Origin: Promethearchaeia archaeon
GTDB taxonomy: Archaea; Asgardarchaeota; Lokiarchaeia; Sigyniarchaeales; SOKP01
Direction: 5' to 3'
Length of the DNA stretch: 64,000 nucleotides
Assembly (NCBI GenBank): GCA_046483985.1
Contig: JAWOCD010000057.1
Location: forward strand, 1 to 64,000
Both the position numbers and the translations under genes were made by a program. How positions within the stretch are numbered: the stretch's first letter is position 1; the number at the start of each line of letters is the position of its first letter. This document shows positions 1 through 64,000 of the stretch, one piece after another. The notes below the pieces were generated by a model. It had not been told where the DNA came from, did no database searches, and saw nothing but the letters and a program-made list of their open reading frames with translations.

Positions 1-160
1 AAGTTGTGACATTGGAAATTTGATCTAATGTCCTATCTTGTTTGATTTTCCCCAGAATATAGTCATTCGCATATATCCGGGCAGGCACATTCATCTTATA
101 TTTGCCGAGATTATGAGGCTCGATTTCGTAAATGTTATTATCTACTTTTTTAAGCTCCAT
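1..160 (-). CDS. rtcB: RtcB family RNA ligase, N-terminal part (runs off the window edge)
   Basis: Manual translation from ATG at 160: MELKKVDNNIYEIEPHNLGKYKMNVPARIYANDYILGKIKQDRTLDQISNVTT, matching the archaeal RtcB N-terminus (M.VP.RIYA...D.TL.Q..NV). Confidence 0.85.
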   Translation of the reverse strand, partial: MELKKVDNNIYEIEPHNLGKYKMNVPARIYANDYILGKIKQDRTLDQISNVTT

Positions 161-176
161 GCTTTAAATTAGAAGA

Positions 177-222
177 TTTAATTTTAAAAAATTTCGGTTT
201 AATTTTAAAAAAATTTCGGTTT
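177..222. repeat. Near-perfect tandem duplication (TTTAATTTTAAAAAA[A]TTTCGG x2) in the rtcB upstream region
   Basis: Seen directly; the two units differ only in A-run length. Confidence 0.8.
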
Positions 223-293
223 GTTTATTAAACGGACAACGTCAGTAATGAATACTGGATTTAATCTGTTCCTTTCTCTTACTCCGAATTCGG

Positions 294-764
294 ATGTCTC
301 AAAGGAAACAATTGCAGAAGCAAATATACAATATAACCCAAAGAGCCATAGATAATTCAGATAAAATTATTGTCTTCGAGCAAAGACATTTAGACCATAT
401 CCTTGAAAATTTTCAAGTTTCAAGTGATAAACTAATTAATTGGGATATTGAAGACCCTATAAAACCGAATGTTAAACCAGAAAAAGCCTTCAAACTCATA
501 AAAAAACAGTTCAAGATTTATCTTCCAATTTTTGAACTAACAACCCTAAAGGGCGATGGACCTTGTATTCTTAATGTAGCATACGAAAATTCGACCTTTT
601 TTGACTCAAATTTGATTATCCATTTTTCTAAATATATTTATGATAGATCTTTTCAGAACTCGATGTTTTTTCTTTATAACGGGACAGATTTTAAATTGAA
701 TAAATCAAAAGCAATATTTAGTTCTTTTTGTTTATCGAAGCACCGCAATTTGTGCAATACTTAG
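294..764 (+). pseudogene. Probable fragment of a low-molecular-weight phosphatase/arsenate-reductase-like gene
   Basis: ITQRAIDNSDKIIVFEQRH...WDIEDP resembles the C-terminal half of the LMW-PTP fold. No CX5R loop is present, and the 3' part runs through an IS-end-like hairpin and overlaps the next gene. Confidence 0.45.
533..562 (-). mobile_element. Degenerate IS200/IS605 right-end-like hairpin
   Basis: Minus strand reads GGTCCATCGCCCTTTAGGGTTGTTAGTTCA: CCCTTTAGGG core followed by TAGTTCA, as in IS200/IS605 right ends; outer stem decayed. Confidence 0.45.
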
Positions 765-1347
765 TTCCTGATCTTATATGGGCTCCACACTGAGGACAAT
801 ATTTAGGAACCCAAGAATGCTCCGTTGTTCTTGTTTGATAATCAGTTTGATAACTTTTTTCGGTATATTCTGTTTGGGAACTCGGCTCATAATGGTCAGT
901 TTGAGAAGGAATTTGCTTCTTTGGTTGGGAGGAGGAGGCCATCCCAATTATCCCTCCGAGGAGGATTAAAAACGGATCAACGAAGAAAAGAGAACCAGAT
1001 AAGGAAAATGTTATACTTCCATAATCCGGTATTGTCCAACTGCCGATGATAATAAACATTCCAACCACAGCTAAGATTCCCGTGATTAAGAGAACGATAT
1101 TGCCACTTTTTTCTCCTTTTGTTATCATAATTGAACCCACAAGGGCAAGAATTCCCCAAAATAAAGTCATTATCATTCTAACATACAGTAGATTCGGTTC
1201 TAATCCCAATATTCGGAGATCTTCCAAGGTTAGTCCATAAGCTCCTAAATTTGATATTATTTGTTGGATATCCAAATAATATATTAATCCCGACACAAGC
1301 ATCATAATTGCTCCAATAAACCCTAAAATTTTATTTGCTTTCGCCAT
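718..1347 (-). CDS. Membrane protein (about 4 TM) with C-terminal zinc ribbon
   Basis: Hydrophobic segments, a low-complexity linker, then CPQCG...YCTNCG. Confidence 0.8.
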   Translation of the reverse strand: MAKANKILGFIGAIMMLVSGLIYYLDIQQIISNLGAYGLTLEDLRILGLEPNLLYVRMIMTLFWGILALVGSIMITKGEKSGNIVLLITGILAVVGMFIIIGSWTIPDYGSITFSLSGSLFFVDPFLILLGGIIGMASSSQPKKQIPSQTDHYEPSSQTEYTEKSYQTDYQTRTTEHSWVPKYCPQCGAHIRSGTKYCTNCGASINKKN

Positions 1348-1485
1348 TTAATTTCACATTCATTTTGTATTATGTTGTTTTTATATATAAATCTTAAAAC
1401 TTCCTGGAAATTATCATTATTTAATTCCATAGAATAAATAAAAGAGAAAAAAAAAGAAAATTAAAAGTAAATTATCCAATTCTTC

Positions 1486-1959
1486 TTATCGGACAATAAG
1501 GACATCACAGTTGACATGGTTAACCGTTTTATTGGCCACCGTTCCCAATAAGAGTTCTTCCAATTTAGAGTGTTTTCCTTGGCAGCCAAGCACCACTAAA
1601 TCAAAATCCTCTTCTTCAACGATTTTTTCGATATAATCCTCTGGTTCTTCATCCACAATTAATCTCGTTTCAACCTCTTGTTCTTCTTCTTGAAACATAT
1701 CATTAATTTCTTGTAATATTACCTCCCCAGCTTCAATATACGCATCTTGTATTTTATTATAATCTACAGAAGGGATTGGATATCCACCCGGGAAAGTGGG
1801 AACCGTCACCGGTATTGTTTTAGGAATCATCCCATGTGCGATTGAATGAAATGCCACCACAGTTGAATCAAACTTCTTTTGGAGCTCAAGCCCCTTTTTA
1901 GCAGCTCTCACAGCGTTTTCAGAGTTATCTATTGCCAAGAGAATTTTCTCGAATGTCAT
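1486..1959 (-). CDS. uspA: Universal stress protein
   Basis: KILLAIDNSENA...DLVVLG...LLGTVANKTV...CDVLIVR. Confidence 0.93.
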   Translation of the reverse strand: MTFEKILLAIDNSENAVRAAKKGLELQKKFDSTVVAFHSIAHGMIPKTIPVTVPTFPGGYPIPSVDYNKIQDAYIEAGEVILQEINDMFQEEEQEVETRLIVDEEPEDYIEKIVEEEDFDLVVLGCQGKHSKLEELLLGTVANKTVNHVNCDVLIVR

Positions 1960-2064
1960 AATATATCACTACCACTATTTTTCAAATCAGTTCTATACAT
2001 TAGGATCTAGATATTCCCTCCAAATATTAAAGATGATAGTTAAAAATTATAAAAGTTCAAATGA

Positions 2065-3474
2065 TTAATGAGATTCCATAATCTGCTTACGTAGTTCAAA
2101 CAAACTTTCGCTGATGCTCACCTTGTATAAGTGCGGATTGAGAAAGCGTTTTGATCCCTCTTGAAGGTTTTTCATCTCATTTTTCATTATGTCTTGGGCG
2201 TCTTTCCATGTCCTTGGCTTTTCTGTGAGTTCTCCATCTTTCATTTTGAGTTTTAAAAGCGATTCAATCTTGTCTGGATCTGTGACTTCATAGGAAAACA
2301 AGGGGTTTGTGGGATCATATACCTTGCCTCCTTCAAATTCTTTGTTTTCATACAACTGAATAATATCTCCGGTCATTTTTCCCTTCTTATTATATAAGCG
2401 AAAGAGCCGCTTTTTTGACGGGATAGTGGCTTTTTTTATATTGTCAGAGATTTTCAATTTCGGTTTTCCATCTAATTCTACTAATTTATACACTCCTCCA
2501 AGTGCCGGGTCATCATAACAAGTGACCAATTTGGTTCCAATACCCCAAATATCAACCTTACCACCCTTTGACTTGATCTCTTTTATTACATGTTCATCAA
2601 TCTGATTGGAAACAACAATTTTTGCATCCTCCAGACCTGCATCGTCTAACATTTTCCGTGCCTTTTTACTCAAGTAAGCTAAATCCCCGGAGTCTAATCT
2701 TATACCCACGAAATCATGTCCTTTTTCTTCGAGCTCCTTTCCGACCTTTATTGCATTGGGTATACCGCTTTCGAGAGTGTCATAGGTATCTACTAATAAG
2801 ATTGACGTATCGGGAAACGCTTTCGCGTAGGCTCTAAACGCTTCTAATTCTGTATCAAATGCTTGTATCCAAGAGTGAGCTTGGGTTCCAGTCGCTGTTA
2901 CACCGATTTTTTTTCCGCCTAATACATTTGAGGTTCCTTCACATCCACCAGCCATCGCAGCTTCTGTTGCAGTAATTCCCCCATCTGGGCCTTGCGATCT
3001 TCGTAATCCGAATTCTATGATGGGATCACCCTCCGCTGCTAACCACATTCTATTTGCTTTCGTCGCGCATAAGGTGGGAAAATTAAAACAATTTAGTAAG
3101 TACGTTTCAATTATTTGACACTGGAGAAGAGATCCCTCAATTTCGGCGATGGGTTCATAAGGAAAGACAATTCTTCCATCATCGATTGCTCGTATTGTTA
3201 GCTCACATTCCCAATTTGCTAAATACTCCAGAAATCGATCAGAAAAAGTATCTGTCTCATTTAAATAATTTATTATTTCATCGGTAAAGGTCATATTTGC
3301 AATATCTTGTAAGGCTCTATTTAGTCCGTAGCAAATAGCATAAACCCCATTAAAAGGAGCTTCTCTAAAAAACATATCAAAGACAGCGGGTTTATCGGCA
3401 ATATTATTAACAATATATCCATCTGCCATTGTAAGTTCGTAGAAATCTGTTAAGATCGCATATTCATTTTTCAC
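2065..3474 (-). CDS. pncB: Nicotinate phosphoribosyltransferase
   Basis: LTDFYELTM, EFGLRRSQG, GTQAHSW, LVDTYDT, GIRLDSGDL, GGVYKL motifs. Confidence 0.95.
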   Translation of the reverse strand: MKNEYAILTDFYELTMADGYIVNNIADKPAVFDMFFREAPFNGVYAICYGLNRALQDIANMTFTDEIINYLNETDTFSDRFLEYLANWECELTIRAIDDGRIVFPYEPIAEIEGSLLQCQIIETYLLNCFNFPTLCATKANRMWLAAEGDPIIEFGLRRSQGPDGGITATEAAMAGGCEGTSNVLGGKKIGVTATGTQAHSWIQAFDTELEAFRAYAKAFPDTSILLVDTYDTLESGIPNAIKVGKELEEKGHDFVGIRLDSGDLAYLSKKARKMLDDAGLEDAKIVVSNQIDEHVIKEIKSKGGKVDIWGIGTKLVTCYDDPALGGVYKLVELDGKPKLKISDNIKKATIPSKKRLFRLYNKKGKMTGDIIQLYENKEFEGGKVYDPTNPLFSYEVTDPDKIESLLKLKMKDGELTEKPRTWKDAQDIMKNEMKNLQEGSKRFLNPHLYKVSISESLFELRKQIMESH

Positions 3475-3796
3475 TTCTCAATTCACCCTCTCTCACTTCA
3501 TCTTCAGGATAATTCATTTCATTATTTCTTTGCTCTGTACTCTTCAGAGAATACTTGCTTTCCATCTCAACTTCTTTTTGTTCAGTTTTCCCCAATAGCG
3601 ACTCATCTTTATTTAAAAAATCTTGAGCTTTTCTTATCCAACTTTGCGCTTTATCCAAACGAATATTCTTTAATTTAATCAAGTCATCTGGATCTGCTTC
3701 AGCTAATTGTTCGATGGTTCTCACACCAATTGTTTCTAACTTTTCAATCTCTTTCAAACCAATCTCTTTTAACAATGTTAAATCTTTTGTTGACAT
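3464..3796 (-). CDS. Helix-hairpin-helix (DUF4332-like) protein
   Basis: LKEIGLKEIEKLETIGVRTIEQLAEADPDDL...WIRKAQ; overlaps the pncB start. Confidence 0.7.
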   Translation of the reverse strand: MSTKDLTLLKEIGLKEIEKLETIGVRTIEQLAEADPDDLIKLKNIRLDKAQSWIRKAQDFLNKDESLLGKTEQKEVEMESKYSLKSTEQRNNEMNYPEDEVREGELRSEK

Positions 3797-3907
3797 TTAT
3801 CTCATCCCAATTGCAATTAAATCTGTACATTATATTGATGTTCGCCTCTAATATTTAAATATTACATTTTTAAAAATAAAATAACTTGAATAAGAACTTC
3901 TTTTCTA

Positions 3908-4051
3908 TTAGATCTTTATGAAACTTGGTGCTAAATAATCATCGCCAATTCCAGCAATTGTATTTTTATAAATGGCAAGATTCTCTTTATTTATTTCTCC
4001 AGTGAAAACATTGACTATATGTGCATTTTCAATTATTAAATCTGCGGGTTC
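3908..4051 (-). pseudogene. Adenine deaminase N-terminal fragment with no start codon
   Basis: Manual translation EPADLIIENAHIVNVFTGEINKENLAIYKNTIAGIGDDY..., typical Ade/amidohydrolase N-terminal beta domain; stop after 47 codons; abuts an IS-end-like hairpin. Confidence 0.75.
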
Positions 4052-4052
4052 C

Positions 4053-4100
4053 GAATTCCACCGGCTAAAGGCGGTGGTTTCCTTGCTGAACTATGATAAA
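4053..4100 (-). mobile_element. IS200/IS605 left-end-like hairpin remnant
   Basis: Minus strand TTTATCATAGTTCAGCAAGGAAACCACCGCCTTTAGCCGGTGGAATTC: CCACCG/CGGTGG stem around CTTTAG. Confidence 0.6.
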
Positions 4101-4299
4101 AATTAAAGCATAATAAGTATACTTTAATGTTATGAATGTTTTTTAAAGAACTATTTTTTAATTTTTTAATGAGGGTATTTATAAATCTTCTTTAAAAGGA
4201 TATTTTATCGATTCTTCTTGATTTATAGTAATCTTGTTTTCGTGGAGATTAATAACTTTTAAGACTAATTCTTAAATGTTTTTTTAAAATATTTGATAT

Positions 4300-5232
4300 A
4301 TGACTCAAGGCGTCTTTCTTAAAAAGTTGAAACAGGACGGAAAAACAGTAAGATCTGCCCATGTTGATACGGGAGAGAAATGTTGTAAAAATCCATCCAT
4401 AATTAAACAAGATGGTGAATTCGTATGCACTAACTGTGGATCTGTATTTTCCCAAGTTATTGATGATTCACCCTCGTATGGATTTTCCCACGAAGAGAGG
4501 ATGAAAAAGAAAACAAGTGAAAGAGTTTATAGCCCAATCGGTCCACGGACAACAATAAATGGAAGACGTGATGCGAGAGGGAATTCAATAAGCCCAGATT
4601 TAATCCAGAAATACAAAAGATTAGCAAAAATCCACAAATCGTTGACAAACAGTAAAGAAAGAAATTTATGGAAAGCTCTTCCTGTTTTTCGCAGATTAAG
4701 AAAAACCTTAAAATTACCTGACCATGTATACCAAGACGCGGTAAAAATTTACGATATAATCGTCAAAAAGAAACTTACATTGGGACGAACAATAAGGATT
4801 TTAGTTACGGCTTCAGTTTATTGTGCACTACGGGCAAATCAAATTGCTCGAACTATTGACGAAATGGCCGAAGTTTCCCAATTTCCAAAGAAGAAGATTT
4901 TGCAGAATTATAAACTGATTTGTCGTAAAGTATTACCGGAACTTGATTTGGAGATTAAACGATTATCAATCGTTCAATACGTTGATAAGTTTAATAATCA
5001 ATTGGATTTACCGATTGAATGCCGCAATGATGCACTAAAATTAATCTCCCGCAGTAAGAAAAAGGGCTTGAGATTTTCCGGAAAGAATCCCAAGGGAATT
5101 GTAGGAGCTGCCCTTTATCTCAGCGCAAAACAGCATAATATCCCTAAAACCCAAAAAGACATTGCTAATAATCTAAACATAGCACAAGTTACATTAAGAG
5201 TGCGCATAAAGGAATTACAAAAATATTGTTAA
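4300..5232 (+). CDS. tfb: Transcription initiation factor IIB (TFB paralog)
   Basis: Zn ribbon (CC...VCTNCG), ERNL, two cyclin repeats, SGKNPKGIVGAALY, TQKDIA...VTLRVR. Confidence 0.93.
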   Translation: MTQGVFLKKLKQDGKTVRSAHVDTGEKCCKNPSIIKQDGEFVCTNCGSVFSQVIDDSPSYGFSHEERMKKKTSERVYSPIGPRTTINGRRDARGNSISPDLIQKYKRLAKIHKSLTNSKERNLWKALPVFRRLRKTLKLPDHVYQDAVKIYDIIVKKKLTLGRTIRILVTASVYCALRANQIARTIDEMAEVSQFPKKKILQNYKLICRKVLPELDLEIKRLSIVQYVDKFNNQLDLPIECRNDALKLISRSKKKGLRFSGKNPKGIVGAALYLSAKQHNIPKTQKDIANNLNIAQVTLRVRIKELQKYC

Positions 5233-5540
5233 TCTAATCTTTTTTTTATTTTTAACCTTCTTTTTTGACCAAATTTTTTAATAGAGGGGGCTTAAAAAAT
5301 AGAACTTTTAATCTATTTTTCGACTAATTGTTATATTTTTTGTATGAGTAAACTCTGTAACTTCTTCATCTAAAATCCCTTCGATCTTTCCCCGAAAATT
5401 GTGTTTCCAACTGACCAAGTAGAATCTCCTTCTTAAGGAAATTATTTCAGGATCCAAATGGTTCCTTAAACTTCTTGTAATAATAATGGTGCAAATAGCC
5501 GTGTTTAACTTTTTAGAGAACGATGGAAAAGGAAAGCCTT

Positions 5541-6692
5541 TTAGAAACTTTCAAAGAGTAAATCGGACATTTTTAAAGCACTCTCAATTTCCTTCAGAGT
5601 TATAAAACCAATAATTTCTTCGTTCTTTTCTGACCTAACCACTACTATTGGTGGTTTATCTTCTAATTCTCCTAATTTCATAAAAGCTTTTTTCCCCGTT
5701 TCGGTTTCTTTAATGGTAGGAAAGTCCGATAAATCCATCATAACCTCTCCAATTTTTTTTTGTGAGCGAGCTTCCATAGGTATGTTTTTTACACTATTAA
5801 TATCAACTAAGCCTGTAAATCGACCTTCTCCTTTTACCGGAAAGTATGACCTCTTATAATGTATAAAATAATCGCTTATTGCCTCGCCTACATTGATATG
5901 TTTTGGAATGGAAACATCCATAGATGTTGCAATTTTAGAAGCTTTCAATTTTGATAATTTCACTTCATAGACCGTTCTGAGGTATGCTCTTTTGGCGGAA
6001 GAGCTTATAAAACTTCCAATGATCACTAACCAAAAGCCCCCAGTGAAGCCGATAAGAAGCATTTCGATAAATCCAAGCCCCACAAGTCCATAGCCAAGAT
6101 ATTTCCCAACGTTTGATGCGGTTTTTGTAGCACCCAACAAACTATCTTTTTTCTTCCAGAGAATTGCTCTTAAGATCCTCCCGCCATCCATCGGATAAGC
6201 GGGAAGTAGATTAAATAGTCCTAAACCAATATTACTGACGCCTGCATAGAAAAGAATGACAAACAGGCTTTCAGGATATTCCATCGAGAAAAATATCTGC
6301 GAAAAAAAAAGGGTACCCAGAAATGATATTCCTAGAATGAAACTCATTGCCGGACCCACAGCGGCGATATAAGACTCTAATTTTGGTGTCTCGGGCTCTT
6401 CCATTATTTTAGATGCTCCTCCGAACATATAAAATTCGATCTCTCCTACATCTAAACCATATTTTTGGGAAACAATTGAATGCATAAGTTCATGGGCTAA
6501 AATTGAAAACAACATAATTAAACCACTGGTGATGCCTACCATAAACGCCCAAATAGGATTAAACTCCCCGATTAGGTTAGTATAATAACTCCCAGCATAA
6601 AAGCCAACCAACGCAACGATGAGCACGGTAGACCAATGGAACTTAATATTAATTCCTCTTATCTTACCAATATTCATTTGCTCTTTTTTCAC
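5541..6692 (-). CDS. Site-2 protease (M50) with C-terminal CBS pair
   Basis: LAHELMHS, FNLLPAYPMDGGR, TM segments, CBS-like C-terminus. Confidence 0.92.
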   Translation of the reverse strand: MKKEQMNIGKIRGINIKFHWSTVLIVALVGFYAGSYYTNLIGEFNPIWAFMVGITSGLIMLFSILAHELMHSIVSQKYGLDVGEIEFYMFGGASKIMEEPETPKLESYIAAVGPAMSFILGISFLGTLFFSQIFFSMEYPESLFVILFYAGVSNIGLGLFNLLPAYPMDGGRILRAILWKKKDSLLGATKTASNVGKYLGYGLVGLGFIEMLLIGFTGGFWLVIIGSFISSSAKRAYLRTVYEVKLSKLKASKIATSMDVSIPKHINVGEAISDYFIHYKRSYFPVKGEGRFTGLVDINSVKNIPMEARSQKKIGEVMMDLSDFPTIKETETGKKAFMKLGELEDKPPIVVVRSEKNEEIIGFITLKEIESALKMSDLLFESF

Positions 6693-6922
6693 TTCCAGAT
6701 ATAAGGGTTTATTTTAATTTTTATCAATAATTAAGCCCTTTTTCCTAAGATATATAATTAACGCTAAAAATTAAAAGAAATCAGGAAATTTCCTTAAAAA
6801 AAATAGTAATATCTGATTATCATCCCGTAAATTTATAGGGGTCTTATGGAAATAACGTTTAATTTATAAATATTGATTTTTTATGTCAGTGCTGTAATTA
6901 TTCAAATGTTGATTTACCAGAA

Positions 6923-7597
6923 ATGAAAGCGGAAAAAATACAACAAGAAATAATGGATCAATTATTATGGGATCCCAGAATAGATGAATCGAATATTCAA
7001 GTAACAGTAAAAGATAAATCCATTACATTAAGCGGTTTAGTTCCGTCCCATCCCCAAAAAATATACGCTGAAACGGATGTGAAAGAAGTTGGAGATATTC
7101 CACCCATAACTAATAATATAGAAGTTATCTTCTCGCCCGAGTTTAAATCTCCTAGCGATACAGAGATTAAGGAAGGGTTAGAAAAGATTTATGAGATTAA
7201 TTCTTGTCTCGATGCAGAGAAAATTTCCGTATCCATTAATAAGGGGGATGTCATCCTCAAGGGAGTGGTGAAATCCTATTGGGAAAAGGAAATGACGGAA
7301 AAATTAGCATCTGAAATACCCAGCAACTTCTTAATAAAGAATCTACTTACGGTAGAACCCCTAGAGCCGGTTACTGATGCAAAGATAGAAGAGCAAGTAA
7401 CTACAGCAATGGAGAGATCTCTACGAGTTAATAGTGAAAAGGTAGATATTAACGTAAAAAATGGAATCGTTACCTTGTCAGGAACTGTATCGTCTCTAAG
7501 CGCCTATTCTGCGGCTGAAAAGGCTGCAAAATTATCTAAAGGCGTCATCGATGTCAAGAATAATTTAAATTATGTTCTACGATATGATATCACATAA
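6923..7597 (+). CDS. Triple BON-domain protein
   Basis: Three repeats of the I.V.V..G.V.L.G.V pattern; no signal peptide evident. Confidence 0.88.
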   Translation: MKAEKIQQEIMDQLLWDPRIDESNIQVTVKDKSITLSGLVPSHPQKIYAETDVKEVGDIPPITNNIEVIFSPEFKSPSDTEIKEGLEKIYEINSCLDAEKISVSINKGDVILKGVVKSYWEKEMTEKLASEIPSNFLIKNLLTVEPLEPVTDAKIEEQVTTAMERSLRVNSEKVDINVKNGIVTLSGTVSSLSAYSAAEKAAKLSKGVIDVKNNLNYVLRYDIT

Positions 7598-7632
7598 TTA
7601 AGAAATAAAATGAGAACTAAAATAATTTTTTT

Positions 7633-8286
7633 CTATTGAATTTTATCTTTGGTTTCCAATTGGGCGGGTTCAGTTTTTTTGAATTGTTCGATGTTATTCA
7701 AAATAGAATCAAAATAATCTATTTCAATAGAAATGACATTATGGAAGATTTTTTGTATTGTATTTTCCTTTTCTTTCTCAAAGTTACGATTCACTTTTCG
7801 GGCTTCCGATTCTTCTTTTTCAAATGTTACTTTTGCCGATTCATATTTCTCTTTCACTTTTTTAAGATTTTGCTCATCAACTTTCTCTGCAGGTTTCGAT
7901 TTTAATTTCTCATAGTCCTTCTTAAGATCCTCATACTTCTCTTCCGCCTTTTTAGCCTCTTCAAATTCTTCTTGGCGCTCTTCATAACTTTCAACTAATT
8001 GTTCTAAGGGCTTTATTAATTTCAACTTATATTTACTCATTCTTTCATGTTTATATTTATCGATGGTATCATAGATTTGCCCTAACGCGGAACGCTGATC
8101 AATTGGTGCTTCGATATTTTTCACAATATAACTATTTATCCGCTCAAAACCACTTTTTGCTTTTCCAACCGACTGCTCTTCTATTTCTAAAAATTTGTTA
8201 TATTTCTCAATTATTTCTTCCAGTTCGGTACTCGGTCCCGAAAAAATATCTGAAACTTTGTTTATCATATCTGAAAATTTTCCCAT
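7633..8286 (-). CDS. All-helical protein, putative BAR-domain protein
   Basis: 217 aa helical protein with LIKPLEQL kink, basic tip region (EKLKSKP) and NFEKEK...IF...ISIEIDYF C-terminal helix; amphipathic N-terminus. BAR call is by eye. Confidence 0.6.
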   Translation of the reverse strand: MGKFSDMINKVSDIFSGPSTELEEIIEKYNKFLEIEEQSVGKAKSGFERINSYIVKNIEAPIDQRSALGQIYDTIDKYKHERMSKYKLKLIKPLEQLVESYEERQEEFEEAKKAEEKYEDLKKDYEKLKSKPAEKVDEQNLKKVKEKYESAKVTFEKEESEARKVNRNFEKEKENTIQKIFHNVISIEIDYFDSILNNIEQFKKTEPAQLETKDKIQ

Positions 8287-8343
8287 AGTAATTCACCACT
8301 ATATGATCTTTTAAATATATATTATCTTTAAAATTTACCAAAT

Positions 8344-10095
8344 TTATAATCTTTTTCGAAGTTCCTTGAGAGATAAGCAATTAACAATATTCGATTTCTC
8401 TAACCAGCCTCTTCGAGCAGTTGTTATTCCAAGATTCATATATCTCATTTGATCTTTGCTGTGAGAGTCTGTATTGATAGCAAGTTTTACATTGTGTTCC
8501 TTAGCTTTTTTGCAATTCATATCGGATAGATCCAATCTTTCTGGAAAGGCGTTAATTTCCATGAAAACATTGTGTTCTACTGCCTTTTCGAAAATTTTAA
8601 CCAGATCTAAATTATAGGATTCTCTTTCATTTAATATCCGACCTGTGGGGTGTCCAATTGCGTTTACGAATTCATTCTCTATTGCAGTGATAATTCTGTT
8701 TGTAATTTGGTCCTTTGACTGCTTGAAACCAGAATGAATACTGGCCACAACAAAATCTAATTGCTCTAATAGATCTTCACTGACATCCAGTCCTCCTTCA
8801 GAATCGATATTGGCCTCTATCCCCGTAAGAATTGTAATATTATTATATTCTTCGTTTAAATCTTCTATTTTTTTTATTTGAGACTCTAGTTCCTCATTGC
8901 TCATCCCCTGTGCAATTTGAAGTGTCTTCGCATGATCACAGATTGCTAAATATTCATATCCCCGTTTTTGCGCCGTGTCTGCCATCTCTTCTATTGAATG
9001 AGAGCCTTCACTCCATTTTGTATGGACATGTAGATCTCCTTTTATATCTGCTAACTCTACCAGGTCCGGAAGATCATCATTCAGAGCGGCTTCGACTTCC
9101 CCTCTATTTTCTCTCAGCTCTGGTACCACATAGGTTAATCCAAGTTTCGTATATATTTCTTCTTCGTTTCGTCCTGCAATTTTTTTATTTTCTTTTTTAT
9201 CCATTAAACCATATTCGCTTAATTTATAATTCTTATCCAAGGCAATTTGACGGACTTGAATGTTATGCTCTTTTGAACCAGTAAAGTATTGTAGCGCCGA
9301 ACCAAAACTTTCTTCATCAACCACCCTTAAATCCACCTGGAGATTATTTTCAGCTATTATGGTACTTCTTGTATGACCTTTGGAAACTACTTTTTTAACT
9401 TCCTCCATGTTAACAAAAAAGTCCATAACCTTTCCCGGATCTTTAGATGTTACCAAAATGTCGACATCCCCAATAGTTTCTTTCATTCTTCTTATAGAGC
9501 CTGCCACTCTTATCTTAATTACCTCGTCCAACTCTTTTAATCTTGTTTTAATATTTTCCGCAATAGGAAGAATATACCCTAAAATATGTCTTCCTTGAAA
9601 TTTTTCATATAATTTAATATTTTCAATAATATTCTGTTCGCTTTTCTCGCCAAACCCTTCCAATTCTCTGATTTTTTGATTATCAGCCGCTTCCTTAAGA
9701 TCTTCTAATGATGTAATATCTAATTCCTTGTTAAGCTTGAGAAGTGTTTTGGGACCCACCCCTTGTATATCCATAAGTTTTCTCAAACCGCTAGGAAATT
9801 CTTGGCGGAGTTCTTGCAAATATTCTAACTCCCCAGTTTCTATAATTTCTTCTATTTTTGTAGCGATACTTTCCCCTACTCCGGGAATATCTTGGATCTT
9901 CCCTTTTTCATAATAATTTCCTATGTCTTCAGAGAGAGTTTCAATATTCTGAGCAGCCCTCCTATAAGCACGGGGCTTAAATTGAACCCCCTTGAGATCG
10001 AGCAAATCTCCAATTTCATATAAAAATTCTGCTATTCTGCTATTTTTTGTAAAACTCATTTCATTCACCAGAACTCCTTTGTTAAATTGTACCAT
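8344..10095 (-). CDS. polX: DNA polymerase X with PHP domain
   Basis: AYRRAA, HhH motifs, GSIRR...GDVDIL, QVDLR, YFTGSKEHN, GDLHVHT, HPTGR, NTDSH. Start may be the later Met (MSFTKN). Confidence 0.95.
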   Translation of the reverse strand: MVQFNKGVLVNEMSFTKNSRIAEFLYEIGDLLDLKGVQFKPRAYRRAAQNIETLSEDIGNYYEKGKIQDIPGVGESIATKIEEIIETGELEYLQELRQEFPSGLRKLMDIQGVGPKTLLKLNKELDITSLEDLKEAADNQKIRELEGFGEKSEQNIIENIKLYEKFQGRHILGYILPIAENIKTRLKELDEVIKIRVAGSIRRMKETIGDVDILVTSKDPGKVMDFFVNMEEVKKVVSKGHTRSTIIAENNLQVDLRVVDEESFGSALQYFTGSKEHNIQVRQIALDKNYKLSEYGLMDKKENKKIAGRNEEEIYTKLGLTYVVPELRENRGEVEAALNDDLPDLVELADIKGDLHVHTKWSEGSHSIEEMADTAQKRGYEYLAICDHAKTLQIAQGMSNEELESQIKKIEDLNEEYNNITILTGIEANIDSEGGLDVSEDLLEQLDFVVASIHSGFKQSKDQITNRIITAIENEFVNAIGHPTGRILNERESYNLDLVKIFEKAVEHNVFMEINAFPERLDLSDMNCKKAKEHNVKLAINTDSHSKDQMRYMNLGITTARRGWLEKSNIVNCLSLKELRKRL

Positions 10096-10264
10096 TAAAC
10101 CAATTTATTGCTAAATTTATAAAGGTTGGCTTTAAATTTAATTAACGTAGGAAAAGTTAGTCCCTTAATTGATTTAACATTTAAGAAGTAGGAACTGAAA
10201 AATACGAGAAATAGAATAGTAGAAAAAATAATAAAAATAATAAAAATGTTAAGAATTATGAAAG

Positions 10265-11353
10265 TTAATCGACTACTTCTTCTTTATATGTGCTCCGCAG
10301 TATACTAAGATATTCCATCAGCACTTTGTTGGCAGTTGATTTTTGCTCGTATTCTTTTTTAATGACTCGGAACATATATTTCGGAAAGACTCGCTCAATA
10401 AAAAAATCCGATATTAACGCATAGTATTCATTGCCCTGCTCGTCTTGATACACTTGAATCATTTCATGCTCCCATAATTTTCTAAGTACCTCGTCCACAT
10501 CGTCCACACCCTTCTTTTTCAGCTTTTCTAACTCATTACGGGTTACGATAGCCGTCCGCAACAGTTTAATTGTTATGTAAACAGCGGGTTCAACAAAAAT
10601 GGAAAGTATTTTTAGATTTTCCTCCTCAGAAGGGTGGTAATCTTTGAAGAAATTCCTACAATGCTTTCTATAGGTATCTACAAAATCGCTTGGTAATCCT
10701 CTGTTTGAAGGATCTCGTGTCAACTCAACGGGAGGTATCCGCATCATCAAGAGATCATGAGTAAGGAAAATTGTTTCTGAAGGCATTCCTTTTACGGAGG
10801 CTTGTTTAACGCAGCCTTGGGTAATAATTTGTGATAGAATTCCTTCTAAATCAATGAATCCCTCAGTATATTTATCTTTTAACCAGACCATTAATTCTGA
10901 TTTGGAAACAACGCCCTCTTCACGAAGACGATTGATAATCATCCGTTTTACCTCATCCTGATAGGTCATTGCAAGCTGTTGTTCCTCATTGAGCGTGGGA
11001 TATACCGACAACCGTTGAAATAAGGAAGGAAGCATGTCCTTGTACGCTTGGTTTTCAACGTTTGCTAAGATTATTCGGGCAATATCCATAAGTCCTCCTT
11101 CATAACCATCTGGATTTTCATCAAGATTTAAAAGAAGGAGAACATAGTAACCCTTTTCGGGACCAGTATAATACGAAGCTATATTTAATGAACCCACCAT
11201 CAAACTGATCATACCCGCTTCTTGGCTATATTCATGGGTACTATAAACTTGCATAAGTGTTTTGGGGGTTATTTTTACCTCTTCCGGATATTTCGCCTCA
11301 ACGACAGAGCCAGTTCTTTCGTCCCATCTCATAAGCACCAAACCAACTGGCAT
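10265..11353 (-). CDS. Conserved hypothetical protein with longin/uDENN-like N-terminus and helical/winged-helix-like C-terminal part
   Basis: GLVLMRWDERTGSVVEAKYP beta-hairpin pattern; start overlaps the stop of the surface-protein gene (TAATG). Confidence 0.6.
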   Translation of the reverse strand: MPVGLVLMRWDERTGSVVEAKYPEEVKITPKTLMQVYSTHEYSQEAGMISLMVGSLNIASYYTGPEKGYYVLLLLNLDENPDGYEGGLMDIARIILANVENQAYKDMLPSLFQRLSVYPTLNEEQQLAMTYQDEVKRMIINRLREEGVVSKSELMVWLKDKYTEGFIDLEGILSQIITQGCVKQASVKGMPSETIFLTHDLLMMRIPPVELTRDPSNRGLPSDFVDTYRKHCRNFFKDYHPSEEENLKILSIFVEPAVYITIKLLRTAIVTRNELEKLKKKGVDDVDEVLRKLWEHEMIQVYQDEQGNEYYALISDFFIERVFPKYMFRVIKKEYEQKSTANKVLMEYLSILRSTYKEEVVD

Positions 11354-14300
11354 TACTTAGAGCCACCTCCTTGGTCTTTATCAATCGGTTTTTTCTTTAT
11401 CTTTGTTTCTTCCACCCCTAATATAGCACCCAAGGATAAGCCATATTCTCTCCATTTGTCACCTAATTTCTTCGCAGCAAATTCCTTTTTGCTTGGATAT
11501 ATTAATGATTCTGGAATTTTCTTATTCGATTCAATGGCTTCCTTCATCTTGTCAGCACGTTTGACAAATTCTGGTATTCGGGCAAGTCGTATATACCGAT
11601 ATGTCCCCAAGGAGCCAATAAGGCCAACGCCGAAAATTATACCTAGTATGAGGTAAAAAATTGGAATCGGTCCCACCTTCTCCATCCCCACATAAACATT
11701 GAAATTTATTTCTTGGGTTTCGTAGTTCTCCTTTTCAATCTCTAGAGTACATGAAAATGTTTTGCCTTGCAGGAGGGTTTCATATTGCTCTGTTTCGAGG
11801 GTGAGAGTATATATTCCCGGTTCAGTTTCCTCCAGTACGTAGGTTTCACCGTTTTCACCGTTTTCACCGTTTTCACCGGCTATTCTTAAGGTTAGAGTGG
11901 CATTTGTTAAAGCCATATCAAGACCATCGGTAGAGGAATCTGAGAGGTTAAAGCGTAAGGTAATCTCCTCTCCATGCTCAACGGTTAACGTCTTAGTATC
12001 TTCATATATTCCTTGATTATCAGTAAAATCAAAAGTTCGCTTTTCAATAATCACCGTAAGGGAAATATTAATCGTCTCAAAGTTTAACTTAGAAATGGAA
12101 ATTTTTGCGAGATCTGTTCTTGATGACTCTTCAAACTTATCATAATCAGTTATATTAATTTTATAGGTTCCGTTCTCTAAATGTTCGAATTTATAATTAC
12201 TTCCTTGATAAGTCATATTGATATCTGCACCCTCAACTGGTGGTTCATTATCCTCAATTTCATTTGTAAGAGTGATATTGAATGCTAGGGGATCACCATC
12301 ATATATACTGACTTCGTAACCCTCACTCCCTTCTTCCGGAAACGAGAAATTGTAATTAAATTGAATATTCGTAATTTTAATTGCGATTTGGTGTTGTTGC
12401 GTAAGGTATTGAGCCTTTTCCATCTTTATATCGGCCATAAAGGTTTGCGACTCCAAATATTCTTCTAATCGAGTATAATTGTCCCCTGCCTTTAAAGTGA
12501 GAGTGTAATTTCCATCACCCTCATATGTAAAATTAAAATCGGTATCTTGAAATGTCATACTCACATTGGCCCCTTCTAAAGATTCGTTTTCTTTGTCTGT
12601 AAGAGTAAAAGTCAATTTAATATTCTCACCTGAATATATAGAATATAAGTTCTCTTCTCCATCTTCTCCAAAGTCTTCTCCATGCATTTTATAATCAAAT
12701 TCACGTCTTCGAATAATTACCGTTATATAAGATGTTTCAGTAATATAATTTTCTTTTTCTATGGTGAGCTCAACGTTATCGCTTGTGATGGTTTGAAAAT
12801 CGTCTAATTTAGGTAAGTCCTCAGCGGAAATGGTCATGTTGTATGTACCATCTCCATTGTCCGTGAAATTAGCCCCGGAATCATATTTGATTGTAGCATT
12901 ATCGAGTGACATACTTGTAAGGTTATCATTGAGGGAAATATTCAAATGAAGATCTTCTCCTTCATAGATTTCTACTTCTTGATCCTCGATTTCCATTTCT
13001 TGATCTCCAGTTGAATATGTTAAATTATAAGCAAATTCCCTGTTAGTGATCGTAATGGTGATGGTGTCAATCTGTGTGGAATAATTCGTCTTTTGTGCGG
13101 TAATGGTGAGCATATGAGTTCCTACGTCTAAAGCACCTGGCGCGATGGTGGCGTTGTAATAGATTCCCTCTAATTCAAGGGTTCCATTGATGCCGCTCCC
13201 TGTTATGATGACGTTCGCGTCTTCGATATAGCTTTCCAAGTCTGTATCATTGTAGCCGATTGCCACGGAAATCGATTCATTCCACGCTACCTCATAACTA
13301 CTTCTTTTCTCTCCGTCTATGAACGGGTCCGAGATCTCCGTTTCCCTGTTAGTGACCGTTACGGATATTCTGATCGAACTAACGGTGTAATTGTCCTTGA
13401 TTCCCTCAAGGGTGAATGTATGTGTATCCACTGGAAGCTTCCCTGCCTCGATAGTCCCGTTATAGGTCCCATCTCTTTCTTCTAAAGAAACGGAAATGTC
13501 CTCGTTAGAAAGGGTGAGATTAAGATTCGAAACAAATTCATCTGTTTGAGAATCATTAATAACCACGCCAATGGGTAATGAGTCATTCCACGGTAAGGCT
13601 ATGGCTCTGTCATCTGTACTATTAACATTGTTTAAGAATAATTGATCATAATAGAATTCTCGATTTTCTACTCGTAGTGTAAGCGGAATAATGGTAGTGG
13701 TATAATTTGCCTTGGTGATATTTAGTTCTGCCGAAAAGATGTCATAAATTAATTCTGGATCCAAGGGTTGATAATCGGTGATATGTAAGGAATAGTTACC
13801 GCCTTCGTTTTCCTCTAATGAGTAGGACAGTTCATTAAAGAAATCTGTATCTTCAAGTTGTAGGGTCACATTTGCATCTTCAATTGCGGATAGATCACTA
13901 CTATCATTTAATTGAATGCTAAACGATACGGGGTCACCGCAATCCATTTTTAATCTCTCACGGTTATCAAATTCCTCCGATAATGTCCAATTAATGTCCC
14001 GTATATTAACTCTTAAATTAACAATTGCCATCCGACTTTCATAATTATCCTTTTCCAAGTAGACGTATATGTTATATTCTCCGGTATCTCTATTCTCAGT
14101 GTTAAAATCCAGTAAAAGAGAGCCATTAGAAAGGGGTATTAAATTCCCCTCTTCTTCATTTCCCCATTCCCATTCTGCTACCGTTAAGTCTTCTATAGTG
14201 CTATTATCATCGCGAATATCGCGATATGTGAAAGTAAAATTGACCGCTTCCCCAACATCGATTGTTTCGGATACACTAAGGACATCGGTGTGATTGTTAA

Positions 14301-17139
14301 TTGAGGTTGGTCTTCGTACGATATAAACGGTATCAGTTATTTCTTCTGTGGTATGATTCTCTTTCCTCATTATAATCTCCATAGTATAAGAACCAACATC
14401 ATCGGGAAGCGATGCATTCACAAGGAATGTATAATTTCCAGGATTTTCGGGGTCTTCGGCATCGTCAATATAGTCAGCCGAATCCCAATCCCCTAAGGAA
14501 TAGGACAATTCAGCTCCCGAAATTGACGAGTTATCATTGGTATTCCTATAAGACACGGTGATATTTTCGGATTCATCGTAATAAATATCATCGTAGTCGT
14601 GCAATTCGACTTCTGTTGGCAATGCTTGCACTTCGAAACCGATGTTTAACGGGTCGGGATCGGTATACCCCGTCTTGGACGCTGTGATCCGCATAGAATA
14701 AGACTCACTATCTTCACCACTGCTCAAACCTTGTTCGGTTGTGTTAAACGTGAAATTAAATATTCCAGTTTCACCCTCAACTTTATGTTCCATTAGGTCG
14801 ATGGGGTCTCCAATGTTTATATATTGACTATCGCGAAATTGCAATTGAATCGTATCGGGATCTACTAATTCGGAATCAGTTTCATTTACTATACTCGAAA
14901 AATTTACTTTTATGCTGACATTGTCTCCCCACTCAATATCTTCAAAAAAATTTGAAGGTTCTTGGTCAATTTTCTCAAGTTTTGTTTCATAATCTTCAAT
15001 ATTTAGCTGTACCTCCAATGAAAGACTGAGTTGATCATCGAAGGTCATATTCAATCCTTGGTCTTTCTCGAGCCACTCATCATTGCCTTTTTCCCTAAAA
15101 GTTCGATTACTTCCTGCAAATTCAATTAAAACAGTATAATTTCCCCACTCTGCCGTTTGATTATTCAATCCATAAAAGGTTGCAGTGCCCTCTCCATCAG
15201 TTTTTAATTCTGCCACGCGATCTTGCTCTTTAGGGCTATATGTCTCATTATAAATCTTTACCAAGGCATTCTGGAGCGGATCATTAGAATCATCTCTTAC
15301 CTCAAATGAAACACTCGAGAATAAGGTTTGTTTTTCAATGTCCGTAGAATTTCTGGAAACGGTATCGTTAAAAATCAACAATTGACTTTGATTATAGAGT
15401 GAATCATCGGTAAGCATAGTATAATCATAATAAACCTCATAATCGTATTCCGATTGGTTAAGCCATCTGATAGTTGCCATACCATTATCTAATGTCTGAT
15501 TTCCCACTGTCTCGGAATCATTTTGCAGCAGAATATAGCCGTTATCTATTGGTTCATCATCATAATCGGAAATATTGAAATGTAGTGTCCATAAATCAAG
15601 GTCAAGTTCTTTTACGGGATCTTCCTCTAACCCCGTTAAGTTATAATCCTCCTCAAAGTACACAATTTCGGTTTCTCCGTCGATGAGTCCATGTTGTGTG
15701 TAGTTCACCGTTATATTGTAAAGACCCTCAGAGAGATCAGTAGCCATGAACTTTCCATCCTCATCGGTCACACCAGATTGATGAAAATCATCTTCTCCAG
15801 AAATGATAACCTCTGCATTTGGAACACTAAAGTTGTCAACATCCACGCAATTTATTTCAAGGTCCGCAGAAATACGGTCTCCTATCTCCACAATCGGTTC
15901 GCTATCTGTATATTTCTTTACCATAGTTGTATTGGGACTGTTGGGGGTTGTATAGCCTCGGTAATCGTATAAGTCTGAAATTTCTTCTTGCGAGAGAGTT
16001 TCATTAAAAATCATTAATTCATCTTGAACATGTTGCGCTGGGTCTTCCCCTTTTCCAATCGATAAATTTTCACCAGTGGCAGATATTGCACTAAGTCCAC
16101 TATCCTCGGACTTTCTTTCTACTCCATCAACATATATACTCATTAATCCTTGATCAAATGTTGCCACCACATGTTGCCATTCGTTTAATTTATACTCATA
16201 TTCTACGCCCTCTTGTGCTTGGATTTCATAGGTATTTCCTCCATCCCCGACCCAGAAAAAAATCCCTTGACGGTCAGGTTGTTGTGGATGTCGTTCCAAA
16301 CGAAATGCATATCCTCTCCCATCTTCACCATTTCGAGCCTCAAGGATAGGCATTTCGAAATTCTTCTCATCATATTGAGGTTTTAGCCAAAACGATAAAG
16401 ACATTTGCTCCATGTCGGAATTTAAACTCTCATTATTCCCAATCTCAACATATCCAGGATTAGATAACTCTAGGGCATTCCCAAACACACCGTCAACCCA
16501 AGTTGGATCTTCCATTAATGTCCCGTGGTTCTCATTTCCAGATGTATCATTAGCACTAATCCCCTCTCCTTCATCAAAATGCCAAGCCCCTTGGGTACCA
16601 TCAAGGACAGCGATAAATGTGTCTTCCGCACTTGACTGACATGTCGCATTAGGATTTCCGAAGTACATATAAAATGTAGTTTCTTCATTAAGTTCCAGCG
16701 TGGGTACCTTCACCCAGATCGTACTATTGTTGCCGCTTGTATCATCAATTTTTTCGATCCAGTAATCGAGCTCGGTGTTGGTCGAATCTACAAAACGAAT
16801 ATCCTTTCCGGTTTCATTCATATACTCGTTATCAATCCAGTTCGCCATCTGTATATCAATCCGGGTCGGATAATTTTCTAACTGTTCACCAGTCGAAGTT
16901 ATATTTATCGGAACTCTATGCTGCCACGTGTCATTCCACCATTCCACATCTGAAGAATGGAGAGGGGAATTTAAATCTTCAGTCTCTTTTATATCTTCGA
17001 TTTGACTTCTTGTATTTTGGTTTTGATAATTATCTGTGGATTTATCCGCTGGAAACATTAAAAAAATAGCTGACAGCATCAAAATCATCATAACTAGTAA
17101 GGTCATTACTTGAAATTTTTTGCTTTGTGGTTTTATCAT
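11353..17139 (-). CDS. Giant acidic cell-surface protein: N-terminal anchor, DUF2341, LamG, tandem Ig-like repeats, C-terminal TM and cytoplasmic tail
   Basis: WWNDTWQHRVPI...DIRF...LDYWIE...IWVKVP...YMYFGNP (DUF2341); WHFDEGEG, WQHVVATFD...IYVDG (LamG); repeated ...K.NY... beta modules; many N-x-S/T sequons; TM near the C-terminus. Confidence 0.85.
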   Translation of the reverse strand: MIKPQSKKFQVMTLLVMMILMLSAIFLMFPADKSTDNYQNQNTRSQIEDIKETEDLNSPLHSSDVEWWNDTWQHRVPINITSTGEQLENYPTRIDIQMANWIDNEYMNETGKDIRFVDSTNTELDYWIEKIDDTSGNNSTIWVKVPTLELNEETTFYMYFGNPNATCQSSAEDTFIAVLDGTQGAWHFDEGEGISANDTSGNENHGTLMEDPTWVDGVFGNALELSNPGYVEIGNNESLNSDMEQMSLSFWLKPQYDEKNFEMPILEARNGEDGRGYAFRLERHPQQPDRQGIFFWVGDGGNTYEIQAQEGVEYEYKLNEWQHVVATFDQGLMSIYVDGVERKSEDSGLSAISATGENLSIGKGEDPAQHVQDELMIFNETLSQEEISDLYDYRGYTTPNSPNTTMVKKYTDSEPIVEIGDRISADLEINCVDVDNFSVPNAEVIISGEDDFHQSGVTDEDGKFMATDLSEGLYNITVNYTQHGLIDGETEIVYFEEDYNLTGLEEDPVKELDLDLWTLHFNISDYDDEPIDNGYILLQNDSETVGNQTLDNGMATIRWLNQSEYDYEVYYDYTMLTDDSLYNQSQLLIFNDTVSRNSTDIEKQTLFSSVSFEVRDDSNDPLQNALVKIYNETYSPKEQDRVAELKTDGEGTATFYGLNNQTAEWGNYTVLIEFAGSNRTFREKGNDEWLEKDQGLNMTFDDQLSLSLEVQLNIEDYETKLEKIDQEPSNFFEDIEWGDNVSIKVNFSSIVNETDSELVDPDTIQLQFRDSQYINIGDPIDLMEHKVEGETGIFNFTFNTTEQGLSSGEDSESYSMRITASKTGYTDPDPLNIGFEVQALPTEVELHDYDDIYYDESENITVSYRNTNDNSSISGAELSYSLGDWDSADYIDDAEDPENPGNYTFLVNASLPDDVGSYTMEIIMRKENHTTEEITDTVYIVRRPTSINNHTDVLSVSETIDVGEAVNFTFTYRDIRDDNSTIEDLTVAEWEWGNEEEGNLIPLSNGSLLLDFNTENRDTGEYNIYVYLEKDNYESRMAIVNLRVNIRDINWTLSEEFDNRERLKMDCGDPVSFSIQLNDSSDLSAIEDANVTLQLEDTDFFNELSYSLEENEGGNYSLHITDYQPLDPELIYDIFSAELNITKANYTTTIIPLTLRVENREFYYDQLFLNNVNSTDDRAIALPWNDSLPIGVVINDSQTDEFVSNLNLTLSNEDISVSLEERDGTYNGTIEAGKLPVDTHTFTLEGIKDNYTVSSIRISVTVTNRETEISDPFIDGEKRSSYEVAWNESISVAIGYNDTDLESYIEDANVIITGSGINGTLELEGIYYNATIAPGALDVGTHMLTITAQKTNYSTQIDTITITITNREFAYNLTYSTGDQEMEIEDQEVEIYEGEDLHLNISLNDNLTSMSLDNATIKYDSGANFTDNGDGTYNMTISAEDLPKLDDFQTITSDNVELTIEKENYITETSYITVIIRRREFDYKMHGEDFGEDGEENLYSIYSGENIKLTFTLTDKENESLEGANVSMTFQDTDFNFTYEGDGNYTLTLKAGDNYTRLEEYLESQTFMADIKMEKAQYLTQQHQIAIKITNIQFNYNFSFPEEGSEGYEVSIYDGDPLAFNITLTNEIEDNEPPVEGADINMTYQGSNYKFEHLENGTYKINITDYDKFEESSRTDLAKISISKLNFETINISLTVIIEKRTFDFTDNQGIYEDTKTLTVEHGEEITLRFNLSDSSTDGLDMALTNATLTLRIAGENGENGENGETYVLEETEPGIYTLTLETEQYETLLQGKTFSCTLEIEKENYETQEINFNVYVGMEKVGPIPIFYLILGIIFGVGLIGSLGTYRYIRLARIPEFVKRADKMKEAIESNKKIPESLIYPSKKEFAAKKLGDKWREYGLSLGAILGVEETKIKKKPIDKDQGGGSK
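11844..11878. repeat. In-frame 9-bp tandem repeat (TTTCACCGT, about 4 units) encoding GENGENGENGE
   Basis: Seen directly in DNA and in the translation. Confidence 0.9.
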
Positions 17140-17540
17140 CTTTTTTAACCTAATTCATTTTTTATAAATTAAATGTTAAAAAATTTTATCCTGTTATAAG
17201 AAAAATAAAATTTATATAGTTATAATATACATAAATATTTCCTTTTTAAAACTATTCTTATGGATAGTGAATTAACCATATATATAAATAAAGATTGGTT
17301 ATTTTAGGCGTTTACTCGATATCAGCCCCCTTATCTCCCAGATGATAGAAAGTCTCCTCTTTATAAAGAGGATATTAAAAAAGATCATTAAGAATCAATA
17401 TTTTTTAGCCAATAGGTTTAAATATTATATCATGCGGTAAAACTAATATAGAGTAGAATTTTTTAAAGTATGTAAAGACGTGCGGGAGATATCTGGTCCC
17501 GAATAACCTTCCCTAATAATTTTAAGCAATAAATGGTGAG

Positions 17541-17894
17541 GTGGTTTTAATGAACAAGGAATTTATCCAAAATTACGGTTTCGGTTCAATAATTATTGAT
17601 AATAAGAAATATACCGACGATCTCATATTATTAAAAAGAAAAATTATCCCTCATTGGTGGCGAGATAAAGGACATCATTTACAAAAGTCAGATTTAGACA
17701 AGGTGCTTTCTTTTGAACCCGATGTATTAATAATTGGAAAAGGATATTACGGGCGGATGAAAGTACCCAATAATTTAGTTGAAACTCTTGAATTTGAGGT
17801 AATATCAGCCAAAACCAAAAAAGCCACAAAAATATACAATCAAAAACTTCAAAAAAACAAAAAGATTGCCGGAGCCTTTCATTTAACTTGCTAA
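17541..17894 (+). CDS. Mth938-like (DUF498/AAMDC) protein
   Basis: YGFGSIII...WWR..GH...LIIGKG..G.M...FHLTC. Confidence 0.9.
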   Translation: MVLMNKEFIQNYGFGSIIIDNKKYTDDLILLKRKIIPHWWRDKGHHLQKSDLDKVLSFEPDVLIIGKGYYGRMKVPNNLVETLEFEVISAKTKKATKIYNQKLQKNKKIAGAFHLTC

Positions 17895-17920
17895 AAATAT
17901 AAAAATGTTTGTATAATATA

Positions 17921-17973
17921 CGAAATTCATCCCCACCCTAAAGGGATGGGGACTTCTTTCGCAGATCGTTAAA
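17921..17973 (-). mobile_element. IS200/IS605 left-end-like hairpin remnant
   Basis: CGAAA...CCCCACCC-TAAA-GGGATGGGG...TTTCG nested stem; 35 nt (17935-17969) identical to 23463-23497. Confidence 0.7.
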
Positions 17974-18115
17974 ACAGACCAAATGCTTTGAATTTTTAAT
18001 GGACGGCTTAATTTCAGCTATCAGATTATCAAAAACCTCGAAAAACAAAATAAAACCTATATTTTATTTTTGAACGACATAAAATCTAACGTAGTTTTTG
18101 AAGGGAGTAATCAAC

Positions 18116-18523
18116 ATGAAGTATGAGCACTCGATTGGAGCAATCGTTTATAATGATGATGAATATCTCTTATTAAAGTATGGAATGGGTCATTGGGGAT
18201 TAGTAAAAGGGAACAGAGAAGAAAGGGAATCAGAAAGAGAAACCATTTTGCGAGAACTAAAAGAAGAAACCTCTATTGCCAACGGTGAAATTGTAGAAGG
18301 ATTTAGAGAGAAAACAGACTATTTTTACAAGTTGAAGGGAGAAACTATTCATAAGTTTGTCGTATACCTACTTATTGAATCAGAGACTAAAGAAGTGGAA
18401 CTAAGTTATGAACACGATGATTTTAAATGGTTGTCTTTTGAAGAAGCAGTTGCCAAAGTTAATTTTGGAGATGTAAAGGATATTCTTAAAAAAGCACATA
18501 AATATATCACTCAAAGTGATTAA
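18116..18523 (+). CDS. NUDIX hydrolase (Ap4A hydrolase-like)
   Basis: HWGLVKG...ETILRELKEET Nudix box, LSYEHDDFKW; ATG at 18116 follows GGAG. Confidence 0.88.
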   Translation: MKYEHSIGAIVYNDDEYLLLKYGMGHWGLVKGNREERESERETILRELKEETSIANGEIVEGFREKTDYFYKLKGETIHKFVVYLLIESETKEVELSYEHDDFKWLSFEEAVAKVNFGDVKDILKKAHKYITQSD

Positions 18524-18719
18524 TTCATCTTCAATATCAGTTACCCCTTCATTATAGCACGCAGCATCCATAGCCGCCTCATAAGCGTCAGTCCAATACA
18601 GTACCTAATAGGGTAACAACTCCATCTTTTACTTTTACAGTAAATGCCATTTTAAACTATTGTTTAAGTTATGTAAGAAAAATATTTTTAAGGAAAGAAA
18701 AAACCTATTTTATTTAACT

Positions 18720-19295
18720 ATGGATGCATTAAAAGAACCGAGTAGAAAAGGAGAAAAAAGCCTTGAATTTTGTATTTCTCATCGCGAAAGCAGACGTTCT
18801 TTTTCGAATAAAAAAGTTAGTAGAGAAAAGATTTCTCAACTTTTATGGGCGGGGCAGGGCAAAATTAATGGAAATCGAGCAGCACCTTCAGCCGGTGCAA
18901 CTTATCCTTTATATTTATATATGGTCAAAAATGGGAAAGAATTTTTAAAATACGATCCAGAGGACCATAAACTTGATTTAATCAAGGAAAAAAAGAATTT
19001 TGACATTTATATTGCACGTGACGCATTAAGTCAAATGTTTATCTCAGAAGCACCCCTAATAATTATAATTTGTGCCAATTATCAGCATACTACTAGGCGA
19101 TATGGAAAAAGGGGAAGACGATATGTATTGATTGAAGTTGGACACGCTGCCCAAAATATTTTACTGCAAGCAGAAGCATTAGACTTAACATCTGTTCCCA
19201 TAGGTGCCTTTAAAGATTCAAATCTTAAAAAGACCTTAGAGTTACCAGATGCCACCCAACCATTATATATTCTTCCCATAGGATATCCCGAATAA
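18720..19295 (+). CDS. SagB/ThcOx-family nitroreductase
   Basis: RESRRSF, SQLLWAGQG, RAAPSAGATYPL, EVGHAAQN, IGAF; start placed at the second Met. Confidence 0.9.
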   Translation: MDALKEPSRKGEKSLEFCISHRESRRSFSNKKVSREKISQLLWAGQGKINGNRAAPSAGATYPLYLYMVKNGKEFLKYDPEDHKLDLIKEKKNFDIYIARDALSQMFISEAPLIIIICANYQHTTRRYGKRGRRYVLIEVGHAAQNILLQAEALDLTSVPIGAFKDSNLKKTLELPDATQPLYILPIGYPE

Positions 19296-19305
19296 AGTGA
19301 TTTCA

Positions 19306-21348
19306 ATGAGTAATAATAGGAATTTTATTGTCCCCGAAAATATAGAAAAAGCAAAAAAAAGAGCCAAAGAATTAAGAGAAAAAATTCGATTCCATGATAA
19401 AAAGTATTATATTGAAAATAATCCCGTCATCAGCGATTATGAATACGACCAATTAATGGAAGATTTAAAGGCTATAGAAGAGAAATATCCCGACTTAGTA
19501 ACCGAATATTCTCCCACTCAACGAGTTGGTGCTGAGGAGATAGAAGAGTTTAAAACTGTGAAACATAAAGCGGCAATGCTCAGCTTAGACAAAGTTACCG
19601 ATGAAGACGGGTTATATGATTTTAATGATAGAGTAAAGGAGGCAATAAAATCTGAAGAAGTAGAGTATGTGGTAGAACCAAAAATCGATGGAGTGGGAAT
19701 TGCATTATATTATGAAAATAAAAAGTTAGAAAGGGGGGCAACAAGGGGAAATGGAGAGGAGGGAGAAGAGATAACTCCTAATTTAAAAACAATCCATTCC
19801 ATTCCTTTAAAATTAAGGGAGGAGAGTATACTGCATACAGGAGAGTTTCGAGGTGAAGTCTATATGCCTAAGAAGGAGTTCAAAAAAATGAATAAACGGA
19901 GAGAAAAACAAGGGAAGGAACCATTTGCAAATCCAAGAAATGCCGCAGCAGGCACGGTTCGGAATAAGGATCCTCAACGAGTTGCAAAGCGGCCTTTAAA
20001 TGCCTATTTATATACTCTAAGTTACTGGGAAGAAGGGGGTTTTAAAACGCATTGGGAATGTTTAAATGAAATGGAAAAAGCTGGCTTACGCGTCAATAAG
20101 AGAATCAAAAAGCTCAAAAATATCGAAGAAGTTATTAAAAAAATTAAGGAATGGAAAGAAATAAAAGATAACTTAGAGTATGAGATCGATGGAATAGTAA
20201 TTAAAGTCAATGACTTGCAAGCCCATGGGATTTTAGGACACACCACCCATCATCCCAGATGGGCTATAGCATATAAATATCCCCCCAATCGAAAAACCAC
20301 CAAGGTTCAAGATATTTCCGTCCATGTGGGAAGAACTGGGAAATTAACCCCAATAGCAATCCTTAATCCTATTCAACTTTCCGGTACGACTGTTTCAAGG
20401 GCATCTCTTCATAATGAAGATGAAATCCGGCGAAAAGATATACGTATAAAAGATACAGTCTTGGTGGAAAAAGCCGGTGAAATAATCCCTCAAGTTGTAA
20501 AGGTGATAAAAGGAAAAAGAACTGGAGAGGAAAAGAAATTTGAGATGCCAAAAAAGTGCCCCATCTGTGGAAGTTCTGCTAAACGGATTGGAGGGGAGGT
20601 GGTACGGAGATGTCTAAACTCTCTGTGCCCAGCCCAAGTAAAGCAGCGAATTGAGCATTGGGGAAGCAGAAATGCAATGAATATCGAGGGGTTAGGTCCC
20701 AAACTGATCGATAAATTAGTGGAACAAGGAATTGTCGAAAATATAGCTGATATTTATGAGTTGAAATTAAATGATCTGAGAAACATTGAACGAATGGGCG
20801 AAAAATCATCGAATAATTTACTCGAAGAAATACGAGACAGTAAAGACAGGGGATTATCGAAAGTGCTTTATGGGTTGGGTATCCCTTTTGTAGGAGAACA
20901 TCTTTCAAATGTATTGGCCAACCATTATGAAGATATAGATCAATTAATGTCCGCACGTAAAACAGAGTTGGAAAATATTGATGAGGTTGGTCCAAAAATT
21001 GCTGAAAGTGTGGTAAACTTTTTCAACGATAAAAAAAATAAAGGATTAATCGACCAGCTTAAAAAGCATCAAATTAAGATGCTCTCCGAGCAAAAAGAAA
21101 AAAAACAATTTCTGGACGGGAAAAGATTCGTATTTACCGGAGCACTGGAACGATATACAAGAGCAGAAGCCTCAAAAAAAATACAGGACTATGGAGGGAG
21201 AGTCACATCCAGTGTTAGTGGAAAAACTGACTATTTAGTGGTGGGAAAGCGACCAGGATCTAAATTAAATAAAGCAAAAAAAGAAGGAACCCCCATCTTA
21301 CAAGAAAAGGATTTTTATTCTATCCTCGAAAAGGAAACATTACCGTAA
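19306..21348 (+). CDS. ligA: NAD+-dependent DNA ligase (bacterial type)
   Basis: ISDYEYD, SPTQRVG, MLSLD, EPKIDG, TRGNG, NPRNAAAG, DGIVIKV, Zn finger, HhH, BRCT. Confidence 0.97.
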   Translation: MSNNRNFIVPENIEKAKKRAKELREKIRFHDKKYYIENNPVISDYEYDQLMEDLKAIEEKYPDLVTEYSPTQRVGAEEIEEFKTVKHKAAMLSLDKVTDEDGLYDFNDRVKEAIKSEEVEYVVEPKIDGVGIALYYENKKLERGATRGNGEEGEEITPNLKTIHSIPLKLREESILHTGEFRGEVYMPKKEFKKMNKRREKQGKEPFANPRNAAAGTVRNKDPQRVAKRPLNAYLYTLSYWEEGGFKTHWECLNEMEKAGLRVNKRIKKLKNIEEVIKKIKEWKEIKDNLEYEIDGIVIKVNDLQAHGILGHTTHHPRWAIAYKYPPNRKTTKVQDISVHVGRTGKLTPIAILNPIQLSGTTVSRASLHNEDEIRRKDIRIKDTVLVEKAGEIIPQVVKVIKGKRTGEEKKFEMPKKCPICGSSAKRIGGEVVRRCLNSLCPAQVKQRIEHWGSRNAMNIEGLGPKLIDKLVEQGIVENIADIYELKLNDLRNIERMGEKSSNNLLEEIRDSKDRGLSKVLYGLGIPFVGEHLSNVLANHYEDIDQLMSARKTELENIDEVGPKIAESVVNFFNDKKNKGLIDQLKKHQIKMLSEQKEKKQFLDGKRFVFTGALERYTRAEASKKIQDYGGRVTSSVSGKTDYLVVGKRPGSKLNKAKKEGTPILQEKDFYSILEKETLP

Positions 21349-21573
21349 TTACTCTCTTTAGAATTATTCCCTATCGGTAGTTTCAAATAATAGTTTAATT
21401 TGATTAGATTAATCAATGAAGCATATGTGATGTGATGGTTCTATTTTTAATCAGAATTCGGGAGGACTTGCTATTAAAAAATATTAGTTAAAAGTTATTA
21501 ATGGGGATATTATTTATGGTTTTTAATTAGTAGTTTTAAATAATTACTTGCTTCTTATAATAATAATTAAGGA

Positions 21574-21807
21574 GTGATGATTATAGATTTATTTTTAGTA
21601 GGGAATATGCTTGAGGTTCGCGGGCAAAAAAAGACATTCGATTATCAAAAAGGGCTTGGTGGTTTTATCAGGAAGGAATTTAGAGGACCAAAAAATATTG
21701 ACAAGGATGAAATTGAAGCCAAAATGAAGCATGGAATTCTCACACTTACTATCCCCATCAAAAAGAGAAAATCGAAAAAGAAAGTCTCAATCCTCACCTT
21801 TTTATAA
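21574..21807 (+). pseudogene. Truncated Hsp20/alpha-crystallin domain
   Basis: NMLEVRG...IDKDEIEAKMKHGILTLTIP is the C-terminal part of the alpha-crystallin domain; first strands and N-terminal arm absent. Confidence 0.6.
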
Positions 21808-22024
21808 CTTATTCGAAAAGAATTTATAAATTCACAGACATATATTTGATCTAACTAAAAATTAAACTAATCAATAAATAATATATAACTGTGTCTCCCT
21901 CGAAAGGTCTATTGGGAGAGAATAATGTTAATTCACGAAAATACGGGAAATAAACATTATCATAAAATCGATTTTTGCAGTTTTAGACATATAGAATCAA
22001 GGAAAAAGAGAAATATTAAATTAA

Positions 22025-22309
22025 GTGGAGGTGCATAAAGTGAAAAAGAATAAAGTAAAAATGCAAGTTATAAAAGCTACAGGCGAGTTAGAAGATTTTG
22101 ATAGAAAAAAGATCTATAAGGCTTGTAAAGCAGCGGGCGCATCTGATGATCATGCTCAGAAAGTAACTGATGAAATAGCCGAAGAAGTATTAAAAATCCC
22201 ATCTCAGCAAATCCGTCGTATGGCGCTGAAAAAGCTAGATAAATTGGACAGTGAAGCTGCCAATAGATGGAAAAAATATGATATTCAATACGAAACTCAA
22301 AAAATCTAA
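22025..22309 (+). CDS. Stand-alone ATP-cone domain protein
   Basis: MQVIKATGELEDFDRKKI..AC..AGA. True start is probably a downstream GTG/ATG after GGAGGTG. Confidence 0.85.
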   Translation: MEVHKVKKNKVKMQVIKATGELEDFDRKKIYKACKAAGASDDHAQKVTDEIAEEVLKIPSQQIRRMALKKLDKLDSEAANRWKKYDIQYETQKI

Positions 22310-22442
22310 CGATTTTTAAATTCTTTTTCTTTTTATTTATCTTTTTGCAAGAAGGAACCCTTTAATGTATGTTTAATGGTGTATAATATAATTAGCAGCA
22401 ACTAAAAAGTTTAAAAAATAAGAATTAAATTAATTTTTTACG

Positions 22443-22901
22443 TTATTCTGACTCAACGGGAAGGATAAAATCCTTAGCCACTTGGGATATAATGTTCAAG
22501 GTGACATTTGACACATCAAGTTTATTTCTAAATTGATTATTGACGATTTTTTCAATCTCATCAATTTGGTCGTGGGCAATAAGAATACTGAGATTATTTT
22601 TACCTGATATTCTATATGCATTAATTATATATTGACATTCATCTACAAGTTCAATGTATTTATCGGGATTATCCGTATTCATATCCACACGCCCGAGATA
22701 TACATCTGCAGTGCGAAGGTTCATCCCTGCTTGATATTCCAAGATTCCGTTTTTCCTTAATTTTTTAATCCGTAGCCCAATAGTAGGTTGGCTTCGCTCT
22801 ACTTTCTGTGCGATTTTGGTATGGGTAATAGTAGGGTGTTCTTGAACGATCTTAACTATCTTCCTATCGATCTCATCCATCTGAAAACTCTTATTTAACA
22901 T
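22443..22901 (-). CDS. Lrp/AsnC family transcriptional regulator
   Basis: MDEIDRKI..., HTH (SQPTIGLRIKKL...GIL), RAM domain (AYRISG). Confidence 0.9.
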   Translation of the reverse strand: MLNKSFQMDEIDRKIVKIVQEHPTITHTKIAQKVERSQPTIGLRIKKLRKNGILEYQAGMNLRTADVYLGRVDMNTDNPDKYIELVDECQYIINAYRISGKNNLSILIAHDQIDEIEKIVNNQFRNKLDVSNVTLNIISQVAKDFILPVESE

Positions 22902-23105
22902 TTTTTTCCCACTTTTTTGGATATTAAAATAGTTTAATATTTTAATATTTTAATATTATATTATAATGCTTTCTCAATATATAAATATTGGGGTTAACTT
23001 AGAATTTAAATATTTTAATATTCAGATTTAAATAAAATGGTTTTACATTACTATATGATAATAAAGAATTAATCAATCACAAAATAATAAGAGCGATAAC
23101 ATTCT

Positions 23106-23429
23106 ATGGACAAACTTGTTAAGCTTACGACAGATTTCTTAAAACTATTATCTGATCCAAAAAAAATATTGATATTAAAATTTCTCAAAAATGAAAAACA
23201 TCATTCGAAAGAAATTCAAAATCTCATTGATAAGAGTCAATCATATACCTCTCAAATCCTAAATATGATGGAAAATGCGAATTTAATAAAGGTAGAAAGA
23301 AAAAATAATAGGAATTATTATTTTGTGAAAGACAGAGAAATCTATACGATTTTGGAAGATATACAAAGATATGTCGTACAATTAGAGAAACGGAAATTAG
23401 ATTTTCTCAATAAAGTCAAATTTGATTAA
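23106..23429 (+). CDS. ArsR/SmtB family winged-helix regulator
   Basis: FLKLLSDPKKILIL...SQSYTSQ.L..M....LI..ERK....YY. Confidence 0.88.
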   Translation: MDKLVKLTTDFLKLLSDPKKILILKFLKNEKHHSKEIQNLIDKSQSYTSQILNMMENANLIKVERKNNRNYYFVKDREIYTILEDIQRYVVQLEKRKLDFLNKVKFD

Positions 23430-23462
23430 CTTTTTTTCACTTTTCTTTCTTTTTATTTTTAT

Positions 23463-23500
23463 ACCCTAAAGGGATGGGGACTTCTTTCGCAGATCGTAAA
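23463..23500 (-). mobile_element. Second, truncated copy of the IS200/IS605 left-end-like sequence
   Basis: 35-nt exact match to 17935-17969; most of one hairpin arm is missing. Confidence 0.7.
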
Positions 23501-23677
23501 ATTTTATAGAAGTCATATTGCTTTGAGAGTAAAACGCTTAGAGTGCTTTTTCCTCACCACCTCAGATTAGAGAAATCTATGGGGATTAACACACATTTTT
23601 ACCCACAAAACCGAGAAAGTAGTTAAGATCGTGCACTTTAAAAATAGAAAATTAAAAGTAAAGTGGTGATAGATAAA

Positions 23678-23824
23678 ATGCAAATAAAATTAACACCAGT
23701 TTTAAGTCCAGAACCCCATGAAATCGACCGTTTTTTCAAAATCGAGGTAGGACCCCTTAAAGAGGGGTCGTTTTACTCCCTAAAACCCCTATGTTTTTCA
23801 TACACCAAGGAGAAAGATCGGTAA
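23678..23824 (+). CDS. Small ORF (48 aa) or 5' part of a decayed gene
   Basis: GGTGAT ribosome-binding-like motif before ATG; MQIKLTPVLSPEPHEIDRFFKIEVGPLKEGSFYSLKPLCFSYTKEKDR; stop overlaps an ATG opening 23824-24006. Confidence 0.35.
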   Translation: MQIKLTPVLSPEPHEIDRFFKIEVGPLKEGSFYSLKPLCFSYTKEKDR

Positions 23825-24007
23825 TGAACAATAGTACACTAGGCGCCATAGAGCCGCCACAGAGCCAGGAATCCGCCAAGATCGGTATTTACCAGAATAC
23901 GGTGAAGGTTCGAATGATTGGTACATCAATCCACGGGAAACCCTATAAGCAACTCTCAATCTTTTATTCCAAGAGCCGCAAATACACGAAGAGGATGAGC
24001 CAATGAG

Positions 24008-25252
24008 ATGGTAGAGCCCCAAGATGACCTTAAGACAAAGAAAGAGAACTTCTGGAACAACATGAATAAGAAAGGGAAGCAAGATGCTCAAATCCAGCAA
24101 CTTATAGATAAGATCTTAGAAGAGCACATGAAGGAGACCCAAAAGTCCCTTTTTACCCCCGAACCCGACTCGCATCGATTCACCGACGAGTATACGCAGG
24201 TGCTGATGGATCAGATCGAAGATGTCCTCACCGACTTTGACCTTCCCAGTTCGGATCGAAACCTCAAGGTGGAATCTGCTATCGACCGACTCAATAAATA
24301 CTTATACCTCAAAATCCAAAAAAAAGCCCTTTCCACAATTGAATTTCCCGCCTACGACTTTTATCGGTTCATTCAAGCCTTGAAAGGACTCATCGAAGAG
24401 ACCGAACTTATTGTAGAAGAGGACGGCATCAAGATCAATGGAATGGATCCTTCCCGCGTCTGTCTTTTTGTCATCAACATCACCAACGATAGTTTTTATC
24501 CTCTTCGGACTGGGAAATTAGGCATCAATCTTAATGACCTCGAGAAACTGGTCAAATGCAAGAGCACCGACAAATCAACTTTACACCTTACCATTAGCAC
24601 CGATAAGGCATATCTTACGCTTACTTCCGAGAAGTACAACTCCATCATCGATCGTATTCTTGAAGGGCTGGATATTAACATCGAGGAGATTCCGCTGGAC
24701 AATCTCAAAACCATCGACTACCCCATTCGATTCGCCCTCACTCGCGAGCAATTCGAACATACCCTTAGCAATACAGGGATTTATTCGGAAGTGCTGCACA
24801 TCACGGGTTCGCCGAAGCGCATCGAGTTCTCCGAGGCAGGGGAGATCGGCGACGAGACCATCACGTGGGAACGGAAGGTCCTCCCCTATATCGACGCCGA
24901 TTTTGGAATATTGCACAAACTTATTAAGGAATTAAAGGGAGATCTAGGAGAAATTGCATCAGATTCAAAAACAACTGACCCGCGCAGCCTCAAAATCAAG
25001 AAGTTGGAAGCCCGCATCGAGCAGGAGAAGTCCATTGCCGTGTATTCCCACACCTTTCTGAGGGCTGTAGGAAAAATCGCGCCACTATTGGAAAAAAACG
25101 ATCCCGTCCATTTCTCCCTGAGAACCGATCATCCGTTCAAGGTGGAGACCAATTTCTCGCCGCTCGGCACCACGCAGTTTTGCTTCTTTTTAGGACCACG
25201 CGTACAAGAGGCGGAGTTTGATGAGATTAAGGATGAGATAAATGAGTTTTAA
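24008..25252 (+). CDS. Divergent PCNA (sliding clamp)-like protein with N-terminal extension and internal insertion
   Basis: GIKINGMDPSRVCL, KLGINLNDLEKLVK, AGEIGD, YSHTFL, FSLRTDHP, FFLGPR are PCNA motifs; 414 aa against about 250 for a normal clamp. Confidence 0.85.
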   Translation: MVEPQDDLKTKKENFWNNMNKKGKQDAQIQQLIDKILEEHMKETQKSLFTPEPDSHRFTDEYTQVLMDQIEDVLTDFDLPSSDRNLKVESAIDRLNKYLYLKIQKKALSTIEFPAYDFYRFIQALKGLIEETELIVEEDGIKINGMDPSRVCLFVINITNDSFYPLRTGKLGINLNDLEKLVKCKSTDKSTLHLTISTDKAYLTLTSEKYNSIIDRILEGLDINIEEIPLDNLKTIDYPIRFALTREQFEHTLSNTGIYSEVLHITGSPKRIEFSEAGEIGDETITWERKVLPYIDADFGILHKLIKELKGDLGEIASDSKTTDPRSLKIKKLEARIEQEKSIAVYSHTFLRAVGKIAPLLEKNDPVHFSLRTDHPFKVETNFSPLGTTQFCFFLGPRVQEAEFDEIKDEINEF

Positions 25253-25383
25253 ATTTTTTACCTTTTTTATTTATCCATATTTTATTTATTTATGTTTATT
25301 CATATTAATTTAATATACTCAGATTTATTTTATATATTCAGAGATATATTTGAAAAGAAATTTAAAGGAATGCAAACGTAAAA

Positions 25384-26757
25384 ATGGTGGAAGATTTAAA
25401 CGATCTCTATAAAAAGGGACGCATCATTGGGAAAGCAAATTATGTATTTACCCCTGAAGTTAGTTCACGTATAGGGTCTGTCCACGGAAGCATGTTCAAT
25501 ACGAATGAGAGCCTTGTGATGGGCAGAGACTATCATAGTGACTCACGCATGTTAAAACGGGGATACACCTCGGGTTTCATGTCAAGCGGGACAAATTTAT
25601 TAAATTTATCGGATTCTACATTTCCGCTCGTCCAATTTACGATCCGTAGATTTGGAGCAAGTGGGGGGATCTATTTCTCAGGCGGGCATTCTGAAAACGT
25701 ACGAGCAAGTTTTATCGATGCCGTGGGAATTGAAGTTGACCCCCACGAGGTTCAAAAAATTATCGATTCCTATAATAAATATCCAGACGGTGCCCGGCGG
25801 GTCGAGCCTAACGACATAGGCAGTATAACAGCCATTCCTCAGACGGAAGAAGTCTATATCAAGTCGCTACAGCAATTTGTTGATAAAAAGAAGATTCACG
25901 ATGCCAATCTTAAAGTGGTAGTAGATTGCTCCTACGGACCAGCAGGAGAAATTGCACCGCTTTTACTTAATGAATTGGGAGTAGAAGTAATTGCATTAAA
26001 TACTCACTTCAGAAAAAAGGAAAAAGTCCCAGTTCCTAACGTATCCACGATTAAGAATACTGCCGAGATTGTTAAAGCATCAAACAGTCATTTTGGAGTA
26101 TGTTTTGACGTGGACGGCTCTCGCGTATTAGTGATTGACGAAAATGGATTAGAAAAAACCTTTGAAGAACTGCTCATGCTTTTTATCTCATTTGATTCGC
26201 GGATTCAGAAGTCGAAAGGCAACACTGTCTTAACGACTCCAGAAATCTCATCAATCGTAAAAAATTATATTGAAGATAACGGACATCCCGTCAAAACTGT
26301 AAAGAACTTACCTGGAGAAATCTCCCGGGAAATTAGAGAAGAAAGAGCATGTTTTGCAGCCTCAGACACGTTAAAGTTTTATTTCCCGCAATTTGCACCG
26401 TTCAGCGATGGTTGTTTTATCTTGTTAAAACTTCTGGAGATAATGACCAAGGAAGATGATTTACTTAGTTCCCTTACTCGGGGATTTCCCAAGGGAATAA
26501 AGATAAACAGAACAGTCAATGTAGCCCAAAAGATCTTTGAAAATTTTCATATCAAAATCAGGAAAGTCTGCGACGAGAAGGGCTTAAAATACCGAGATAT
26601 TATAAATGACCTCAAAATAATAGGAGATAATGCTTACACCACAATTAAATTGTCATTAAATAGGCAATCTATCTTTTTATCAACGGAGTCAGACGATACA
26701 GAGGCAGCAAGAGAACAGATTGAGGAAATAGAGAATATTATCAAGGATATGGAGTAA
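25384..26757 (+). CDS. Phosphohexomutase (PMM/PGM)-fold protein with degenerate active site
   Basis: GRDYHSDSRMLK, VVVDCSYG, FDVDGSR; the TASHN phosphoserine loop reads FSGGHS. Confidence 0.8.
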   Translation: MVEDLNDLYKKGRIIGKANYVFTPEVSSRIGSVHGSMFNTNESLVMGRDYHSDSRMLKRGYTSGFMSSGTNLLNLSDSTFPLVQFTIRRFGASGGIYFSGGHSENVRASFIDAVGIEVDPHEVQKIIDSYNKYPDGARRVEPNDIGSITAIPQTEEVYIKSLQQFVDKKKIHDANLKVVVDCSYGPAGEIAPLLLNELGVEVIALNTHFRKKEKVPVPNVSTIKNTAEIVKASNSHFGVCFDVDGSRVLVIDENGLEKTFEELLMLFISFDSRIQKSKGNTVLTTPEISSIVKNYIEDNGHPVKTVKNLPGEISREIREERACFAASDTLKFYFPQFAPFSDGCFILLKLLEIMTKEDDLLSSLTRGFPKGIKINRTVNVAQKIFENFHIKIRKVCDEKGLKYRDIINDLKIIGDNAYTTIKLSLNRQSIFLSTESDDTEAAREQIEEIENIIKDME

Positions 26758-26899
26758 CCTCTCTTTTACTCCAATATGGAGATATATTGCAAAAGGAAAA
26801 AAGTAATTTACAAATTATTTAAAAATTTGATTCCTATTAATTAGTAAAAGATTAGCCAATTTTAATTAAAAAAACAATTAACAAAAAAATTGATTAAAT

Positions 26900-27601
26900 A
26901 TGTTCCAAGCAACGTTTGATACTAACTCGATAATAATTCTTGCCACCTTTTTTGTGATATTTGGGGTGTTCTTGTTCTATGATTTCTTTCGAAAGGGGGA
27001 AAAATATAGTTTTCTAGCTTATATCATCCTAACGCTCCCAATCAATTACCTCTGGTACCTCTCTACTGATATCCCTAATCTGGATGTTCTCATAGTTTAT
27101 TTGATTCTGTTTATTCTCTGGGATGTGTTGCTGCTTAGGGATTTTGTCTCAGTATTTATCAGAACAAAAGAATACGATGATATCCTTCTCTTTTTGGGTC
27201 TTGGGATTTTATTTCAAATCACAATAAGTGCCATATTACCCGCAAAACAATTTTTTCCAGAATTACAAGAAAATACAGCCCAATTTTGGTATTTTTGGTT
27301 ACCAGATATTTATACCCAGAATTTTGGTATAGAGGCATGGGTTAATAAAGATATTTTATTAGGTTTCCGAATGGCGGCGACTTTAATGGTGATTTTATGT
27401 ATTATCCCGATGCTTTTAGATGTGAAAATGGCAGAAGAGAAACCTGCATTACCGATATTGATAATCATAGACGCTTTGTTTATCCTCCCCTTTCTATGGT
27501 TGGGTTATATTTGGGTACCTCAATCGATGGCGGTTATGACATTACTTTTATGTGTTATTCTTTTTATTATCTTGCTATTGATGACAAAAAGCGAAGAATA
27601 A
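26900..27601 (+). CDS. Hypothetical multi-pass membrane protein
   Basis: About 7 hydrophobic segments. Confidence 0.75.
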   Translation: MFQATFDTNSIIILATFFVIFGVFLFYDFFRKGEKYSFLAYIILTLPINYLWYLSTDIPNLDVLIVYLILFILWDVLLLRDFVSVFIRTKEYDDILLFLGLGILFQITISAILPAKQFFPELQENTAQFWYFWLPDIYTQNFGIEAWVNKDILLGFRMAATLMVILCIIPMLLDVKMAEEKPALPILIIIDALFILPFLWLGYIWVPQSMAVMTLLLCVILFIILLLMTKSEE

Positions 27602-27745
27602 AGAAAAACAAAATTATTTTATTACCTTTTTATTCTTTTTTAATATATAGTAGAGGATCGAATTTACAGTATTTTATTTCCTGCAGAAATTTGAGTGGGA
27701 AAATACAATATTTTTAATAGTATTAACAAAAGGGTGGAGCAGAAA

Positions 27746-28705
27746 ATGTCAAAGGATAATTCAGAAGACAGTAAAAGTTTACAAGATCTTCCGGGATTAG
27801 GAAGTGTTACCTTTAAAAAACTCAAAAAAGCGGGCATCTTAACGATACGATCATTAGCAATGATTTCCCCCAGAAAACTAAGCGACAAGGTGGGAATAGG
27901 GAAAAAAATCGCGAATAAACTGATAAAAAATGCCCGAGCCTACGAAAAAATGGGTTTTTTATCCGCTGCAGAAATCTGGGAAAAAAGAAAGAACACTCAC
28001 AAACTCACCACTGGGAGCAAAAATTTGGATGATTTACTTGGGGGCGGAATCGAGACGCAAGCATTAACTGAATTATTCGGGGAATATAGAACTGGAAAGA
28101 CTCAACTAGCACATCAATTATGCGTAAATGTGCAGATGAGTTATGCACAAGGGGGACTTGAAGGAGAAGCATTATATATTGACACAGAGGGGACTTTTCG
28201 TCCTGAACGGATAATTCAAATGCTTTATGAATATGATTTGGATAAAAAGGGAACTCTAAAGAATATCACACTAGGCAGAGCATATAATAGCAATCATCAG
28301 ATGTTTCTCATAAAAGAAGCTCCTAAAATTATCGAAAAGAAGAATATCAAGTTAATCATTATAGATTCTTTAATTTCCCACTTTCGGTCGGAATACATAG
28401 GAAGGGGAACCCTTGCAACCCGGCAGCAGACATTGAATGAACATATTCATGATATGTTGAGATTAACAGAATCCTATGAGGAATTAGCTATTGTCGTTAC
28501 AAATCAAGTTTCGGCTAAACCAGACGTATTTTATGGAAATCCGCTGAAGGCAACAGGTGGAAATATCGTTGCCCATGGGGCTACTATACGTGTGTTTTTA
28601 AGAAAAGGGAAGGGAGATCAGCGCGTAGCAAAAGTAATAGATGCCCCTCATTTACCCGAACAAGATACTGTGTTTTCCATCCAAGAAGAAGGTATTAGGG
28701 ATTAG
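27746..28705 (+). CDS. radA: DNA repair and recombination protein RadA
   Basis: N-terminal HhH, GEYRTGKT, YIDTEGTFRPERI, IIIDSL, VTNQV, GGNIVAH; start placed at MSKD. Confidence 0.95.
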   Translation: MSKDNSEDSKSLQDLPGLGSVTFKKLKKAGILTIRSLAMISPRKLSDKVGIGKKIANKLIKNARAYEKMGFLSAAEIWEKRKNTHKLTTGSKNLDDLLGGGIETQALTELFGEYRTGKTQLAHQLCVNVQMSYAQGGLEGEALYIDTEGTFRPERIIQMLYEYDLDKKGTLKNITLGRAYNSNHQMFLIKEAPKIIEKKNIKLIIIDSLISHFRSEYIGRGTLATRQQTLNEHIHDMLRLTESYEELAIVVTNQVSAKPDVFYGNPLKATGGNIVAHGATIRVFLRKGKGDQRVAKVIDAPHLPEQDTVFSIQEEGIRD

Positions 28706-28719
28706 AGGGAGAAAAGTCA

Positions 28720-31700
28720 TCAATCTTTGTCGTCCAAGATTTTTAATAATTTTTTTATTTTATATTCCGATTGTGTCTCGGCTGCTCTCCACTTCTTAAT
28801 TAGATTTAGCTTTTTTACAATGAGAACTGAGTTCAGATTCGATGCTATCCCGTTTATTATATAAATGATTGCCCACCATTTGGTAAATAGTTCATACGCA
28901 TCAGCACTAAACCACAATTTATTTTCATACCGATTGATTTGTAAGAATTCATTAATTTCAGCGTCTTTTAAGAAGGACTCCAGAATCTCAGAAGGATTTT
29001 GCTCGTTTAGGTTTATAATCTCTGCCCAATTTTGGAACATAGTCATAAGCTTTATCAGTTTTACATAATCTTGGATATTTTCCTTTCCCTTTCCTTGTAA
29101 TTTAAAAAGTGTCTTTTGAATGAATTTTGACATATTCCAAGAATCAATCCAACTCCTACTGATTAAATTTATTTCCTCTTCCTCATCTGTTTGCACCAAT
29201 CCAATAAGATGAAGGATCGCCCACGAAAATGCAACTGCTAATTCAAATTGAGAATCTGGTAGTAATTCGGTAATAAATCGATCAGTTTCATCCGGCAAAT
29301 CTAATTGCTTTATTTGTTTATCTAAAGTCAGAATAATTTTCAATTTTTTAAGTATTAATTCCTTGACGGCGTGCACGTTTCCTCTTCCAGAGGAATAATC
29401 ATTTACCTTCGTTAAAAACTGATTAAGGGGGTCTCGGATTTTCCGTATTACATTATTCTCTCCCGTAGAGGCGCTCAATTCTTTAAAAAACGTAGGATTG
29501 ATTATTTTCCCTAAGGGTTCGTAAAGAGGTTGATATACCACATCATTAAGCGTCTCATGAATATCGGGAACCCCTTTACCTCCAAGGTGATCATATAATT
29601 TTGCATAATGAAAGAATTCGTTATCTTGAATAATGCGGAAATTCAAAAGAACATATACTTGATATCCATTGAGTTCAAAATACAACCCGTTATCGTTGAT
29701 TTCGGTATTCCTTCTGATGTATTCTAAACCGGTAACATGGTCCTCGAATATAGTATACCCCTCTCGCGGAATATCTAATCCTTCGGCTAAACTTGTTTGA
29801 ATAATTTTACTTTCATCGCCTTCTTTTACCGCATAGCCCACGGAACTTTTCACATAGCCGGTCGTACGATTATATCTATTATTATACACAATTAATGCCC
29901 GTTCTGTTCCAACCCTATTTGAATACGCAAAAACATCCTCATTTACGGTTTTTCCTGTCCAAAAATCGTAAAGTATGAAATTTTTAACATCCGCAAAGAG
30001 GTATCGTTTTTTCATTAAAGGAAAGATAAGCCTTTCATGATGATGTAATAAACCCCAGTTGATGTCCTCTTGCCAATAAGCACGCCTATATTCCATTCCA
30101 TATTTTTCTGAATAACCTTGTATCTGTCCATGGCCAAACATCGGTAAACCTGGCATGGTGACCATCAATACACAAACGCCAAAATATTTATCGCCATCCC
30201 CAAATTGTATAATTGCGGGCTCCTCATCGGGATTACTCATAAAATTTACAAATCTTTTAAGAATCTTTCGGTCAAATTCCAATGTGTTTTTCAACACCGC
30301 TCGGTATTTTGCATTATCCTCGTCGCTTAACATATTCATAAATGCCGAATTATAGACCCGATGCATTCCGAGCGTTCTGACAAAAAAGCCTTCAAGAAGC
30401 CAAAATGCTTCAGCCAATAAAAGGGTGTCGGGATTTTCTTTCTTAATTCTCTCTACCACTTCCCTCCAAAATTCTTCGGGCATTTTCTCATAAAATTCTT
30501 CTTTACTCATACCATGCTCAGCCCGAGAAGGTATTGCACCGCCACTACCGGGTTCTGGGAACCATAAGCGCTGAAAATGTTTTCGGGTTAAAGTCATGGC
30601 TGCATCAAATCGAATGATAGGGAATAAGCGGGACACATGTAAGATTTTTTGGATGACCGCTTCTCTTACCTCTGGATTCAAGAAATTCAATTGAGCCGTA
30701 TCATTCCAAGGAAAACTGGTTCCATCGTTTCCATGATAAATATATTTTGTATCTCCTGTATTAAAGTCAACTCGCTTAAAGGTAACAGCCGCATCTTCAC
30801 GTGTGAAATATTTATCTTCCAAATAAATACCTATATCTGACCTGTCGGCTAAATTTTCTCCCGAATATTGATAAGAGGGAAAAGGAGGATAAGGCAATGA
30901 AATGTACCAATCAGGGTGTTCAATGGTCCACTTTGAGACTATTCCAGTATGATTTGGAACCATATCACTTGCAAGGCGAATACCTCTCTGCCAAGCCCGA
31001 TTTTTAAGATCCTCGTAGGCGTCGTGCCCACCTAAATCATATGCAATTTCATAATCATAAAGAGAATACGCGCTTGCTTCAGCCTCTGGGTTTCCGCACC
31101 AGCGTTTTATTCTTTTCGAAGCTTGACATCGCTCCCATACCCCTATGAGCCAAAGCGCGTTAAATCCCCAATCTCTTAATTTATCCAATTCTTCATCGGG
31201 TATCTCATTTAATTTTGTAATCGAACGGTCATACTTCTTAGAAAGTTGATGTAACCAGACGTAGGTATTTTTAGCAATCATAACTACTTTCGGCATCCAC
31301 TCCTTATCGGGTGTATAATTCTCAATTTCGGTGACATCATATTCATATACCCTCGATTTTCCTGGACCCAATCCCCGTAATCGTTCTTCTTCCCTAATTA
31401 AATCTAAAGCGGTTATGACCATGCTGTAATATTCTCCTAACATGTTCGACCAATTATCTTGCATATATTCCAATTGTTTGAGAATAGATTTTGGATTTTT
31501 TTTGATGGGGGTTCGCAATAATTCTATAAGACTTTGATTTTCAGGACCAATTCCAGGTTTTTGTTCAAAAAATTCATCCGAAATTTCAATTATTTCTTCA
31601 TAAGAGGTTTTTGCTTCAATATCTTCATCATTAAATAGTTCTACAAGATCTGAAAAAGCAGGATTCTCATTTGCAATCCGTAACTTCACAAGTTCCTCTA

Positions 31701-32124
31701 TATAATCTGCTTTTTCTTCCGCCTTATTTAAACGCTTTTCTATAAATCCTTCTACCGTCAATTGACCATTATACACTGATTTTGGGGGGAATTTCTCCAA
31801 GAGACCCGTCAAGGACTCTTTTAATTGTTCTTCCCCAATCTTTTCAGTTAAATGAGAATGCAATTCTTCTTTTACATTAAAATCTATTTCTCCTTGATAG
31901 ATATCAAAAAAATAGTCATATATTTCGAACTCTAAGGCCATTCCATTAAAAAGACCTGCCCGCACAGCTTTTTCGGGGTGATTAATTAGATCTCGTTTCC
32001 TATTAATTTGACGGACAACTTGCCGTACACTATAAACATCACCCTCGAAGATAATATTTCCTTTATCTGTAAATAAAAAATCGTCGAGTTCGTATTTTTT
32101 TCTGGCGTTTGCAGTGATTTTCAT
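28720..32124 (-). CDS. Large GH13 alpha-amylase-family protein
   Basis: ASDMVPNH, IRFDAAM, LLAEAFW, FMSNPDE conserved regions; long helical N- and C-terminal extensions. Confidence 0.9.
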   Translation of the reverse strand: MKITANARKKYELDDFLFTDKGNIIFEGDVYSVRQVVRQINRKRDLINHPEKAVRAGLFNGMALEFEIYDYFFDIYQGEIDFNVKEELHSHLTEKIGEEQLKESLTGLLEKFPPKSVYNGQLTVEGFIEKRLNKAEEKADYIEELVKLRIANENPAFSDLVELFNDEDIEAKTSYEEIIEISDEFFEQKPGIGPENQSLIELLRTPIKKNPKSILKQLEYMQDNWSNMLGEYYSMVITALDLIREEERLRGLGPGKSRVYEYDVTEIENYTPDKEWMPKVVMIAKNTYVWLHQLSKKYDRSITKLNEIPDEELDKLRDWGFNALWLIGVWERCQASKRIKRWCGNPEAEASAYSLYDYEIAYDLGGHDAYEDLKNRAWQRGIRLASDMVPNHTGIVSKWTIEHPDWYISLPYPPFPSYQYSGENLADRSDIGIYLEDKYFTREDAAVTFKRVDFNTGDTKYIYHGNDGTSFPWNDTAQLNFLNPEVREAVIQKILHVSRLFPIIRFDAAMTLTRKHFQRLWFPEPGSGGAIPSRAEHGMSKEEFYEKMPEEFWREVVERIKKENPDTLLLAEAFWLLEGFFVRTLGMHRVYNSAFMNMLSDEDNAKYRAVLKNTLEFDRKILKRFVNFMSNPDEEPAIIQFGDGDKYFGVCVLMVTMPGLPMFGHGQIQGYSEKYGMEYRRAYWQEDINWGLLHHHERLIFPLMKKRYLFADVKNFILYDFWTGKTVNEDVFAYSNRVGTERALIVYNNRYNRTTGYVKSSVGYAVKEGDESKIIQTSLAEGLDIPREGYTIFEDHVTGLEYIRRNTEINDNGLYFELNGYQVYVLLNFRIIQDNEFFHYAKLYDHLGGKGVPDIHETLNDVVYQPLYEPLGKIINPTFFKELSASTGENNVIRKIRDPLNQFLTKVNDYSSGRGNVHAVKELILKKLKIILTLDKQIKQLDLPDETDRFITELLPDSQFELAVAFSWAILHLIGLVQTDEEEEINLISRSWIDSWNMSKFIQKTLFKLQGKGKENIQDYVKLIKLMTMFQNWAEIINLNEQNPSEILESFLKDAEINEFLQINRYENKLWFSADAYELFTKWWAIIYIINGIASNLNSVLIVKKLNLIKKWRAAETQSEYKIKKLLKILDDKD

Positions 32125-32268
32125 TGTGTTTTAATTCTTTTTAAAATGTTTGACCATATCTATATATATAATATTATATATTGTTGGAGAATTTCTAAAT
32201 CTTACTTCCCTAAAATAATTAATAAAAGAAGAGTAATATTAAATTTTAGAATTAATTTGAATATCTTT

Positions 32269-32991
32269 ATGAATCACAATGTAACGATTTTAGTTGATAA
32301 TTTGAATGGAACTCAATCGGGTTTTGTTAAATCCTACGGGTTTGCCGTATTAATAGAGAAAAATGATCAGCAAATCCTATTTGATGTGGGAACAAAAGTG
32401 CACGCGCTTATGAAAAATCTTAAGGTATTAGGAACTGGTGCCACTGAATTAGATGCTATAATCTTAAGTCATAACCATTATGATCATACAGACGGTCTCC
32501 CCGGGATTTTAAATGAGAATCCGAATATCCCTATTTATATTCACAAGGACTGGAATAAGCCTGCAAGTTTTAAGGGTGTATTGGTACCTAAACCTAATCG
32601 AAAAGTTGTAAAAAGGGCAAGAGAGTTAAAAGACGTTTGCAAAGGAATATACATTACAGATTCTTTTTTATCTCCGGATTACGGAGGAGTATATGAACAA
32701 GCAATCTATGTTGAAGGTAATGACCAGTGCATTTTAATTTGCGGTTGTTGTCATCCCGGACTAAATGTCTTTATAGAGGAAAGAGAAAAATTGGGCATTT
32801 CGCTCATGAAAGAGCTAACAATAATGGGCGGATTTCATGGTTTTTCCTTTAGTGATAAAAGAGCCGAGGAATTAGATTCAATAATTCGAAAAGTTTATCT
32901 CTGCCACTGCACCCAAAAGACGGACACTTTTAAAAGCCAGTTTGGGGAAAAATGCGAATTCGGTATGGTGGGACGTAAAATGTCTTTTTAA
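32269..32991 (+). CDS. MBL-fold metallo-hydrolase
   Basis: ILFDVG, LSHNHYDHTDG, GCCHPG, GGFH, CHCT. Confidence 0.9.
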   Translation: MNHNVTILVDNLNGTQSGFVKSYGFAVLIEKNDQQILFDVGTKVHALMKNLKVLGTGATELDAIILSHNHYDHTDGLPGILNENPNIPIYIHKDWNKPASFKGVLVPKPNRKVVKRARELKDVCKGIYITDSFLSPDYGGVYEQAIYVEGNDQCILICGCCHPGLNVFIEEREKLGISLMKELTIMGGFHGFSFSDKRAEELDSIIRKVYLCHCTQKTDTFKSQFGEKCEFGMVGRKMSF

Positions 32992-33050
32992 TATTCTATA
33001 ATGGAAGTACTATTAAATCATTAATATTTATCGTAGTTAAGGATGTTTTT

Positions 33051-33782
33051 ATGTATCTCACAATTGAAGAATTGTCCGGATTACGGATTTTAAATAGTCT
33101 TTTTTCCTTGATATTTGTACTCGTATCAATTATGATCGCGCTCCGTATCCTCTCCAAATATGTTACCACTAAACATAGAGATCTTATTCCAGTTGGATTG
33201 GCTTGGGTGCTATTATCAACACCTTGGTGGAGTCCTGCATTTAATTTGGTAACCGTCTATTTCTTTAATTATTCAATAGATCCCCCGATTTACCTTTTTA
33301 TTATGACTGCATTCATTCCGTATGCATTAATTTGTTGGATTTACGCATTTAGCAAATTAACTTATCCAGAAAGCAAGAAAAAGATATTCTATCCGTTTTT
33401 GATAATATGTTTGGCTTATAGCGCCGTATTTATGATTTTATTCTTGATCAAGATGGACTTTATTGCCAAGTATGAAGGGGGATTTACCTATCATCGAACA
33501 TTCTTTAATATAGGCTTTCTTCTTTTCACCGTTATTTCAGCAATCGTGTCCGGGATTCTATTTACCAGAAGATCCTTGCAGTCTCCGAACCCTGAAATTC
33601 GGTGGAAAGGTAGATTCCTATTGATAGCATTTTTCTCGTTCGTTGGGGGCGCGACCATGGATATTTTCTCAAGAGGAAATATTATATTACAACTCAGTGC
33701 GAGGATTCTGTTAATTATTTCAGCGATATGTTATTACCTTGGCTTCTTCCTACCACCCAAACTAAAACAGTTGTTAGTTTAA
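33051..33782 (+). CDS. Hypothetical 7-TM membrane protein
   Basis: About 7 hydrophobic helices; ends in YYLGFFLP. Confidence 0.75.
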   Translation: MYLTIEELSGLRILNSLFSLIFVLVSIMIALRILSKYVTTKHRDLIPVGLAWVLLSTPWWSPAFNLVTVYFFNYSIDPPIYLFIMTAFIPYALICWIYAFSKLTYPESKKKIFYPFLIICLAYSAVFMILFLIKMDFIAKYEGGFTYHRTFFNIGFLLFTVISAIVSGILFTRRSLQSPNPEIRWKGRFLLIAFFSFVGGATMDIFSRGNIILQLSARILLIISAICYYLGFFLPPKLKQLLV

Positions 33783-33825
33783 AAAAAAATGACTAAAGAA
33801 AAAAAATGAATACTTATTTTTTTAT

Positions 33826-34284
33826 TCAATAATCTAAACTCACATCTACGTTGATTCCTTCGCGGACTGCTTGCGTAACGATACAATATTCTTCAAACAT
33901 TTTTCTGCACCGATCGGCACGTTTCCTCGCGTCTTCAGTATCGATTTTAGGTTTTATGTGAACATCAATTTTTTGAACCCGCCAAAATCCTTTTTCATTT
34001 CGCCCGACCTTTACCTCCGCATCTGCCTTCAGATCATCCACCTTAAAATCTCGTTTTTTTAAACAAAATATAAAGCTTGCACTTAAGCACCCCAAAACTG
34101 CCATCCCTAACAGTCGGGATGGATTAGGACCCATCATATTCACTTCTTCCCTATGTTCTTCATCAATATAGCAATCTTTCACGTTCATTTCTCCCAGTTC
34201 GCATTCGAATATCATTCCCTCTTCCAGGCTGATTCCAACATTGGCTTTCATTACATCTTCTTCGTCTGACATCTTTTTTATCAC
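33826..34284 (-). CDS. OsmC/Ohr family protein
   Basis: GPNPSRLL..AVLGCL and YCIVTQAV cysteine pair. Confidence 0.88.
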   Translation of the reverse strand: MIKKMSDEEDVMKANVGISLEEGMIFECELGEMNVKDCYIDEEHREEVNMMGPNPSRLLGMAVLGCLSASFIFCLKKRDFKVDDLKADAEVKVGRNEKGFWRVQKIDVHIKPKIDTEDARKRADRCRKMFEEYCIVTQAVREGINVDVSLDY

Positions 34285-34374
34285 ACCACTAGATTTTTTT
34301 GAAGCGTTTACTATCTAAAGTTCACTGACATTTTTTTAATATTTCCCTAATAATTAAAAAATGAGAATAACTAT

Positions 34375-34968
34375 CTAATCCTTAGTTTCTATCTTTTTTA
34401 GGGAAATATATCCCAGTACATGGAACAATAATAAGAGAAAATAAAATACAATAAAATATACAAATGTCGGGGCCAATAGAAAAAGAGTTATGAACATAAT
34501 AACAAATGTGAGAACTTCTATTACAAGAATGAATCGATTTCTATAATATTTGAAGTCAAAGAAAGATTTATCTAGTTTGAAATCTTTCAGAATCTCCGAT
34601 AGATTATTGAGTTCTTCCTTTGAGATCAGAAATTTAGGACCGAACGGTTTTTTGTGAAATCCACAAAAGTTAGTACCCCAATCACAAGTATCTATAAGGA
34701 TGTGAATGAAATATGTTAGCCCCCCAATAAGTAAAGTAGGGGAAAAAAAGAAGAGTCCAAGTATAATTAAAATTAAGGAAGGAATAATGCTGTGAGTGAG
34801 TAACATGCGGTGATTATCATTCTGCGCATATTTGGAGAAAAATATATCAAAATCCATAATAAAGGAACAAAGTACTAGGAAAATGAATTTAATAAGAGTT
34901 AATGGACAGAAATAGTGAGTAATGGAGGCAATAATCACTCCTATAGCGAAATGTGTATTTATATGCAT
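34375..34968 (-). CDS. Membrane-bound metal-dependent hydrolase (YdjM-like)
   Basis: TH, DFD, HRMLLTHS, HILID motifs. Confidence 0.8.
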   Translation of the reverse strand: MHINTHFAIGVIIASITHYFCPLTLIKFIFLVLCSFIMDFDIFFSKYAQNDNHRMLLTHSIIPSLILIILGLFFFSPTLLIGGLTYFIHILIDTCDWGTNFCGFHKKPFGPKFLISKEELNNLSEILKDFKLDKSFFDFKYYRNRFILVIEVLTFVIMFITLFLLAPTFVYFIVFYFLLLLFHVLGYISLKKIETKD

Positions 34969-35000
34969 AGTAACCTTCAGATTTACTTTTTATATTAATA

Positions 35001-35981
35001 TTAATTTAGGAAATAATAATTTTTTCTTTTAATTCTCTTCTTTATTATTTTTTTGGGTTTAAAACCTGCCACTCCTTTTTCTTCAATTAAAAATGAAGCA
35101 GCTGAAGCGGCTAACTTTCCGATTTTCTTAATAGTGTCCCATTCTTTTGTAGATTTTAAATATTCATAGATAAAAATCGATAAATATACATCACCAGCAC
35201 CAGTTTCATCAATACTTATTTCTGGTCGATAAGCGGGAATCTCTATAATTTCATGGTCTTTTTGTGTTATGAGTGAGCCGTCTTTGCCTAACGTCATAAT
35301 AGAGATCCCCTCAAATTTTCTATAAAAATTCATAATTTCCTTCATTTCCCTCTTACCAGAGACATACTGCATCTCTTTTTTTGACCCTTTACAAATCAAG
35401 CGATCTCCCAATAATTCAATTATTTTGAGTATAATTTTTTTTTTCTCACCATTAGAGTCCAGCAAAACGTTTCCTTCCTTATCTATCGTTCGAACAAATC
35501 CTTGGAGATCGATCCCTATGCACGCATTAGGGAAAGTTTTATGTATTTTTCTAACAAATTCAAACGATATCTCATTACAAATCGGTACTAAGACAATGGC
35601 ATCTGGCTTATTTTCTAAATAGCGTTTTGGCATATCTTCGAAGTGAATATCGGGGCTCCGTGACTTTAGAGTAAGCTTCCGATAATTGTTTGAATAATCT
35701 AACACAAAATTGGTATTATCAGAATCTATTTGAATTATCCCTTCCAAGTTGATTCCAGAACTATTTAATCTTTTAAGCAAGGAAGGGGGAAAATTGTTTT
35801 TTCCTAATTTAGACAAAACTCCGATAGTTACATGAGAAGTATATGTATTCAAAGCTAAAGAGCAAAAGCAAACACTTCCGCCCAGTGTTGGGTTGAATTC
35901 AATTTTATTTTTTATCACATTATCAATAGCTATGTGACCTATAAATAAGATTGAAGTTTTTCTTTTTGGTTCCTTAGACAT
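35001..35981 (-). CDS. PfkB family carbohydrate kinase
   Basis: IGHIAID, LGGS, IDLQG, TLGKDGS, DETGAGD. Confidence 0.9.
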   Translation of the reverse strand: MSKEPKRKTSILFIGHIAIDNVIKNKIEFNPTLGGSVCFCSLALNTYTSHVTIGVLSKLGKNNFPPSLLKRLNSSGINLEGIIQIDSDNTNFVLDYSNNYRKLTLKSRSPDIHFEDMPKRYLENKPDAIVLVPICNEISFEFVRKIHKTFPNACIGIDLQGFVRTIDKEGNVLLDSNGEKKKIILKIIELLGDRLICKGSKKEMQYVSGKREMKEIMNFYRKFEGISIMTLGKDGSLITQKDHEIIEIPAYRPEISIDETGAGDVYLSIFIYEYLKSTKEWDTIKKIGKLAASAASFLIEEKGVAGFKPKKIIKKRIKRKNYYFLN

Positions 35982-36042
35982 TTAATTAAAACTCAGTAGT
36001 TTCTTTAAAATTAATATGGATAAAATAGGAAATAAGAAAAAA

Positions 36043-37167
36043 TTAATGATTTTTGTTTTTTTCCCGCTCCTTCTTTAGAGCAATCTTTAATTTATTGATT
36101 TTTGATTGTAAGCTCTCTACGAGATCAGCCATTCGACCAGACTCTCCCCCCTCAGTTGTGGGAGTTTGAAGCGATTCTATCTTCTCTTCTTTCTGTTCTA
36201 ATTCATCTTCAAGAGTTTTGATTTTTGATTTCAAATTGTCTAATTTTTCCGTATCCTCGGGGGCTTTACCCAGTTTTTCTTCCATTCCTTCTATTTTTGA
36301 TCTTAGTTTTCTATTCTCCGCTTTTAATTCCCCAACCTTACTTGATTCAGTATCAGAATCAACTTCTTCAGATTCTTTTTTTAGATTCTTGTTTTCTTTT
36401 TTTAACTTCTTTACAACCGATTTATATTTATTTACTTGTGATTGCAAATCATTACATAGGTTTCGAAGATGATCTGGTGATTCAGTTGTTACCTCTCCAG
36501 ATTCTCCCTCTTCCAAGGAAGATGCTTCTTCTTTAATATCTTTTAGCTCTTTATTCATATCTTCATTTAGAGATTCTAATTCTGAAATCTTATCGTTCTG
36601 TTCGTCAATTTGATTCTTTAGTTCTTTAATTGTTGTTTTCTTTTTAGCTAACTCAGATTTTAACTCTTGAATTAGCGTACTTGTGTCCCCCGTCTCACCT
36701 TCAGTGCTTTCTTCTGATAATTGTTCAATTTTTTGATTCATTTCCTTTATTTGAGCATTTTTTTCTTTTAACTCAGCATTTAAATCCGTTGCACCTTTTG
36801 CTCCGCTTTCCGATACTTTTAACTCTAAATCTTTCACTTGATCAGTTAATTTTGCATTTTTTTCTTTTAATTCATTAATTTCCAATTCAAGTTCCATTAT
36901 TGCTTTTTCTTTCTCTTCTTTGATTTCATCTTTTTTCTTTACTGCTTTTTCAATAGCTTCTTCAGAACGAGAGATTAAATCAATATTTTCCTCAATTTTC
37001 TCTTTTAATTCTGCATTTTCCTTCTCTAAGGTATCAATTTTCTGTTTCGCTTGCTCAAGCTCATCAATTGTATCTCCTATCACGGAAGGTTTCTTCTCTT
37101 TTTTCTTTTGTTTTTTCCAAAGAGAAACAAAGTCATCTGCATCTGCAGTTTTTTTATCTTCAGACAT
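36043..37167 (-). CDS. Long coiled-coil protein
   Basis: Heptad-rich E/K sequence interrupted by G/S/T-rich linkers. Confidence 0.75.
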   Translation of the reverse strand: MSEDKKTADADDFVSLWKKQKKKEKKPSVIGDTIDELEQAKQKIDTLEKENAELKEKIEENIDLISRSEEAIEKAVKKKDEIKEEKEKAIMELELEINELKEKNAKLTDQVKDLELKVSESGAKGATDLNAELKEKNAQIKEMNQKIEQLSEESTEGETGDTSTLIQELKSELAKKKTTIKELKNQIDEQNDKISELESLNEDMNKELKDIKEEASSLEEGESGEVTTESPDHLRNLCNDLQSQVNKYKSVVKKLKKENKNLKKESEEVDSDTESSKVGELKAENRKLRSKIEGMEEKLGKAPEDTEKLDNLKSKIKTLEDELEQKEEKIESLQTPTTEGGESGRMADLVESLQSKINKLKIALKKEREKNKNH

Positions 37168-37187
37168 TTTAATTAATCACATTTAAC

Positions 37188-38105
37188 TTAATCAGTTTTT
37201 CGCAAAATTCCTGAGAAATATCCAACAGAATATTCACAAGGGCCAGTACCACCGCCCTTTTCATAACTGGTGTAGTATTTTAATTTCTCTGCTTCATTGC
37301 AACCCAACTCTTTGCATGTTAGCATTAAAGTTGTAATGGTTTGTGGACCACAAACGGTCGTATTTCGTGCGGCTTTATATACCTTTTCGGGATCAAATTG
37401 TAAAAATGCATCAATTACGGCTTGATCTTTTTCTTTCATGTCTTTCAGATCATCTGCCGGGTCATGCATATTTGCTGGGCGTTTATGAGTCATATCCGAC
37501 GAGGCAACTATAATAATATCCTTATTTATCTCTGATATCGCTGAGGAAATAACATCCGATATTTGAACTAATGTTTCATAATCCTTAACTCCCATTTTTA
37601 TGGGGACCAACTCTAGATCTTTTTCTCCGGCACAGTGTTTAATAAACGGTAATTGGACCTCAATATTATGCTCTCGTCCATAAGGAAATCCTATGAAGGC
37701 GGATTCATCTTCTTTTATCTTTGGACTTTTTTCCAAAATTTTCTCCGCTAAATCTCTATCAATTTCTATCCCCCCCAAGGGAGTTTTCCAAATCCCTTCC
37801 TTCATAAGGCCGATATCAGAGTAGCCTTGATGGTCTGTGCCAATAATTACAACGGTATCAGGGATTTTTTCCCTAAATAAATTAAGATATGTATGTGCGG
37901 CTGCACATCCAGAGTATGTATAACCGGCGTGGGGAGACAGTCCTCCAAAAACTGTTCTCTTATCTTTATTCTGAGATTTACATTTCTCTCCTGGTCCAAA
38001 TTTACTATTTTCAAAAGACTCATTTAAAACTTTTAGTAAATCGGGTTTATATCTGGGATAAAATGAACCCGCAACAGCGGCTTTCCTTTTTGTTTTTCGA
38101 ACCAT
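37188..38105 (-). CDS. MEMO1 / AmmeMemoRadiSam protein B
   Basis: AVAGSFYP, PHAGYTYSG, WKTPLG, EHNIEVQLPF, ASSDMTH, VCG, SVGY. Confidence 0.93.
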   Translation of the reverse strand: MVRKTKRKAAVAGSFYPRYKPDLLKVLNESFENSKFGPGEKCKSQNKDKRTVFGGLSPHAGYTYSGCAAAHTYLNLFREKIPDTVVIIGTDHQGYSDIGLMKEGIWKTPLGGIEIDRDLAEKILEKSPKIKEDESAFIGFPYGREHNIEVQLPFIKHCAGEKDLELVPIKMGVKDYETLVQISDVISSAISEINKDIIIVASSDMTHKRPANMHDPADDLKDMKEKDQAVIDAFLQFDPEKVYKAARNTTVCGPQTITTLMLTCKELGCNEAEKLKYYTSYEKGGGTGPCEYSVGYFSGILRKTD

Positions 38106-38229
38106 AATTCAATACACTCATAAGAATATATTCTTTAATTTAATTTAATCCAAATAAGTATAAATAATTTGATTTTAAAATTTTTAGATTTTAATGAATT
38201 TAATAAGATTTAATAAATTCTAATACATA

Positions 38230-38832
38230 ATGAGCAAAGAAAAAGATGGGAACGTTTCGCTGGATGATCTTACCGAAGAAGATTTGCCAGAAAAGATACC
38301 CGCAAAATTTTTAAACTCTAGAGTGATTGTCTTTAATCCTTTATATGCCTCCTATTTATATGTGAAAAAAAGATTTTTCGGCGCCCCATTGGGTATTAGC
38401 AAGCCACGATTGGAATATTTCTCAAAACCTTCAGAATTATCATTAATTGAGGCTTATTATTTATTAAAGAGAGAAGAGATCACAATTTATGATGTGAATA
38501 AGGAAAAAAATTTGTCTCCAGCCGAATTTTATGAAACAGCAAAGAAAATCCACGATAAATTTGAGGAAAAATTTATCATTTATGAGGATTTACGGGAAAA
38601 AGGGTATGTACCACGTCCAGGGTTGAAATTCGGAGCGGATTTTGTCTGCTATAAAAAAGGTCCAGGATTAGAACACTCTCCATTCATTGTCCATGTTTTC
38701 CAAAGTAAAAAAAAGATTACTGCAATAGATATGGTCCGAGCTGGTCGATTAGCGACTAGTGTGAGAAAAAAGTTTGTAATCGCCAATCCACAAACTAAAA
38801 CTTACTACTTCTTTGAATGGTTCAAGCCTTAA
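38230..38832 (+). CDS. endA: tRNA-intron endonuclease, catalytic subunit
   Basis: LSLIEAYYL, YEDLREKGY, GLKFGADF..Y..GPG..HS, R.A.SVRK; Tyr-His-Lys triad present. Confidence 0.93.
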   Translation: MSKEKDGNVSLDDLTEEDLPEKIPAKFLNSRVIVFNPLYASYLYVKKRFFGAPLGISKPRLEYFSKPSELSLIEAYYLLKREEITIYDVNKEKNLSPAEFYETAKKIHDKFEEKFIIYEDLREKGYVPRPGLKFGADFVCYKKGPGLEHSPFIVHVFQSKKKITAIDMVRAGRLATSVRKKFVIANPQTKTYYFFEWFKP

Positions 38833-38846
38833 AAGAGATATTCATT

Positions 38847-41090
38847 TTAAAGAAAATTCTTCTTAATCTTATTTACTGCCTCCTCAACCATGGATTGTAA
38901 TTTCTCAGTTTCTATTTCCTTCTCAATTTCCTCAGAGATAATATCTTTTCTGGTTTCCAATTGAAAATTAATAATAGAATAATCTTGGTCAAGATGGAAT
39001 GGGAAAAATTCTGTGCCGCTTCCTTGATAAAACTTAAAGAAAAATTCGTAGAAATGGAGACGTATAGTATTCAAGAAAACTATAAGCCCTTCCAAGAGAA
39101 TAACGAGCATATTTCCGAAGATAAGACCCGTAATTATGAGAATTTGGTTTAAAAAAATCCAGACAATATGGTTTTCGGGGAAAGAAACCAGTCCAATCAT
39201 AGCCTCAACGGATAGCATTAAAGCAATATGAGTTAAGGCTAGAGCTAAAAGCCTTATATAAGAAGCAACATTGCTGATGATGGACAATAAGGTCTCAAAA
39301 GTTTCCATAGATCCTTCTGTGACGAGTTCTCCATAGGATTCTTCTTCTAAATAAGATACCCCCAATAATCTCCCAAGAGGTTTAGAAATAATTAATATCA
39401 ACCCAGGTATTACAGTGAGAAGAATTGGATATGGAAATTCAAACCAAGCCAAAATATCGAATCCCCATGTAAAGATTAAAATGGTTCCTGCCGTAAGCAA
39501 GCAGATTTTGAAAAATGACTCCGTTACGGCCAGATATTTTCTACTTTGTTTACAGTAATTAAGAAGCTGAATAGTCCATCCCAAATTAATATGAATTACT
39601 CCTATAATAACAGCGAATTTGAATAAAATCAAAATATCCTCTAAAGGATTATGAAAGATGGGATGAAGTGTTATTCCAAAAAAGTTATCCATTCCGAAAA
39701 ATGCTCCATAAAATAAACCACCAAAAATTGCTCCAAAACCACAATAAAAAATAATCCAACTAATATCATAGGTACTGCCCTTTTTTTTCCGGAATTTTAA
39801 TGCTCCCAATAAACCAGCTATGATTAAGACAAACCCATGACCGATATCACCAAACATAACGCCAAATAACAAGGGAAAACTTATAGCTAAAAATGGTGTG
39901 GGATCAATCTCGGAATAGGAGGGAGTTCCGTACATTTTTATTAATGTTTCGAAGGGTCTAATGTATGAAGGATTATCCATAATTGTGGGAGCTTCTTTTC
40001 TTAAATCCTCTTTCTTTTCTGATTCATCTTCTCCCCCCTCCTCAAATTTCTTCAACTCTCTTTCCTTTTCTCCTTTCCCAGAAGGTGCAGACTTATTGAT
40101 ATCTATACTCTCCAGCGTGATATGTTTTTTAAATCTTCTCTTTAGCTTATTGGAGATTTTCTCTTTTATAGGTGTAGGGACGAAAAAATCTAATCCTTGA
40201 AGGCTACTTGACACCTCCATAAATTGACGCTGTACCCAGTCATATTCTTCCACATTTTGAATAACTTCATCGATTGCAGCAAACTTTTTTAAATCTTCTT
40301 TTCTCAAACGAACTATTTCCTTATGATACTTATCCAACCGATTTTCAATCAATTCAATTTCTTTATCGATTCTCTCAAAATTTATTCCCCCCTCTTTGAT
40401 ATATTTTTTCAAAATTTGAATTTCTTCAGCATGAATGATATTTATCTTCTCTTTTAATTCATCTTCTTTATTAGCAATATAAACAATATAAAAAACAATA
40501 CGATCTTCAGAAATATGCTCTATCTCGTGTACATTAGGAAATTTCGAGAATTCAAATAGATTTTTCAACGTACTTAGATTTTTTGAATATGTAGTATATA
40601 CCTTAAAGCCCAAACGGTTGAGTTTTGATAAACTTCCTTTTTGCAGATCATACTGATCTAAAAATTGATAGGCTTTTCTAATTTGTATTATATCTTCAAG
40701 AGTAATTGTTGCCTTTGAGATATAACTTTTTAATTCATTAATTCTATTGATGTAAAAATTAAGCTCTTCCGAAATGTTATCCATGAGCTCACTCAGACTC
40801 CGCGTTTTAAAGGTAATCTTCTCTTCTTTATCTAATTCTAACGTATCAAAATCACTTCGATTAATATTGAGATTTTTAAACAAAGTCTTAAGATCCTTTC
40901 TTAATTGTTTAATTTTCTTGTAATTCTCGTCTTTTTTTCTTTCCTCAACAGGATATGATTTTCCTGACTTGGTCTTAATGTGAACATTATGGATATCTGA
41001 AAGATGGTTTATCAAGGAATCTTTATACTCTTTTTCAATTAAGGTCCTAATAAGAGTCATTTTACTTTGTCCTTTCATTTTATCCTTCAC
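38847..41090 (-). CDS. atpI: A/V-type ATPase subunit I (a)
   Basis: YGTPSYSEIDPT, MFGDIGHG, SYIRL (essential Arg), RLHFYEFF.KFY. Confidence 0.93.
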   Translation of the reverse strand: MKDKMKGQSKMTLIRTLIEKEYKDSLINHLSDIHNVHIKTKSGKSYPVEERKKDENYKKIKQLRKDLKTLFKNLNINRSDFDTLELDKEEKITFKTRSLSELMDNISEELNFYINRINELKSYISKATITLEDIIQIRKAYQFLDQYDLQKGSLSKLNRLGFKVYTTYSKNLSTLKNLFEFSKFPNVHEIEHISEDRIVFYIVYIANKEDELKEKINIIHAEEIQILKKYIKEGGINFERIDKEIELIENRLDKYHKEIVRLRKEDLKKFAAIDEVIQNVEEYDWVQRQFMEVSSSLQGLDFFVPTPIKEKISNKLKRRFKKHITLESIDINKSAPSGKGEKERELKKFEEGGEDESEKKEDLRKEAPTIMDNPSYIRPFETLIKMYGTPSYSEIDPTPFLAISFPLLFGVMFGDIGHGFVLIIAGLLGALKFRKKKGSTYDISWIIFYCGFGAIFGGLFYGAFFGMDNFFGITLHPIFHNPLEDILILFKFAVIIGVIHINLGWTIQLLNYCKQSRKYLAVTESFFKICLLTAGTILIFTWGFDILAWFEFPYPILLTVIPGLILIISKPLGRLLGVSYLEEESYGELVTEGSMETFETLLSIISNVASYIRLLALALTHIALMLSVEAMIGLVSFPENHIVWIFLNQILIITGLIFGNMLVILLEGLIVFLNTIRLHFYEFFFKFYQGSGTEFFPFHLDQDYSIINFQLETRKDIISEEIEKEIETEKLQSMVEEAVNKIKKNFL

Positions 41091-41094
41091 TCTA

Positions 41095-41733
41095 TTATCG
41101 TTCTTTTTTTTTTAGTAAATCCTTGGTTTTTTTAAATCTCACAAAATTTTCTCTTTGCTCTTCTTCTAAAATATCTTTAATTTTTTCGATATTTAACTCA
41201 AGGTCGGGAATTAGTACGTTCTTGAGACCATTGATACGGCGATTTACTTTTTCATAATCAAATCCTGCCTTATACATGATATTTTCACTCTCGGCAAAGG
41301 AAATTATCTTAAGCATGAATTGTTTTAACATCTCTATTAAATCGTCTAAATGAGAGGTTGTAGAATCAAAGGAATAGGGAGGTAAATTCTTTTTCTTCCA
41401 TTTAAAATTTATTTTTGGAATGATGATCTCTTTTTCTTTTGAATAATTGACCTCTACTTTCGGACTATAATGGATAGAACTAAATTTGCTAATGAGATTC
41501 AAGGCTCGTTTGCCCATTTTTTCGTAGATTACGTTTAATTTGAGAATTATTTTCCTATAATAATTTAAAAAGTCTTCTCTTCGAGAGTTATATTCTGGCC
41601 ACGTATCTTTAATAAGATTCATAAGAAATTGACGCTTAAATTTTAAAAATTTTTCACCTCTCTGTATAAAATCCAATTTCTTTTTTAATTCAATTAAATT
41701 AGTTTTGGTCGGCTTTACATCTCGAAAACTCAT
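41095..41733 (-). CDS. atpD: A/V-type ATPase subunit D
   Basis: PTKTNL..LK, RRINGL...LIP, LEEEQRENFVR.K. Confidence 0.9.
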   Translation of the reverse strand: MSFRDVKPTKTNLIELKKKLDFIQRGEKFLKFKRQFLMNLIKDTWPEYNSRREDFLNYYRKIILKLNVIYEKMGKRALNLISKFSSIHYSPKVEVNYSKEKEIIIPKINFKWKKKNLPPYSFDSTTSHLDDLIEMLKQFMLKIISFAESENIMYKAGFDYEKVNRRINGLKNVLIPDLELNIEKIKDILEEEQRENFVRFKKTKDLLKKKER

Positions 41734-41734
41734 C

Positions 41735-43123
41735 TTACAACCTCTTTGTATAATACTTTCTAATAAAGTCTTGATGGATCCGATTTAGATGTTCCTTTGG
41801 AACTACAGAAAGAACATTCCATGCAAGATCAAAGGTCTCCGTGAAACTCCTATCCTCATCTTGATCTTGATCCAGAAACTCATTTTCAAAAGCATCGGCA
41901 AAATCCAATAGAAATTTTTGTTCTCTATTCAAGCCTTCTTCTCCGACAATGGAAATTAAATCCCGAACTTCAAGAGCATCGGAGTAGGAAGCTAATATCT
42001 GGGAAGCTATATCGGAATGATCTTCACGGGTCTTTTTTTCTCCTATGGCGTCCTTCATCAACCTTGAAATTGAAGAGATTACCTCAAATGGGGGATAAAT
42101 TCCTTTTTTATCCAAATCTCTATCAAAAACCAGTTGTCCTTCTGTAATATATCTGGTTGTATCTGGAACGGGATGTGAGATATCATCATTCGGCATAGTA
42201 AGTATCGGAATTTGTGTTATTGAGCCTTTTTTATTTTTTATTTTCCCCGTTCTTTCATAAAGGGATGCCAAATCAGAATAGAGATAACCGGGATATCCCT
42301 TTTTACTAGGAATTTCTTCTTTCGCCGCACTTAATTCTCTTAAGGCCTCAGCATAATTTGTGATATCCACTAAAACTACCAGCACATGCATATCTTTTTC
42401 AAAAGCAAAATATTCCGCAGTAGTTAAAGCCACACGTGGTATAATTAATCGTTCCATGATAGGATCATCTGCAAAATTAATAAACGAAATGATATTTTTG
42501 ATGTTTCCGCCTTCTTTAAATTTTTCAGCAAAATATCTTGCTTCATCTTGTATGATCCCAATCCCACAGAAAATAATTAAGAATGGCTCTCCACTTAATA
42601 CTTTTGCTTGAGTCACAATTTGTGCGGCTAATTTATTATGAGGGAGCCCTTGTCCGCTAAAAATGGGAAGATTCTGACCTCTGATGAGCGTAAATAGCCC
42701 GTCGATCACAGATACACCAGTCTGGATAACTACTGACGGATACTCACGACCAAATGGATTTATCGGAGAACTATTAATATCTAATTTATCACCTGTTAAA
42801 ATAGAAGAATCCAACGGTCTTTTTGTTGATATATCAATTGGTTGGCCTAAAGAATTAAAAGTATGTCCCAACATATCTTCAGAAACAGATAGTTTAAAAC
42901 TTTCATTAGTAAAGATAACTTCTGAGTTTTCGGAAGATAGACCGGTGGTATCTTCAAAAACTTCAAGCACAATAATATCCTCATCCATCCTTACCACTTC
43001 TCCGGTTCTAATTTTATCATTCGTTTTTATTTTCACGATTTCTCCATACTTTGGACGATGTTTATTTTTCAAAAACACTAAGGGGCCCACTATTTCTCGA
43101 ATCCTCTTATAGATAACGCTCAT
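41735..43123 (-). CDS. atpB: A/V-type ATPase subunit B
   Basis: LPIFSGQGLPHN, PRVALTTAEY, GYPGYLYSDL, MPNDDISHPVPD, SRLM. Confidence 0.95.
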   Translation of the reverse strand: MSVIYKRIREIVGPLVFLKNKHRPKYGEIVKIKTNDKIRTGEVVRMDEDIIVLEVFEDTTGLSSENSEVIFTNESFKLSVSEDMLGHTFNSLGQPIDISTKRPLDSSILTGDKLDINSSPINPFGREYPSVVIQTGVSVIDGLFTLIRGQNLPIFSGQGLPHNKLAAQIVTQAKVLSGEPFLIIFCGIGIIQDEARYFAEKFKEGGNIKNIISFINFADDPIMERLIIPRVALTTAEYFAFEKDMHVLVVLVDITNYAEALRELSAAKEEIPSKKGYPGYLYSDLASLYERTGKIKNKKGSITQIPILTMPNDDISHPVPDTTRYITEGQLVFDRDLDKKGIYPPFEVISSISRLMKDAIGEKKTREDHSDIASQILASYSDALEVRDLISIVGEEGLNREQKFLLDFADAFENEFLDQDQDEDRSFTETFDLAWNVLSVVPKEHLNRIHQDFIRKYYTKRL

Positions 43124-44976
43124 GACTGTTCACCCCCGTAAATTAATCTTAAATGTTCAAAGCTGCTCAGCATTTCTTTTTTAAGTTCTATCATACGTTC
43201 AAAATCATCATTAGGTATTTCGGATTTCATCCGTAAAAATTTATCTACAATATCCATATTTTTAATATCTTCAATAAGGACCCCCCTATTTAGGATTTCT
43301 TTTGCTCGATTGTAAAATAATAGAATTAATTTAGCCATTGCCATTAATTTTTCAGTAGAAGTAAAATTATCAATATCATCGAAAGCATTTTGGATTAAAA
43401 ATCCCTCTTGAATAATTCTTGCTACAAATAGGGTAAGTTGTTGGTCTTGCGACAAGCTTTGCTCTCCGACTAATTGTGCTACATTTTTTAACTCATCTTC
43501 CTTGGAAAGCAGATCGTTTATCTGAATACGACATTCATACCAATCAAGATCAATTTCTGACCAATCGATATCTTGTTCAAAGTACCAATCAGCAATATTA
43601 TCGGGATAATTCGAATAGGATTTCAGCCAGTTAATTGCCGGATAATGCTTATTATAGGCAAGATTCGCATCCAGAGGCCAAAAGGCTCGTACAAATCTTT
43701 TTGTATTGGCTGTAACGGGTTCACTAAAATCACCCGAAGGAGGAGATATCGAGCCAATAATAGAAAGGGATCCTGTACGTCTTTTATTAGTGACGGTATT
43801 ACCAATGGACATTATAACACCTGCTCTTTCGTAAAATGCCGAAAGTCTCGAAGGAAGATATGCAGGGTAACCTTCTTCGGCAGGCATCTCTTCTAGAAGG
43901 GCAGAAAGTTCACGTAATGCTTCAGCCCATCGAGAGGTACTGTCGGCTAATAAGGTAACATTATAGCCCATGTCACGATAATACTCTGCGATTGTAATAC
44001 CAGAAAATATGCTTGATTCTCTTGCCGAAACGGGCATATTAGGGGTATTGGCAATTAAAACAGTACGTTCCATTAAGGGTCGACCGCCCCAAGGATCAGT
44101 TAGCTTACTGAATTCTTCTAAGATATTAGCCATTTCGTTGCCACGTATTCCACAGCCCACAAAAATAATGATATCAGCATCACTAAATTTGGCAATGGAC
44201 TGCTGAATCACAGTTTTGCCCGTTCCGACCGCTCCAGGGATCGCAACACAACCTCCCTTCGCAACAGGAAATAATAAGTCAATTACACGTATTCCTGTTT
44301 GCAGAGGTACATCTGGATTTAATTTTTTATAAAAGGGTCTGTTTTCCATAATTGGCCATTTTTGGACCATATTATACGATTTTTCGGTGCCCTTTGTTTT
44401 TAAACAATAAATCTCCTCGTCAATGGTGTATTCTCCTTCCTCAGCTATCATGGTTATTTGACCCCCCTCTCCAAAAGGAACCATTATTTTGTGGGAAATT
44501 GACTCGGTCTCCTGAACAACTCCAATTATGTCTCCTTCTGAAATATGATCATTTTCTGATTTTGACGGTGTGAAGTGCCATTTTTTGGTTCGGGAGAGGG
44601 CTGGAACATCTAACCCTCGCTCTAAAAAGCCTACACGTTCGGACCTTTTATATAGATCCTCTAAAGGGCGTTGAATGCCGTCAAATACATTCGATAATAA
44701 GCCTGGAGCTAATTCCATTGATAGTGGTTCATGTAAATTTTTAACTTTCTCCTTTAATTGAAGTTCATTAGTATCTTGAAAACATCGTACTACAACCCGA
44801 TCTTTTAAGATCTGAAGTACTTCACCAATAATATTCTGCTCTTCGATTTTTATAAGATCGTGAAGTCGAATGTCGGTTTCTAAACCTTTTACTTCAATCA
44901 CAGAGCCTTTGACCGCTGAAATATAACCGAAGTTATTTTCTTCTTCTAGTTCACTCGATTTTTCAGATTCGCTCAT
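43120..44976 (-). CDS. atpA: A/V-type ATPase subunit A (catalytic Glu position is Ile)
   Basis: DGIQRPL, GAVGTGKT, GCGIRGNEM, ADSTSRWAEALRE, EEGYPAYL, GDFSEPVT. Confidence 0.95.
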   Translation of the reverse strand: MSESEKSSELEEENNFGYISAVKGSVIEVKGLETDIRLHDLIKIEEQNIIGEVLQILKDRVVVRCFQDTNELQLKEKVKNLHEPLSMELAPGLLSNVFDGIQRPLEDLYKRSERVGFLERGLDVPALSRTKKWHFTPSKSENDHISEGDIIGVVQETESISHKIMVPFGEGGQITMIAEEGEYTIDEEIYCLKTKGTEKSYNMVQKWPIMENRPFYKKLNPDVPLQTGIRVIDLLFPVAKGGCVAIPGAVGTGKTVIQQSIAKFSDADIIIFVGCGIRGNEMANILEEFSKLTDPWGGRPLMERTVLIANTPNMPVSARESSIFSGITIAEYYRDMGYNVTLLADSTSRWAEALRELSALLEEMPAEEGYPAYLPSRLSAFYERAGVIMSIGNTVTNKRRTGSLSIIGSISPPSGDFSEPVTANTKRFVRAFWPLDANLAYNKHYPAINWLKSYSNYPDNIADWYFEQDIDWSEIDLDWYECRIQINDLLSKEDELKNVAQLVGEQSLSQDQQLTLFVARIIQEGFLIQNAFDDIDNFTSTEKLMAMAKLILLFYNRAKEILNRGVLIEDIKNMDIVDKFLRMKSEIPNDDFERMIELKKEMLSSFEHLRLIYGGEQS

Positions 44977-45688
44977 ATTCTTTCAAATATTCTTTCATTT
45001 CTGATTTTTTTTTCTCAGTAAATTGTTCAAATTCTTGTAGAATTTTATCTATTCCCTCATCCGAGACAATTTTAGAAAATTCTCGTTCAATATAATCTGA
45101 ATACTGCTCAAACAAATTATCTATTGTAGAATCATAAGAAATCTGTTCTTCTTCTATATATATCTTAAATCCCCCGGTGAATGCTTTAGATCCTTTCTCA
45201 AGTTGGAAACTATTTTGGATATTTTCTTTCAAAACGTTGATCTTATCCTTAAAATAATCATAATCACGAGCATTTAAAATTAATACAAATTCTTGGGAAG
45301 ATTCAATATTTTCCTCACAAATTGACTGTAAATTTTTTTTGATAAACTCTTGATAACTTTTATAATTACCTTTTATCTTATCTCCGATAAAATCGTGAAT
45401 CCCCCGTTTTAAATCATTTAGAAGAAAGCTTTTCAAATTTAAAAACCCTTCTTTGAATCTTAAACTGACGGAAGAGAATTTCTGGTTGATCGTTGATCGA
45501 TATGTCTCCTTGAAAGATTTTTTTACTTTCTTAGACTCTTGCTCTGCTTTTTCCATATATTTCTTTTTAATTTCTGCTTTTTGAAACAATGTATCTTGTC
45601 TTAATTCTTTAATTTCGTTTTGAACGTCATTTACAAGAGTAAGTCCTAATTTTCCAAATCTTTCTTTTAAATCTTTTTTCTCAGCCAT
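44963..45688 (-). CDS. atpE: A/V-type ATPase subunit E
   Basis: N-terminal coiled coil, LNARD, GGF, YDSTID; operon position. Confidence 0.8.
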   Translation of the reverse strand: MAEKKDLKERFGKLGLTLVNDVQNEIKELRQDTLFQKAEIKKKYMEKAEQESKKVKKSFKETYRSTINQKFSSVSLRFKEGFLNLKSFLLNDLKRGIHDFIGDKIKGNYKSYQEFIKKNLQSICEENIESSQEFVLILNARDYDYFKDKINVLKENIQNSFQLEKGSKAFTGGFKIYIEEEQISYDSTIDNLFEQYSDYIEREFSKIVSDEGIDKILQEFEQFTEKKKSEMKEYLKEYERI

Positions 45689-45699
45689 TGTAATTCTTC

Positions 45700-46023
45700 T
45701 TACTTATTTACTATTTCTCCAACTGATTTTATAATTTTTCTGTGGAATAAGTCATTTTCCTCAACATTTGGTTGTAATAAATTAGGAAGATAAAAAATGA
45801 CTGGTCTTCTGTGGGTAAGTTTATAATTAATCACGGTATCCATAATATCCGAAGGCAAATTAATGGCAATAATAATTAACCCCACCTTAGGATCTTGAGT
45901 TAATTCATTAAATTTCTCTAAGAAGTTTTCAGCTTTTTCTACGATTGACCCTCTTATCCCGATGATTCCCAATAATAATACTATATCATCGTGTCCAATA
46001 ACATGAATATCTAATTCCGTCAT
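45700..46023 (-). CDS. atpF: A/V-type ATPase subunit F
   Basis: IHVIG.DD.V..LG..GI, VGLIII, IIKSVG. Confidence 0.85.
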   Translation of the reverse strand: MTELDIHVIGHDDIVLLLGIIGIRGSIVEKAENFLEKFNELTQDPKVGLIIIAINLPSDIMDTVINYKLTHRRPVIFYLPNLLQPNVEENDLFHRKIIKSVGEIVNK

Positions 46024-46027
46024 TTTA

Positions 46028-46360
46028 TTAAAAACCTAATCCTATTTTTTCTAAAACTTTATTTTGTAATTTTCCTTTCTGATTATTGTATTCCTCTCGT
46101 ATATTATCCAATTCTTCTTGAAATTCTTCCTCAACTTCATCAATTTTAGTATTCAAGTCATTGGTTAATCTCCCTAAAGCACGATTCACGATTTCATTCT
46201 TTTCTTTTGCCAGACTTTCATTTCTTTTTTCTTGATCCCTTCTAAGGGCTTGAATTTCAGATAAAATTTCACTTTTAGTATTTTCCATCAAGTCATTACA
46301 TAAATCTTCTATATAAGTAATCCATTTGAAAATATTCATTATTTTCTCCTCATCTCTCAT
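46028..46360 (-). CDS. Probable peripheral-stalk subunit H/G
   Basis: 110-aa coiled coil inside the ATPase operon. Confidence 0.65.
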   Translation of the reverse strand: MRDEEKIMNIFKWITYIEDLCNDLMENTKSEILSEIQALRRDQEKRNESLAKEKNEIVNRALGRLTNDLNTKIDEVEEEFQEELDNIREEYNNQKGKLQNKVLEKIGLGF

Positions 46361-46364
46361 CTAT

Positions 46365-47450
46365 TTATTCAAAATCCTCATTACTAATTTGATCTTTTAG
46401 AGAATAATATTTGTGGTGAAGAATCTTTACAACCTTAGGCAAGATATAACTCTCTATCTCTCTTTTCTTTTTAAGGATAACTTCTATAATACGCAATATT
46501 GTCAATAGATCTATATCATCAATTTGCACTTGTTTAAACTTATTAAAGTAATAAGAATAATATAATCTTTTAACATAATCTTCAAAATTTTTCTCTTCCA
46601 GTTTTCGCTCGTCGAATAATCCCTTTAATTCTTCTGCTTCTGTATTAAAGAAATTTTTTAACTCTGCGAAAAACGCACTTTGGGAATTTTTATATAGGAG
46701 AGTTTGAATCATATCATTCTCCAAAAATAAATGATGATCCACAATAAATTGTTTTAACAATTCCTTTTCAATTTCGTTTATGATCCCCCTATATATCGTG
46801 TTTAAATTATATATTTCCACAACTAAACTAAGATACGGCTTAATAAGCTTTTTTTCTTTTCTATTTAAATCAACATTAAGATTTGCCATACGATCATAAT
46901 AAATTTTATCCAAAAAAGCCTCCAATACGAATATCTCGTTATTTTTTCTAAAATATAAGATTCCTTCCCTTATCGCTTTTTCATATTGAGTATCTCTCAT
47001 AAATAGCTGGATTTCATCTAATGAGTGTATTTCTACTAACTCATTCATAAACTCTTCTTTATCGAGCAATTCCTCTACATTAATGTTAATATTCTTCCGT
47101 TTCTGTTTTAAAGGTGTGCCTAAGATCGTATCAATGACTGCCTGTTTTATATTTCTGATTTCAAATTTAAGGAGATATCTTTTGAGTAATGATCTCATTG
47201 TATCGGGAGAATAAACTATGATTTGCCCTACAACATTTATATAACTGTTATATAATTCTCCTTCAATTTGTTCGATTGTATATTCATCAATGGAGAAATC
47301 AGGATAAAAAGGGGTAACAAACTCAACAAATTTTTCAATCTCATCTAATTCTTCTAAGCGGTTAAGCGAATCTTGATCCATTATTAATTTCTTTAAAAAC
47401 CCAATCTTAATATACGTATAAGCATAGGATGGTATAATCGCGCTCGTTAA
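46365..47450 (-). CDS. atpC: A/V-type ATPase subunit C (d); frame open upstream of the first ATG (47381)
   Basis: FEIRNIK, LEAFLDKIYY, EIYNL..IYRG; upstream in-frame SYAYTYIKIG matches the subunit C N-terminal motif. Confidence 0.8.
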   Translation of the reverse strand, partial: LTSAIIPSYAYTYIKIGFLKKLIMDQDSLNRLEELDEIEKFVEFVTPFYPDFSIDEYTIEQIEGELYNSYINVVGQIIVYSPDTMRSLLKRYLLKFEIRNIKQAVIDTILGTPLKQKRKNININVEELLDKEEFMNELVEIHSLDEIQLFMRDTQYEKAIREGILYFRKNNEIFVLEAFLDKIYYDRMANLNVDLNRKEKKLIKPYLSLVVEIYNLNTIYRGIINEIEKELLKQFIVDHHLFLENDMIQTLLYKNSQSAFFAELKNFFNTEAEELKGLFDERKLEEKNFEDYVKRLYYSYYFNKFKQVQIDDIDLLTILRIIEVILKKKREIESYILPKVVKILHHKYYSLKDQISNEDFE

Positions 47451-47521
47451 CTATACACCAAATTTAAATTATTAAAAATAATTTTCAAATCAATTTATAC
47501 AATATTCTATTTCTTATGCTT

Positions 47522-47917
47522 TTAAGCCGGAGGTTGTGGAATTTTTGTCCATAATAATATTGCTACAATTAACCCATAAACTGCCAATGCTTCACACAAG
47601 GCAACGATTAAAAAGGCCTTGAAAAAAGACTCTTCTCTCTCTGCCAATGAGGAAATTGCCGCTGTTCCAACAGTTTTCATCGCCCATGCACTTCCCAAAA
47701 CCGCTGCACTCACCGAAATTGCTGCGGAGATGGCTAAGTATGTTGAAGTTGGAGTGTTGTAATAATCAAAAGATCCTTTTTCAGTTTGAGCTGCAACAAA
47801 TGTGGTAATTCCGTTAATGCTGAAAAATACAACGAAGATTAACACGAGTTGAAATCCAGCTAATAAAAAATAAAATTTTCGCTTCTCGTTCATTTCAATT
47901 TCATCAAAAGTTGTCAA
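47522..47917 (-). CDS. atpK: A/V-type ATPase proteolipid subunit K (c) with an extra N-terminal hydrophobic helix
   Basis: One hairpin with ALCEALAVYGL (ion-binding Glu), preceded by a third hydrophobic segment. Confidence 0.9.
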   Translation of the reverse strand: MTTFDEIEMNEKRKFYFLLAGFQLVLIFVVFFSINGITTFVAAQTEKGSFDYYNTPTSTYLAISAAISVSAAVLGSAWAMKTVGTAAISSLAEREESFFKAFLIVALCEALAVYGLIVAILLWTKIPQPPA

Positions 47918-48052
47918 TAATAAATTAAATATAAAATTTAAATGAAGAATATGAACGATTTTTAAAAAATTTTCAGATAAGAAAAAAATTTTTAAGGAGA
48001 AAAATAATTAATTTTAAAGAAATTTAGTAATGAAATAAAATGGGAGAACTAG

Positions 48053-48697
48053 TTACTTATGAATTATAACACGTATTAGGTCTGCAATATCGTGTATTCG
48101 ATCTGCCATTTCCTCAAGGATTGTTATACTGTCTCGAATTTTAAGCATGGGTCTAACACCGAGGCTTTTATTATCATAGATATAATTGAGAAAATCTCGA
48201 AAAATAGTATCAATTCGATTTTCAATTTCATGGATCATTGTGGTGTTCTCAAATACTTTATCCGGATTGGTCTGAAGATTTTTAATCGTGAGTTTGAATG
48301 TGTCAGCCATCTCAATTAATTTATTGATTAATTTATGGAAACGTTTCTGCATTTGTTCGTTTAATTCCATGTCAATAAAGGCCAAAAGATCTACGAATTC
48401 TAAGGCACAATTAATTACATTATCCATTCTTAATGCCAAAGTCATATAATCTCCCAAATCACGGGCTAAATCCGCTTGTGAATAATCTTGAATTAACCTG
48501 ATTTTAATGTCATCAGCATCTTCCTCAGATAATTGCATTTTATGTCTCTTTTTCTTTAAACTCTCTTTATTCCCTTCACGGTCTTCAATCCAACTCGAAT
48601 AGTATACTGCCATATCGCTAATTACAGAATAGATTAATCTGGAATGCTCTATTAATTGAGCAATGATTTCTTGCTTTACTTTGTTATTCATTGACAT
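48053..48697 (-). CDS. DUF47 / PhoU-like phosphate transport regulator
   Basis: SEEDADDIK, IENRID, LEEMADRIHDIAD. Confidence 0.85.
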   Translation of the reverse strand: MSMNNKVKQEIIAQLIEHSRLIYSVISDMAVYYSSWIEDREGNKESLKKKRHKMQLSEEDADDIKIRLIQDYSQADLARDLGDYMTLALRMDNVINCALEFVDLLAFIDMELNEQMQKRFHKLINKLIEMADTFKLTIKNLQTNPDKVFENTTMIHEIENRIDTIFRDFLNYIYDNKSLGVRPMLKIRDSITILEEMADRIHDIADLIRVIIHK

Positions 48698-48914
48698 TTC
48701 TTGTCAGCCTTATTTGATCTTATTTATATTTTTTATTTTTCTTATTAATTATTGTTATTAACATGAATATAATAAAATTATACATTAAAAATGCTTTGTG
48801 TAGGTTAAGAGATCTTTTTCAATTTTAAACGTTTAAGAAAACTAGCTAAATTTTATCTAATGAAGATCAACAGAAAATAAATGTTAAAAATATTTTTTAA
48901 TTTTAGAAAGTAAG

Positions 48915-49672
48915 ATGGAAAAATTAAAGCAATATAATAAGATTACTGGTTTTAGTAGTATTGCTCGAAGATATTTTGTTAATAATTTTTATGATGGAAA
49001 TAAATGAGGATCTCCCTCATAACCAGAATGTTGACAAGTTTGGGCATACTATTAGGGTTCTTTGTTGTAATCTTAAAAAACCCTGAGGTGGATACCGTTG
49101 AAAGTATTTATGTTATATTCACGGGCTTTGGGACGGCCATTTCTATGTTGATTTCTGGATTGTCTGGATCTTACTTATCCGAGCGGGCGGAAATGCGTAA
49201 GGAGCAAATTGAATTGGAAAAAGCTATGGCATTATATGGTAACATAAAGATGGATGAAAGATCCAATAGAGAGGAAATCAAAAAAGCCATGCTTTTATCA
49301 GAAGAAAAAGAAGATCAAATTAAGAAATGGAGTGAAAAGCTTAAACAGTGGCGAAAGGAAGAAATATCGGAAAAAAAGGAGCAAGAAACTCTCCATGAAA
49401 AAGCAGAAAAATTTACCAGTATAATCGTATCTTCAGTTAACGGATTAAGTCCCTTCTTGGGGGGAATCATTCCCATTATCCCTTTTTTCATCAAACCTTT
49501 CGCTGGTTTTCCGGTATTTATTGGAGCATTCACCATAATCCTGGCTTTTATTGTTTTATTAGGTGTATTTCTCGGAAAAGTTTCTAAAGAATCAATCATC
49601 AAAAATATCTTCCAAATGATGGGTTTTTTCTTCTTGACGGTTCTTCTCACTGTCTTATTCTTAGGAATGTAG
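48915..49672 (+). pseudogene. VIT1/CCC1-family transporter gene interrupted by a 29-nt insertion (48999-49027)
   Basis: ATG 48915 gives MEKLKQYNKITGFSSIARRYFVNNFYDG-NK-stop. A different frame continues MLTSLGILLG...SGLSGSYLSERAE...GGIIPIIPF. Removing 29 nt joins ...NNFYDG-MLT... in frame. Confidence 0.8.
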
Positions 49673-49770
49673 AAAAAGGTAACAATTCTCTTTTTCAACA
49701 TTTAGAGGGTTATACTAAAAGGAAAATAAATATCAAATTTTAATTTCTTTCCTTCATTTTATAAAAAAAG

Positions 49771-50556
49771 ATGAGTAATTTGAATTTTCATTGCGGTATT
49801 GATATAGGTAGCCTAGCCACAAAGATCGTTCTTATTAATGAAAATAATGAATTATTGGACTGGAGTATAGAGCGTTCTACATATGATTTTAAGCATATTG
49901 GACATAAATTATTCGAAGATCTAATGGAAAAACATGATCTGAAACGAAAAAATATCTTTATCATGAGCACTGGATACGGAAGGAATACCATCGATATCGC
50001 AGATGATCGAATTACCGAAATCACTGCACATGCTCGAGGAGTGCAGTATTTTTATCCCGATGTATATTCAGTTATTGATATTGGAGGTCAAGATTCAAAA
50101 GCCATTGTTATTTCCCCAAAAACAGGGTCCGTAATCGATTTCGTTATGAATGATAAATGTGCGGCGGGCACAGGTAGATTCTTGGAAGTGATGGCTAACG
50201 CACTGGAGGTCCCATTAAGCGAGTTCGGGGATCTTGCATTGAAATCCAATAAGGCGTCATCAATAAGTTCAACATGTACCGTGTTTGCAGAGAGTGAAGT
50301 AATCTCCTTATTTGCAAAGGGGACTCCGAAGGAGGATATTGCAAGTGGAATTCATAAATCAATTGCCCGGCGAGTTGCGGGAATGGCAAAACGGATCGGT
50401 GTGGATAAGCCCTTAGTGTTCACGGGAGGGGTTGCAAAAGATATTGCAGTCAAAAGATTCTTGGAAAAGGAATTTGGGTTTAAAATACAAGTACCAAAAT
50501 ATCCTCAGCTAACCGGAGCAATCGGTGCGGCCCTGTTAGGATCTGAAAAAGATTAA
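49771..50556 (+). CDS. 2-hydroxyacyl-CoA dehydratase activator (HgdC/BadF-like ASKHA ATPase)
   Basis: GIDIGS, TGYGR, EITAHARG, IDIGGQDSK, MNDKCAAGTG, CTVFAESE. Confidence 0.95.
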   Translation: MSNLNFHCGIDIGSLATKIVLINENNELLDWSIERSTYDFKHIGHKLFEDLMEKHDLKRKNIFIMSTGYGRNTIDIADDRITEITAHARGVQYFYPDVYSVIDIGGQDSKAIVISPKTGSVIDFVMNDKCAAGTGRFLEVMANALEVPLSEFGDLALKSNKASSISSTCTVFAESEVISLFAKGTPKEDIASGIHKSIARRVAGMAKRIGVDKPLVFTGGVAKDIAVKRFLEKEFGFKIQVPKYPQLTGAIGAALLGSEKD

Positions 50557-50636
50557 ATTTCATATGTTAAAAAACACCAAATTGGATTAAAGAAATTCAA
50601 AATATTTAAAAAAAATGGTTCTGGGTTATAATAAAG

Positions 50637-51776
50637 ATGCAACAAAAAGAGCTGATTTCTGAATACGGGGAATATCTAGAACTGCAAAAACAAGAAGGAA
50701 AAACCATAATTGCCTTTTTGGCGCATGATAATATTCCTGAAGAATTGATTCATGCAGCTGGATTTATTCCTTTACGTATGATATTCGCCGGAAATGAGAG
50801 ATTTATGAATGTGAGTCATAATTATTTGCCGCCGTCTACATGTTGTTTCGCACAAACATGCATTGGATTATTCTCCCTAAAAGAGAGCCCATATAATTTT
50901 TTGGAATTAGTAGATTATATTGTTGTGTCTAATCACTGTATTAGCGATATGTGCGCTTCAGAAATCATTTCAAAGTATTCATTTATTCCACGGATTAACT
51001 TTTATGTATCCTATACTCAAAATGAGAACGGATTAAAATACTATAAGTTAGAATTAGAAGAGTTCCGAAAGCAGTTAGAGGAGATCAAAGGGTCCCCTAT
51101 TCCTGATAAGAAGATTATTGAAAGCGTAAAAAAGTACAATAGTTTAAAGAAACAGCTTACACGGATTAGCCAGCTAAATATTCAAGGATCTTTAAAGATA
51201 AAAATGTACCAAAAAGCACTTTTATACGGACCTACCATTAATCCCGAGTTGGAGCGTTTTATAAGGGAACAAAAACAAAAAGAATATGACCTAAAGAATC
51301 ATACTAAAGATATCATTCTTACCGGATGTTCTGTGTTTATAGGAGATGACATTTTAGAAATAATAGAAGGAAATGGTGGAAATATAATATTGTTTGACAG
51401 TTGGATTGGAACCAAATATTTCAAGCAAATACTAAGCCAAGAAAAAATTCAATCCATAGAAGATCCATTAGATTTGTTTGTAGAAAGATATAAAAAAAAT
51501 ACCTCATCGGATCATGCTGTCCCGGATTTTCATGAAGAATACCTTGAAGATCTAAAAGAAAAGATAAGAACACAGAGTAAAAAGCGCGAGAAGGATATTG
51601 GCGTTATTAATCATATCATGAAGTTTTGTGATCATATTTCTTTATTTCAAGCATTTACAAAAGATGAGTTAAAAAACGAGAATATACCTATACTAAATCT
51701 GGAAAGGGATTATTCAAGAGCCAATCGAGGTCAATTAAAAACTCGTATTGAAGCTTTTTTGGAGATGATGGAATGA
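50637..51776 (+). CDS. 2-hydroxyacyl-CoA dehydratase subunit (HgdA/B family)
   Basis: PEELIHAAG, three Cys sites, KFCD, GQLKTRIEAFLEM. Confidence 0.88.
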   Translation: MQQKELISEYGEYLELQKQEGKTIIAFLAHDNIPEELIHAAGFIPLRMIFAGNERFMNVSHNYLPPSTCCFAQTCIGLFSLKESPYNFLELVDYIVVSNHCISDMCASEIISKYSFIPRINFYVSYTQNENGLKYYKLELEEFRKQLEEIKGSPIPDKKIIESVKKYNSLKKQLTRISQLNIQGSLKIKMYQKALLYGPTINPELERFIREQKQKEYDLKNHTKDIILTGCSVFIGDDILEIIEGNGGNIILFDSWIGTKYFKQILSQEKIQSIEDPLDLFVERYKKNTSSDHAVPDFHEEYLEDLKEKIRTQSKKREKDIGVINHIMKFCDHISLFQAFTKDELKNENIPILNLERDYSRANRGQLKTRIEAFLEMME

Positions 51777-53116
51777 TGAGTGTATTTGCAGATGATATCA
51801 TCAATTTTGAGTCCATGCTTAAGCTCTCTTATAACTTCTTAGCAGGAAGAGACTATTTAAAAAAGAAAAAGTTCCAAGAAAAAAAGAAGTTAGTTTCCGT
51901 GGCATTACCGTATTCCGACTTAGCTTTTGCTGCGGGAGCTGTTCCTACGTTTCCTATCAGAATGGAGAAATTTAAAATCGATAATTATCTAAAACAATTT
52001 AACACGGCGACTAACATTTTCGGATGGAAAAACGTGACCAATTTTTTGGGATTTATTAAGCAATTCGACAGCCTGAACATTGTAGACAGTGTGTTAGATA
52101 ATGTTATTAATTCAATCAATGAAAAATATAATGAATTATACGATTTAGGAATGGAGAAAGGACTCCCAAACGATTTTTGCTACGGAATTAAAGCGTTATG
52201 GGGCATGCACATCTCTAAGGGGAAAAACGTGGATGGGATACTCAATTTTACGATCCGTTGTTCCGCATACAATAAATATATGGAGTCTCTCAAAAATTTA
52301 GTACCGGAAGCTAAACAAATCTGGATTGATATCCCCCCTAGAGATATTGGAAATACTTTAGAAATTGCTAAAGAAAATATCAACAAGGGAATACAACAAT
52401 TGGAAGAATTGACCGGAAATAACGTAACTGATAATAGTCTCAAAAAGCAATTTCGGATCGGAAATCAGATCAAACGATATTATAAAACCATTCTATTCGA
52501 CATTAGCAAATCTGACTTCTATCCTTGCAACGCCGCTTCATTTGCCGAGATTCTTTCCTTGCTTAGTATCAGCTTTCAAGATTTAAATTCAAATGCACAG
52601 CGGTATCTTAATAATATAGCAGATATGGCTAGGGAAATGCGAGAACGAATCAATAATCGGGTGGGGGAGGATCTCTCAGACAGCCCCAGAATCTTGCTTA
52701 CTCCGATGTTCGGAGGATGGGAACCAAAGTCACATGAGTTTATTCATAAGGTTGGGGGAAGAGTCTTATATGGGGATTGGGAGATTTTCGGTTATCTGGA
52801 AGAGATTGATACATCCGGCGATCCAGTTGAAGCATATGCAAAATATCTATTAGATTGCTCAACCAAAGGAATCGGTTGCGATAACTCGAAAACCACAGAT
52901 TCATATCTCCGCACGGCAAAGAAGTTAGATGTGGATGGAGTCATATATAACCAAGTATTTGGATGTCACTCCATTTCCAATAATTATTATATGCTTCGGG
53001 AAAAATTACGAAGAGAGGGAATTCCCTCCACTGTCATTAACTTCAATAAGATAGGAGAGAATGTGGAACAGGTGAAAACTCGCCTCCAAGCGTTTTATGA
53101 AATTCTTCAGAATTAG
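51773..53116 (+). CDS. 2-hydroxyacyl-CoA dehydratase subunit (HgdA/B family)
   Basis: DFCYG, IRCS, VDGVI..Q.FGCH, EQVKTRLQAF.E. Confidence 0.85.
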   Translation: MMSVFADDIINFESMLKLSYNFLAGRDYLKKKKFQEKKKLVSVALPYSDLAFAAGAVPTFPIRMEKFKIDNYLKQFNTATNIFGWKNVTNFLGFIKQFDSLNIVDSVLDNVINSINEKYNELYDLGMEKGLPNDFCYGIKALWGMHISKGKNVDGILNFTIRCSAYNKYMESLKNLVPEAKQIWIDIPPRDIGNTLEIAKENINKGIQQLEELTGNNVTDNSLKKQFRIGNQIKRYYKTILFDISKSDFYPCNAASFAEILSLLSISFQDLNSNAQRYLNNIADMAREMRERINNRVGEDLSDSPRILLTPMFGGWEPKSHEFIHKVGGRVLYGDWEIFGYLEEIDTSGDPVEAYAKYLLDCSTKGIGCDNSKTTDSYLRTAKKLDVDGVIYNQVFGCHSISNNYYMLREKLRREGIPSTVINFNKIGENVEQVKTRLQAFYEILQN

Positions 53117-53211
53117 AACTGTTTTGTAGAATTTAGCTGGAATCGATACCATCAAAAATTATGTAAAATGAAAGAAAAGTGTGCTAAGAGATTAAATAAA
53201 ATTAAATAAAA

Positions 53212-53826
53212 TTATTTAAAGAAATCACTTGGTTTGAGAAGATGAGAATCTTCCTCTTCTTCCTTTTCGCGTTCTTTTTGGGCTTTTTCATTCGGATCGA
53301 CCCATTCCCCAGAGCCTTCTTCAGCACTTTTAGAGGATGCTTGAGCGGTTCCACTTTCACTTCCTCCACTTGGCCCTTTTAATCCCGGCGGCTTTAATGA
53401 ATCCGAAGCGGAGATCTGTTCTGGTTGCTCTTCTTGGGGTTGCTGGTGCTGTTGAGTTGCTGTTGGACTCGCTCCTCTGAGCATTTTTAATTCGCTAAGT
53501 ACTTTTTCCAAGTTCATTGACTGAACGCTTTTGTTCATCGTTTCCATTATGGTCTTCAAGCTTTGAGAGGTTTCTCTCAACCCTTTTGGATTGATTCCTG
53601 TCAGCAAGGAATCTAAATGAGCACTAATACTTTCATTTAATTCATCTAACGATTCCAGGACCGTACTCCAATGCTTATTCATCTGAGATTCTATTGCGCG
53701 AATCATTTTGATTGTTTCATTCATAAAATCTACATGAGACTCATATCGTTCTTTATCCCGCTCTCTCAAGTCGGAAATAAGCATAATGAGTTTACGTAAT
53801 TGTTCTTTTTCTTCTTCTTGACTCAA
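53212..53826 (-). CDS. Hypothetical protein (helical N-terminus, disordered C-terminus)
   Basis: Coding-like composition; terminal LLKPSDFFK. Confidence 0.7.
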   Translation of the reverse strand: MSQEEEKEQLRKLIMLISDLRERDKERYESHVDFMNETIKMIRAIESQMNKHWSTVLESLDELNESISAHLDSLLTGINPKGLRETSQSLKTIMETMNKSVQSMNLEKVLSELKMLRGASPTATQQHQQPQEEQPEQISASDSLKPPGLKGPSGGSESGTAQASSKSAEEGSGEWVDPNEKAQKEREKEEEEDSHLLKPSDFFK

Positions 53827-53914
53827 AAATATTCACTTCGTTTTAATTTTCCTTATATTATAATTATAATAATACTAAAAAAATTTATATCTATCCTTTT
53901 TGAGAAAACCATTT

Positions 53915-56329
53915 TCAAATTTGATTTTGTTCTTTGTATTTCATCCTATACTGGCTTTTGAGCCATTCAACGGACTTTTCATATGACATATACGATAAGT
54001 CTGCATCTTCCAGTACTCGCCAATTTATGGTTATGGAAAACTCTTTTAACGGTGGAAGAGTGATTGCCGTTTTATCCTCATTCAACTGGATATCCTTATC
54101 CGAACGAAGATGGATGGAGCTTTTATCAATATAATAGGGAATATGGACATAGATATGTGCCGGCTTTTTCCGTTCAAATAAACTCGAAAAAGAAATAATA
54201 ACATCTTCTTGTTTCTTTTTTAATGTTATATTACAGAGTCCAAAATAGGTGTTTGCATTCTCGATGGTAATGGGACCATCAATCCATTCCGGGGAAAGTA
54301 CCGAAAATAAATGAAGCTCATCTTTCTCTTCCCGAATGAGCATATTTCGCAAAAGCAAATTATAAGCGACCGCAAACCACCCATGAGGGGGAAAATTAAA
54401 GAAATCCATATGCCAGAATAAAATTTTTATCGGGATTAAATAATGCCTATTTCCCCAAGGTTTAATATTATGTTCAAAGCCCTCATGGCATGCACCCGTA
54501 TGGCTAAGCATCCCATAAAAGTCATGCAACGCACGATCTTGTTCGTCAAGGACGATATGCTGTTGCGCAATTCGTTCGGTGATATAATGATGATTGAAGA
54601 CCATCCACGTTGCAATTCCTTCCGGCATTTTATTGGTACGATATTCTTCTAAGGTCTTTTGTACTTTAGGATCGTTCTTATCTAAAAGGATTTGAGGATA
54701 AAGCATCAAGAGATTTGACCAATCTTCTCCTAAATCGGTATCAAGACCCGGCGGAACTCGATTATCATGATGGGCAGCGACTAGATTAAGGATGGGGAGA
54801 AAGGCTTCCAGAAATTGTGCTTTAATTTTTTCAATTTGTTTTGCCTCCTCATTCCTTTTCAGAAACTCGGCAAGGTATTGAGCGTTATTCAATCCACACC
54901 ATGCCCAGAGATTATGTCCTGTATATCTCCCACTAATCATTTCATTATCTGAAGCAAATACTGGGGGCATAACGCCCCAATCATCGTCATCGATTAAATC
55001 ATCAAAAAAATCAATTGCCTCCATCACAGGTTCATAAATTCTTTCGGCGAATTTTTTATCATGAGTGAACTTAAGATACTCGCCAAATGCCCAGAGAGCT
55101 TGCCCCCATCCGTCTAATTGTCCTTTTTGTGAAATAAAATTACCCTCTTTGGTTTGCAAATTCAAGAAGTGCAATAATAAATTTTTACTCACATCAGTTC
55201 GATTAAAGCAAGCATACATTTTTGCGAAAAAGGATGAATCTCTGATCCAGAAATCATTGTATTGGAATCTATTTACATGTTGTTCCATTGTGGCGTCTTT
55301 GTTAAAATTCTGACACATAAAATTATAAACTAAGGATGATTTGGACGTGTTAGTCGCTTTTGATTCTGGGAGTTTAATATTCGTACATTTGTCAAGGACA
55401 TCTTTCCAGTAATCTTGAAATCTACGGCGAACAGTCTTGAGCTCCAACTGTTCAATTTTCTGAATTAAAGAATCATCTCCAGCATCAATGGGCTCCTGCG
55501 GTATTTTGAAGATCAACGATTTTGTTCCTTTCGGCGCAACATGAAATTTAAATTGTTCGATTAAGGTAATGCTATCTTCTTTAATATCGTATTCCTTTCC
55601 TTTAAATCTTGTTTTGTAGGGGATTGGTTCATAAGTATTTGTATGAGTATTGTAATTGAGTTTAGAATAGAAATTTACGGGTAACTCTTCTCCGTGAAAA
55701 TAAAGAATTTTTCCGTCCCGTAACGGATTGTTATCTTCGTCAAATTCGTACCACCACTTGTTTTTAAATTGAGGACGCTCGTAGCCGTATATTTTATGTT
55801 TAAAGGGGTTAAAGAGCACCCCGATATAAAGATCCCCATTAACAGGATCATCAGTAAGGTTTTTTACTTCAACCTCAACAAAATTACACGGGCTCTTTTT
55901 TTCCGAGTGGTCTATCCAATACTGAAAAATTTTTATGGAATATTCAATATTGAATTTCTTAAGGGAGTAATTAATTTCTGGTAGATAACCTTTAGAGAGA
56001 GTCCAAATCCGTTTTTCTATTTTTTCAATTGGATCCCCTCTAAAGAAGACATATTTTCCATGAGTAGTATCAATTTGCCCATCACTGTCCACTCTGGTGG
56101 CTTTTTGCTCATTTGGTAAGCCTAATTGCATATTGGGATGCGCAAAAAAGGAAAATTTATCGGATTTTTCGTCAATCGCGGGATCGGGGATAGTCTTAGT
56201 GACACTTTTTTGATATAAATTCCGCATGAATTTATAGACGATTTTATTCTTAAATCTCCAGAACCAAGATTGTCTTTTATCCCAATTATTTTCAATGGAA
56301 TCTAAAACTGCATGACTTGATTTTTTCAT
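53915..56329 (-). CDS. Six-hairpin glycoside hydrolase-like protein
   Basis: QYNDFWIRDS, SQKGQLDGWGQALW, PPHGWFA, ANTYFG suggest an (alpha/alpha)6 barrel; family not assigned. Confidence 0.7.
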   Translation of the reverse strand: MKKSSHAVLDSIENNWDKRQSWFWRFKNKIVYKFMRNLYQKSVTKTIPDPAIDEKSDKFSFFAHPNMQLGLPNEQKATRVDSDGQIDTTHGKYVFFRGDPIEKIEKRIWTLSKGYLPEINYSLKKFNIEYSIKIFQYWIDHSEKKSPCNFVEVEVKNLTDDPVNGDLYIGVLFNPFKHKIYGYERPQFKNKWWYEFDEDNNPLRDGKILYFHGEELPVNFYSKLNYNTHTNTYEPIPYKTRFKGKEYDIKEDSITLIEQFKFHVAPKGTKSLIFKIPQEPIDAGDDSLIQKIEQLELKTVRRRFQDYWKDVLDKCTNIKLPESKATNTSKSSLVYNFMCQNFNKDATMEQHVNRFQYNDFWIRDSSFFAKMYACFNRTDVSKNLLLHFLNLQTKEGNFISQKGQLDGWGQALWAFGEYLKFTHDKKFAERIYEPVMEAIDFFDDLIDDDDWGVMPPVFASDNEMISGRYTGHNLWAWCGLNNAQYLAEFLKRNEEAKQIEKIKAQFLEAFLPILNLVAAHHDNRVPPGLDTDLGEDWSNLLMLYPQILLDKNDPKVQKTLEEYRTNKMPEGIATWMVFNHHYITERIAQQHIVLDEQDRALHDFYGMLSHTGACHEGFEHNIKPWGNRHYLIPIKILFWHMDFFNFPPHGWFAVAYNLLLRNMLIREEKDELHLFSVLSPEWIDGPITIENANTYFGLCNITLKKKQEDVIISFSSLFERKKPAHIYVHIPYYIDKSSIHLRSDKDIQLNEDKTAITLPPLKEFSITINWRVLEDADLSYMSYEKSVEWLKSQYRMKYKEQNQI

Positions 56330-56412
56330 TTTTTATAATTATAAATTGTTTTATAATTTAAAAGTTACATAAGAGATTATATTAGAAAGGAATTGAAATT
56401 TTAAAGTGATTG

Positions 56413-57039
56413 TTAAATTTTAAAGTGGGAATTTATTTTCTCTCTGCAGCGTTTACAAAATTTTGCCGGTTTTTCGTCGGTTTCCGGTAAACTATTAGAA
56501 AACCTCATAATGCAGTGATTGTTACAATGTTCTAATCCAAATGTGTGCCCAAGCTCATGAATTGCCTCTTTAAGGGCTCGTTTTCTGAAAAGCTTTTTAT
56601 TGGATTGTTCCCTATAGAATTCTGCTCTTAACCGCACGAGTGAAATAAGACACCCAATTACCGTATCAAAATTTCGAACTTTAGGAGTTTGAGCAACTCC
56701 GAATACAAAATTAAGATTATCAGAATAAAGATCTTTATTAATAATTCCCAATACTCTAAGTATAGATTGACTTTTAATTTCTCTCATCATATTATTTAAA
56801 ACTAATGATGCATCAAATTGATCTCTTTGAGAATTATAGGCAGAATCATTTAAAGGGATATTTTGGGAGGAAATTTCTATTTTTAAGTCCCATTGGGAAA
56901 AAATTCCAGTTAAATCACGCTTTAGTGATTTTAAAATATTCTCTGCTCCTTCACCGACAGGTTGGAGTAAAATTCTTCGAGATCGCAAACTCATAATATC
57001 TATGATTAGGTAGGAAGAAAAGAAATTTAAACCCGCCAT
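56413..57039 (-). CDS. amzA: Archaemetzincin (M54 zinc protease)
   Basis: R.QF, DLY...LNFVFG, KEAIHELGHTFGLEHC...CIMRFSNS...D.K...FCKRC. Start may be the second Met. Confidence 0.93.
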   Translation of the reverse strand: MAGLNFFSSYLIIDIMSLRSRRILLQPVGEGAENILKSLKRDLTGIFSQWDLKIEISSQNIPLNDSAYNSQRDQFDASLVLNNMMREIKSQSILRVLGIINKDLYSDNLNFVFGVAQTPKVRNFDTVIGCLISLVRLRAEFYREQSNKKLFRKRALKEAIHELGHTFGLEHCNNHCIMRFSNSLPETDEKPAKFCKRCREKINSHFKI

Positions 57040-57078
57040 ATATATTTTAATGATCGGATTTTTATAACCACATATCTT

Positions 57079-57537
57079 ATGGTAATTGTGGTAGTTATGG
57101 AAGAAAATTCTATTAAGGGAATATTATATCTTAAATTTGAAGGGGTCTCCAAGCCTATGCCTTTGGTTCATCTCCCAAAAGATCTTGACCACGCAATTGT
57201 GACACAGATTAATAAAAAAATGTTGGAATATTTTAAAGAGAAAAGAGAATTGAACCCTAATAAAATAGACATCGTAGATTTGGAATCTGAAGAATATAAT
57301 GGAGTTTTAATGTTTGAAGAGTGGAAAGACAAGAGAAAATATTGGGGGGTAGCCAAAACAACCATTATTTTATTAACAAACTTAGAAATGAAGAAAATCG
57401 AAGAGAAAAAAGAGAACTTAGAACCATTATTCGGTAAATATGTCAATCGGATCGTCCAATTAGAAAAAAAGGAAGAAGAAAAAGAGGAATATTTAAATTT
57501 ATTACAAGAATTTAGGGAGGACTTGATCAATTCTTAG
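57079..57537 (+). CDS. Hypothetical protein, possible longin/uDENN-like fold
   Basis: IKGILYLKFEGVSKPMPLVHLP N-terminal hairpin, then helix and three strands; by-eye inference. Confidence 0.5.
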   Translation: MVIVVVMEENSIKGILYLKFEGVSKPMPLVHLPKDLDHAIVTQINKKMLEYFKEKRELNPNKIDIVDLESEEYNGVLMFEEWKDKRKYWGVAKTTIILLTNLEMKKIEEKKENLEPLFGKYVNRIVQLEKKEEEKEEYLNLLQEFREDLINS

Positions 57538-57719
57538 GGTTTAATCATTTAAAACAAGTGATTTTTTTCCTTCTTTAATATTCTTTATTAAATATTCCGA
57601 ATCTTGAAGAAAAAGTTCAAAAAAAGTTATCAAAACACAAAACTATAATAATTAAGAAACTAAGTATAGTGATTATACGATAAATAATAAATAAAGAATA
57701 AAATGAATTTGTGATTAAA

Positions 57720-59225
57720 ATGACAATCCAATCTGAACACTGGCCCCTTCATCCTCTAATTTATGAGATCAATACAATCACATGGTTAAATGAACTCTCA
57801 AATTCTTTCGATTACGAGATAAATCTTCAAAATGTCCCAGAAGGGATTTTAGATATGGATTTAAGCCATTTTGACGCCATCTGGCTTATGGGTGTATGGG
57901 AAAGAAGTCCAGAAGGAAAAGATATCGCAAGAAATCACCCTAATCTTCAAAAAGAGTTTCAACAAGCTTTAGATGATTTTAAACCGACTGATGTGGCAGG
58001 TTCCCCGTACGCTGTATATTATTATCACGTAGCCACTGAATTAGGAGGGAAAACGGGGGTACAGATGTTTAAAGACGAATTAGCAAAACGAGGGGCTCGA
58101 TTGATTCTCGATTATGTTCCTAATCATGTGGCAAGGGACCATTTATGGACGCTTGAAAAGAATTCCAACGTCTTTATTAAGGGAACCCAAAAAGATCTAG
58201 AAGAAAATCCTGATGATTTTTTTAGTATTGGGAATAAAATTTATGCCCATGGACGCGATCCGTACTTTCCACCGTGGACAGATACCATTCAAATCAACGC
58301 CTTCTCTAAAGAGGCAAGAAAAAAGGCAATAAACACGTTATTATCTATTGCAGAATTATGTGACGGAGTCCGTTGCGACATGGCAATGCTAATGATTAAT
58401 AAGGTTTTTAAGAAAACATGGGGTGAGAAGGTTGGAGAGCCGCCAGAAAAAGAGTTCTGGGAAGAAGTCATACCCGCCGTTAAAAAAGAGCATCCAGATT
58501 TTAAGTTTTTTGGAGAAGCGTATTGGGGAACAGAATGGGAACTCCAGCAACAAGGATTTGATTTTTGTTATGATAAAATCTTATATGAACGACTTCTTCA
58601 TGATAATGCTCCTTCAGTTAAGGGGCATTTACGTGCAGAATGGGAATATCAAAGAAGTTTAGTACGATTCATTGAAAATCATGATGAAGAACGAGCAATT
58701 TCAGCTTTTGGATATGAGAAAAGCAAGGCAGCGGCAATAATAAGCTGCACACTTCCCGGAGCGCGAATGATTCATTATGGGCAAATGTTAGGACGGAAAA
58801 TAAGAACGCCTATCCAATTAGCAAGAGCTCCAAAAGAAGAGGACGACCAAGATTTAATGGAGTTTTATCTTCGGTTAATAAATTCGATCCCAGACCGAAA
58901 CTTGAGAGAAAACAGTTGGCATATGTGCGAAACACAATCAATAAATTCTGATAATGATTCTAATAAAAGTTTAATTTCATATATATGGGCTCAAGGGAGT
59001 GAATACAAATTAATAATCGTCAATTACAGCTCTTATCCCGCTCAAGGTCATATCTTGCTTCCAGATTTAGATCCCTCTAAAGAATGGACATTTAGCGATT
59101 CTTTAAAACAAGATGTATATACATATAAGGGGGGAAAAATCAGAGAAAATGGATTATATGTTGAGTTAGGGGCTTGGGAAGGACATATCTTTAAAATTAA
59201 TGAAAAATTAAAAGAATCTCGATAG
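57720..59225 (+). CDS. GH13 alpha-amylase-family protein
   Basis: IYEINT, WLMGVWERS, LDYVPNH, GVRCDMAML, GEAYW, FIENHDE. Confidence 0.92.
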   Translation: MTIQSEHWPLHPLIYEINTITWLNELSNSFDYEINLQNVPEGILDMDLSHFDAIWLMGVWERSPEGKDIARNHPNLQKEFQQALDDFKPTDVAGSPYAVYYYHVATELGGKTGVQMFKDELAKRGARLILDYVPNHVARDHLWTLEKNSNVFIKGTQKDLEENPDDFFSIGNKIYAHGRDPYFPPWTDTIQINAFSKEARKKAINTLLSIAELCDGVRCDMAMLMINKVFKKTWGEKVGEPPEKEFWEEVIPAVKKEHPDFKFFGEAYWGTEWELQQQGFDFCYDKILYERLLHDNAPSVKGHLRAEWEYQRSLVRFIENHDEERAISAFGYEKSKAAAIISCTLPGARMIHYGQMLGRKIRTPIQLARAPKEEDDQDLMEFYLRLINSIPDRNLRENSWHMCETQSINSDNDSNKSLISYIWAQGSEYKLIIVNYSSYPAQGHILLPDLDPSKEWTFSDSLKQDVYTYKGGKIRENGLYVELGAWEGHIFKINEKLKESR

Positions 59226-59227
59226 AA

Positions 59228-61075
59228 TTAATGAACGGTGACCGTTTTAGCCAAATTTTGGGGCTGATCTGGGTCTAAGCCCGTGTCTAATGCGTAAAAG
59301 TATGCAAGTAGTTGCAAGGCAGGAATAAAGGTAATAGGACTAAAGAGATTATGGTATTTATCATCGGGCTGGTCGACGGGTATTGAAAAATCACTAAGAT
59401 TTGTAATCGTCTTATCATTTTTTATTACAAGTGAAATGATCTTACCCCCCCGGGATTTAAATTCCATTACATTACCAATTAAACGTTGATATGTTTCATC
59501 AGGTGGGGCAATAAAAATAATCGGAAAACCTTCTCTGACCAGCGAAATTGGGCCATGTTTAGCATGAGCAGCAGAATATCCTTCAATGAAGCGGCACGCA
59601 ATTTCCTTAAGTTTTAACCCGCCTTCTTTTGCAGTCGCAATTGAAACTCCTCGAGCCAAGAAAAAAAAGTTTTCTGCAATCTCTAAATTCTTTACTATAT
59701 TCTTCAAAAGGTGGATTTGGGTTGCCAAAAACTTTTCGATAATTTTAGGAGTTTCATGGAGCGCGTCATAGTATTTCTCTATTTCTTGTTCAGGGACCAT
59801 CCCTCGTAACCTTGCTATTTCTAGGGCAACCATAGAAAGCGCACAAACTTGGGTAACGTAGGTTTTGGTCGCCGCCACTCCAATTTCGGGACCTGCTTGA
59901 GTAATTAGAAATTCATCGGAGTATCTGGTGATTGAAGAACCAACAACATTCGTTAAAGAAAGGACTTTTATATTTTCCCCTGTTTCCTTTGCCCATCTAA
60001 CCGCCTCAATTGTATCAACAGTTTCACCAGATTGAGAAACGGCAATAATAGCTGTATTTGGTTGGAGAGCATTTTTAAGATTTACCTCAAATTCAGAGCA
60101 TTCAATAGCGTGAATATATTTACCTAAAAATTTTGTTATGATGTACTTCCCAGCTAATGAGGCATACAATGAAGTTCCCGCAGCAGTAATGTATATGTGA
60201 TCTGCCTCCAATAGAATCTTCGAAAATCTCTGGATATCTTCTCTCGCGATTGTAAGTGTATTCCGAAGGGCTTTCGGTTCTTCGTAGATCTCTTTTAGCA
60301 TAAAATGTTCATACCCTCCTTTCTCTGCAGCATCAATACTCCAATCTATGGTCTGTGTTTCTTTGTGGACCTCTTTATTGGATTGTAGATCAAATATATT
60401 CGCATTTCCAGGATTTAACACTGCATATTCACCATCCTCTAAAATATAACATTCCTTTGTAAGAGGAAGAAATGCGGGGATATCAGAAGCACAATATGTA
60501 CTATGGGAATCAATTCCTATGACTAAAGGAGATTCTTTTCTTGCAACTATAATCTTATCCGGAGTAGCAGCATGACAAATTGCCACAGCATATGAACCTT
60601 CACACTTTTTAATGGCCTTTACAATCGCTTCTTGAAAAGCTAATCCCTCAGTCATATAATCCTCAATAAGGTGGGGAATGACCTCTGTATCTGTTTCGGA
60701 TTTAAAATTATGACCTCTTTCTTTTAAGTTCTTTTTGATTGTATCATAATTTTCAATAATGCCATTATGGACTACTGCAATCTCTCCAGAACAATCAAGA
60801 TGAGGATGGCTATTGGCTTTTGTTGGAGAACCATGAGTTGCCCATCTTGTATGTGCTAAAGCAAGATTTGAATTGTTTGGAAAATCTGATAGATTCAGTT
60901 TCTCATTTATTTCACTAATTTTTCCCGAATCCTTCTTTACGAGCAGATGATTGTTATTTTGAACCACTATGCCGCATGAATCATAACCTCTATATTCAAG
61001 ACGTTTAATCCCTTCATATGCAATTTCTCCAACTGGATTATCTTGATTTGTTACTACACCAAAAATTCCACACAT
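59228..61075 (-). CDS. glmS: Glutamine-fructose-6-phosphate transaminase
   Basis: MCGI, LEYRGYDS, HTRWATHG, HNGIIEN, SQSGET, LKLKE, KHGP, NLAKTVTV. Confidence 0.97.
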   Translation of the reverse strand: MCGIFGVVTNQDNPVGEIAYEGIKRLEYRGYDSCGIVVQNNNHLLVKKDSGKISEINEKLNLSDFPNNSNLALAHTRWATHGSPTKANSHPHLDCSGEIAVVHNGIIENYDTIKKNLKERGHNFKSETDTEVIPHLIEDYMTEGLAFQEAIVKAIKKCEGSYAVAICHAATPDKIIVARKESPLVIGIDSHSTYCASDIPAFLPLTKECYILEDGEYAVLNPGNANIFDLQSNKEVHKETQTIDWSIDAAEKGGYEHFMLKEIYEEPKALRNTLTIAREDIQRFSKILLEADHIYITAAGTSLYASLAGKYIITKFLGKYIHAIECSEFEVNLKNALQPNTAIIAVSQSGETVDTIEAVRWAKETGENIKVLSLTNVVGSSITRYSDEFLITQAGPEIGVAATKTYVTQVCALSMVALEIARLRGMVPEQEIEKYYDALHETPKIIEKFLATQIHLLKNIVKNLEIAENFFFLARGVSIATAKEGGLKLKEIACRFIEGYSAAHAKHGPISLVREGFPIIFIAPPDETYQRLIGNVMEFKSRGGKIISLVIKNDKTITNLSDFSIPVDQPDDKYHNLFSPITFIPALQLLAYFYALDTGLDPDQPQNLAKTVTVH

Positions 61076-61626
61076 CTACGTGTTTACCTTCATATAATTT
61101 TATTGATAATTAATAATCATTTAGAGAAAATAAAGCGAATATTATATTTTTTTCTCTAAAGATTTTTAGTATTTTTATTGGTTTTGCTAAATCCTTTTAT
61201 GAGAATTAATGTCAAAAATCTTTATCCTTCCAAATTTAACATATTTTATCATATTATGTTTTTTAATATCTCTTTAGCAAGTTTCTAATATTAATCTTCT
61301 ATTAGCTTTAGGATTTATTGCCTAGCTCGGCTTATTTGGATCCTAATTCTTAATAACTTTTCAAAGATTTGAATAAAAACAAGAATTTTCGGTTTTTGAC
61401 AAATTAAAAATTAAGTTGTTTTATCCTTTACTTTACCTCATTAAAGAGGAGCCTCCTATTTTTAAATAATAATTTAATAGCAAGAAAATTTATCTTTTTT
61501 TGGAGATAAAAGAAAAGAAAGAAATATTTTGAAAAGCTTTAAAAACCCTCCTAGTACACTATCTTAATTATAGTGAATGTGGAAGTAAGAAGATATGTAA
61601 GTAAGTTTAAAAAACTAAATGTTTCA

Positions 61627-61698
61627 ATTCAAATAGGTAACATTAATATTTTAAAATTATTGCTGTAGGTTTTCTCTTTAGGATGTACCTATTTGAAT
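61627..61698. repeat. 13-bp perfect inverted repeat (ATTCAAATAGGTA / TACCTATTTGAAT)
   Basis: Arms at 61627-61639 and 61686-61698. Confidence 0.85.
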
Positions 61699-61729
61699 AT
61701 ATAAAAAGGGTGTAGCTAGGGCAACATCG

Positions 61730-61761
61730 GGAGAGAGAGGTTTTCGAAAACCTCTCTCTCC
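61730..61761. repeat. 32-bp perfect palindrome GGAGAGAGAGGTTTTCGAAAACCTCTCTCTCC (terminator-like or ncRNA stem)
   Basis: Seen directly; lies 60 nt downstream of the thioesterase stop codon. Confidence 0.85.
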
Positions 61762-61820
61762 TTTCCTCCAATGTATCAAAATTAAATATCCCATTTAAAA
61801 AAATTGGGATGATAAGTTCT

Positions 61821-62342
61821 TTATTCTACTTTACAATGATCTGGTCGTTCTATGCACACTCTCCTCATTTCTTTTAAGTCTTCGAGTCTCTTTTTCCGAA
61901 TTTCTTTTCTCTTTTTTGCCTCTCGAAATCTACGTTTTTCTTCGGGCTTGGTTGGTATAACTTCTGGAACTTCACTAGGGTCGTCATTTTTATCAAGTGC
62001 AACATAAGTAAGATACGCAGAAGCAATATGTGTATGCGTTCCACTTTCAAGGCTTTCAGCTTCCACTCTCACCCCTATTTCCATAGAGGTGGTCCCAGTA
62101 TAATTTAAAGATGCTTTTGCAAAAACCAGATTACCTATATAAGAGGGAGAGAGAAAATCAATTCTGTCTACTGAGGCGGTCACAACATTCATGTGAGCAT
62201 GGCGTCGGGCAACTATGCCAGCAGCATTATCTACTATTTTCATAATTGTTCCACCATGCACATTTCCCATTGCATTGGCATGTTCAGGTAACATTAATTC
62301 CGCAATTTCAACTTTAGTTTCAGAAACGGTTTTTGGTTCCAT
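61821..62342 (-). CDS. Acyl-CoA thioesterase (HotDog fold, YciA-like)
   Basis: HANAMGNVHGG...D.AA, VVTASVD.IDF..P, TGTTSMEIGV, LTYVALD. Confidence 0.93.
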   Translation of the reverse strand: MEPKTVSETKVEIAELMLPEHANAMGNVHGGTIMKIVDNAAGIVARRHAHMNVVTASVDRIDFLSPSYIGNLVFAKASLNYTGTTSMEIGVRVEAESLESGTHTHIASAYLTYVALDKNDDPSEVPEVIPTKPEEKRRFREAKKRKEIRKKRLEDLKEMRRVCIERPDHCKVE

Positions 62343-62815
62343 TTTAATATTTTTACCTCATATGAGCTTTTCTTTTGCACTTAATGATAAAGATTTCCTT
62401 TATGAATTATAATAATTGAAATATTAAAGATTGAATCAAAGAAGACGAATACATCACTACGGTTGTAATGGGTGGATTGATTATTCTGATTATTTTTGTT
62501 TTAATTCGTTAATGTCCTTTCCTCTCGGGTGTTTAAGCTTGAGAATAGGGTCAAAAAGGCTTCTAATCTCACGAAATTGTTTCAAACTCAAAGAAATAAG
62601 AAATCCTTGGGATCTTTTTATTAACTATCACAAAAATAGGTTTTTTTTAGAAAAAAGAAAAAATTTAAACGCTAAATATTAATAATCGAAAAATTTTTTT
62701 ATTCGATCCTCCATATTTTAATTGAATGTTGAGAATATTTTTATTAGATGTCTTTCAATCACTAATAAATTTTTTATTGAATCATAATTTGTTAATGTAG
62801 GAATAAGTAAATAAA

Positions 62816-64000
62816 ATGATCTATCAAGGGCTTTTTAATATTTTGAGTTTGTACAGCCGTGAAATTTTCTTGTTTTACAATAAGATCGATAAATATTTTC
62901 GCGATAAAATTTATGATAATTTTAAAAAAATTGCAATAGATCCAGAAAAAAATAACCTTGATAAAATAATCAAGGATATTCTTAATTTTCTCTCCGGAGA
63001 ATTGGAAGACCTAGGATTCAGAAAGCTTCTTATTGATAACAAATTTTCAGATGAGTCAATTAGAATTCATGGTAATGAGAAAGAAAAAATTACCTCAACC
63101 ATTATGCTTTATGAAGAAAAGATCTCGCCAATTATTTATGAATTATTTTTGGAAATCGTAGTTGATTATCTGGTTGATGATGATGTGGTTCCAATATTGA
63201 TGAAATTTAAGAAACGCGATATATTACCGATAGAATTCATGACAGAATTACGGAATTTAAAAAATTTATTTGAAGATGACCCTAAAAAACAAGATAATTT
63301 ACGAAAATATGTCAAAATAAGGGAAAAGATAATTCAAAAATTTAGAGAAAATAAAAAAGAAATTGAAGGATTGGAATATATTGATGAACCCCGTTATAAA
63401 CTTCAGTTGGTTTATTTAATCTATAGAATTATTGATTTTTTTCATTTACAAAAACTTTTTGATTTCACACACATTAAGAAATATCTCAGCCATAATATAG
63501 ATGAATGGCTTTATTCTATTCCATTGGTATCTTTGAAAAACCCTGAGCCTTATTTCTGTGGGATTTATCTTGCCGATAAATTAAATGTTGAATTGGATAC
63601 AAAAAGGATACAATATTTCCTATTGAATTTATATGATGAAACTGTCGATGAATTTGAAGCACCTATTACCGAAGCAACCGATAGGTTGTACTATTATGTA
63701 AAAAGTCTCTCAATCGTTAAATTATGGTTTAAAGAAGAAAAGTTAAGGAAACTCTTCTATGCAGATGAGGAATTTTTCGACCAACAGAATCTTAAATCCT
63801 TTGAAACCTCTCAATTAGTCGTCATCATAAAAATGTATAAGATCCTCGGGTTTGAAAAGAGACCGGAAATCAAAACGCTCATTAGAGAAATTGAAAGGCG
63901 TATATCTTCGGATGGAATCAAACAGTTTAGAGATGGTTTTATCTCTTCAGAAGCTACCTATTACACTCTTTTTTGCAATTATATGAGAAATTCTTTAGAG
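62816..64000 (+). CDS. Hypothetical helical protein, partial (runs off the window); possible prenyltransferase-like repeats
   Basis: Frame from ATG 62816 (MIYQGLFNILSLYSREIF...) continues to ...GFISSEATYYTLFCNYMRNSLE at the window end; absent from the ORF track because there is no stop. Confidence 0.75.
   Translation, partial: MIYQGLFNILSLYSREIFLFYNKIDKYFRDKIYDNFKKIAIDPEKNNLDKIIKDILNFLSGELEDLGFRKLLIDNKFSDESIRIHGNEKEKITSTIMLYEEKISPIIYELFLEIVVDYLVDDDVVPILMKFKKRDILPIEFMTELRNLKNLFEDDPKKQDNLRKYVKIREKIIQKFRENKKEIEGLEYIDEPRYKLQLVYLIYRIIDFFHLQKLFDFTHIKKYLSHNIDEWLYSIPLVSLKNPEPYFCGIYLADKLNVELDTKRIQYFLLNLYDETVDEFEAPITEATDRLYYYVKSLSIVKLWFKEEKLRKLFYADEEFFDQQNLKSFETSQLVVIIKMYKILGFEKRPEIKTLIREIERRISSDGIKQFRDGFISSEATYYTLFCNYMRNSLE

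Follow-up and report, generated by a model that had tools for sequence, protein, structure and literature searches.

A gene for a BAR-like protein was identified in the 64,000-nucleotide stretch of a Promethearchaeia genome analysed here (the window). It lies on the minus strand at 7633..8286, starts with ATG and codes for a protein of 217 amino acids (P0001), a divergent member of a CIBAR/FAM92-like family of the Promethearchaeia. The open frame comprises 219 amino acids with just two in-frame codons ahead of M1, which is the sole possible start. A ribosome-binding-like site (GGTGA) is present 6 nt upstream of the ATG, within the 57-bp intergenic region following polX (8287..8343, minus strand), which also contains an AT-rich TATA-like stretch. 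To judge from this region, the BAR gene probably has its own promoter. In one study, RNA libraries of four salt-lake samples yielded contigs that match the ORF at 99% identity or more, which suggests that the gene is transcribed. The contigs do not cover polX or the BON gene described below; since this stretch itself guided the choice of runs, they do not allow a ranking of the genes.

The BAR gene follows a gene for a PolX-PHP protein (8344-10095, minus strand) and faces one for a protein with three BON domains (6923-7597, plus strand), an order common only to the nearest relatives. Further neighbours are genes for an M50-CBS protease (5541-6692, minus strand) and a TFIIB-family protein (4300-5232, plus strand); none of these neighbours is linked to the BAR gene beyond close relatives, and no conserved neighbourhood was found across the archaeal BAR family. 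Also in the window, a 1928-aa surface-type protein is encoded at 10265-17139 (minus strand), and its stop overlaps the start of a 362-aa gene, for which no Pfam match was obtained under E 0.06. A second BAR gene was not found in the genome, which is 97% complete, and the family profile matched no other of its 7135 ORFs at E ≤10. The description of P0001 as "stand-alone" in the initial annotation is thus appropriate, as the protein consists of a single domain and neither a further BAR gene in the genome nor a family-wide neighbourhood was detected; some of its relatives are tandem or fused proteins.

BAR fold and kinship with CIBAR1/FAM92A

BAR domains form banana-shaped dimers, with which eukaryotes sense and bend membranes. 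The AlphaFold2 model of P0001 (pLDDT 87) is all-helical, with helices at residues 2-14, 18-57, 62-129 and 138-205. Helix 1 of the BAR domain consists of an amphipathic N-terminal third (residues 1-16, 8239..8286; pLDDT about 58-60), a Gly-Pro break (residues 17-21, 8224..8238) and the remainder of the helix (residues 22-57, 8116..8223; all features on the minus strand). It is followed by helix 2 (residues 62-129, 7900..8103), the basic tip (residues 127-137, 7876..7908) and helix 3 (residues 138-205, 7672..7875), which contains F169 and K173. Helix 2 is kinked at Pro93, a position occupied by Pro in 90% of the family and aligned to Pro98 of FAM92A1. The Pro kink, the basic tip (127-135) and the last helix quoted initially in favour of a BAR-like layout are all present in the 217-aa ORF. 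In a Foldseek search with the model, the best match was FAM92A (9uhd), and all 50 matches listed belonged to the BAR superfamily; superposition on 9uhd by VIA-align gave a Z score of 16.4 and an rmsd of 2.6 Å over 207 aligned residues. By VIA, the fit of the monomer is better with classical BARs than with F- or I-BARs, and arfaptin was level with FAM92A in this comparison (Z 16.1 vs. 16.4). The structure thus indicates a classical BAR, and it is the sequence that points to FAM92 as the closer relative.

An antiparallel homodimer with a six-helix core was predicted with a score of 0.72, compared to 0.00 for the best control, applying a mark attained by 20 of 30 solved pairs and one of 23 single chains. 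The separate runs had at least 71% of the contacts in common, with pLDDT values of at least 80, and the pass may stem from likeness to solved BAR dimers. The predicted interface pairs helix 1 with 1' (residues 22-57 in antiparallel contact, 25-53 with the partner), helix 3 with 3' (two-fold near residues 192-196) and the start of helix 2 with 3'. The top covarying pair of residues in the family is 29-46, joined by 29-43 and 28-42. These pairs are too distant within one straight helix and agree with the predicted inter-chain contacts of helices 1 and 1', with the caveat that the covariation alignment overlaps the one supplied to the dimer predictor. The same interface has been described for FAM92A (PMC12269497), and the inter-subunit pair E62-K176 of FAM92A1 (PMC11266426) corresponds to E57 (92% conserved) and K173 (88%) in the archaeal family, with N57 in P0001. 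Matches by profile, Foldseek and VIA were to BAR domains over the full length, and the assignment of P0001 as a classical BAR with three long helices and a Pro kink is strongly supported by the model, with the homodimer standing as a prediction.

Searches with the single sequence were uninformative: Pfam placed CCDC93_CC ahead of BAR with both below the cut-off, PDB sequences yielded nothing significant beyond chance coiled coils, and P0001 by itself did not match the FAM92 profile (PF06730) at E ≤1. A family profile derived from P0001 and 41 relatives matched mouse and human CIBAR1/FAM92A among PDB sequences with E values of 7.8e-23 and 4.3e-21, respectively (84 and 78 bits), in an alignment of about 200 positions with one 2-residue gap. 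The next match was amphiphysin (E 8.8e-6, 28 bits). Among the 42 family members, the FAM92 profile of Pfam matched 27 and the Vps5 profile three, and PF06730 scored above its cut-off in 20 of 301 genomes of the phylum and in none of 14 controls. In the ESM Atlas, P0001 adjoins an archaeal cluster named FAM92, followed by eukaryotic BIN3 and FAM92 clusters. The sequence comparisons strongly support kinship of the archaeal family with FAM92/CIBAR, as the initial annotation had proposed. Its second comparison, to SNX-BARs, amounts to a general likeness of the fold (SNX5, Z 14.9; Vps5, Z 13.5), given the few members matched by the Vps5 profile.

P0001 shares with CIBAR1/FAM92A (PF06730; PDB 9uhd and 8ceg) a three-helix classical BAR without extra helices, which is colinear over about 200 residues, as well as the Pro kink, the basic tip triad and the dimer interfaces between helices 1/1' and 3/3'. 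The archaeal family additionally has the YAxxETPxL loop between helices 1 and 2, the pair equivalent to E62-K176 and an IExxFHxKAL stretch in helix 3; the loop and the Glu-Lys pair (Y 78%, E 92%, P 65%, K173 88% in the family) are degenerate in P0001. Unlike CIBAR1/FAM92A, P0001 carries no C-terminal extension, has lost the ETP motif and does not match PF06730 on its own. It also differs from SNX-BAR/Vps5 proteins and the fusions reported from Thorarchaeia in containing no PX or Vps28 domain: all of its 217 residues belong to the BAR domain, and there is no in-frame upstream extension which might code for a PX domain. With N-BARs (amphiphysin, endophilin, BIN1/2), it has the core fold (Z 13-15), the kinked helix 2 and the basic tips in common.

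The N-terminal segment and the presumed membrane face

An N-BAR-like H0 helix had been proposed for the N-terminus of P0001. In N-BAR proteins, an additional unstructured N-terminus forms H0 ahead of helix 1 (PMC5487894), and helix 1 of FAM92A1 spans residues 2-61 with no extra helix (PMC11266426). In the VIA superpositions, residue 1 of P0001 aligns to position 6 of FAM92A, 32 of amphiphysin, 26-27 of endophilin A1, 35 of endophilin B1 and 37 of BIN2. We take the last four positions to be the start of helix 1, after H0; unlike the N-BARs, P0001 begins where their helix 1 begins. The profile alignment, which involves no model, gave the same N-terminal register to FAM92A. Between the hydrophobic positions 15 and 22 lie exactly six residues in every one of the 86 relatives, and the phase of hydrophobicity continues from residues 1-16 into helix 1 (39 vs. 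26 degrees), with Pro occurring in the 17-21 linker of only nine of the 86 family members. Register, alignment and phase indicate that residues 1-16 represent the first third of helix 1, which is broken in the P0001 clade by Gly17-Pro18.

The hydrophobic moment of residues 1-16 (0.64) is the highest among the 16-residue segments, closely followed by residues 18-33 (0.63) and 190-205 (0.60), so the amphipathicity is real but not special. The amphipathic start noted initially is therefore present, but it equals the next segment of the same helix and does not constitute a separate H0, and the proposal of an archaeal H0-bearing N-BAR fails. Beneath the N-terminal segment, positions 98, 101, 104, 108 and 169 of helices 2 and 3 are conserved hydrophobics. 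No covariation above noise was detected between residues 1-17 and helices 2/3, and model confidence is low for residues 1-20 (pLDDT 58-60). As the beginning of helix 1, residues 1-16 likely dock on the arm formed by helices 2 and 3.

We judged the membrane face by mapping the lipid-binding sites of FAM92A through the profile alignment, not by electrostatic calculation. K127, K129 and K131 of P0001 match the lipid-binding residues R132, R134 and R136 of FAM92A1, and the tip lysines K127 and K131 are conserved at 82-88% in the family. In FAM92A, mutation of the central basic patch takes away about 90% of binding, and region 4 is equally important (PMC12269497). The residues of this patch (R108, K109, R112, R114 and K116) correspond to E34, I35, Q38, V40 and K42 of P0001, while the family has a median net charge of -1 at these five sites; region 4 corresponds to E95, E109 and D120. 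Residues 22-57 of helix 1 are neutral to acidic where FAM92A has its central basic patch. Over 16 positions matching basic sites of FAM92A, P0001 has a net charge of 0 vs. a family median of +3, and the lysine stripe of distal helix 2 amounts to +3 vs. +7. The net charge of the whole protein is -6, within the range of the proteome (27th percentile). The mapped concave face has basic tips and a neutral centre. Because this centre is neutral to acidic, P0001 more likely senses or stabilises existing curvature than tubulates membranes strongly.

P0001 is strongly diverged within its family. The nearest homologue, from a Promethearchaeia MAG, shows 76% identity, typical members about 20-30%. In an unrooted archaeal tree obtained by a quick method, P0001-P0003 form a long-branch clade within the family with a stem of 1.43 changes per site. 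The ETP loop motif is lost in all three proteins, and P0001 carries E109, E116 and D120 where the family has Lys.

Proposed function and alternative readings

From the profile matches and the model, we regard P0001 as a genuine, divergent CIBAR/FAM92-like classical BAR and not an N-BAR. With moderate confidence, we further favour a function as a minimal classical BAR without H0, the dimer of which would sense or stabilise curvature rather than act as a strong tubulator. The cytoplasmic dimer would bind to anionic headgroups at the inner face of the cell membrane, mainly via the two lysine-rich tips and distal helix 2, and would prefer membrane curving into the cytoplasm, as in invaginations or in necks at the base of protrusions. 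Residues 1-16 would stay docked, as part of helix 1, on the arm of helices 2 and 3, and the gene would be accessory, its product being a fast-evolving, acid-shifted variant. We counted N57 in place of E57, the missing ETP loop motif and the net charge of -6 against this proposal, as well as the reduced charge at the sites equivalent to FAM92A and along the distal helix 2 stripe, the lack of a PF06730 match by P0001 alone and the low model confidence for residues 1-20.

A different role of the N-terminus appears unlikely, although several observations would suit it. With Gly17-Pro18 as a hinge, residues 1-16 might detach and enter the bilayer, offsetting the lost basic patch, so that P0001 would work in an N-BAR-like manner without being an N-BAR, its residues 1-16 still being homologous to the start of helix 1. 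The helix break, the low pLDDT and the position of residues 1-20 outside the predicted dimer interface would allow such a movement, and the amphipathic N-terminal pattern with flanking Lys is found family-wide (median moment 0.56, charge +1). The helix of P0001 itself, however, has a net charge of 0 and a HeliQuest-type discriminant of 0.57, below the threshold, which we take to be 0.68. The register to helix 1 is fixed in all 86 relatives, with Pro in only nine of them, helices 2/3 offer a conserved hydrophobic groove that matches the segment, and the internal second repeats of tandem proteins carry the same pattern far from any N-terminus. Removal of residues 1-40 of human FAM92A1 lowered membrane insertion, but the truncated protein still tubulated (PMC6314547).

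It is more doubtful still that P0001 represents a BAR-fold scaffold whose lineage has largely lost membrane activity and now either binds proteins or is drifting. The long stem branch of P0001-P0003, the missing loop signature, the replacement of several conserved lysines (by E109, E116 and D120), and the lack of detectable family members in about 60% of near-complete genomes of the class would agree with such a decay. Against it, three relatives at 59-76% identity have kept the ORF intact, the tip lysines and core hydrophobics are retained, the protein is not unusually acidic for its proteome, and the RNA contigs from the salt lakes suggest transcription. The remaining alternative, a generic coiled coil or PspA/ESCRT-III-type protein resembling BAR domains by chance, is hardly tenable. 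It draws on the preference of the single sequence for CCDC93_CC over BAR in Pfam (both below the cut-off), on the absence of a significant PDB match of P0001 alone and on a resemblance, judged by eye, of its N-terminus to helix 0 of PspA. The full-length BAR matches by profile and by structure, as well as the specificity of the family profile among the ORFs of the genome, refute it computationally, and PspA and ESCRT-III are absent among the fold matches listed, in which the BAR match spans the whole chain.

BAR domains have been counted among the eukaryotic signature proteins of Loki archaea since the first genome. According to a review (PMC4917890), the initial study of the Lokiarchaeum genome already included a putative BAR protein, and a relative of P0001 in L. 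ossiferum is annotated as BAR. Vps5-BAR domains were reported in Asgard archaea (PMC10307638), and Vps5-BAR-Vps28 fusions have been reported for Thorarchaeia. A study on Lokiactin mentions two BAR proteins detected below significance by co-immunoprecipitation (PMC13716822), which are presumably products of the L. ossiferum family genes. We found no paper on a FAM92 link of archaeal BARs, those combining FAM92 and archaea being on unrelated subjects as judged by title and abstract, and none on the purification or testing of a Loki BAR protein; Pfam tags and the cluster name in the ESM Atlas already show the archaeal FAM92 link. The closest solved relative belongs to a single eukaryotic subfamily, CIBAR/FAM92, acting at the cilium base and in mitochondrial cristae. 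Given this kinship to one subfamily, two questions become testable, namely if ether-lipid membranes are bent by archaeal BARs and if the subfamily is older than the eukaryotes or was transferred. Because P0001 is divergent and acidic, it is a poor choice for such tests, and a typical member or the L. ossiferum proteins would be better suited. A more far-reaching scenario, which we consider rather improbable, is that the family descended vertically as the archaeal sister group of eukaryotic CIBAR/FAM92 and shapes membrane necks where Loki protrusions begin, with the hinged start of helix 1 serving as a membrane wedge in the P0001 lineage. If so, this hinged start might be a possible step towards H0, and neck shaping at the protrusion base would parallel the role of CIBAR1 at the base of the cilium.

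Distribution and variants of the archaeal family

The family profile recovered members from 60 of 400 genomes of the phylum, all from the same class and 59 from the same order, and a shorter profile from 38 of the 98 class genomes with a completeness of 90% or more; the family is patchy within the Promethearchaeia. In about 240 genomes of other classes, it went undetected by scans which also missed the published fusions of Thorarchaeia, and remote members may escape them. A scan with PF09325 for these Vps5-BAR-Vps28 fusions reached the cut-off nowhere, and long Vps28 ORFs gave no score with the family profile. As the fusions were missed, the genome scan is insensitive to remote BARs. Two sub-threshold matches (G015 and G035) proved to be coiled coils without a significant family-profile score. 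Vps28 was observed in other contexts, namely in 465-490 aa proteins of family f7 with an N-terminus that looks UEV-like by eye and which are not BAR proteins (L169:682-2079, L176:1489-2904), and as a C-terminal half inside an ORF of about 797 aa (G000:C59:43704-43976), similar ORFs of 790-820 aa being present across family f1. Apparent members from "Hodarchaeota", "Thorarchaeota" and "Hermodarchaeota" (P0063, P0068, L107) match the same-family GTDB genomes G144, G258 and G198 and were dismissed as label mismatches; the MAGs bearing these NCBI labels (L133, L134 and L107, respectively) match genomes of the window's own GTDB family.

L. ossiferum contains three family genes with five domains in total. 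Its protein NEF87_003839 (UniRef100_A0ABY6HYC5, "BAR domain-containing protein") belongs to the same family as P0001 by sequence, yet it is a tandem two-domain protein, whereas P0001 is single-domain, acidic and on a long branch. Tandem BAR-BAR single chains of 444-547 aa are encoded in the neighbouring family f2 (L083:3184-4560, L085:3148-4788, L021, L022 and L095; proteins P0017 and P0026), and L. ossiferum has two of these tandem proteins plus a single-domain copy. A single-sequence model of P0026 reached a pLDDT of 58 and was too poor for use. The second repeats of the tandem proteins group together with a support of 96, which suggests an old internal duplication. In one further variant (L092:1887-3449, G314:C39), HEAT/PBS-lyase repeats are fused N-terminally to the family BAR domain.

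In seven loci from two genera (L098, L099, L108, L115, L126, L133 and L134), the BAR gene adjoins a radical SAM gene, mostly together with an EMC3/TMCO1-like gene, a proximity which is probably local synteny. A gelsolin gene is located about 4.5 kb from the BAR gene in L133 and L134. A very divergent member of 219 aa with a shortened N-terminus was detected in another order of the class (L082:2615-3277, G311), where it directly follows an FAD-oxidoreductase cluster that is also found upstream in L133 and L134.

Follow-up and report, generated by a model that had tools for sequence, protein, structure and literature searches.

The window analysed here, a stretch of 64,000 nucleotides, carries a complete nine-gene operon for a rotary A/V-type ATPase in which codon 277 of subunit A reads ATA (Ile; 44146..44148, minus strand), where the catalytic glutamate is expected. 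We explain this locus, with middling confidence, as a single vertically inherited H+-type A/V-ATPase that lost catalysis on its terminal branch and whose stalled complex has been retained, as a long-lived intermediate towards operon loss. The host cell probably manages without functional rotary catalysis of ATP. Speaking against our explanation, the change is found in one species, no clade keeps it, and the lineage drifts generally.

The operon and codon 277

The genes are arranged in the order K-C-H-F-E-A-B-D-I on the minus strand, and every ORF is open and of normal length:

47522..47917, minus strand: subunit K/c; Glu109 at 47591-47593 kept, no Na+ motif (H+ type)
46365..47381, minus strand: subunit C
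46028..46360, minus strand: H/G-like stator gene; no family hit, identified from its position and from the orthologues of relatives
45700..46023, minus strand: subunit F
44963..45688, minus strand: subunit E
43120..44976, minus strand: subunit A, 618 aa, intact ORF, sole copy in the assembly
41735..43123, minus strand: subunit B, 462 aa; arginine finger Arg354 at 42062-42064 kept
41095..41733, minus strand: subunit D (rotor shaft)
38847..41090, minus strand: subunit I/a; essential Arg613 at 39252-39254 kept

The operon thus provides the full A/V-type set of subunits A, B, C, D, E, F, H/G, I and K, with H assigned by synteny only. None of the nine ORFs shows the stops, frameshifts or truncation typical of a pseudogene, in line with the first-pass annotation, which had noted that no subunit gene is frameshifted. 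The PF16886 match in subunit A corresponds to the non-homologous region of the A-type fold, and the predicted model of A adopts the A-subunit fold (pLDDT 86.7, pTM 0.89) with a TM of ~0.9 to E. hirae A (Foldseek). In subunit c the Glu is followed by Ala-Leu, and the marks of a Na+-translocating enzyme (Glu/Gln in helix 1 and Ser/Thr/Gln after the Glu) were not found, so that we assign the complex to the H+ type.

Homologues of the window genes are annotated as Promethearchaeia/Lokiarchaeota. DUF47 and tRNA-splicing endonuclease genes flank the operon, as they do in several related genera, and its gene order is that of Glu-bearing relatives, including two syntenic sisters at 82% and 79% identity. 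Judging from this shared ancestral locus and gene order, the operon is the inherited enzyme and not a transferred spare. A genome-wide search of the host Lokiarchaeia/Promethearchaeia MAG (4.06 Mb, 128 contigs, 97% complete) returned one A, one B and a single copy of each other subunit; a second rotary ATPase was therefore rejected, with none of the nine subunits duplicated in the assembly. There is a slim chance at best that a working enzyme is missing from this assembly and that the window operon is a spare. Several related MAGs do lack the region through assembly gaps, and the host MAG is itself fragmented and short of complete; however, such a spare would have to occupy the ancestral locus, no subunit has a second copy, and each of the 20 relatives' loci that were read holds one full operon.

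Two minor observations concern the surroundings of the operon. Upstream of it (48053-53116) lie DUF47, VIT1-family and BcrAD/BadFG activator genes and two HGD-D dehydratase-like genes, in an order identical to that of sister L031. In several relatives (e.g. L034:6598-7254), atpD has no ATG, GTG or TTG near its conserved N-terminus, which results in short ORF calls; D of the window begins with ATG.

The codons GGC TGT GGA ATA CGT GGC AAC GAA ATG are present on the minus strand (44157-44131) as originally quoted. In alignments, residue 277 falls on Glu263 of P. horikoshii A and on beta-Glu181 of E. coli (E188 in the bovine and E190 in the PS3 enzyme), which bears out the initial observation that GCGERGNEM has become GCGIRGNEM and that subunit A of the window lacks the catalytic glutamate of A/V-type ATPases. 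Verification of the codon in reads gave the same answer: Logan contigs of X1, a public freshwater-sediment run that is perhaps related to the source sample, match the window with 0 differences, ATA included, at a depth of ~4 and with the codon 21 nt from a contig end. These contigs cover 44125-44301, 43756-44108 and 42043-42242, so that E277I, the P-loop changes, S312P and B G324R (described below) are all seen in reads. Given the 0 differences, an assembly error at codon 277 is unlikely. The sisters use GAG (L034) and GAA (L031) at this residue, and reaching ATA from either takes two to three base changes, consistent with the earlier argument that more than one substitution separates it from a Glu codon. 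Recoding of ATA was rejected, as 38 of the 44 operon ATA codons align with Ile and only the one at residue 277 aligns with Glu. Gene conversion from subunit B, which has Ile at the same column, was rejected as well, because the two genes use different codons there and the flanking sequence resembles A.

Tabulating residue 277 across orthologues, we found Glu in 148/148 and then in 200/200 nearest homologues, the two sisters included. Glu is likewise present in 138 of 143 scorable representatives of a 50%-identity set, which agrees with its description as essentially invariant, and 86 of the order's 93 other genomes carry GERGNE, the remaining 7 being without a full-length main A gene in their assemblies. 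In the gene tree, A of the window is nested among its Glu-bearing sisters (support 100/95 and 100/100). The change thus arose on its own branch and, as judged from this placement, Ile277 is a derived state confined to one terminal branch. Neither a region-focused protein search nor two DNA pattern scans found a second ATPase with a GIRGNE-type motif. A clade sharing the motif was rejected, since the 163 DNA pattern matches in metagenomes and genomes encode no ATPase; nor does A of the window belong to a conserved pseudoenzyme family, in which the catalytic loss is common to a clade, as no second sequence was found in these searches. In the literature searched, we also found no paper on such a natural rotary ATPase variant, nor on beta-M209I.

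Three Glu-less representatives (P0283, P0335 and P0341) seem to be real degenerate proteins. As V-type A subunits that lost the same Glu on single branches they resemble A of the window; unlike it, they are more decayed, and they are bacterial where the context is known (L232). In P0283 (L232:8001-9842), a Treponema-like V-ATPase A, the catalytic Glu is replaced by Ala and the EEMP loop is shortened by a small deletion. As a conserved Glu-less family it was rejected, being a singleton whose nearest relatives carry Glu in 119/119 cases. Treponemes often carry a second operon.

The active site and its expected catalysis

Around the catalytic site, the window shows the following changed and retained positions in A, and changed positions in B:

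44227..44232, minus strand: P-loop G249A and F250V; Ala is also seen in other family members, and 200/200 near homologues have Phe
44212..44217, minus strand: Walker A Lys254-Thr255, retained
44041..44043, minus strand: S312P, aligned with beta-Met209; 200/200 near homologues and 149/150 representatives have Ser; covered by X1
43930..43944, minus strand: Walker B Asp345 and Arg349 (beta-Asp242, beta-Arg246), retained
42671..42673, minus strand: B K151N; column invariant in 20 relatives
42152..42154, minus strand: B G324R, aligned with alpha-Ile346 (VISIT-DG) and lying on the face lent by B to the catalytic site; covered by X1

The changes E277I, S312P, F250V and G249A in A and K151N and R274K in B are found only in the window. 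B also gains two arginines, G324R and I196R; residue 324 is Arg in the window vs Gly in nearly all relatives, and the VISIT-DG motif adjoins the phosphate site (PMC3268026). Among the core positions that are invariant family-wide (n=46), the window alters exactly E277 and S312, whereas the sisters alter none. As general background to these positions, beta-Met209 is functionally important and the A and B subunits bind each other. K254, T255, R278, E281, D345, R349, Y445 and F532 of A are kept, as are B-R354 (= alpha-Arg376) and, along the ion path, I-Arg613 and K-Glu109. The first-pass annotation had listed the P-loop Lys-Thr, the Walker B region, the arginine finger and the ion-binding residues as retained. 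This holds for Lys254-Thr255, Walker B, B-Arg354, I-Arg613 and K-Glu109; the P-loop as a whole is not fully conserved, GGF having become GAV. In its nine subunits, A fold, Walker A/B, arginine finger, I Arg and c-ring Glu, the complex is built like the prokaryotic A/V-ATPases (P. horikoshii A 1VDZ/3M4Y; E. hirae V1 3VR4/3VR6; T. thermophilus V/A), and it differs from them by Ile for the catalytic Glu, S312P, F250V and B G324R/K151N in what is the sole genome copy.

An alignment-based search of the nucleotide-site motifs of A and B found no window-specific gain of Asp or Glu, and the relocated base that had been suggested is thus not supported. We give hardly any credence to normal activity through such a base, or to a sequencing or decoding artefact behind the Ile. 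The two arginines gained by B do point to a remodelled site, but the site motifs gain no Asp or Glu, the X1 contig agrees with the assembly, and the operon's other ATA codons fit Ile.

The catalytic carboxylate is required in both directions, i.e. for ATP hydrolysis and for ATP synthesis. In saturation mutagenesis of beta-E190 of TF1 (PS3 F1), only Asp rotates at a detection limit of ~1 rps (PMC13351929), and F1 Ala mutants of catalytic residues are 10^3-10^4 slower (PMC5380711). Since only Asp works at this F1 position, catalysis in the window enzyme is probably at least 1000-fold down, and its ATP-coupled ion movement is predicted to be near zero, F1 data being applied here to an A-type enzyme. 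The idea of a maintained complex that binds nucleotide and hydrolyses it poorly is thereby supported as likely, together with the open ORFs, a branch omega of 0.035 (see below) and the kept Lys/Thr/Asp/Arg ligands and adenine pocket; its extensions to a gate, a sensor or a relocated base are not.

The laboratory F1 mutants beta-E190Q/A (PS3) and beta-E181 (E. coli) are changed at the same position and would have the same expected outcome, assembly with near-inactivity. Unlike theirs, the change in the window is natural and chromosomal, and no wild-type copy was found. The non-catalytic alpha and B subunits of rotary ATPases also resemble A of the window at this column: in alpha, a Glu>Gln change abolished catalysis (bioRxiv 2026.10.01.756066), and B of this operon likewise has Ile there. 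Those subunits alternate with an active one, whereas the ring of the window would have six non-catalytic sites.

Residual turnover offers another view of the same residues. The complex might run as a throttled motor, ~10^3-10^4 slower and still proton-coupled, a rate that would suffice for a sediment cell of very slow growth and would limit futile ATP burn; we find this distinctly unlikely. One-way rotation persists in F1 Ala mutants at this Glu (PMC5380711), no other charged catalytic residue and neither ion-path residue is lost, and many relatives hold an A paralogue with an Arg>Pro change that perhaps also damps the head. However, the damage at S312, F250 and B-G324 should cut activity further, the conserved sites of head and shaft drift, and with 4/34 site codons hit, survival of the other essential residues is what chance would give.

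Selection, possible decay and an operon deletion in a relative

The branch dN/dS of A is 0.035 vs 0.030 in the sisters (p=0.59) and that of B 0.080 vs 0.019 (p=0.0007), each value being an average over a long branch in which a recent relaxation would be diluted. Orthologues that all carry Glu together with relaxed selection in the window had been named as the outcome that would speak against a maintained enzyme. The first half of it is what we found.

At conserved sites, head and shaft have 31/595 changes in the window vs 17/1190 in the sisters, membrane part and stalk 5/305 vs 10/610. The two parts differ within the window (p=0.011), whereas their rates are equal in the sisters. Subunit D has 4 of 42 conserved sites altered vs 0 and 0 in two sisters, subunit K has 0 of 40, and there is no excess in K, C, E, H or I. 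Six flanking control genes have 17/479 changes in the window vs 9/958 in the sisters. As these genes share the excess of the head, the lineage appears to drift generally, and relaxation specific to the head, considered as a strong claim, was weakened by this comparison (17/479 vs 31/595, p=0.23). What is distinctive in the window is the combination of radical active-site changes and an untouched membrane part, not overall drift. Within A, enrichment of changes at the site is modest (4/34 vs 12/243), with the site set drawn after seeing the data. The flanking genes at 33826-38832 have ~3-4x the conserved-site changes of the sisters (few outgroups), which suggests weaker purifying selection across the lineage.

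Plain early pseudogenisation would account for much of this: the whole operon would recently have become neutral and been caught before its first stop or deletion. The window is a singleton, as are the sporadic Glu-less A subunits elsewhere, the excess of conserved-site changes is lineage-wide, and a relative has lost its operon by deletion (see below). We regard this as unlikely, though far from negligible. Were the whole operon neutral, 8.8 kb free of stops that also carry hits in the 35 site codons would be improbable, at most 0.009 for 2 hits, 0.001 for 3 and 0.0002 for 4, as calculated analytically with an assumed mutation model and a post hoc site set and with indels ignored. Even the count of two hits thus argues against neutrality, E>I requires two non-synonymous changes in one codon, and K, C, E, H and I are without excess. 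Because of this low joint probability, the data favour a release of catalysis with ongoing selection for intact subunits.

Such selection could in principle serve a new function, and a nucleotide-gated ion conduit or sensor had been put forward. We consider a proton conduit of this kind, or an ATP/ADP sensor, very unlikely. The membrane sector is best conserved while head and shaft contacts drift, and the nucleotide ligands are kept; against this, we found no clade conserving the Ile, the change sitting on one terminal branch, nor a partner gene or a motif gain; Glu-bearing relatives share the operon's gene order and neighbours, and an open proton path would be costly.

Deletion of the operon is seen in a relative, G018, which has 93-96% DNA identity to G007 at this locus. 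An assembled contig of G018 joins G007 positions 2331 and 13327, with ~11 kb removed and 9-12 nt of microhomology at the junction (L247, G018:C227, near 11160-11173). The deletion takes the whole ATPase operon, a zinc-ribbon ORF and half of an A paralogue, and subunit I was not found elsewhere in the G018 genome. This contig-level loss of the whole operon supports the dispensability of the rotary ATPase. MAGs without the ATPase also include G024, G067, G110 and G036, of which G024, G067 and G110 were rejected as true losses; their flanking genes are absent too, probably through assembly gaps.

Several relatives hold an orphan second A with Arg>Pro after a kept Glu (L042:12324-14117; also L040, L041, L044, L047, L049 and L025). 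It sits after a membrane/zinc-ribbon ORF of 140-150 aa and is absent at the locus of the window clade. This Lokiarchaeia paralogue resembles A of the window in being a crippled A in the same organism family and operon context, yet it retains its Glu and is conserved as an additional copy alongside an active A. A of the window was rejected as such a paralogue, since its Glu is absent and the tree places it as the main A orthologue. A homologue of the zinc-ribbon membrane ORF, which follows subunit I in relatives, lies away from the operon and beside an EF2-like gene (G000:C59:33620-34072).

Energy metabolism of the host and the retained complex

The host genome has ten ADP-forming acyl-CoA synthetase-like matches, all under the curated cut-off, and two membrane pyrophosphatases (L235 and L236; G000:C85:51312-53363 and C95:52910-55009), both with the Lys of the K+-independent type. 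K+-independent membrane pyrophosphatases with this Lys are known only among H+ pumps (PMC10897367). A complete redox ion pump was not found in the genome, which yielded no Mrp/Nuo antiporter-like subunit and no RnfA/E; we infer from this that the ATPase would normally serve as an ATP-spending pump, a job that the pyrophosphatases can do. The second pyrophosphatase as the cause of the Glu loss was rejected, as it is common in Glu-bearing relatives and those with two pyrophosphatases retain Glu. The energy equipment is thus permissive, not causal, for the loss. The genome also contains an RnfD-like and RnfC gene pair (L240:3859-6224), possibly a minimal Rnf-derived module given that RnfA/E was not found, and a lone NuoD-like gene of 517 aa (L241:6364-7914) without an antiporter-like subunit in the genome.

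In our favoured explanation, a long-lived intermediate after loss of catalysis, the cell would make its ATP by substrate-level phosphorylation and obtain its proton gradient from PPi-driven pumps, which would render ATP-driven pumping dispensable in this fermenter. The head would still fold and bind Mg-nucleotide via Lys254/Thr255/Arg278/Asp345/B-Arg354, and, stalled, would cap an intact proton rotor. A point loss of catalysis would then be free or ATP-saving, while breakage of a single subunit would be selected against, perhaps because half-complexes leak, and the present state would most likely be a lasting stage on the path to operon loss. Two points run counter to the cap role: yeast Vo is autoinhibited when free (PMC7541076), and G018 suggests that clean deletion can occur. 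In a stronger version, the sole rotary complex would be kept under selection for a non-catalytic job, as a nucleotide-locked plug, gate or sensor on the proton rotor, with the membrane run on pyrophosphate and no chemiosmotic ATP turnover; this, too, we hold to be unlikely if by no means fanciful.

Rotary ATPases are treated as nearly indispensable, and annotation by gene presence would score this genome as ATP-synthase-positive. A natural sole copy that is intact but catalytically dead, and the removal of the full operon in a relative, suggest that life on substrate-level ATP and PPi-driven proton pumping is possible for some Lokiarchaeia, which bears on energy models of an archaeal lineage close to eukaryotes. 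Although its reach is limited to one uncultured species, the locus provides a natural test of a rotary complex without catalysis, with a Glu-bearing sister of 82% identity (L034) as control. As a last observation on the pumps themselves, the pyrophosphatase on C95 belongs to a divergent, lower-scoring class that is present in ~ten relatives.

What the first reader, a model, noticed from the sequence alone, without database searches (positions are those of the whole stretch)
48997..49028. 29-nt hairpin insertion precisely interrupting the VIT1/CCC1 gene: intron-, bypass- or footprint-like
Seen: ...TAT GAT GGA [AATAAATGAGGATCTCCCTCATAACCAGA] ATG TTG ACA... Deleting the bracket restores RRYFVNNFYDG-MLT, the VIT1 first-helix motif, and both halves are otherwise intact. 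The insert has a perfect ATGAGG/CCTCAT stem, GAA direct repeats at its borders, an in-frame TGA, and an overlapping ATG (49004) in the downstream frame. The flanks can also pair (UUGUUAAU with GUUGACAA; UGG with CCA). Established: EndA/RtcB splice short introns from archaeal cbf5 mRNA, and both genes are in this window; stop-plus-hairpin inserts are skipped by ribosomes in T4 gene 60. I could not draw a canonical bulge-helix-bulge or a matched landing codon, so a transposon footprint or simple inactivation remains plausible.
Basis: partly seen in the sequence, partly recalled or inferred. Interest (0 to 1): 0.75.

Follow-up and report, generated by a model that had tools for sequence, protein, structure and literature searches.

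The report
tRNA-type mini-intron in Asgard VIT1 gene
The only iron/manganese-transporter (VIT1) gene of this Loki-type Asgard archaeon is broken by a 29-base hairpin shaped like an archaeal tRNA intron. Twelve other Asgard VIT1 sequences carry such an insert at the same base with compensating mutations, so the mRNA is very probably cut and rejoined by the tRNA-splicing enzymes, although no spliced RNA has been seen.

Summary
A 29-nt insert splits RRYFVNNFYDG|MLTSLGILLGFF, which is contiguous in about 130 intron-less homologues.

Best reading (about 0.8): a bulge-helix-bulge (BHB, class HBh') pre-mRNA intron cut by EndA and ligated by RtcB.

- **Recurrence:** I found 12 more distinct inserts (28-33 nt) at the same base in other Asgard VIT1 genes, and one 31-nt insert 19 nt upstream.
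- **Structure:** They differ in sequence but keep a 4-bp exon-intron helix, a 3-nt bulge and an intron hairpin. 89.7% of cells pair, against at most 36.8% in slid registers. Covariation beat all 500 shuffles.
- **Register:** Only one cut register works. It gives DG-M/N-LT in all 13.
- **Canonical count:** Seven of 13 are canonical HBh'. Shuffled introns average 0.05.
- **The window's copy is the weakest:** 3 of 4 central pairs, and an interrupted intron helix.
- **Enzymes:** EndA lies in the window. RtcB does not, but the genome has two copies elsewhere.
- **Other genes:** My own genome scan plus Pfam shows three more genes split the same way.

No RNA data exist. Bypass, frameshift, footprint and artefact are rejected. 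This scan had already noted such introns in other genes of this genome.

The parts
48915..48999 (+). Exon 1 of the VIT1/CCC1 gene: ATG 48915 to GGA 48996-48998, plus A48999, which becomes the first base of the Met codon after splicing. Encodes MEKLKQYNKITGFSSIARRYFVNNFYDG.
   Evidence: 89% identical to residues 3-29 of the full-length homologue P0004. Across the 13 intron-bearing sequences the last 11 codons vary almost only at third positions.
48994..48997 (+). H: the exon side of the BHB central helix (AUGG). It is followed by bulge bases A48998 and A48999, then the 5' cut.
   Evidence: It pairs with 49023-49026 (CCAG): U:A, G:C, G:C plus an A.G mismatch. The same columns are 88.5% paired in 13 sequences, with U:A to C:G compensation.
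49000..49028 (+). 29-nt BHB (HBh'-type) intron: bulge base A49000, intron helix and hairpin, H' CCAG, and A49027 A49028 before the 3' cut. Cuts 1 to 3 bases further left give the same product.
   Evidence: Register fixed by the 13-sequence comparison (shift 0 gives 7 canonical and 12 with at least 3 central pairs; every other shift within +/-7 gives 0 canonical). In-frame TGA at 49005-49007.
49001..49022 (+). Intron helix h': U49001:A49022, a 2x1 internal loop (A49002, A49003 / A49021), then the 6-bp stem 49004-49009 / 49015-49020 with loop AUCUC 49010-49014.
   Evidence: The homologous columns 47-51:68-72 are 90.8% paired, with changes on both sides in 4 of 5 pairs.
49023..49026 (+). H': the intron side of the central helix (CCAG).
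49029..49672 (+). Exon 2 of VIT1: UG of the Met codon, then LTSLGILLGFF... to the stop at 49670-49672.
   Evidence: Pfam VIT1 PF01988, E 3.1e-16, profile positions 29-211. Aligns from MLT with 22 homologues.
38230..38832 (+). EndA, the tRNA-splicing endonuclease catalytic (alpha) subunit, 200 aa: the presumed cutting enzyme.
   Evidence: PF01974 E 9.2e-29 and PF02778 E 6.3e-08. It is the only PF01974 hit in the genome.

Best explanation
The insert is an archaeal bulge-helix-bulge intron of the relaxed HBh' class, sitting inside the coding sequence of the VIT1 pre-mRNA.

**The fold (inferred)**
- The last exon-1 bases AUGG (parts of the Asp-Gly codons) pair with CCAG near the 3' end of the intron.
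- The intron folds into a hairpin that abuts this helix.
- This leaves a 3-nt bulge AA|A at the 5' site. The 3' site lies two bases after the central helix (AA|U).

**Cutting and joining (inferred)**
- The splicing endonuclease EndA cuts between the second and third bulge bases at both sites.
- RtcB joins the exons and probably circularises the 29-mer.
- The joined mRNA reads GAU GGA AUG UUG ACA and encodes a full-length transporter of about 242 aa.

**What is shown**
- The insert and its exact position.
- The conserved fold, with compensating changes.
- The single working cut register.
- Intact exons under selection.
- Presence of the enzymes' genes.

**What is inferred**
- Cleavage and ligation in the cell.

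**Regulation**
Nothing points to a regulatory role. The patchy distribution among close relatives suggests a tolerated passenger.
For: 1. **Exact restoration.** Full-length homologues read ...NNFYDGMLT... with no gap. Exon 1 is 89% identical to P0004 residues 3-29.
2. **Recurrence.** There are 13 distinct inserts of 28-33 nt at the same base in independent Asgard assemblies. All break the frame or carry an in-frame stop.
3. **Structure.**
   - On the 13-sequence alignment A3, the central helix plus intron helix pair in 89.7% of cells, against 14.5-36.8% when slid.
   - Covariation is 0.598 against at most 0.134 when slid, and no shuffle of 500 reached it.
   - Five of 9 pairs change on both sides. 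One of them follows the synonymous GAU/GAC change in the exon: U:A in 6, C:G in 5.
   - RNAalifold predicts the same helices unprompted.
   - The local minimum-energy fold contains the BHB in 9-10 of 13.
4. **Register.**
   - Only the cut GGAA|...NN|N gives BHB geometry. Seven of 13 are canonical HBh' and 12 of 13 have at least 3 central pairs.
   - Shuffled introns average 0.05 canonical (maximum 2 in 2000). Shifts of +/-1 to 7 give 0.
   - This register turns GTG into AUG in L002 and CAC into AAC in L035, matching the residues M or N of intron-less homologues.
5. **No separate start.** Four alleles resume with AAC (Asn) and have no start codon at the junction, so exon 2 cannot be translated on its own there.
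6. **Enzymes.** EndA alpha is in the window and there are two RtcB genes in the genome. Asgard EndA is reported as the (alpha-beta)2 type with the L1 loop, which gives broad specificity (PMC5829648). The cut between the 2nd and 3rd bulge base is the rule used for cbf5 (PMC2738675).
7. **Only copy.** This was the only VIT1 match in a 97%-complete genome with this query.
8. **Same genome, other genes.** EF-2, a UDP-sugar dehydrogenase and an AMP-phosphorylase-family gene are each split by a 30-nt BHB hairpin. In each, exon 2 starts at Pfam profile position 11-14 of a domain.
Against: - No RNA evidence of any kind exists: no RNA run holds the stretch.
- The window's own copy is the least canonical of the 13. 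It has 3 of 4 central pairs (A.G). Only one intron-helix pair abuts the bulge, before a 2x1 loop.
- Its unconstrained fold (-8.5 kcal/mol) adds a 3-bp outer helix that covers the 3' cut.
[quoted passage not shown] The case for this allele therefore rests on its homologues.
- No outer exon-exon helix abuts the motif: 0-1 bp in all 13.
- The EndA beta subunit was not found with the alpha query.
- The 13 sequences are related, so counts over them are not independent.
Confidence: 0.8

Rival explanations
1. In this genome the intron has decayed and is no longer spliced. The gene is a pseudogene, or it makes only an N-terminally truncated 214-aa protein from ATG 49028 (or 222 aa from ATG 49004).
For: - The window's BHB is the weakest of the 13.
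- An ATG stands exactly at the start of exon 2.
- The window's protein sits on a long terminal branch (0.82) in the VIT1 tree.
- Gene callers predict the 214-aa form (P0001).
Against: - Exon 1 is intact, with its start codon and 89% identity to homologues.
- All 47 invariant columns of the 23-sequence alignment are kept in exon 2.
- The same A.G mismatch at the outermost central pair occurs in L001 and L058, and an A.C in L056, so it is a family trait and not decay.
- It is the only VIT1 found in the genome with this query.
- The truncated form would lack half of the conserved first-helix motif.
Confidence: 0.1
2. The gene is split: exon 1 makes a 30-aa peptide and exon 2 a separate protein, and the two assemble without RNA splicing.
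For: In the Met-type alleles, the window included, exon 2 begins with ATG or GTG.
Against: - Four alleles resume with AAC and have no start codon.
- The break lies inside one contiguous conserved helix motif.
- The conserved RNA fold with compensating changes would have no purpose.
Confidence: 0.04
3. Ribosomes skip the insert (T4 gene 60-type bypass), or shift frame across it.
For:
- L001 and L058 happen to have GGA just before the resume codon.
Against: - Eleven of 13 have no matching landing codon.
- The stop is three codons after GGA in the window, not adjacent.
- Insert lengths are 28-33 nt with all three residues modulo 3. Every 30- or 33-nt insert has an in-frame stop, so no single frameshift rule fits.
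- The conserved pairing involves the exon bases and fixes cut sites, not codons.
Confidence: 0.02
4. The insert is an assembly error, a transposon footprint or a miniature mobile DNA element.
For: GAA repeats stand at both borders. No public contig bridging the site was found to confirm it independently.
Against: - Thirteen independent assemblies have an insert at the same base.
- The 29-mer is unique in the genome even with 5 mismatches allowed.
- The border repeat follows from the BHB bulges (AA|N at both cuts).
Confidence: 0.01

Closest known systems
BHB intron in the cbf5 (pseudouridine synthase) pre-mRNA of Desulfurococcales and Sulfolobales (Watanabe 2002; Yokobori 2009, PMC2738675)
   Same: - A short intron inside a coding sequence with an unconventional BHB.
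- Cut sites predicted between the 2nd and 3rd bulge bases.
- A hetero-oligomeric EndA.
- Lineage-specific loss, so that close relatives lack it.
- Gene callers mis-annotate the gene.
   Different: - Different phylum (Asgard, Loki-type), and a membrane-transporter gene rather than an RNA-modification enzyme.
- No cDNA or in vitro proof here.
- A second intron position 19 nt away in one relative.
- At least three other genes of the same genome are split likewise, whereas cbf5 stood alone in its genomes.
BHB intron in the 5' UTR of HVO_1309 mRNA, Haloferax volcanii (PMC7714728)
   Same: An mRNA substrate of the archaeal splicing endonuclease outside tRNA and rRNA.
   Different: That intron (46 nt) lies in the untranslated leader and does not interrupt a reading frame. 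It was shown by circRNA-seq and in vitro cleavage.
Non-canonical-position tRNA introns of Asgard and Thermoproteales archaea (PMC5829648; bioRxiv 10.64898/2026.10.13.758758)
   Same: - Same size range and the same HBh' / hBHBh' motif classes.
- Same presumed enzymes.
- Patchy gain and loss among relatives.
   Different: The host is an mRNA. The exon side of the central helix is made of codons, and the intron tracks their synonymous changes.
T4 gene 60 translational bypass
   Same: A GGA codon, a nearby stop and a hairpin interrupt an otherwise intact gene.
   Different: No matched landing codon in 11 of 13, variable gap length, and pairing that defines cut sites. It works at the RNA level, not at the ribosome.

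Membership tests
Archaeal BHB intron (EndA/RtcB-spliced) | [quoted passage not shown] | tested here: met
   - Family: 4 of 4 pairs in 8 of 13, 3 of 4 in 4, 2 of 4 in 1.
- Columns 40-43:73-76 are 88.5% paired with U:A to C:G compensation.
- The window itself has 3 of 4 (AUGG/CCAG, with an A.G mismatch at the outermost pair), i.e. the 'relaxed' grade.
Archaeal BHB intron (EndA/RtcB-spliced) | Cuts between the 2nd and 3rd base of 3-nt bulges must yield the correct mature sequence | tested here: met
   The cut GGAA|N ... NN|N gives DG-M/N-LT in frame in all 13. No other register within +/-7 gives any canonical motif. The 5' bulge is a closed 3-nt bulge. The 3' site is 2 nt after the central helix but is not closed by an outer helix.
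Archaeal BHB intron (EndA/RtcB-spliced) | Flanking intron helix h' of at least 2 contiguous pairs abutting the motif | tested here: inconclusive
   - Met in 11 of 13, with 2-9 contiguous pairs.
- The window has 1 pair (U49001:A49022), then a 2x1 loop, then 6 bp.
- L060 has 1 pair, then a mismatch, then 8 bp.
Archaeal BHB intron (EndA/RtcB-spliced) | Outer exon-exon helix h (needed for the strict hBHBh' class) | tested here: not met
   0-1 abutting pairs in all 13, so the class is HBh', not hBHBh'. A distant exon-exon helix (alignment columns 3-17:109-121) is 85.8% paired, against at most 59.8% when slid, but it does not abut the motif.
Archaeal BHB intron (EndA/RtcB-spliced) | Splicing endonuclease and RNA ligase encoded by the organism | tested here: met
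   EndA alpha at window 38230-38832. RtcB at C37:24400-25707 and C66:103302-104609. The beta subunit was not found with the alpha query.
Archaeal BHB intron (EndA/RtcB-spliced) | Spliced RNA or excised circular intron observed | not testable with these tools
   No RNA run holds the stretch.
VIT1/CCC1 transporter family (PF01988) | Match to the family profile over the whole domain | tested here: met
   Exon 2: E 3.1e-16, profile positions 29-211 of 214. Exon 1 supplies the missing N-terminal part as judged by 89% identity to P0004 residues 3-29 and by the alignment.
T4 gene 60-type translational bypass | Matched take-off and landing codons with a stop directly after take-off | tested here: not met
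   A GGA landing codon is present in only L001 and L058. In the window the stop is 3 codons after GGA.
Miniature transposable element or footprint | Further copies of the element in the genome | tested here: not met
   The 29-mer is unique in G000 with up to 5 mismatches. The one similar 18-mer (C121) is ordinary coding sequence.

The most novel reading that the evidence does not exclude
The VIT1 insert is one member of a genome-wide class of roughly 30-nt tRNA-type introns in protein-coding genes of Loki-type Asgard archaea. Members seen here are EF-2, a sugar dehydrogenase, AMP phosphorylase and VIT1. These introns are gained, lost and even shifted between neighbouring sites: 19 nt apart in L055, with the same AUCUC loop. 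If so, the closest prokaryotic relatives of eukaryotes would routinely depend on enzymatic mRNA splicing and would show intron turnover in coding genes.
Probability: 0.45. Interest if true: 0.9.

Novelty: new member of a known kind. Interest (0 to 1): 0.78.

Why it matters
**Gap in the literature.** In the papers I could search, splicing of an archaeal coding sequence by the tRNA-splicing enzymes is documented for one gene only, cbf5 in Crenarchaeota, plus one 5'-UTR intron in Haloferax (PMC2738675, PMC7714728). None of those papers reports it for Asgard archaea.

**What this adds.** A transporter gene in the closest prokaryotic relatives of eukaryotes needs such splicing to be read. The same holds for at least three other genes of this genome, among them translation factor EF-2.

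**Consequences**
- Gene callers systematically truncate these genes. Database entries for this family that start at MLT are such truncations.
- Expression of these genes depends on EndA and RtcB.
- The presence/absence polymorphism among near-identical relatives gives a natural system for studying gain and loss of introns in coding genes.

Tried and rejected
- **RNA evidence:** no RNA holder is listed for the stretch.
- **DNA read support:** the one DNA holder's contigs cover 49036-49450 but none bridges the insert, so there is no independent read check.
73.1% paired, the same as shuffles at 72.6%. Not a conserved structure.
- **Abutting outer helix h:** absent.
- **Far exon-exon helix:** better paired in intron-bearing genes (86%) than in intron-less genes (68%). 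The two groups sit in different parts of the tree, so I draw no conclusion.
- **Whole-genome census of such introns:**
  - The raw BHB-plus-open-frame scan gave 43,507 candidates, mostly adjacent genes.
  - After hairpin and codon-usage filters 83 remained. I verified only three of these by Pfam.
  - My filter misses the window's own intron. I therefore give no total.
- **ARAGORN on the genome:** about 30 tRNA lines, with only canonical-position introns reported. This was uninformative for comparing tRNA and mRNA introns.
- **EndA beta subunit:** not found with the alpha protein as query. The EndA gene next to VIT1 in L001 is partly masked.
- **Similar hairpin on C121:** ordinary coding sequence, not an intron.
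- **Chance pattern hits:** L045, L047-L049, L051 and L054 are unrelated NNFYDG proteins.
- **L003:** its truncated database protein is a miscalled start, with no insert.
- **VIT1 tree:** the careful search did not finish, so only the quick tree is used.

Full report
**1. The observation**

The window is contig C32:1-64000 of a 4.06-Mb Asgard genome, 97% complete. Homologues are named Promethearchaeota or Lokiarchaeota.

- An ORF starts at ATG 48915 and reads MEKLKQYNKITGFSSIARRYFVNNFYDG. It then runs into NK and TGA at 49005-49007.
- A second frame is open from 49004 and reads MLTSLGILLGFF... from ATG 49028 to the stop at 49672.
- Exon 2 matches Pfam VIT1 only from profile position 29.
- In 22 homologues the motif RRYFVNNFYDG-MLT-x-LGILLGFF is contiguous.
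- Exon 1 is 89% identical to residues 3-29 of P0004.
- Removing exactly 29 nt therefore restores the protein.

**2. The same site is interrupted elsewhere**

Several database homologues start exactly at MLT, so I fetched their DNA.

- L001 and L002 carry 30- and 29-nt inserts at the same base. L003 does not; its start was simply miscalled.
- A search of 400 genomes of the phylum showed that nearly all orthologues are uninterrupted. G153 (L007) and G156 (L035) are interrupted.
- Pattern scans of two collections added L050, L052 and L053.
- Further look-ups added L056 to L060.
- That makes 13 distinct inserts of 28-33 nt at one site.
- L055 lacks that insert. It has a 31-nt insert 19 nt upstream, between the Val and Asn codons, with a unique junction and the same AUCUC loop as the window and L059.
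- Every insert either shifts the frame or, when 30 or 33 nt long, contains an in-frame stop.

**3. The structure and the cut sites**

The published rule for archaeal BHB introns (PMC2738675; definitions in bioRxiv 10.64898/2026.10.13.758758) has four parts:
- Four exon bases pair with four intron bases upstream of the 3' bulge.
- Each bulge has three bases.
- Cleavage falls between the second and third bulge base.
- Helices flank the motif.

The layout is then:
- H = A[U/C]GG, followed by AA | N.
- An intron hairpin that abuts H'.
- H' = CC[A/G]U or a variant, followed by NN | N.

*Support from the alignment*
- On alignment A3 these nine pairs are formed in 89.7% of cells, against 14.5-36.8% for slid partners.
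- The covariation score is 0.598, against at most 0.134 when slid. No shuffle of 500 reached it.
- Five pairs change on both sides (one search gave the same picture on 8 sequences).
- The exon base at the third position of the Asp codon (U or C) is matched by A or G in the intron (U:A 6, C:G 5, U:G 1). The intron therefore tracks a synonymous exon change.
- RNAalifold predicts the same helices without being told.
- The local minimum-energy fold contains them in 9-10 of 13.

*Formal classification*
- Seven of 13 are canonical HBh', 12 of 13 have at least three central pairs, and none has an abutting outer helix.
- Shuffled introns average 0.05 canonical (maximum 2 in 2000 trials).
- Every shifted register within +/-7 gives none.

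*Product*
- The register yields DG-M-LT or DG-N-LT everywhere.
- In L002 it converts the genomic GTG into AUG. In L035 it converts CAC into AAC.
- Both are residues seen in intron-less homologues.

In window coordinates the intron is 49000-49028. The Met codon is assembled from A48999 and U49029 G49030.

**4. The window's own copy**

It is the weakest of the family.
- The central helix has three pairs plus an A.G mismatch at the outermost position. The same mismatch occurs in L001 and L058, and an A.C in L056.
- Only one pair of the intron helix abuts the bulge, before a 2x1 loop and the 6-bp stem.
- Taken alone this is the 'relaxed' grade. [quoted passage not shown]
- The claim for this allele therefore rests on homology with canonical alleles at the same base, on the intact exons, and on this being the only VIT1 found in the genome with this query.

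**5. Selection on the exons**

- Across the 13 interrupted genes the last 11 codons of exon 1 vary almost only at third positions. The single amino-acid change is V/I.
- Exon 2 keeps all 47 invariant columns of the family alignment.
- Four alleles resume with AAC and have no start codon at the junction, so exon 2 cannot be expressed separately there.

**6. The enzymes**

- EndA alpha (PF02778 plus PF01974) lies at 38230-38832 in the window and is the only catalytic-domain hit in the genome.
- RtcB is not in the window. Two copies lie on C37 and C66.
- Asgard archaea are reported to have the (alpha-beta)2 endonuclease with the L1 loop, which confers broad specificity, including for HBh' (PMC5829648).
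- I did not find the beta subunit with the alpha query.
- In L001 an EndA gene lies two genes from VIT1. In L002 it does not. I treat the proximity as coincidence.

**7. Distribution**

I built a quick maximum-likelihood tree of 142 VIT1 sequences. The careful search did not finish.

- All 14 interrupted genes fall in one clade of 70 (support 95). None falls among the other 72.
- Inside that clade they are interspersed with intron-less genes. Some of those are near-identical sisters: L057 beside L006, and L050 beside P0027.
- Intron sequence types follow the gene tree. The AUUGA...UCAACCAUA type forms one clade with L007, L035 and L052.
- This pattern fits inheritance with repeated precise loss. 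It does not exclude repeated gain.
- The site-B intron of L055 suggests either sliding or a second gain.

**8. Other genes of this genome**

My own scan for BHB geometry plus joined open frames is noisy (43,507 raw candidates, 83 after filtering). Three candidates stand out by hairpin energy. In each, the second exon begins 11-14 positions into a Pfam domain:

| Gene | Intron location | Junction | Pfam domain, first matched position |
|---|---|---|---|
| EF-2 | C115:48042-48071 | AHID\|HGKTT | GTP_EFTU, from 14 |
| UDP-sugar dehydrogenase | C45:48366-48395 | GMGY\|VG | UDPG_MGDP_dh_N, from 11 |
| AMP-phosphorylase-family gene | C32:149428-149457 | KHS\|TGG | Glycos_transf_3, from 11 |

- All three introns are 30 nt, end in AA, and have loops ending in UC.
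- Earlier notes of this scan had named these genes, and two more that I did not check.
- The VIT1 29-mer itself is unique in the genome, so these are not copies of one DNA element.

**9. Rivals**

- **Bypass:** only 2 of 13 have a GGA landing codon, the stop is not adjacent, and lengths vary.
- **Frameshift:** insert lengths cover all three residues modulo 3, and the in-frame inserts contain stops.
- **Pseudogene or footprint:** the exons are intact in 13 lineages.
- **Artefact:** 13 independent assemblies carry an insert.
- **Separate translation:** no start codon in the Asn-type alleles.
- **Remaining doubt:** the window's relaxed copy may be spliced poorly or not at all.

**10. Literature**

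- In the library I could search, coding-sequence BHB introns are documented for cbf5 only (PMC2738675).
- PMC7714728 adds a 5'-UTR intron and states that cbf5 was the only other mRNA case.
- Searches combining Asgard, BHB, splicing endonuclease and protein-coding or mRNA returned no report of such introns in Asgard genes.
- The nearest is a 2026 preprint on Asgard tRNA introns, whose text does not mention mRNA.
- Many subscription papers are not in that library.

**11. Verdict**

- It works like the cbf5 intron and meets the tested defining features of an HBh'-class BHB intron at the family level. For this allele it meets them at the relaxed grade.
- Splicing itself is inferred, not shown.

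Noticed in passing
L055:353-383 (GCA_014728645.1): This VIT1 orthologue lacks the usual insert. It has a 31-nt hairpin insert 19 nt upstream (TTCGTAA|GTCC...GTAC|ATAATTTC), between the Val and Asn codons. It has 3 of 4 central pairs and the same AUCUC loop as the window's intron. This could be intron sliding or a second gain.
   Followed up: partly
G000 C115:48042-48071 (+), locus L061:143-172: The EF-2 gene is split inside its P-loop (AHID|HGKTT) by a 30-nt BHB hairpin with 4 of 4 central pairs and a 9-bp intron helix. Exon 2 matches GTP_EFTU only from profile position 14.
   Followed up: yes
G000 C45:48366-48395 (+), locus L062:167-196: A UDP-glucose/GDP-mannose dehydrogenase gene is split in its NAD-binding loop (GMGY|VG) by a 30-nt BHB hairpin. 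Exon 2 matches the N-terminal domain only from profile position 11.
   Followed up: yes
G000 C32:149428-149457 (-), locus L063:1129-1158, about 85 kb beyond the window: An AMP-phosphorylase / thymidine-phosphorylase-family gene is split at KHS|TGG by a 30-nt BHB hairpin. Exon 2 matches Glycos_transf_3 only from profile position 11.
   Followed up: yes
Database proteins P0001, P0013, P0016, P0045, P0050, P0064, P0073, P0005, P0051, P0100: Public gene calls for interrupted VIT1 genes start at MLT or later (198-215 aa instead of about 240). The intron is therefore silently annotated away as an N-terminal truncation.
   Followed up: yes
alignment A3 columns 3-17 with 109-121 (window about 48957-48971 with 49059-49071): A distant exon-exon helix brackets the intron. 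It is 85.8% paired, against at most 59.8% when slid, and is better paired in intron-bearing genes (86%) than in intron-less genes (68%). It may clamp the motif, or it may reflect codon constraints and phylogeny.
   Followed up: partly
G000 C37:24400-25707 (+) and C66:103302-104609 (-): The genome has two full-length RtcB ligase genes (571 and 554 bits against PF01139).
   Followed up: no
G000 C17:67637-67729: ARAGORN calls a tRNA-SeC (anticodon tca). It also finds only about 30 tRNAs in a 97%-complete genome, which fits many tRNA genes being interrupted at non-canonical positions.
   Followed up: no
window 41095-47917 (-): An A/V-type ATPase operon (catalytic A/B subunit, AC39 subunit and proteolipid c) lies between the EndA gene and the PhoU_div-VIT1 pair. 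VIT1 is followed by BcrAD_BadFG and two HGD-D genes, a neighbourhood that is conserved in the other loci.
   Followed up: partly
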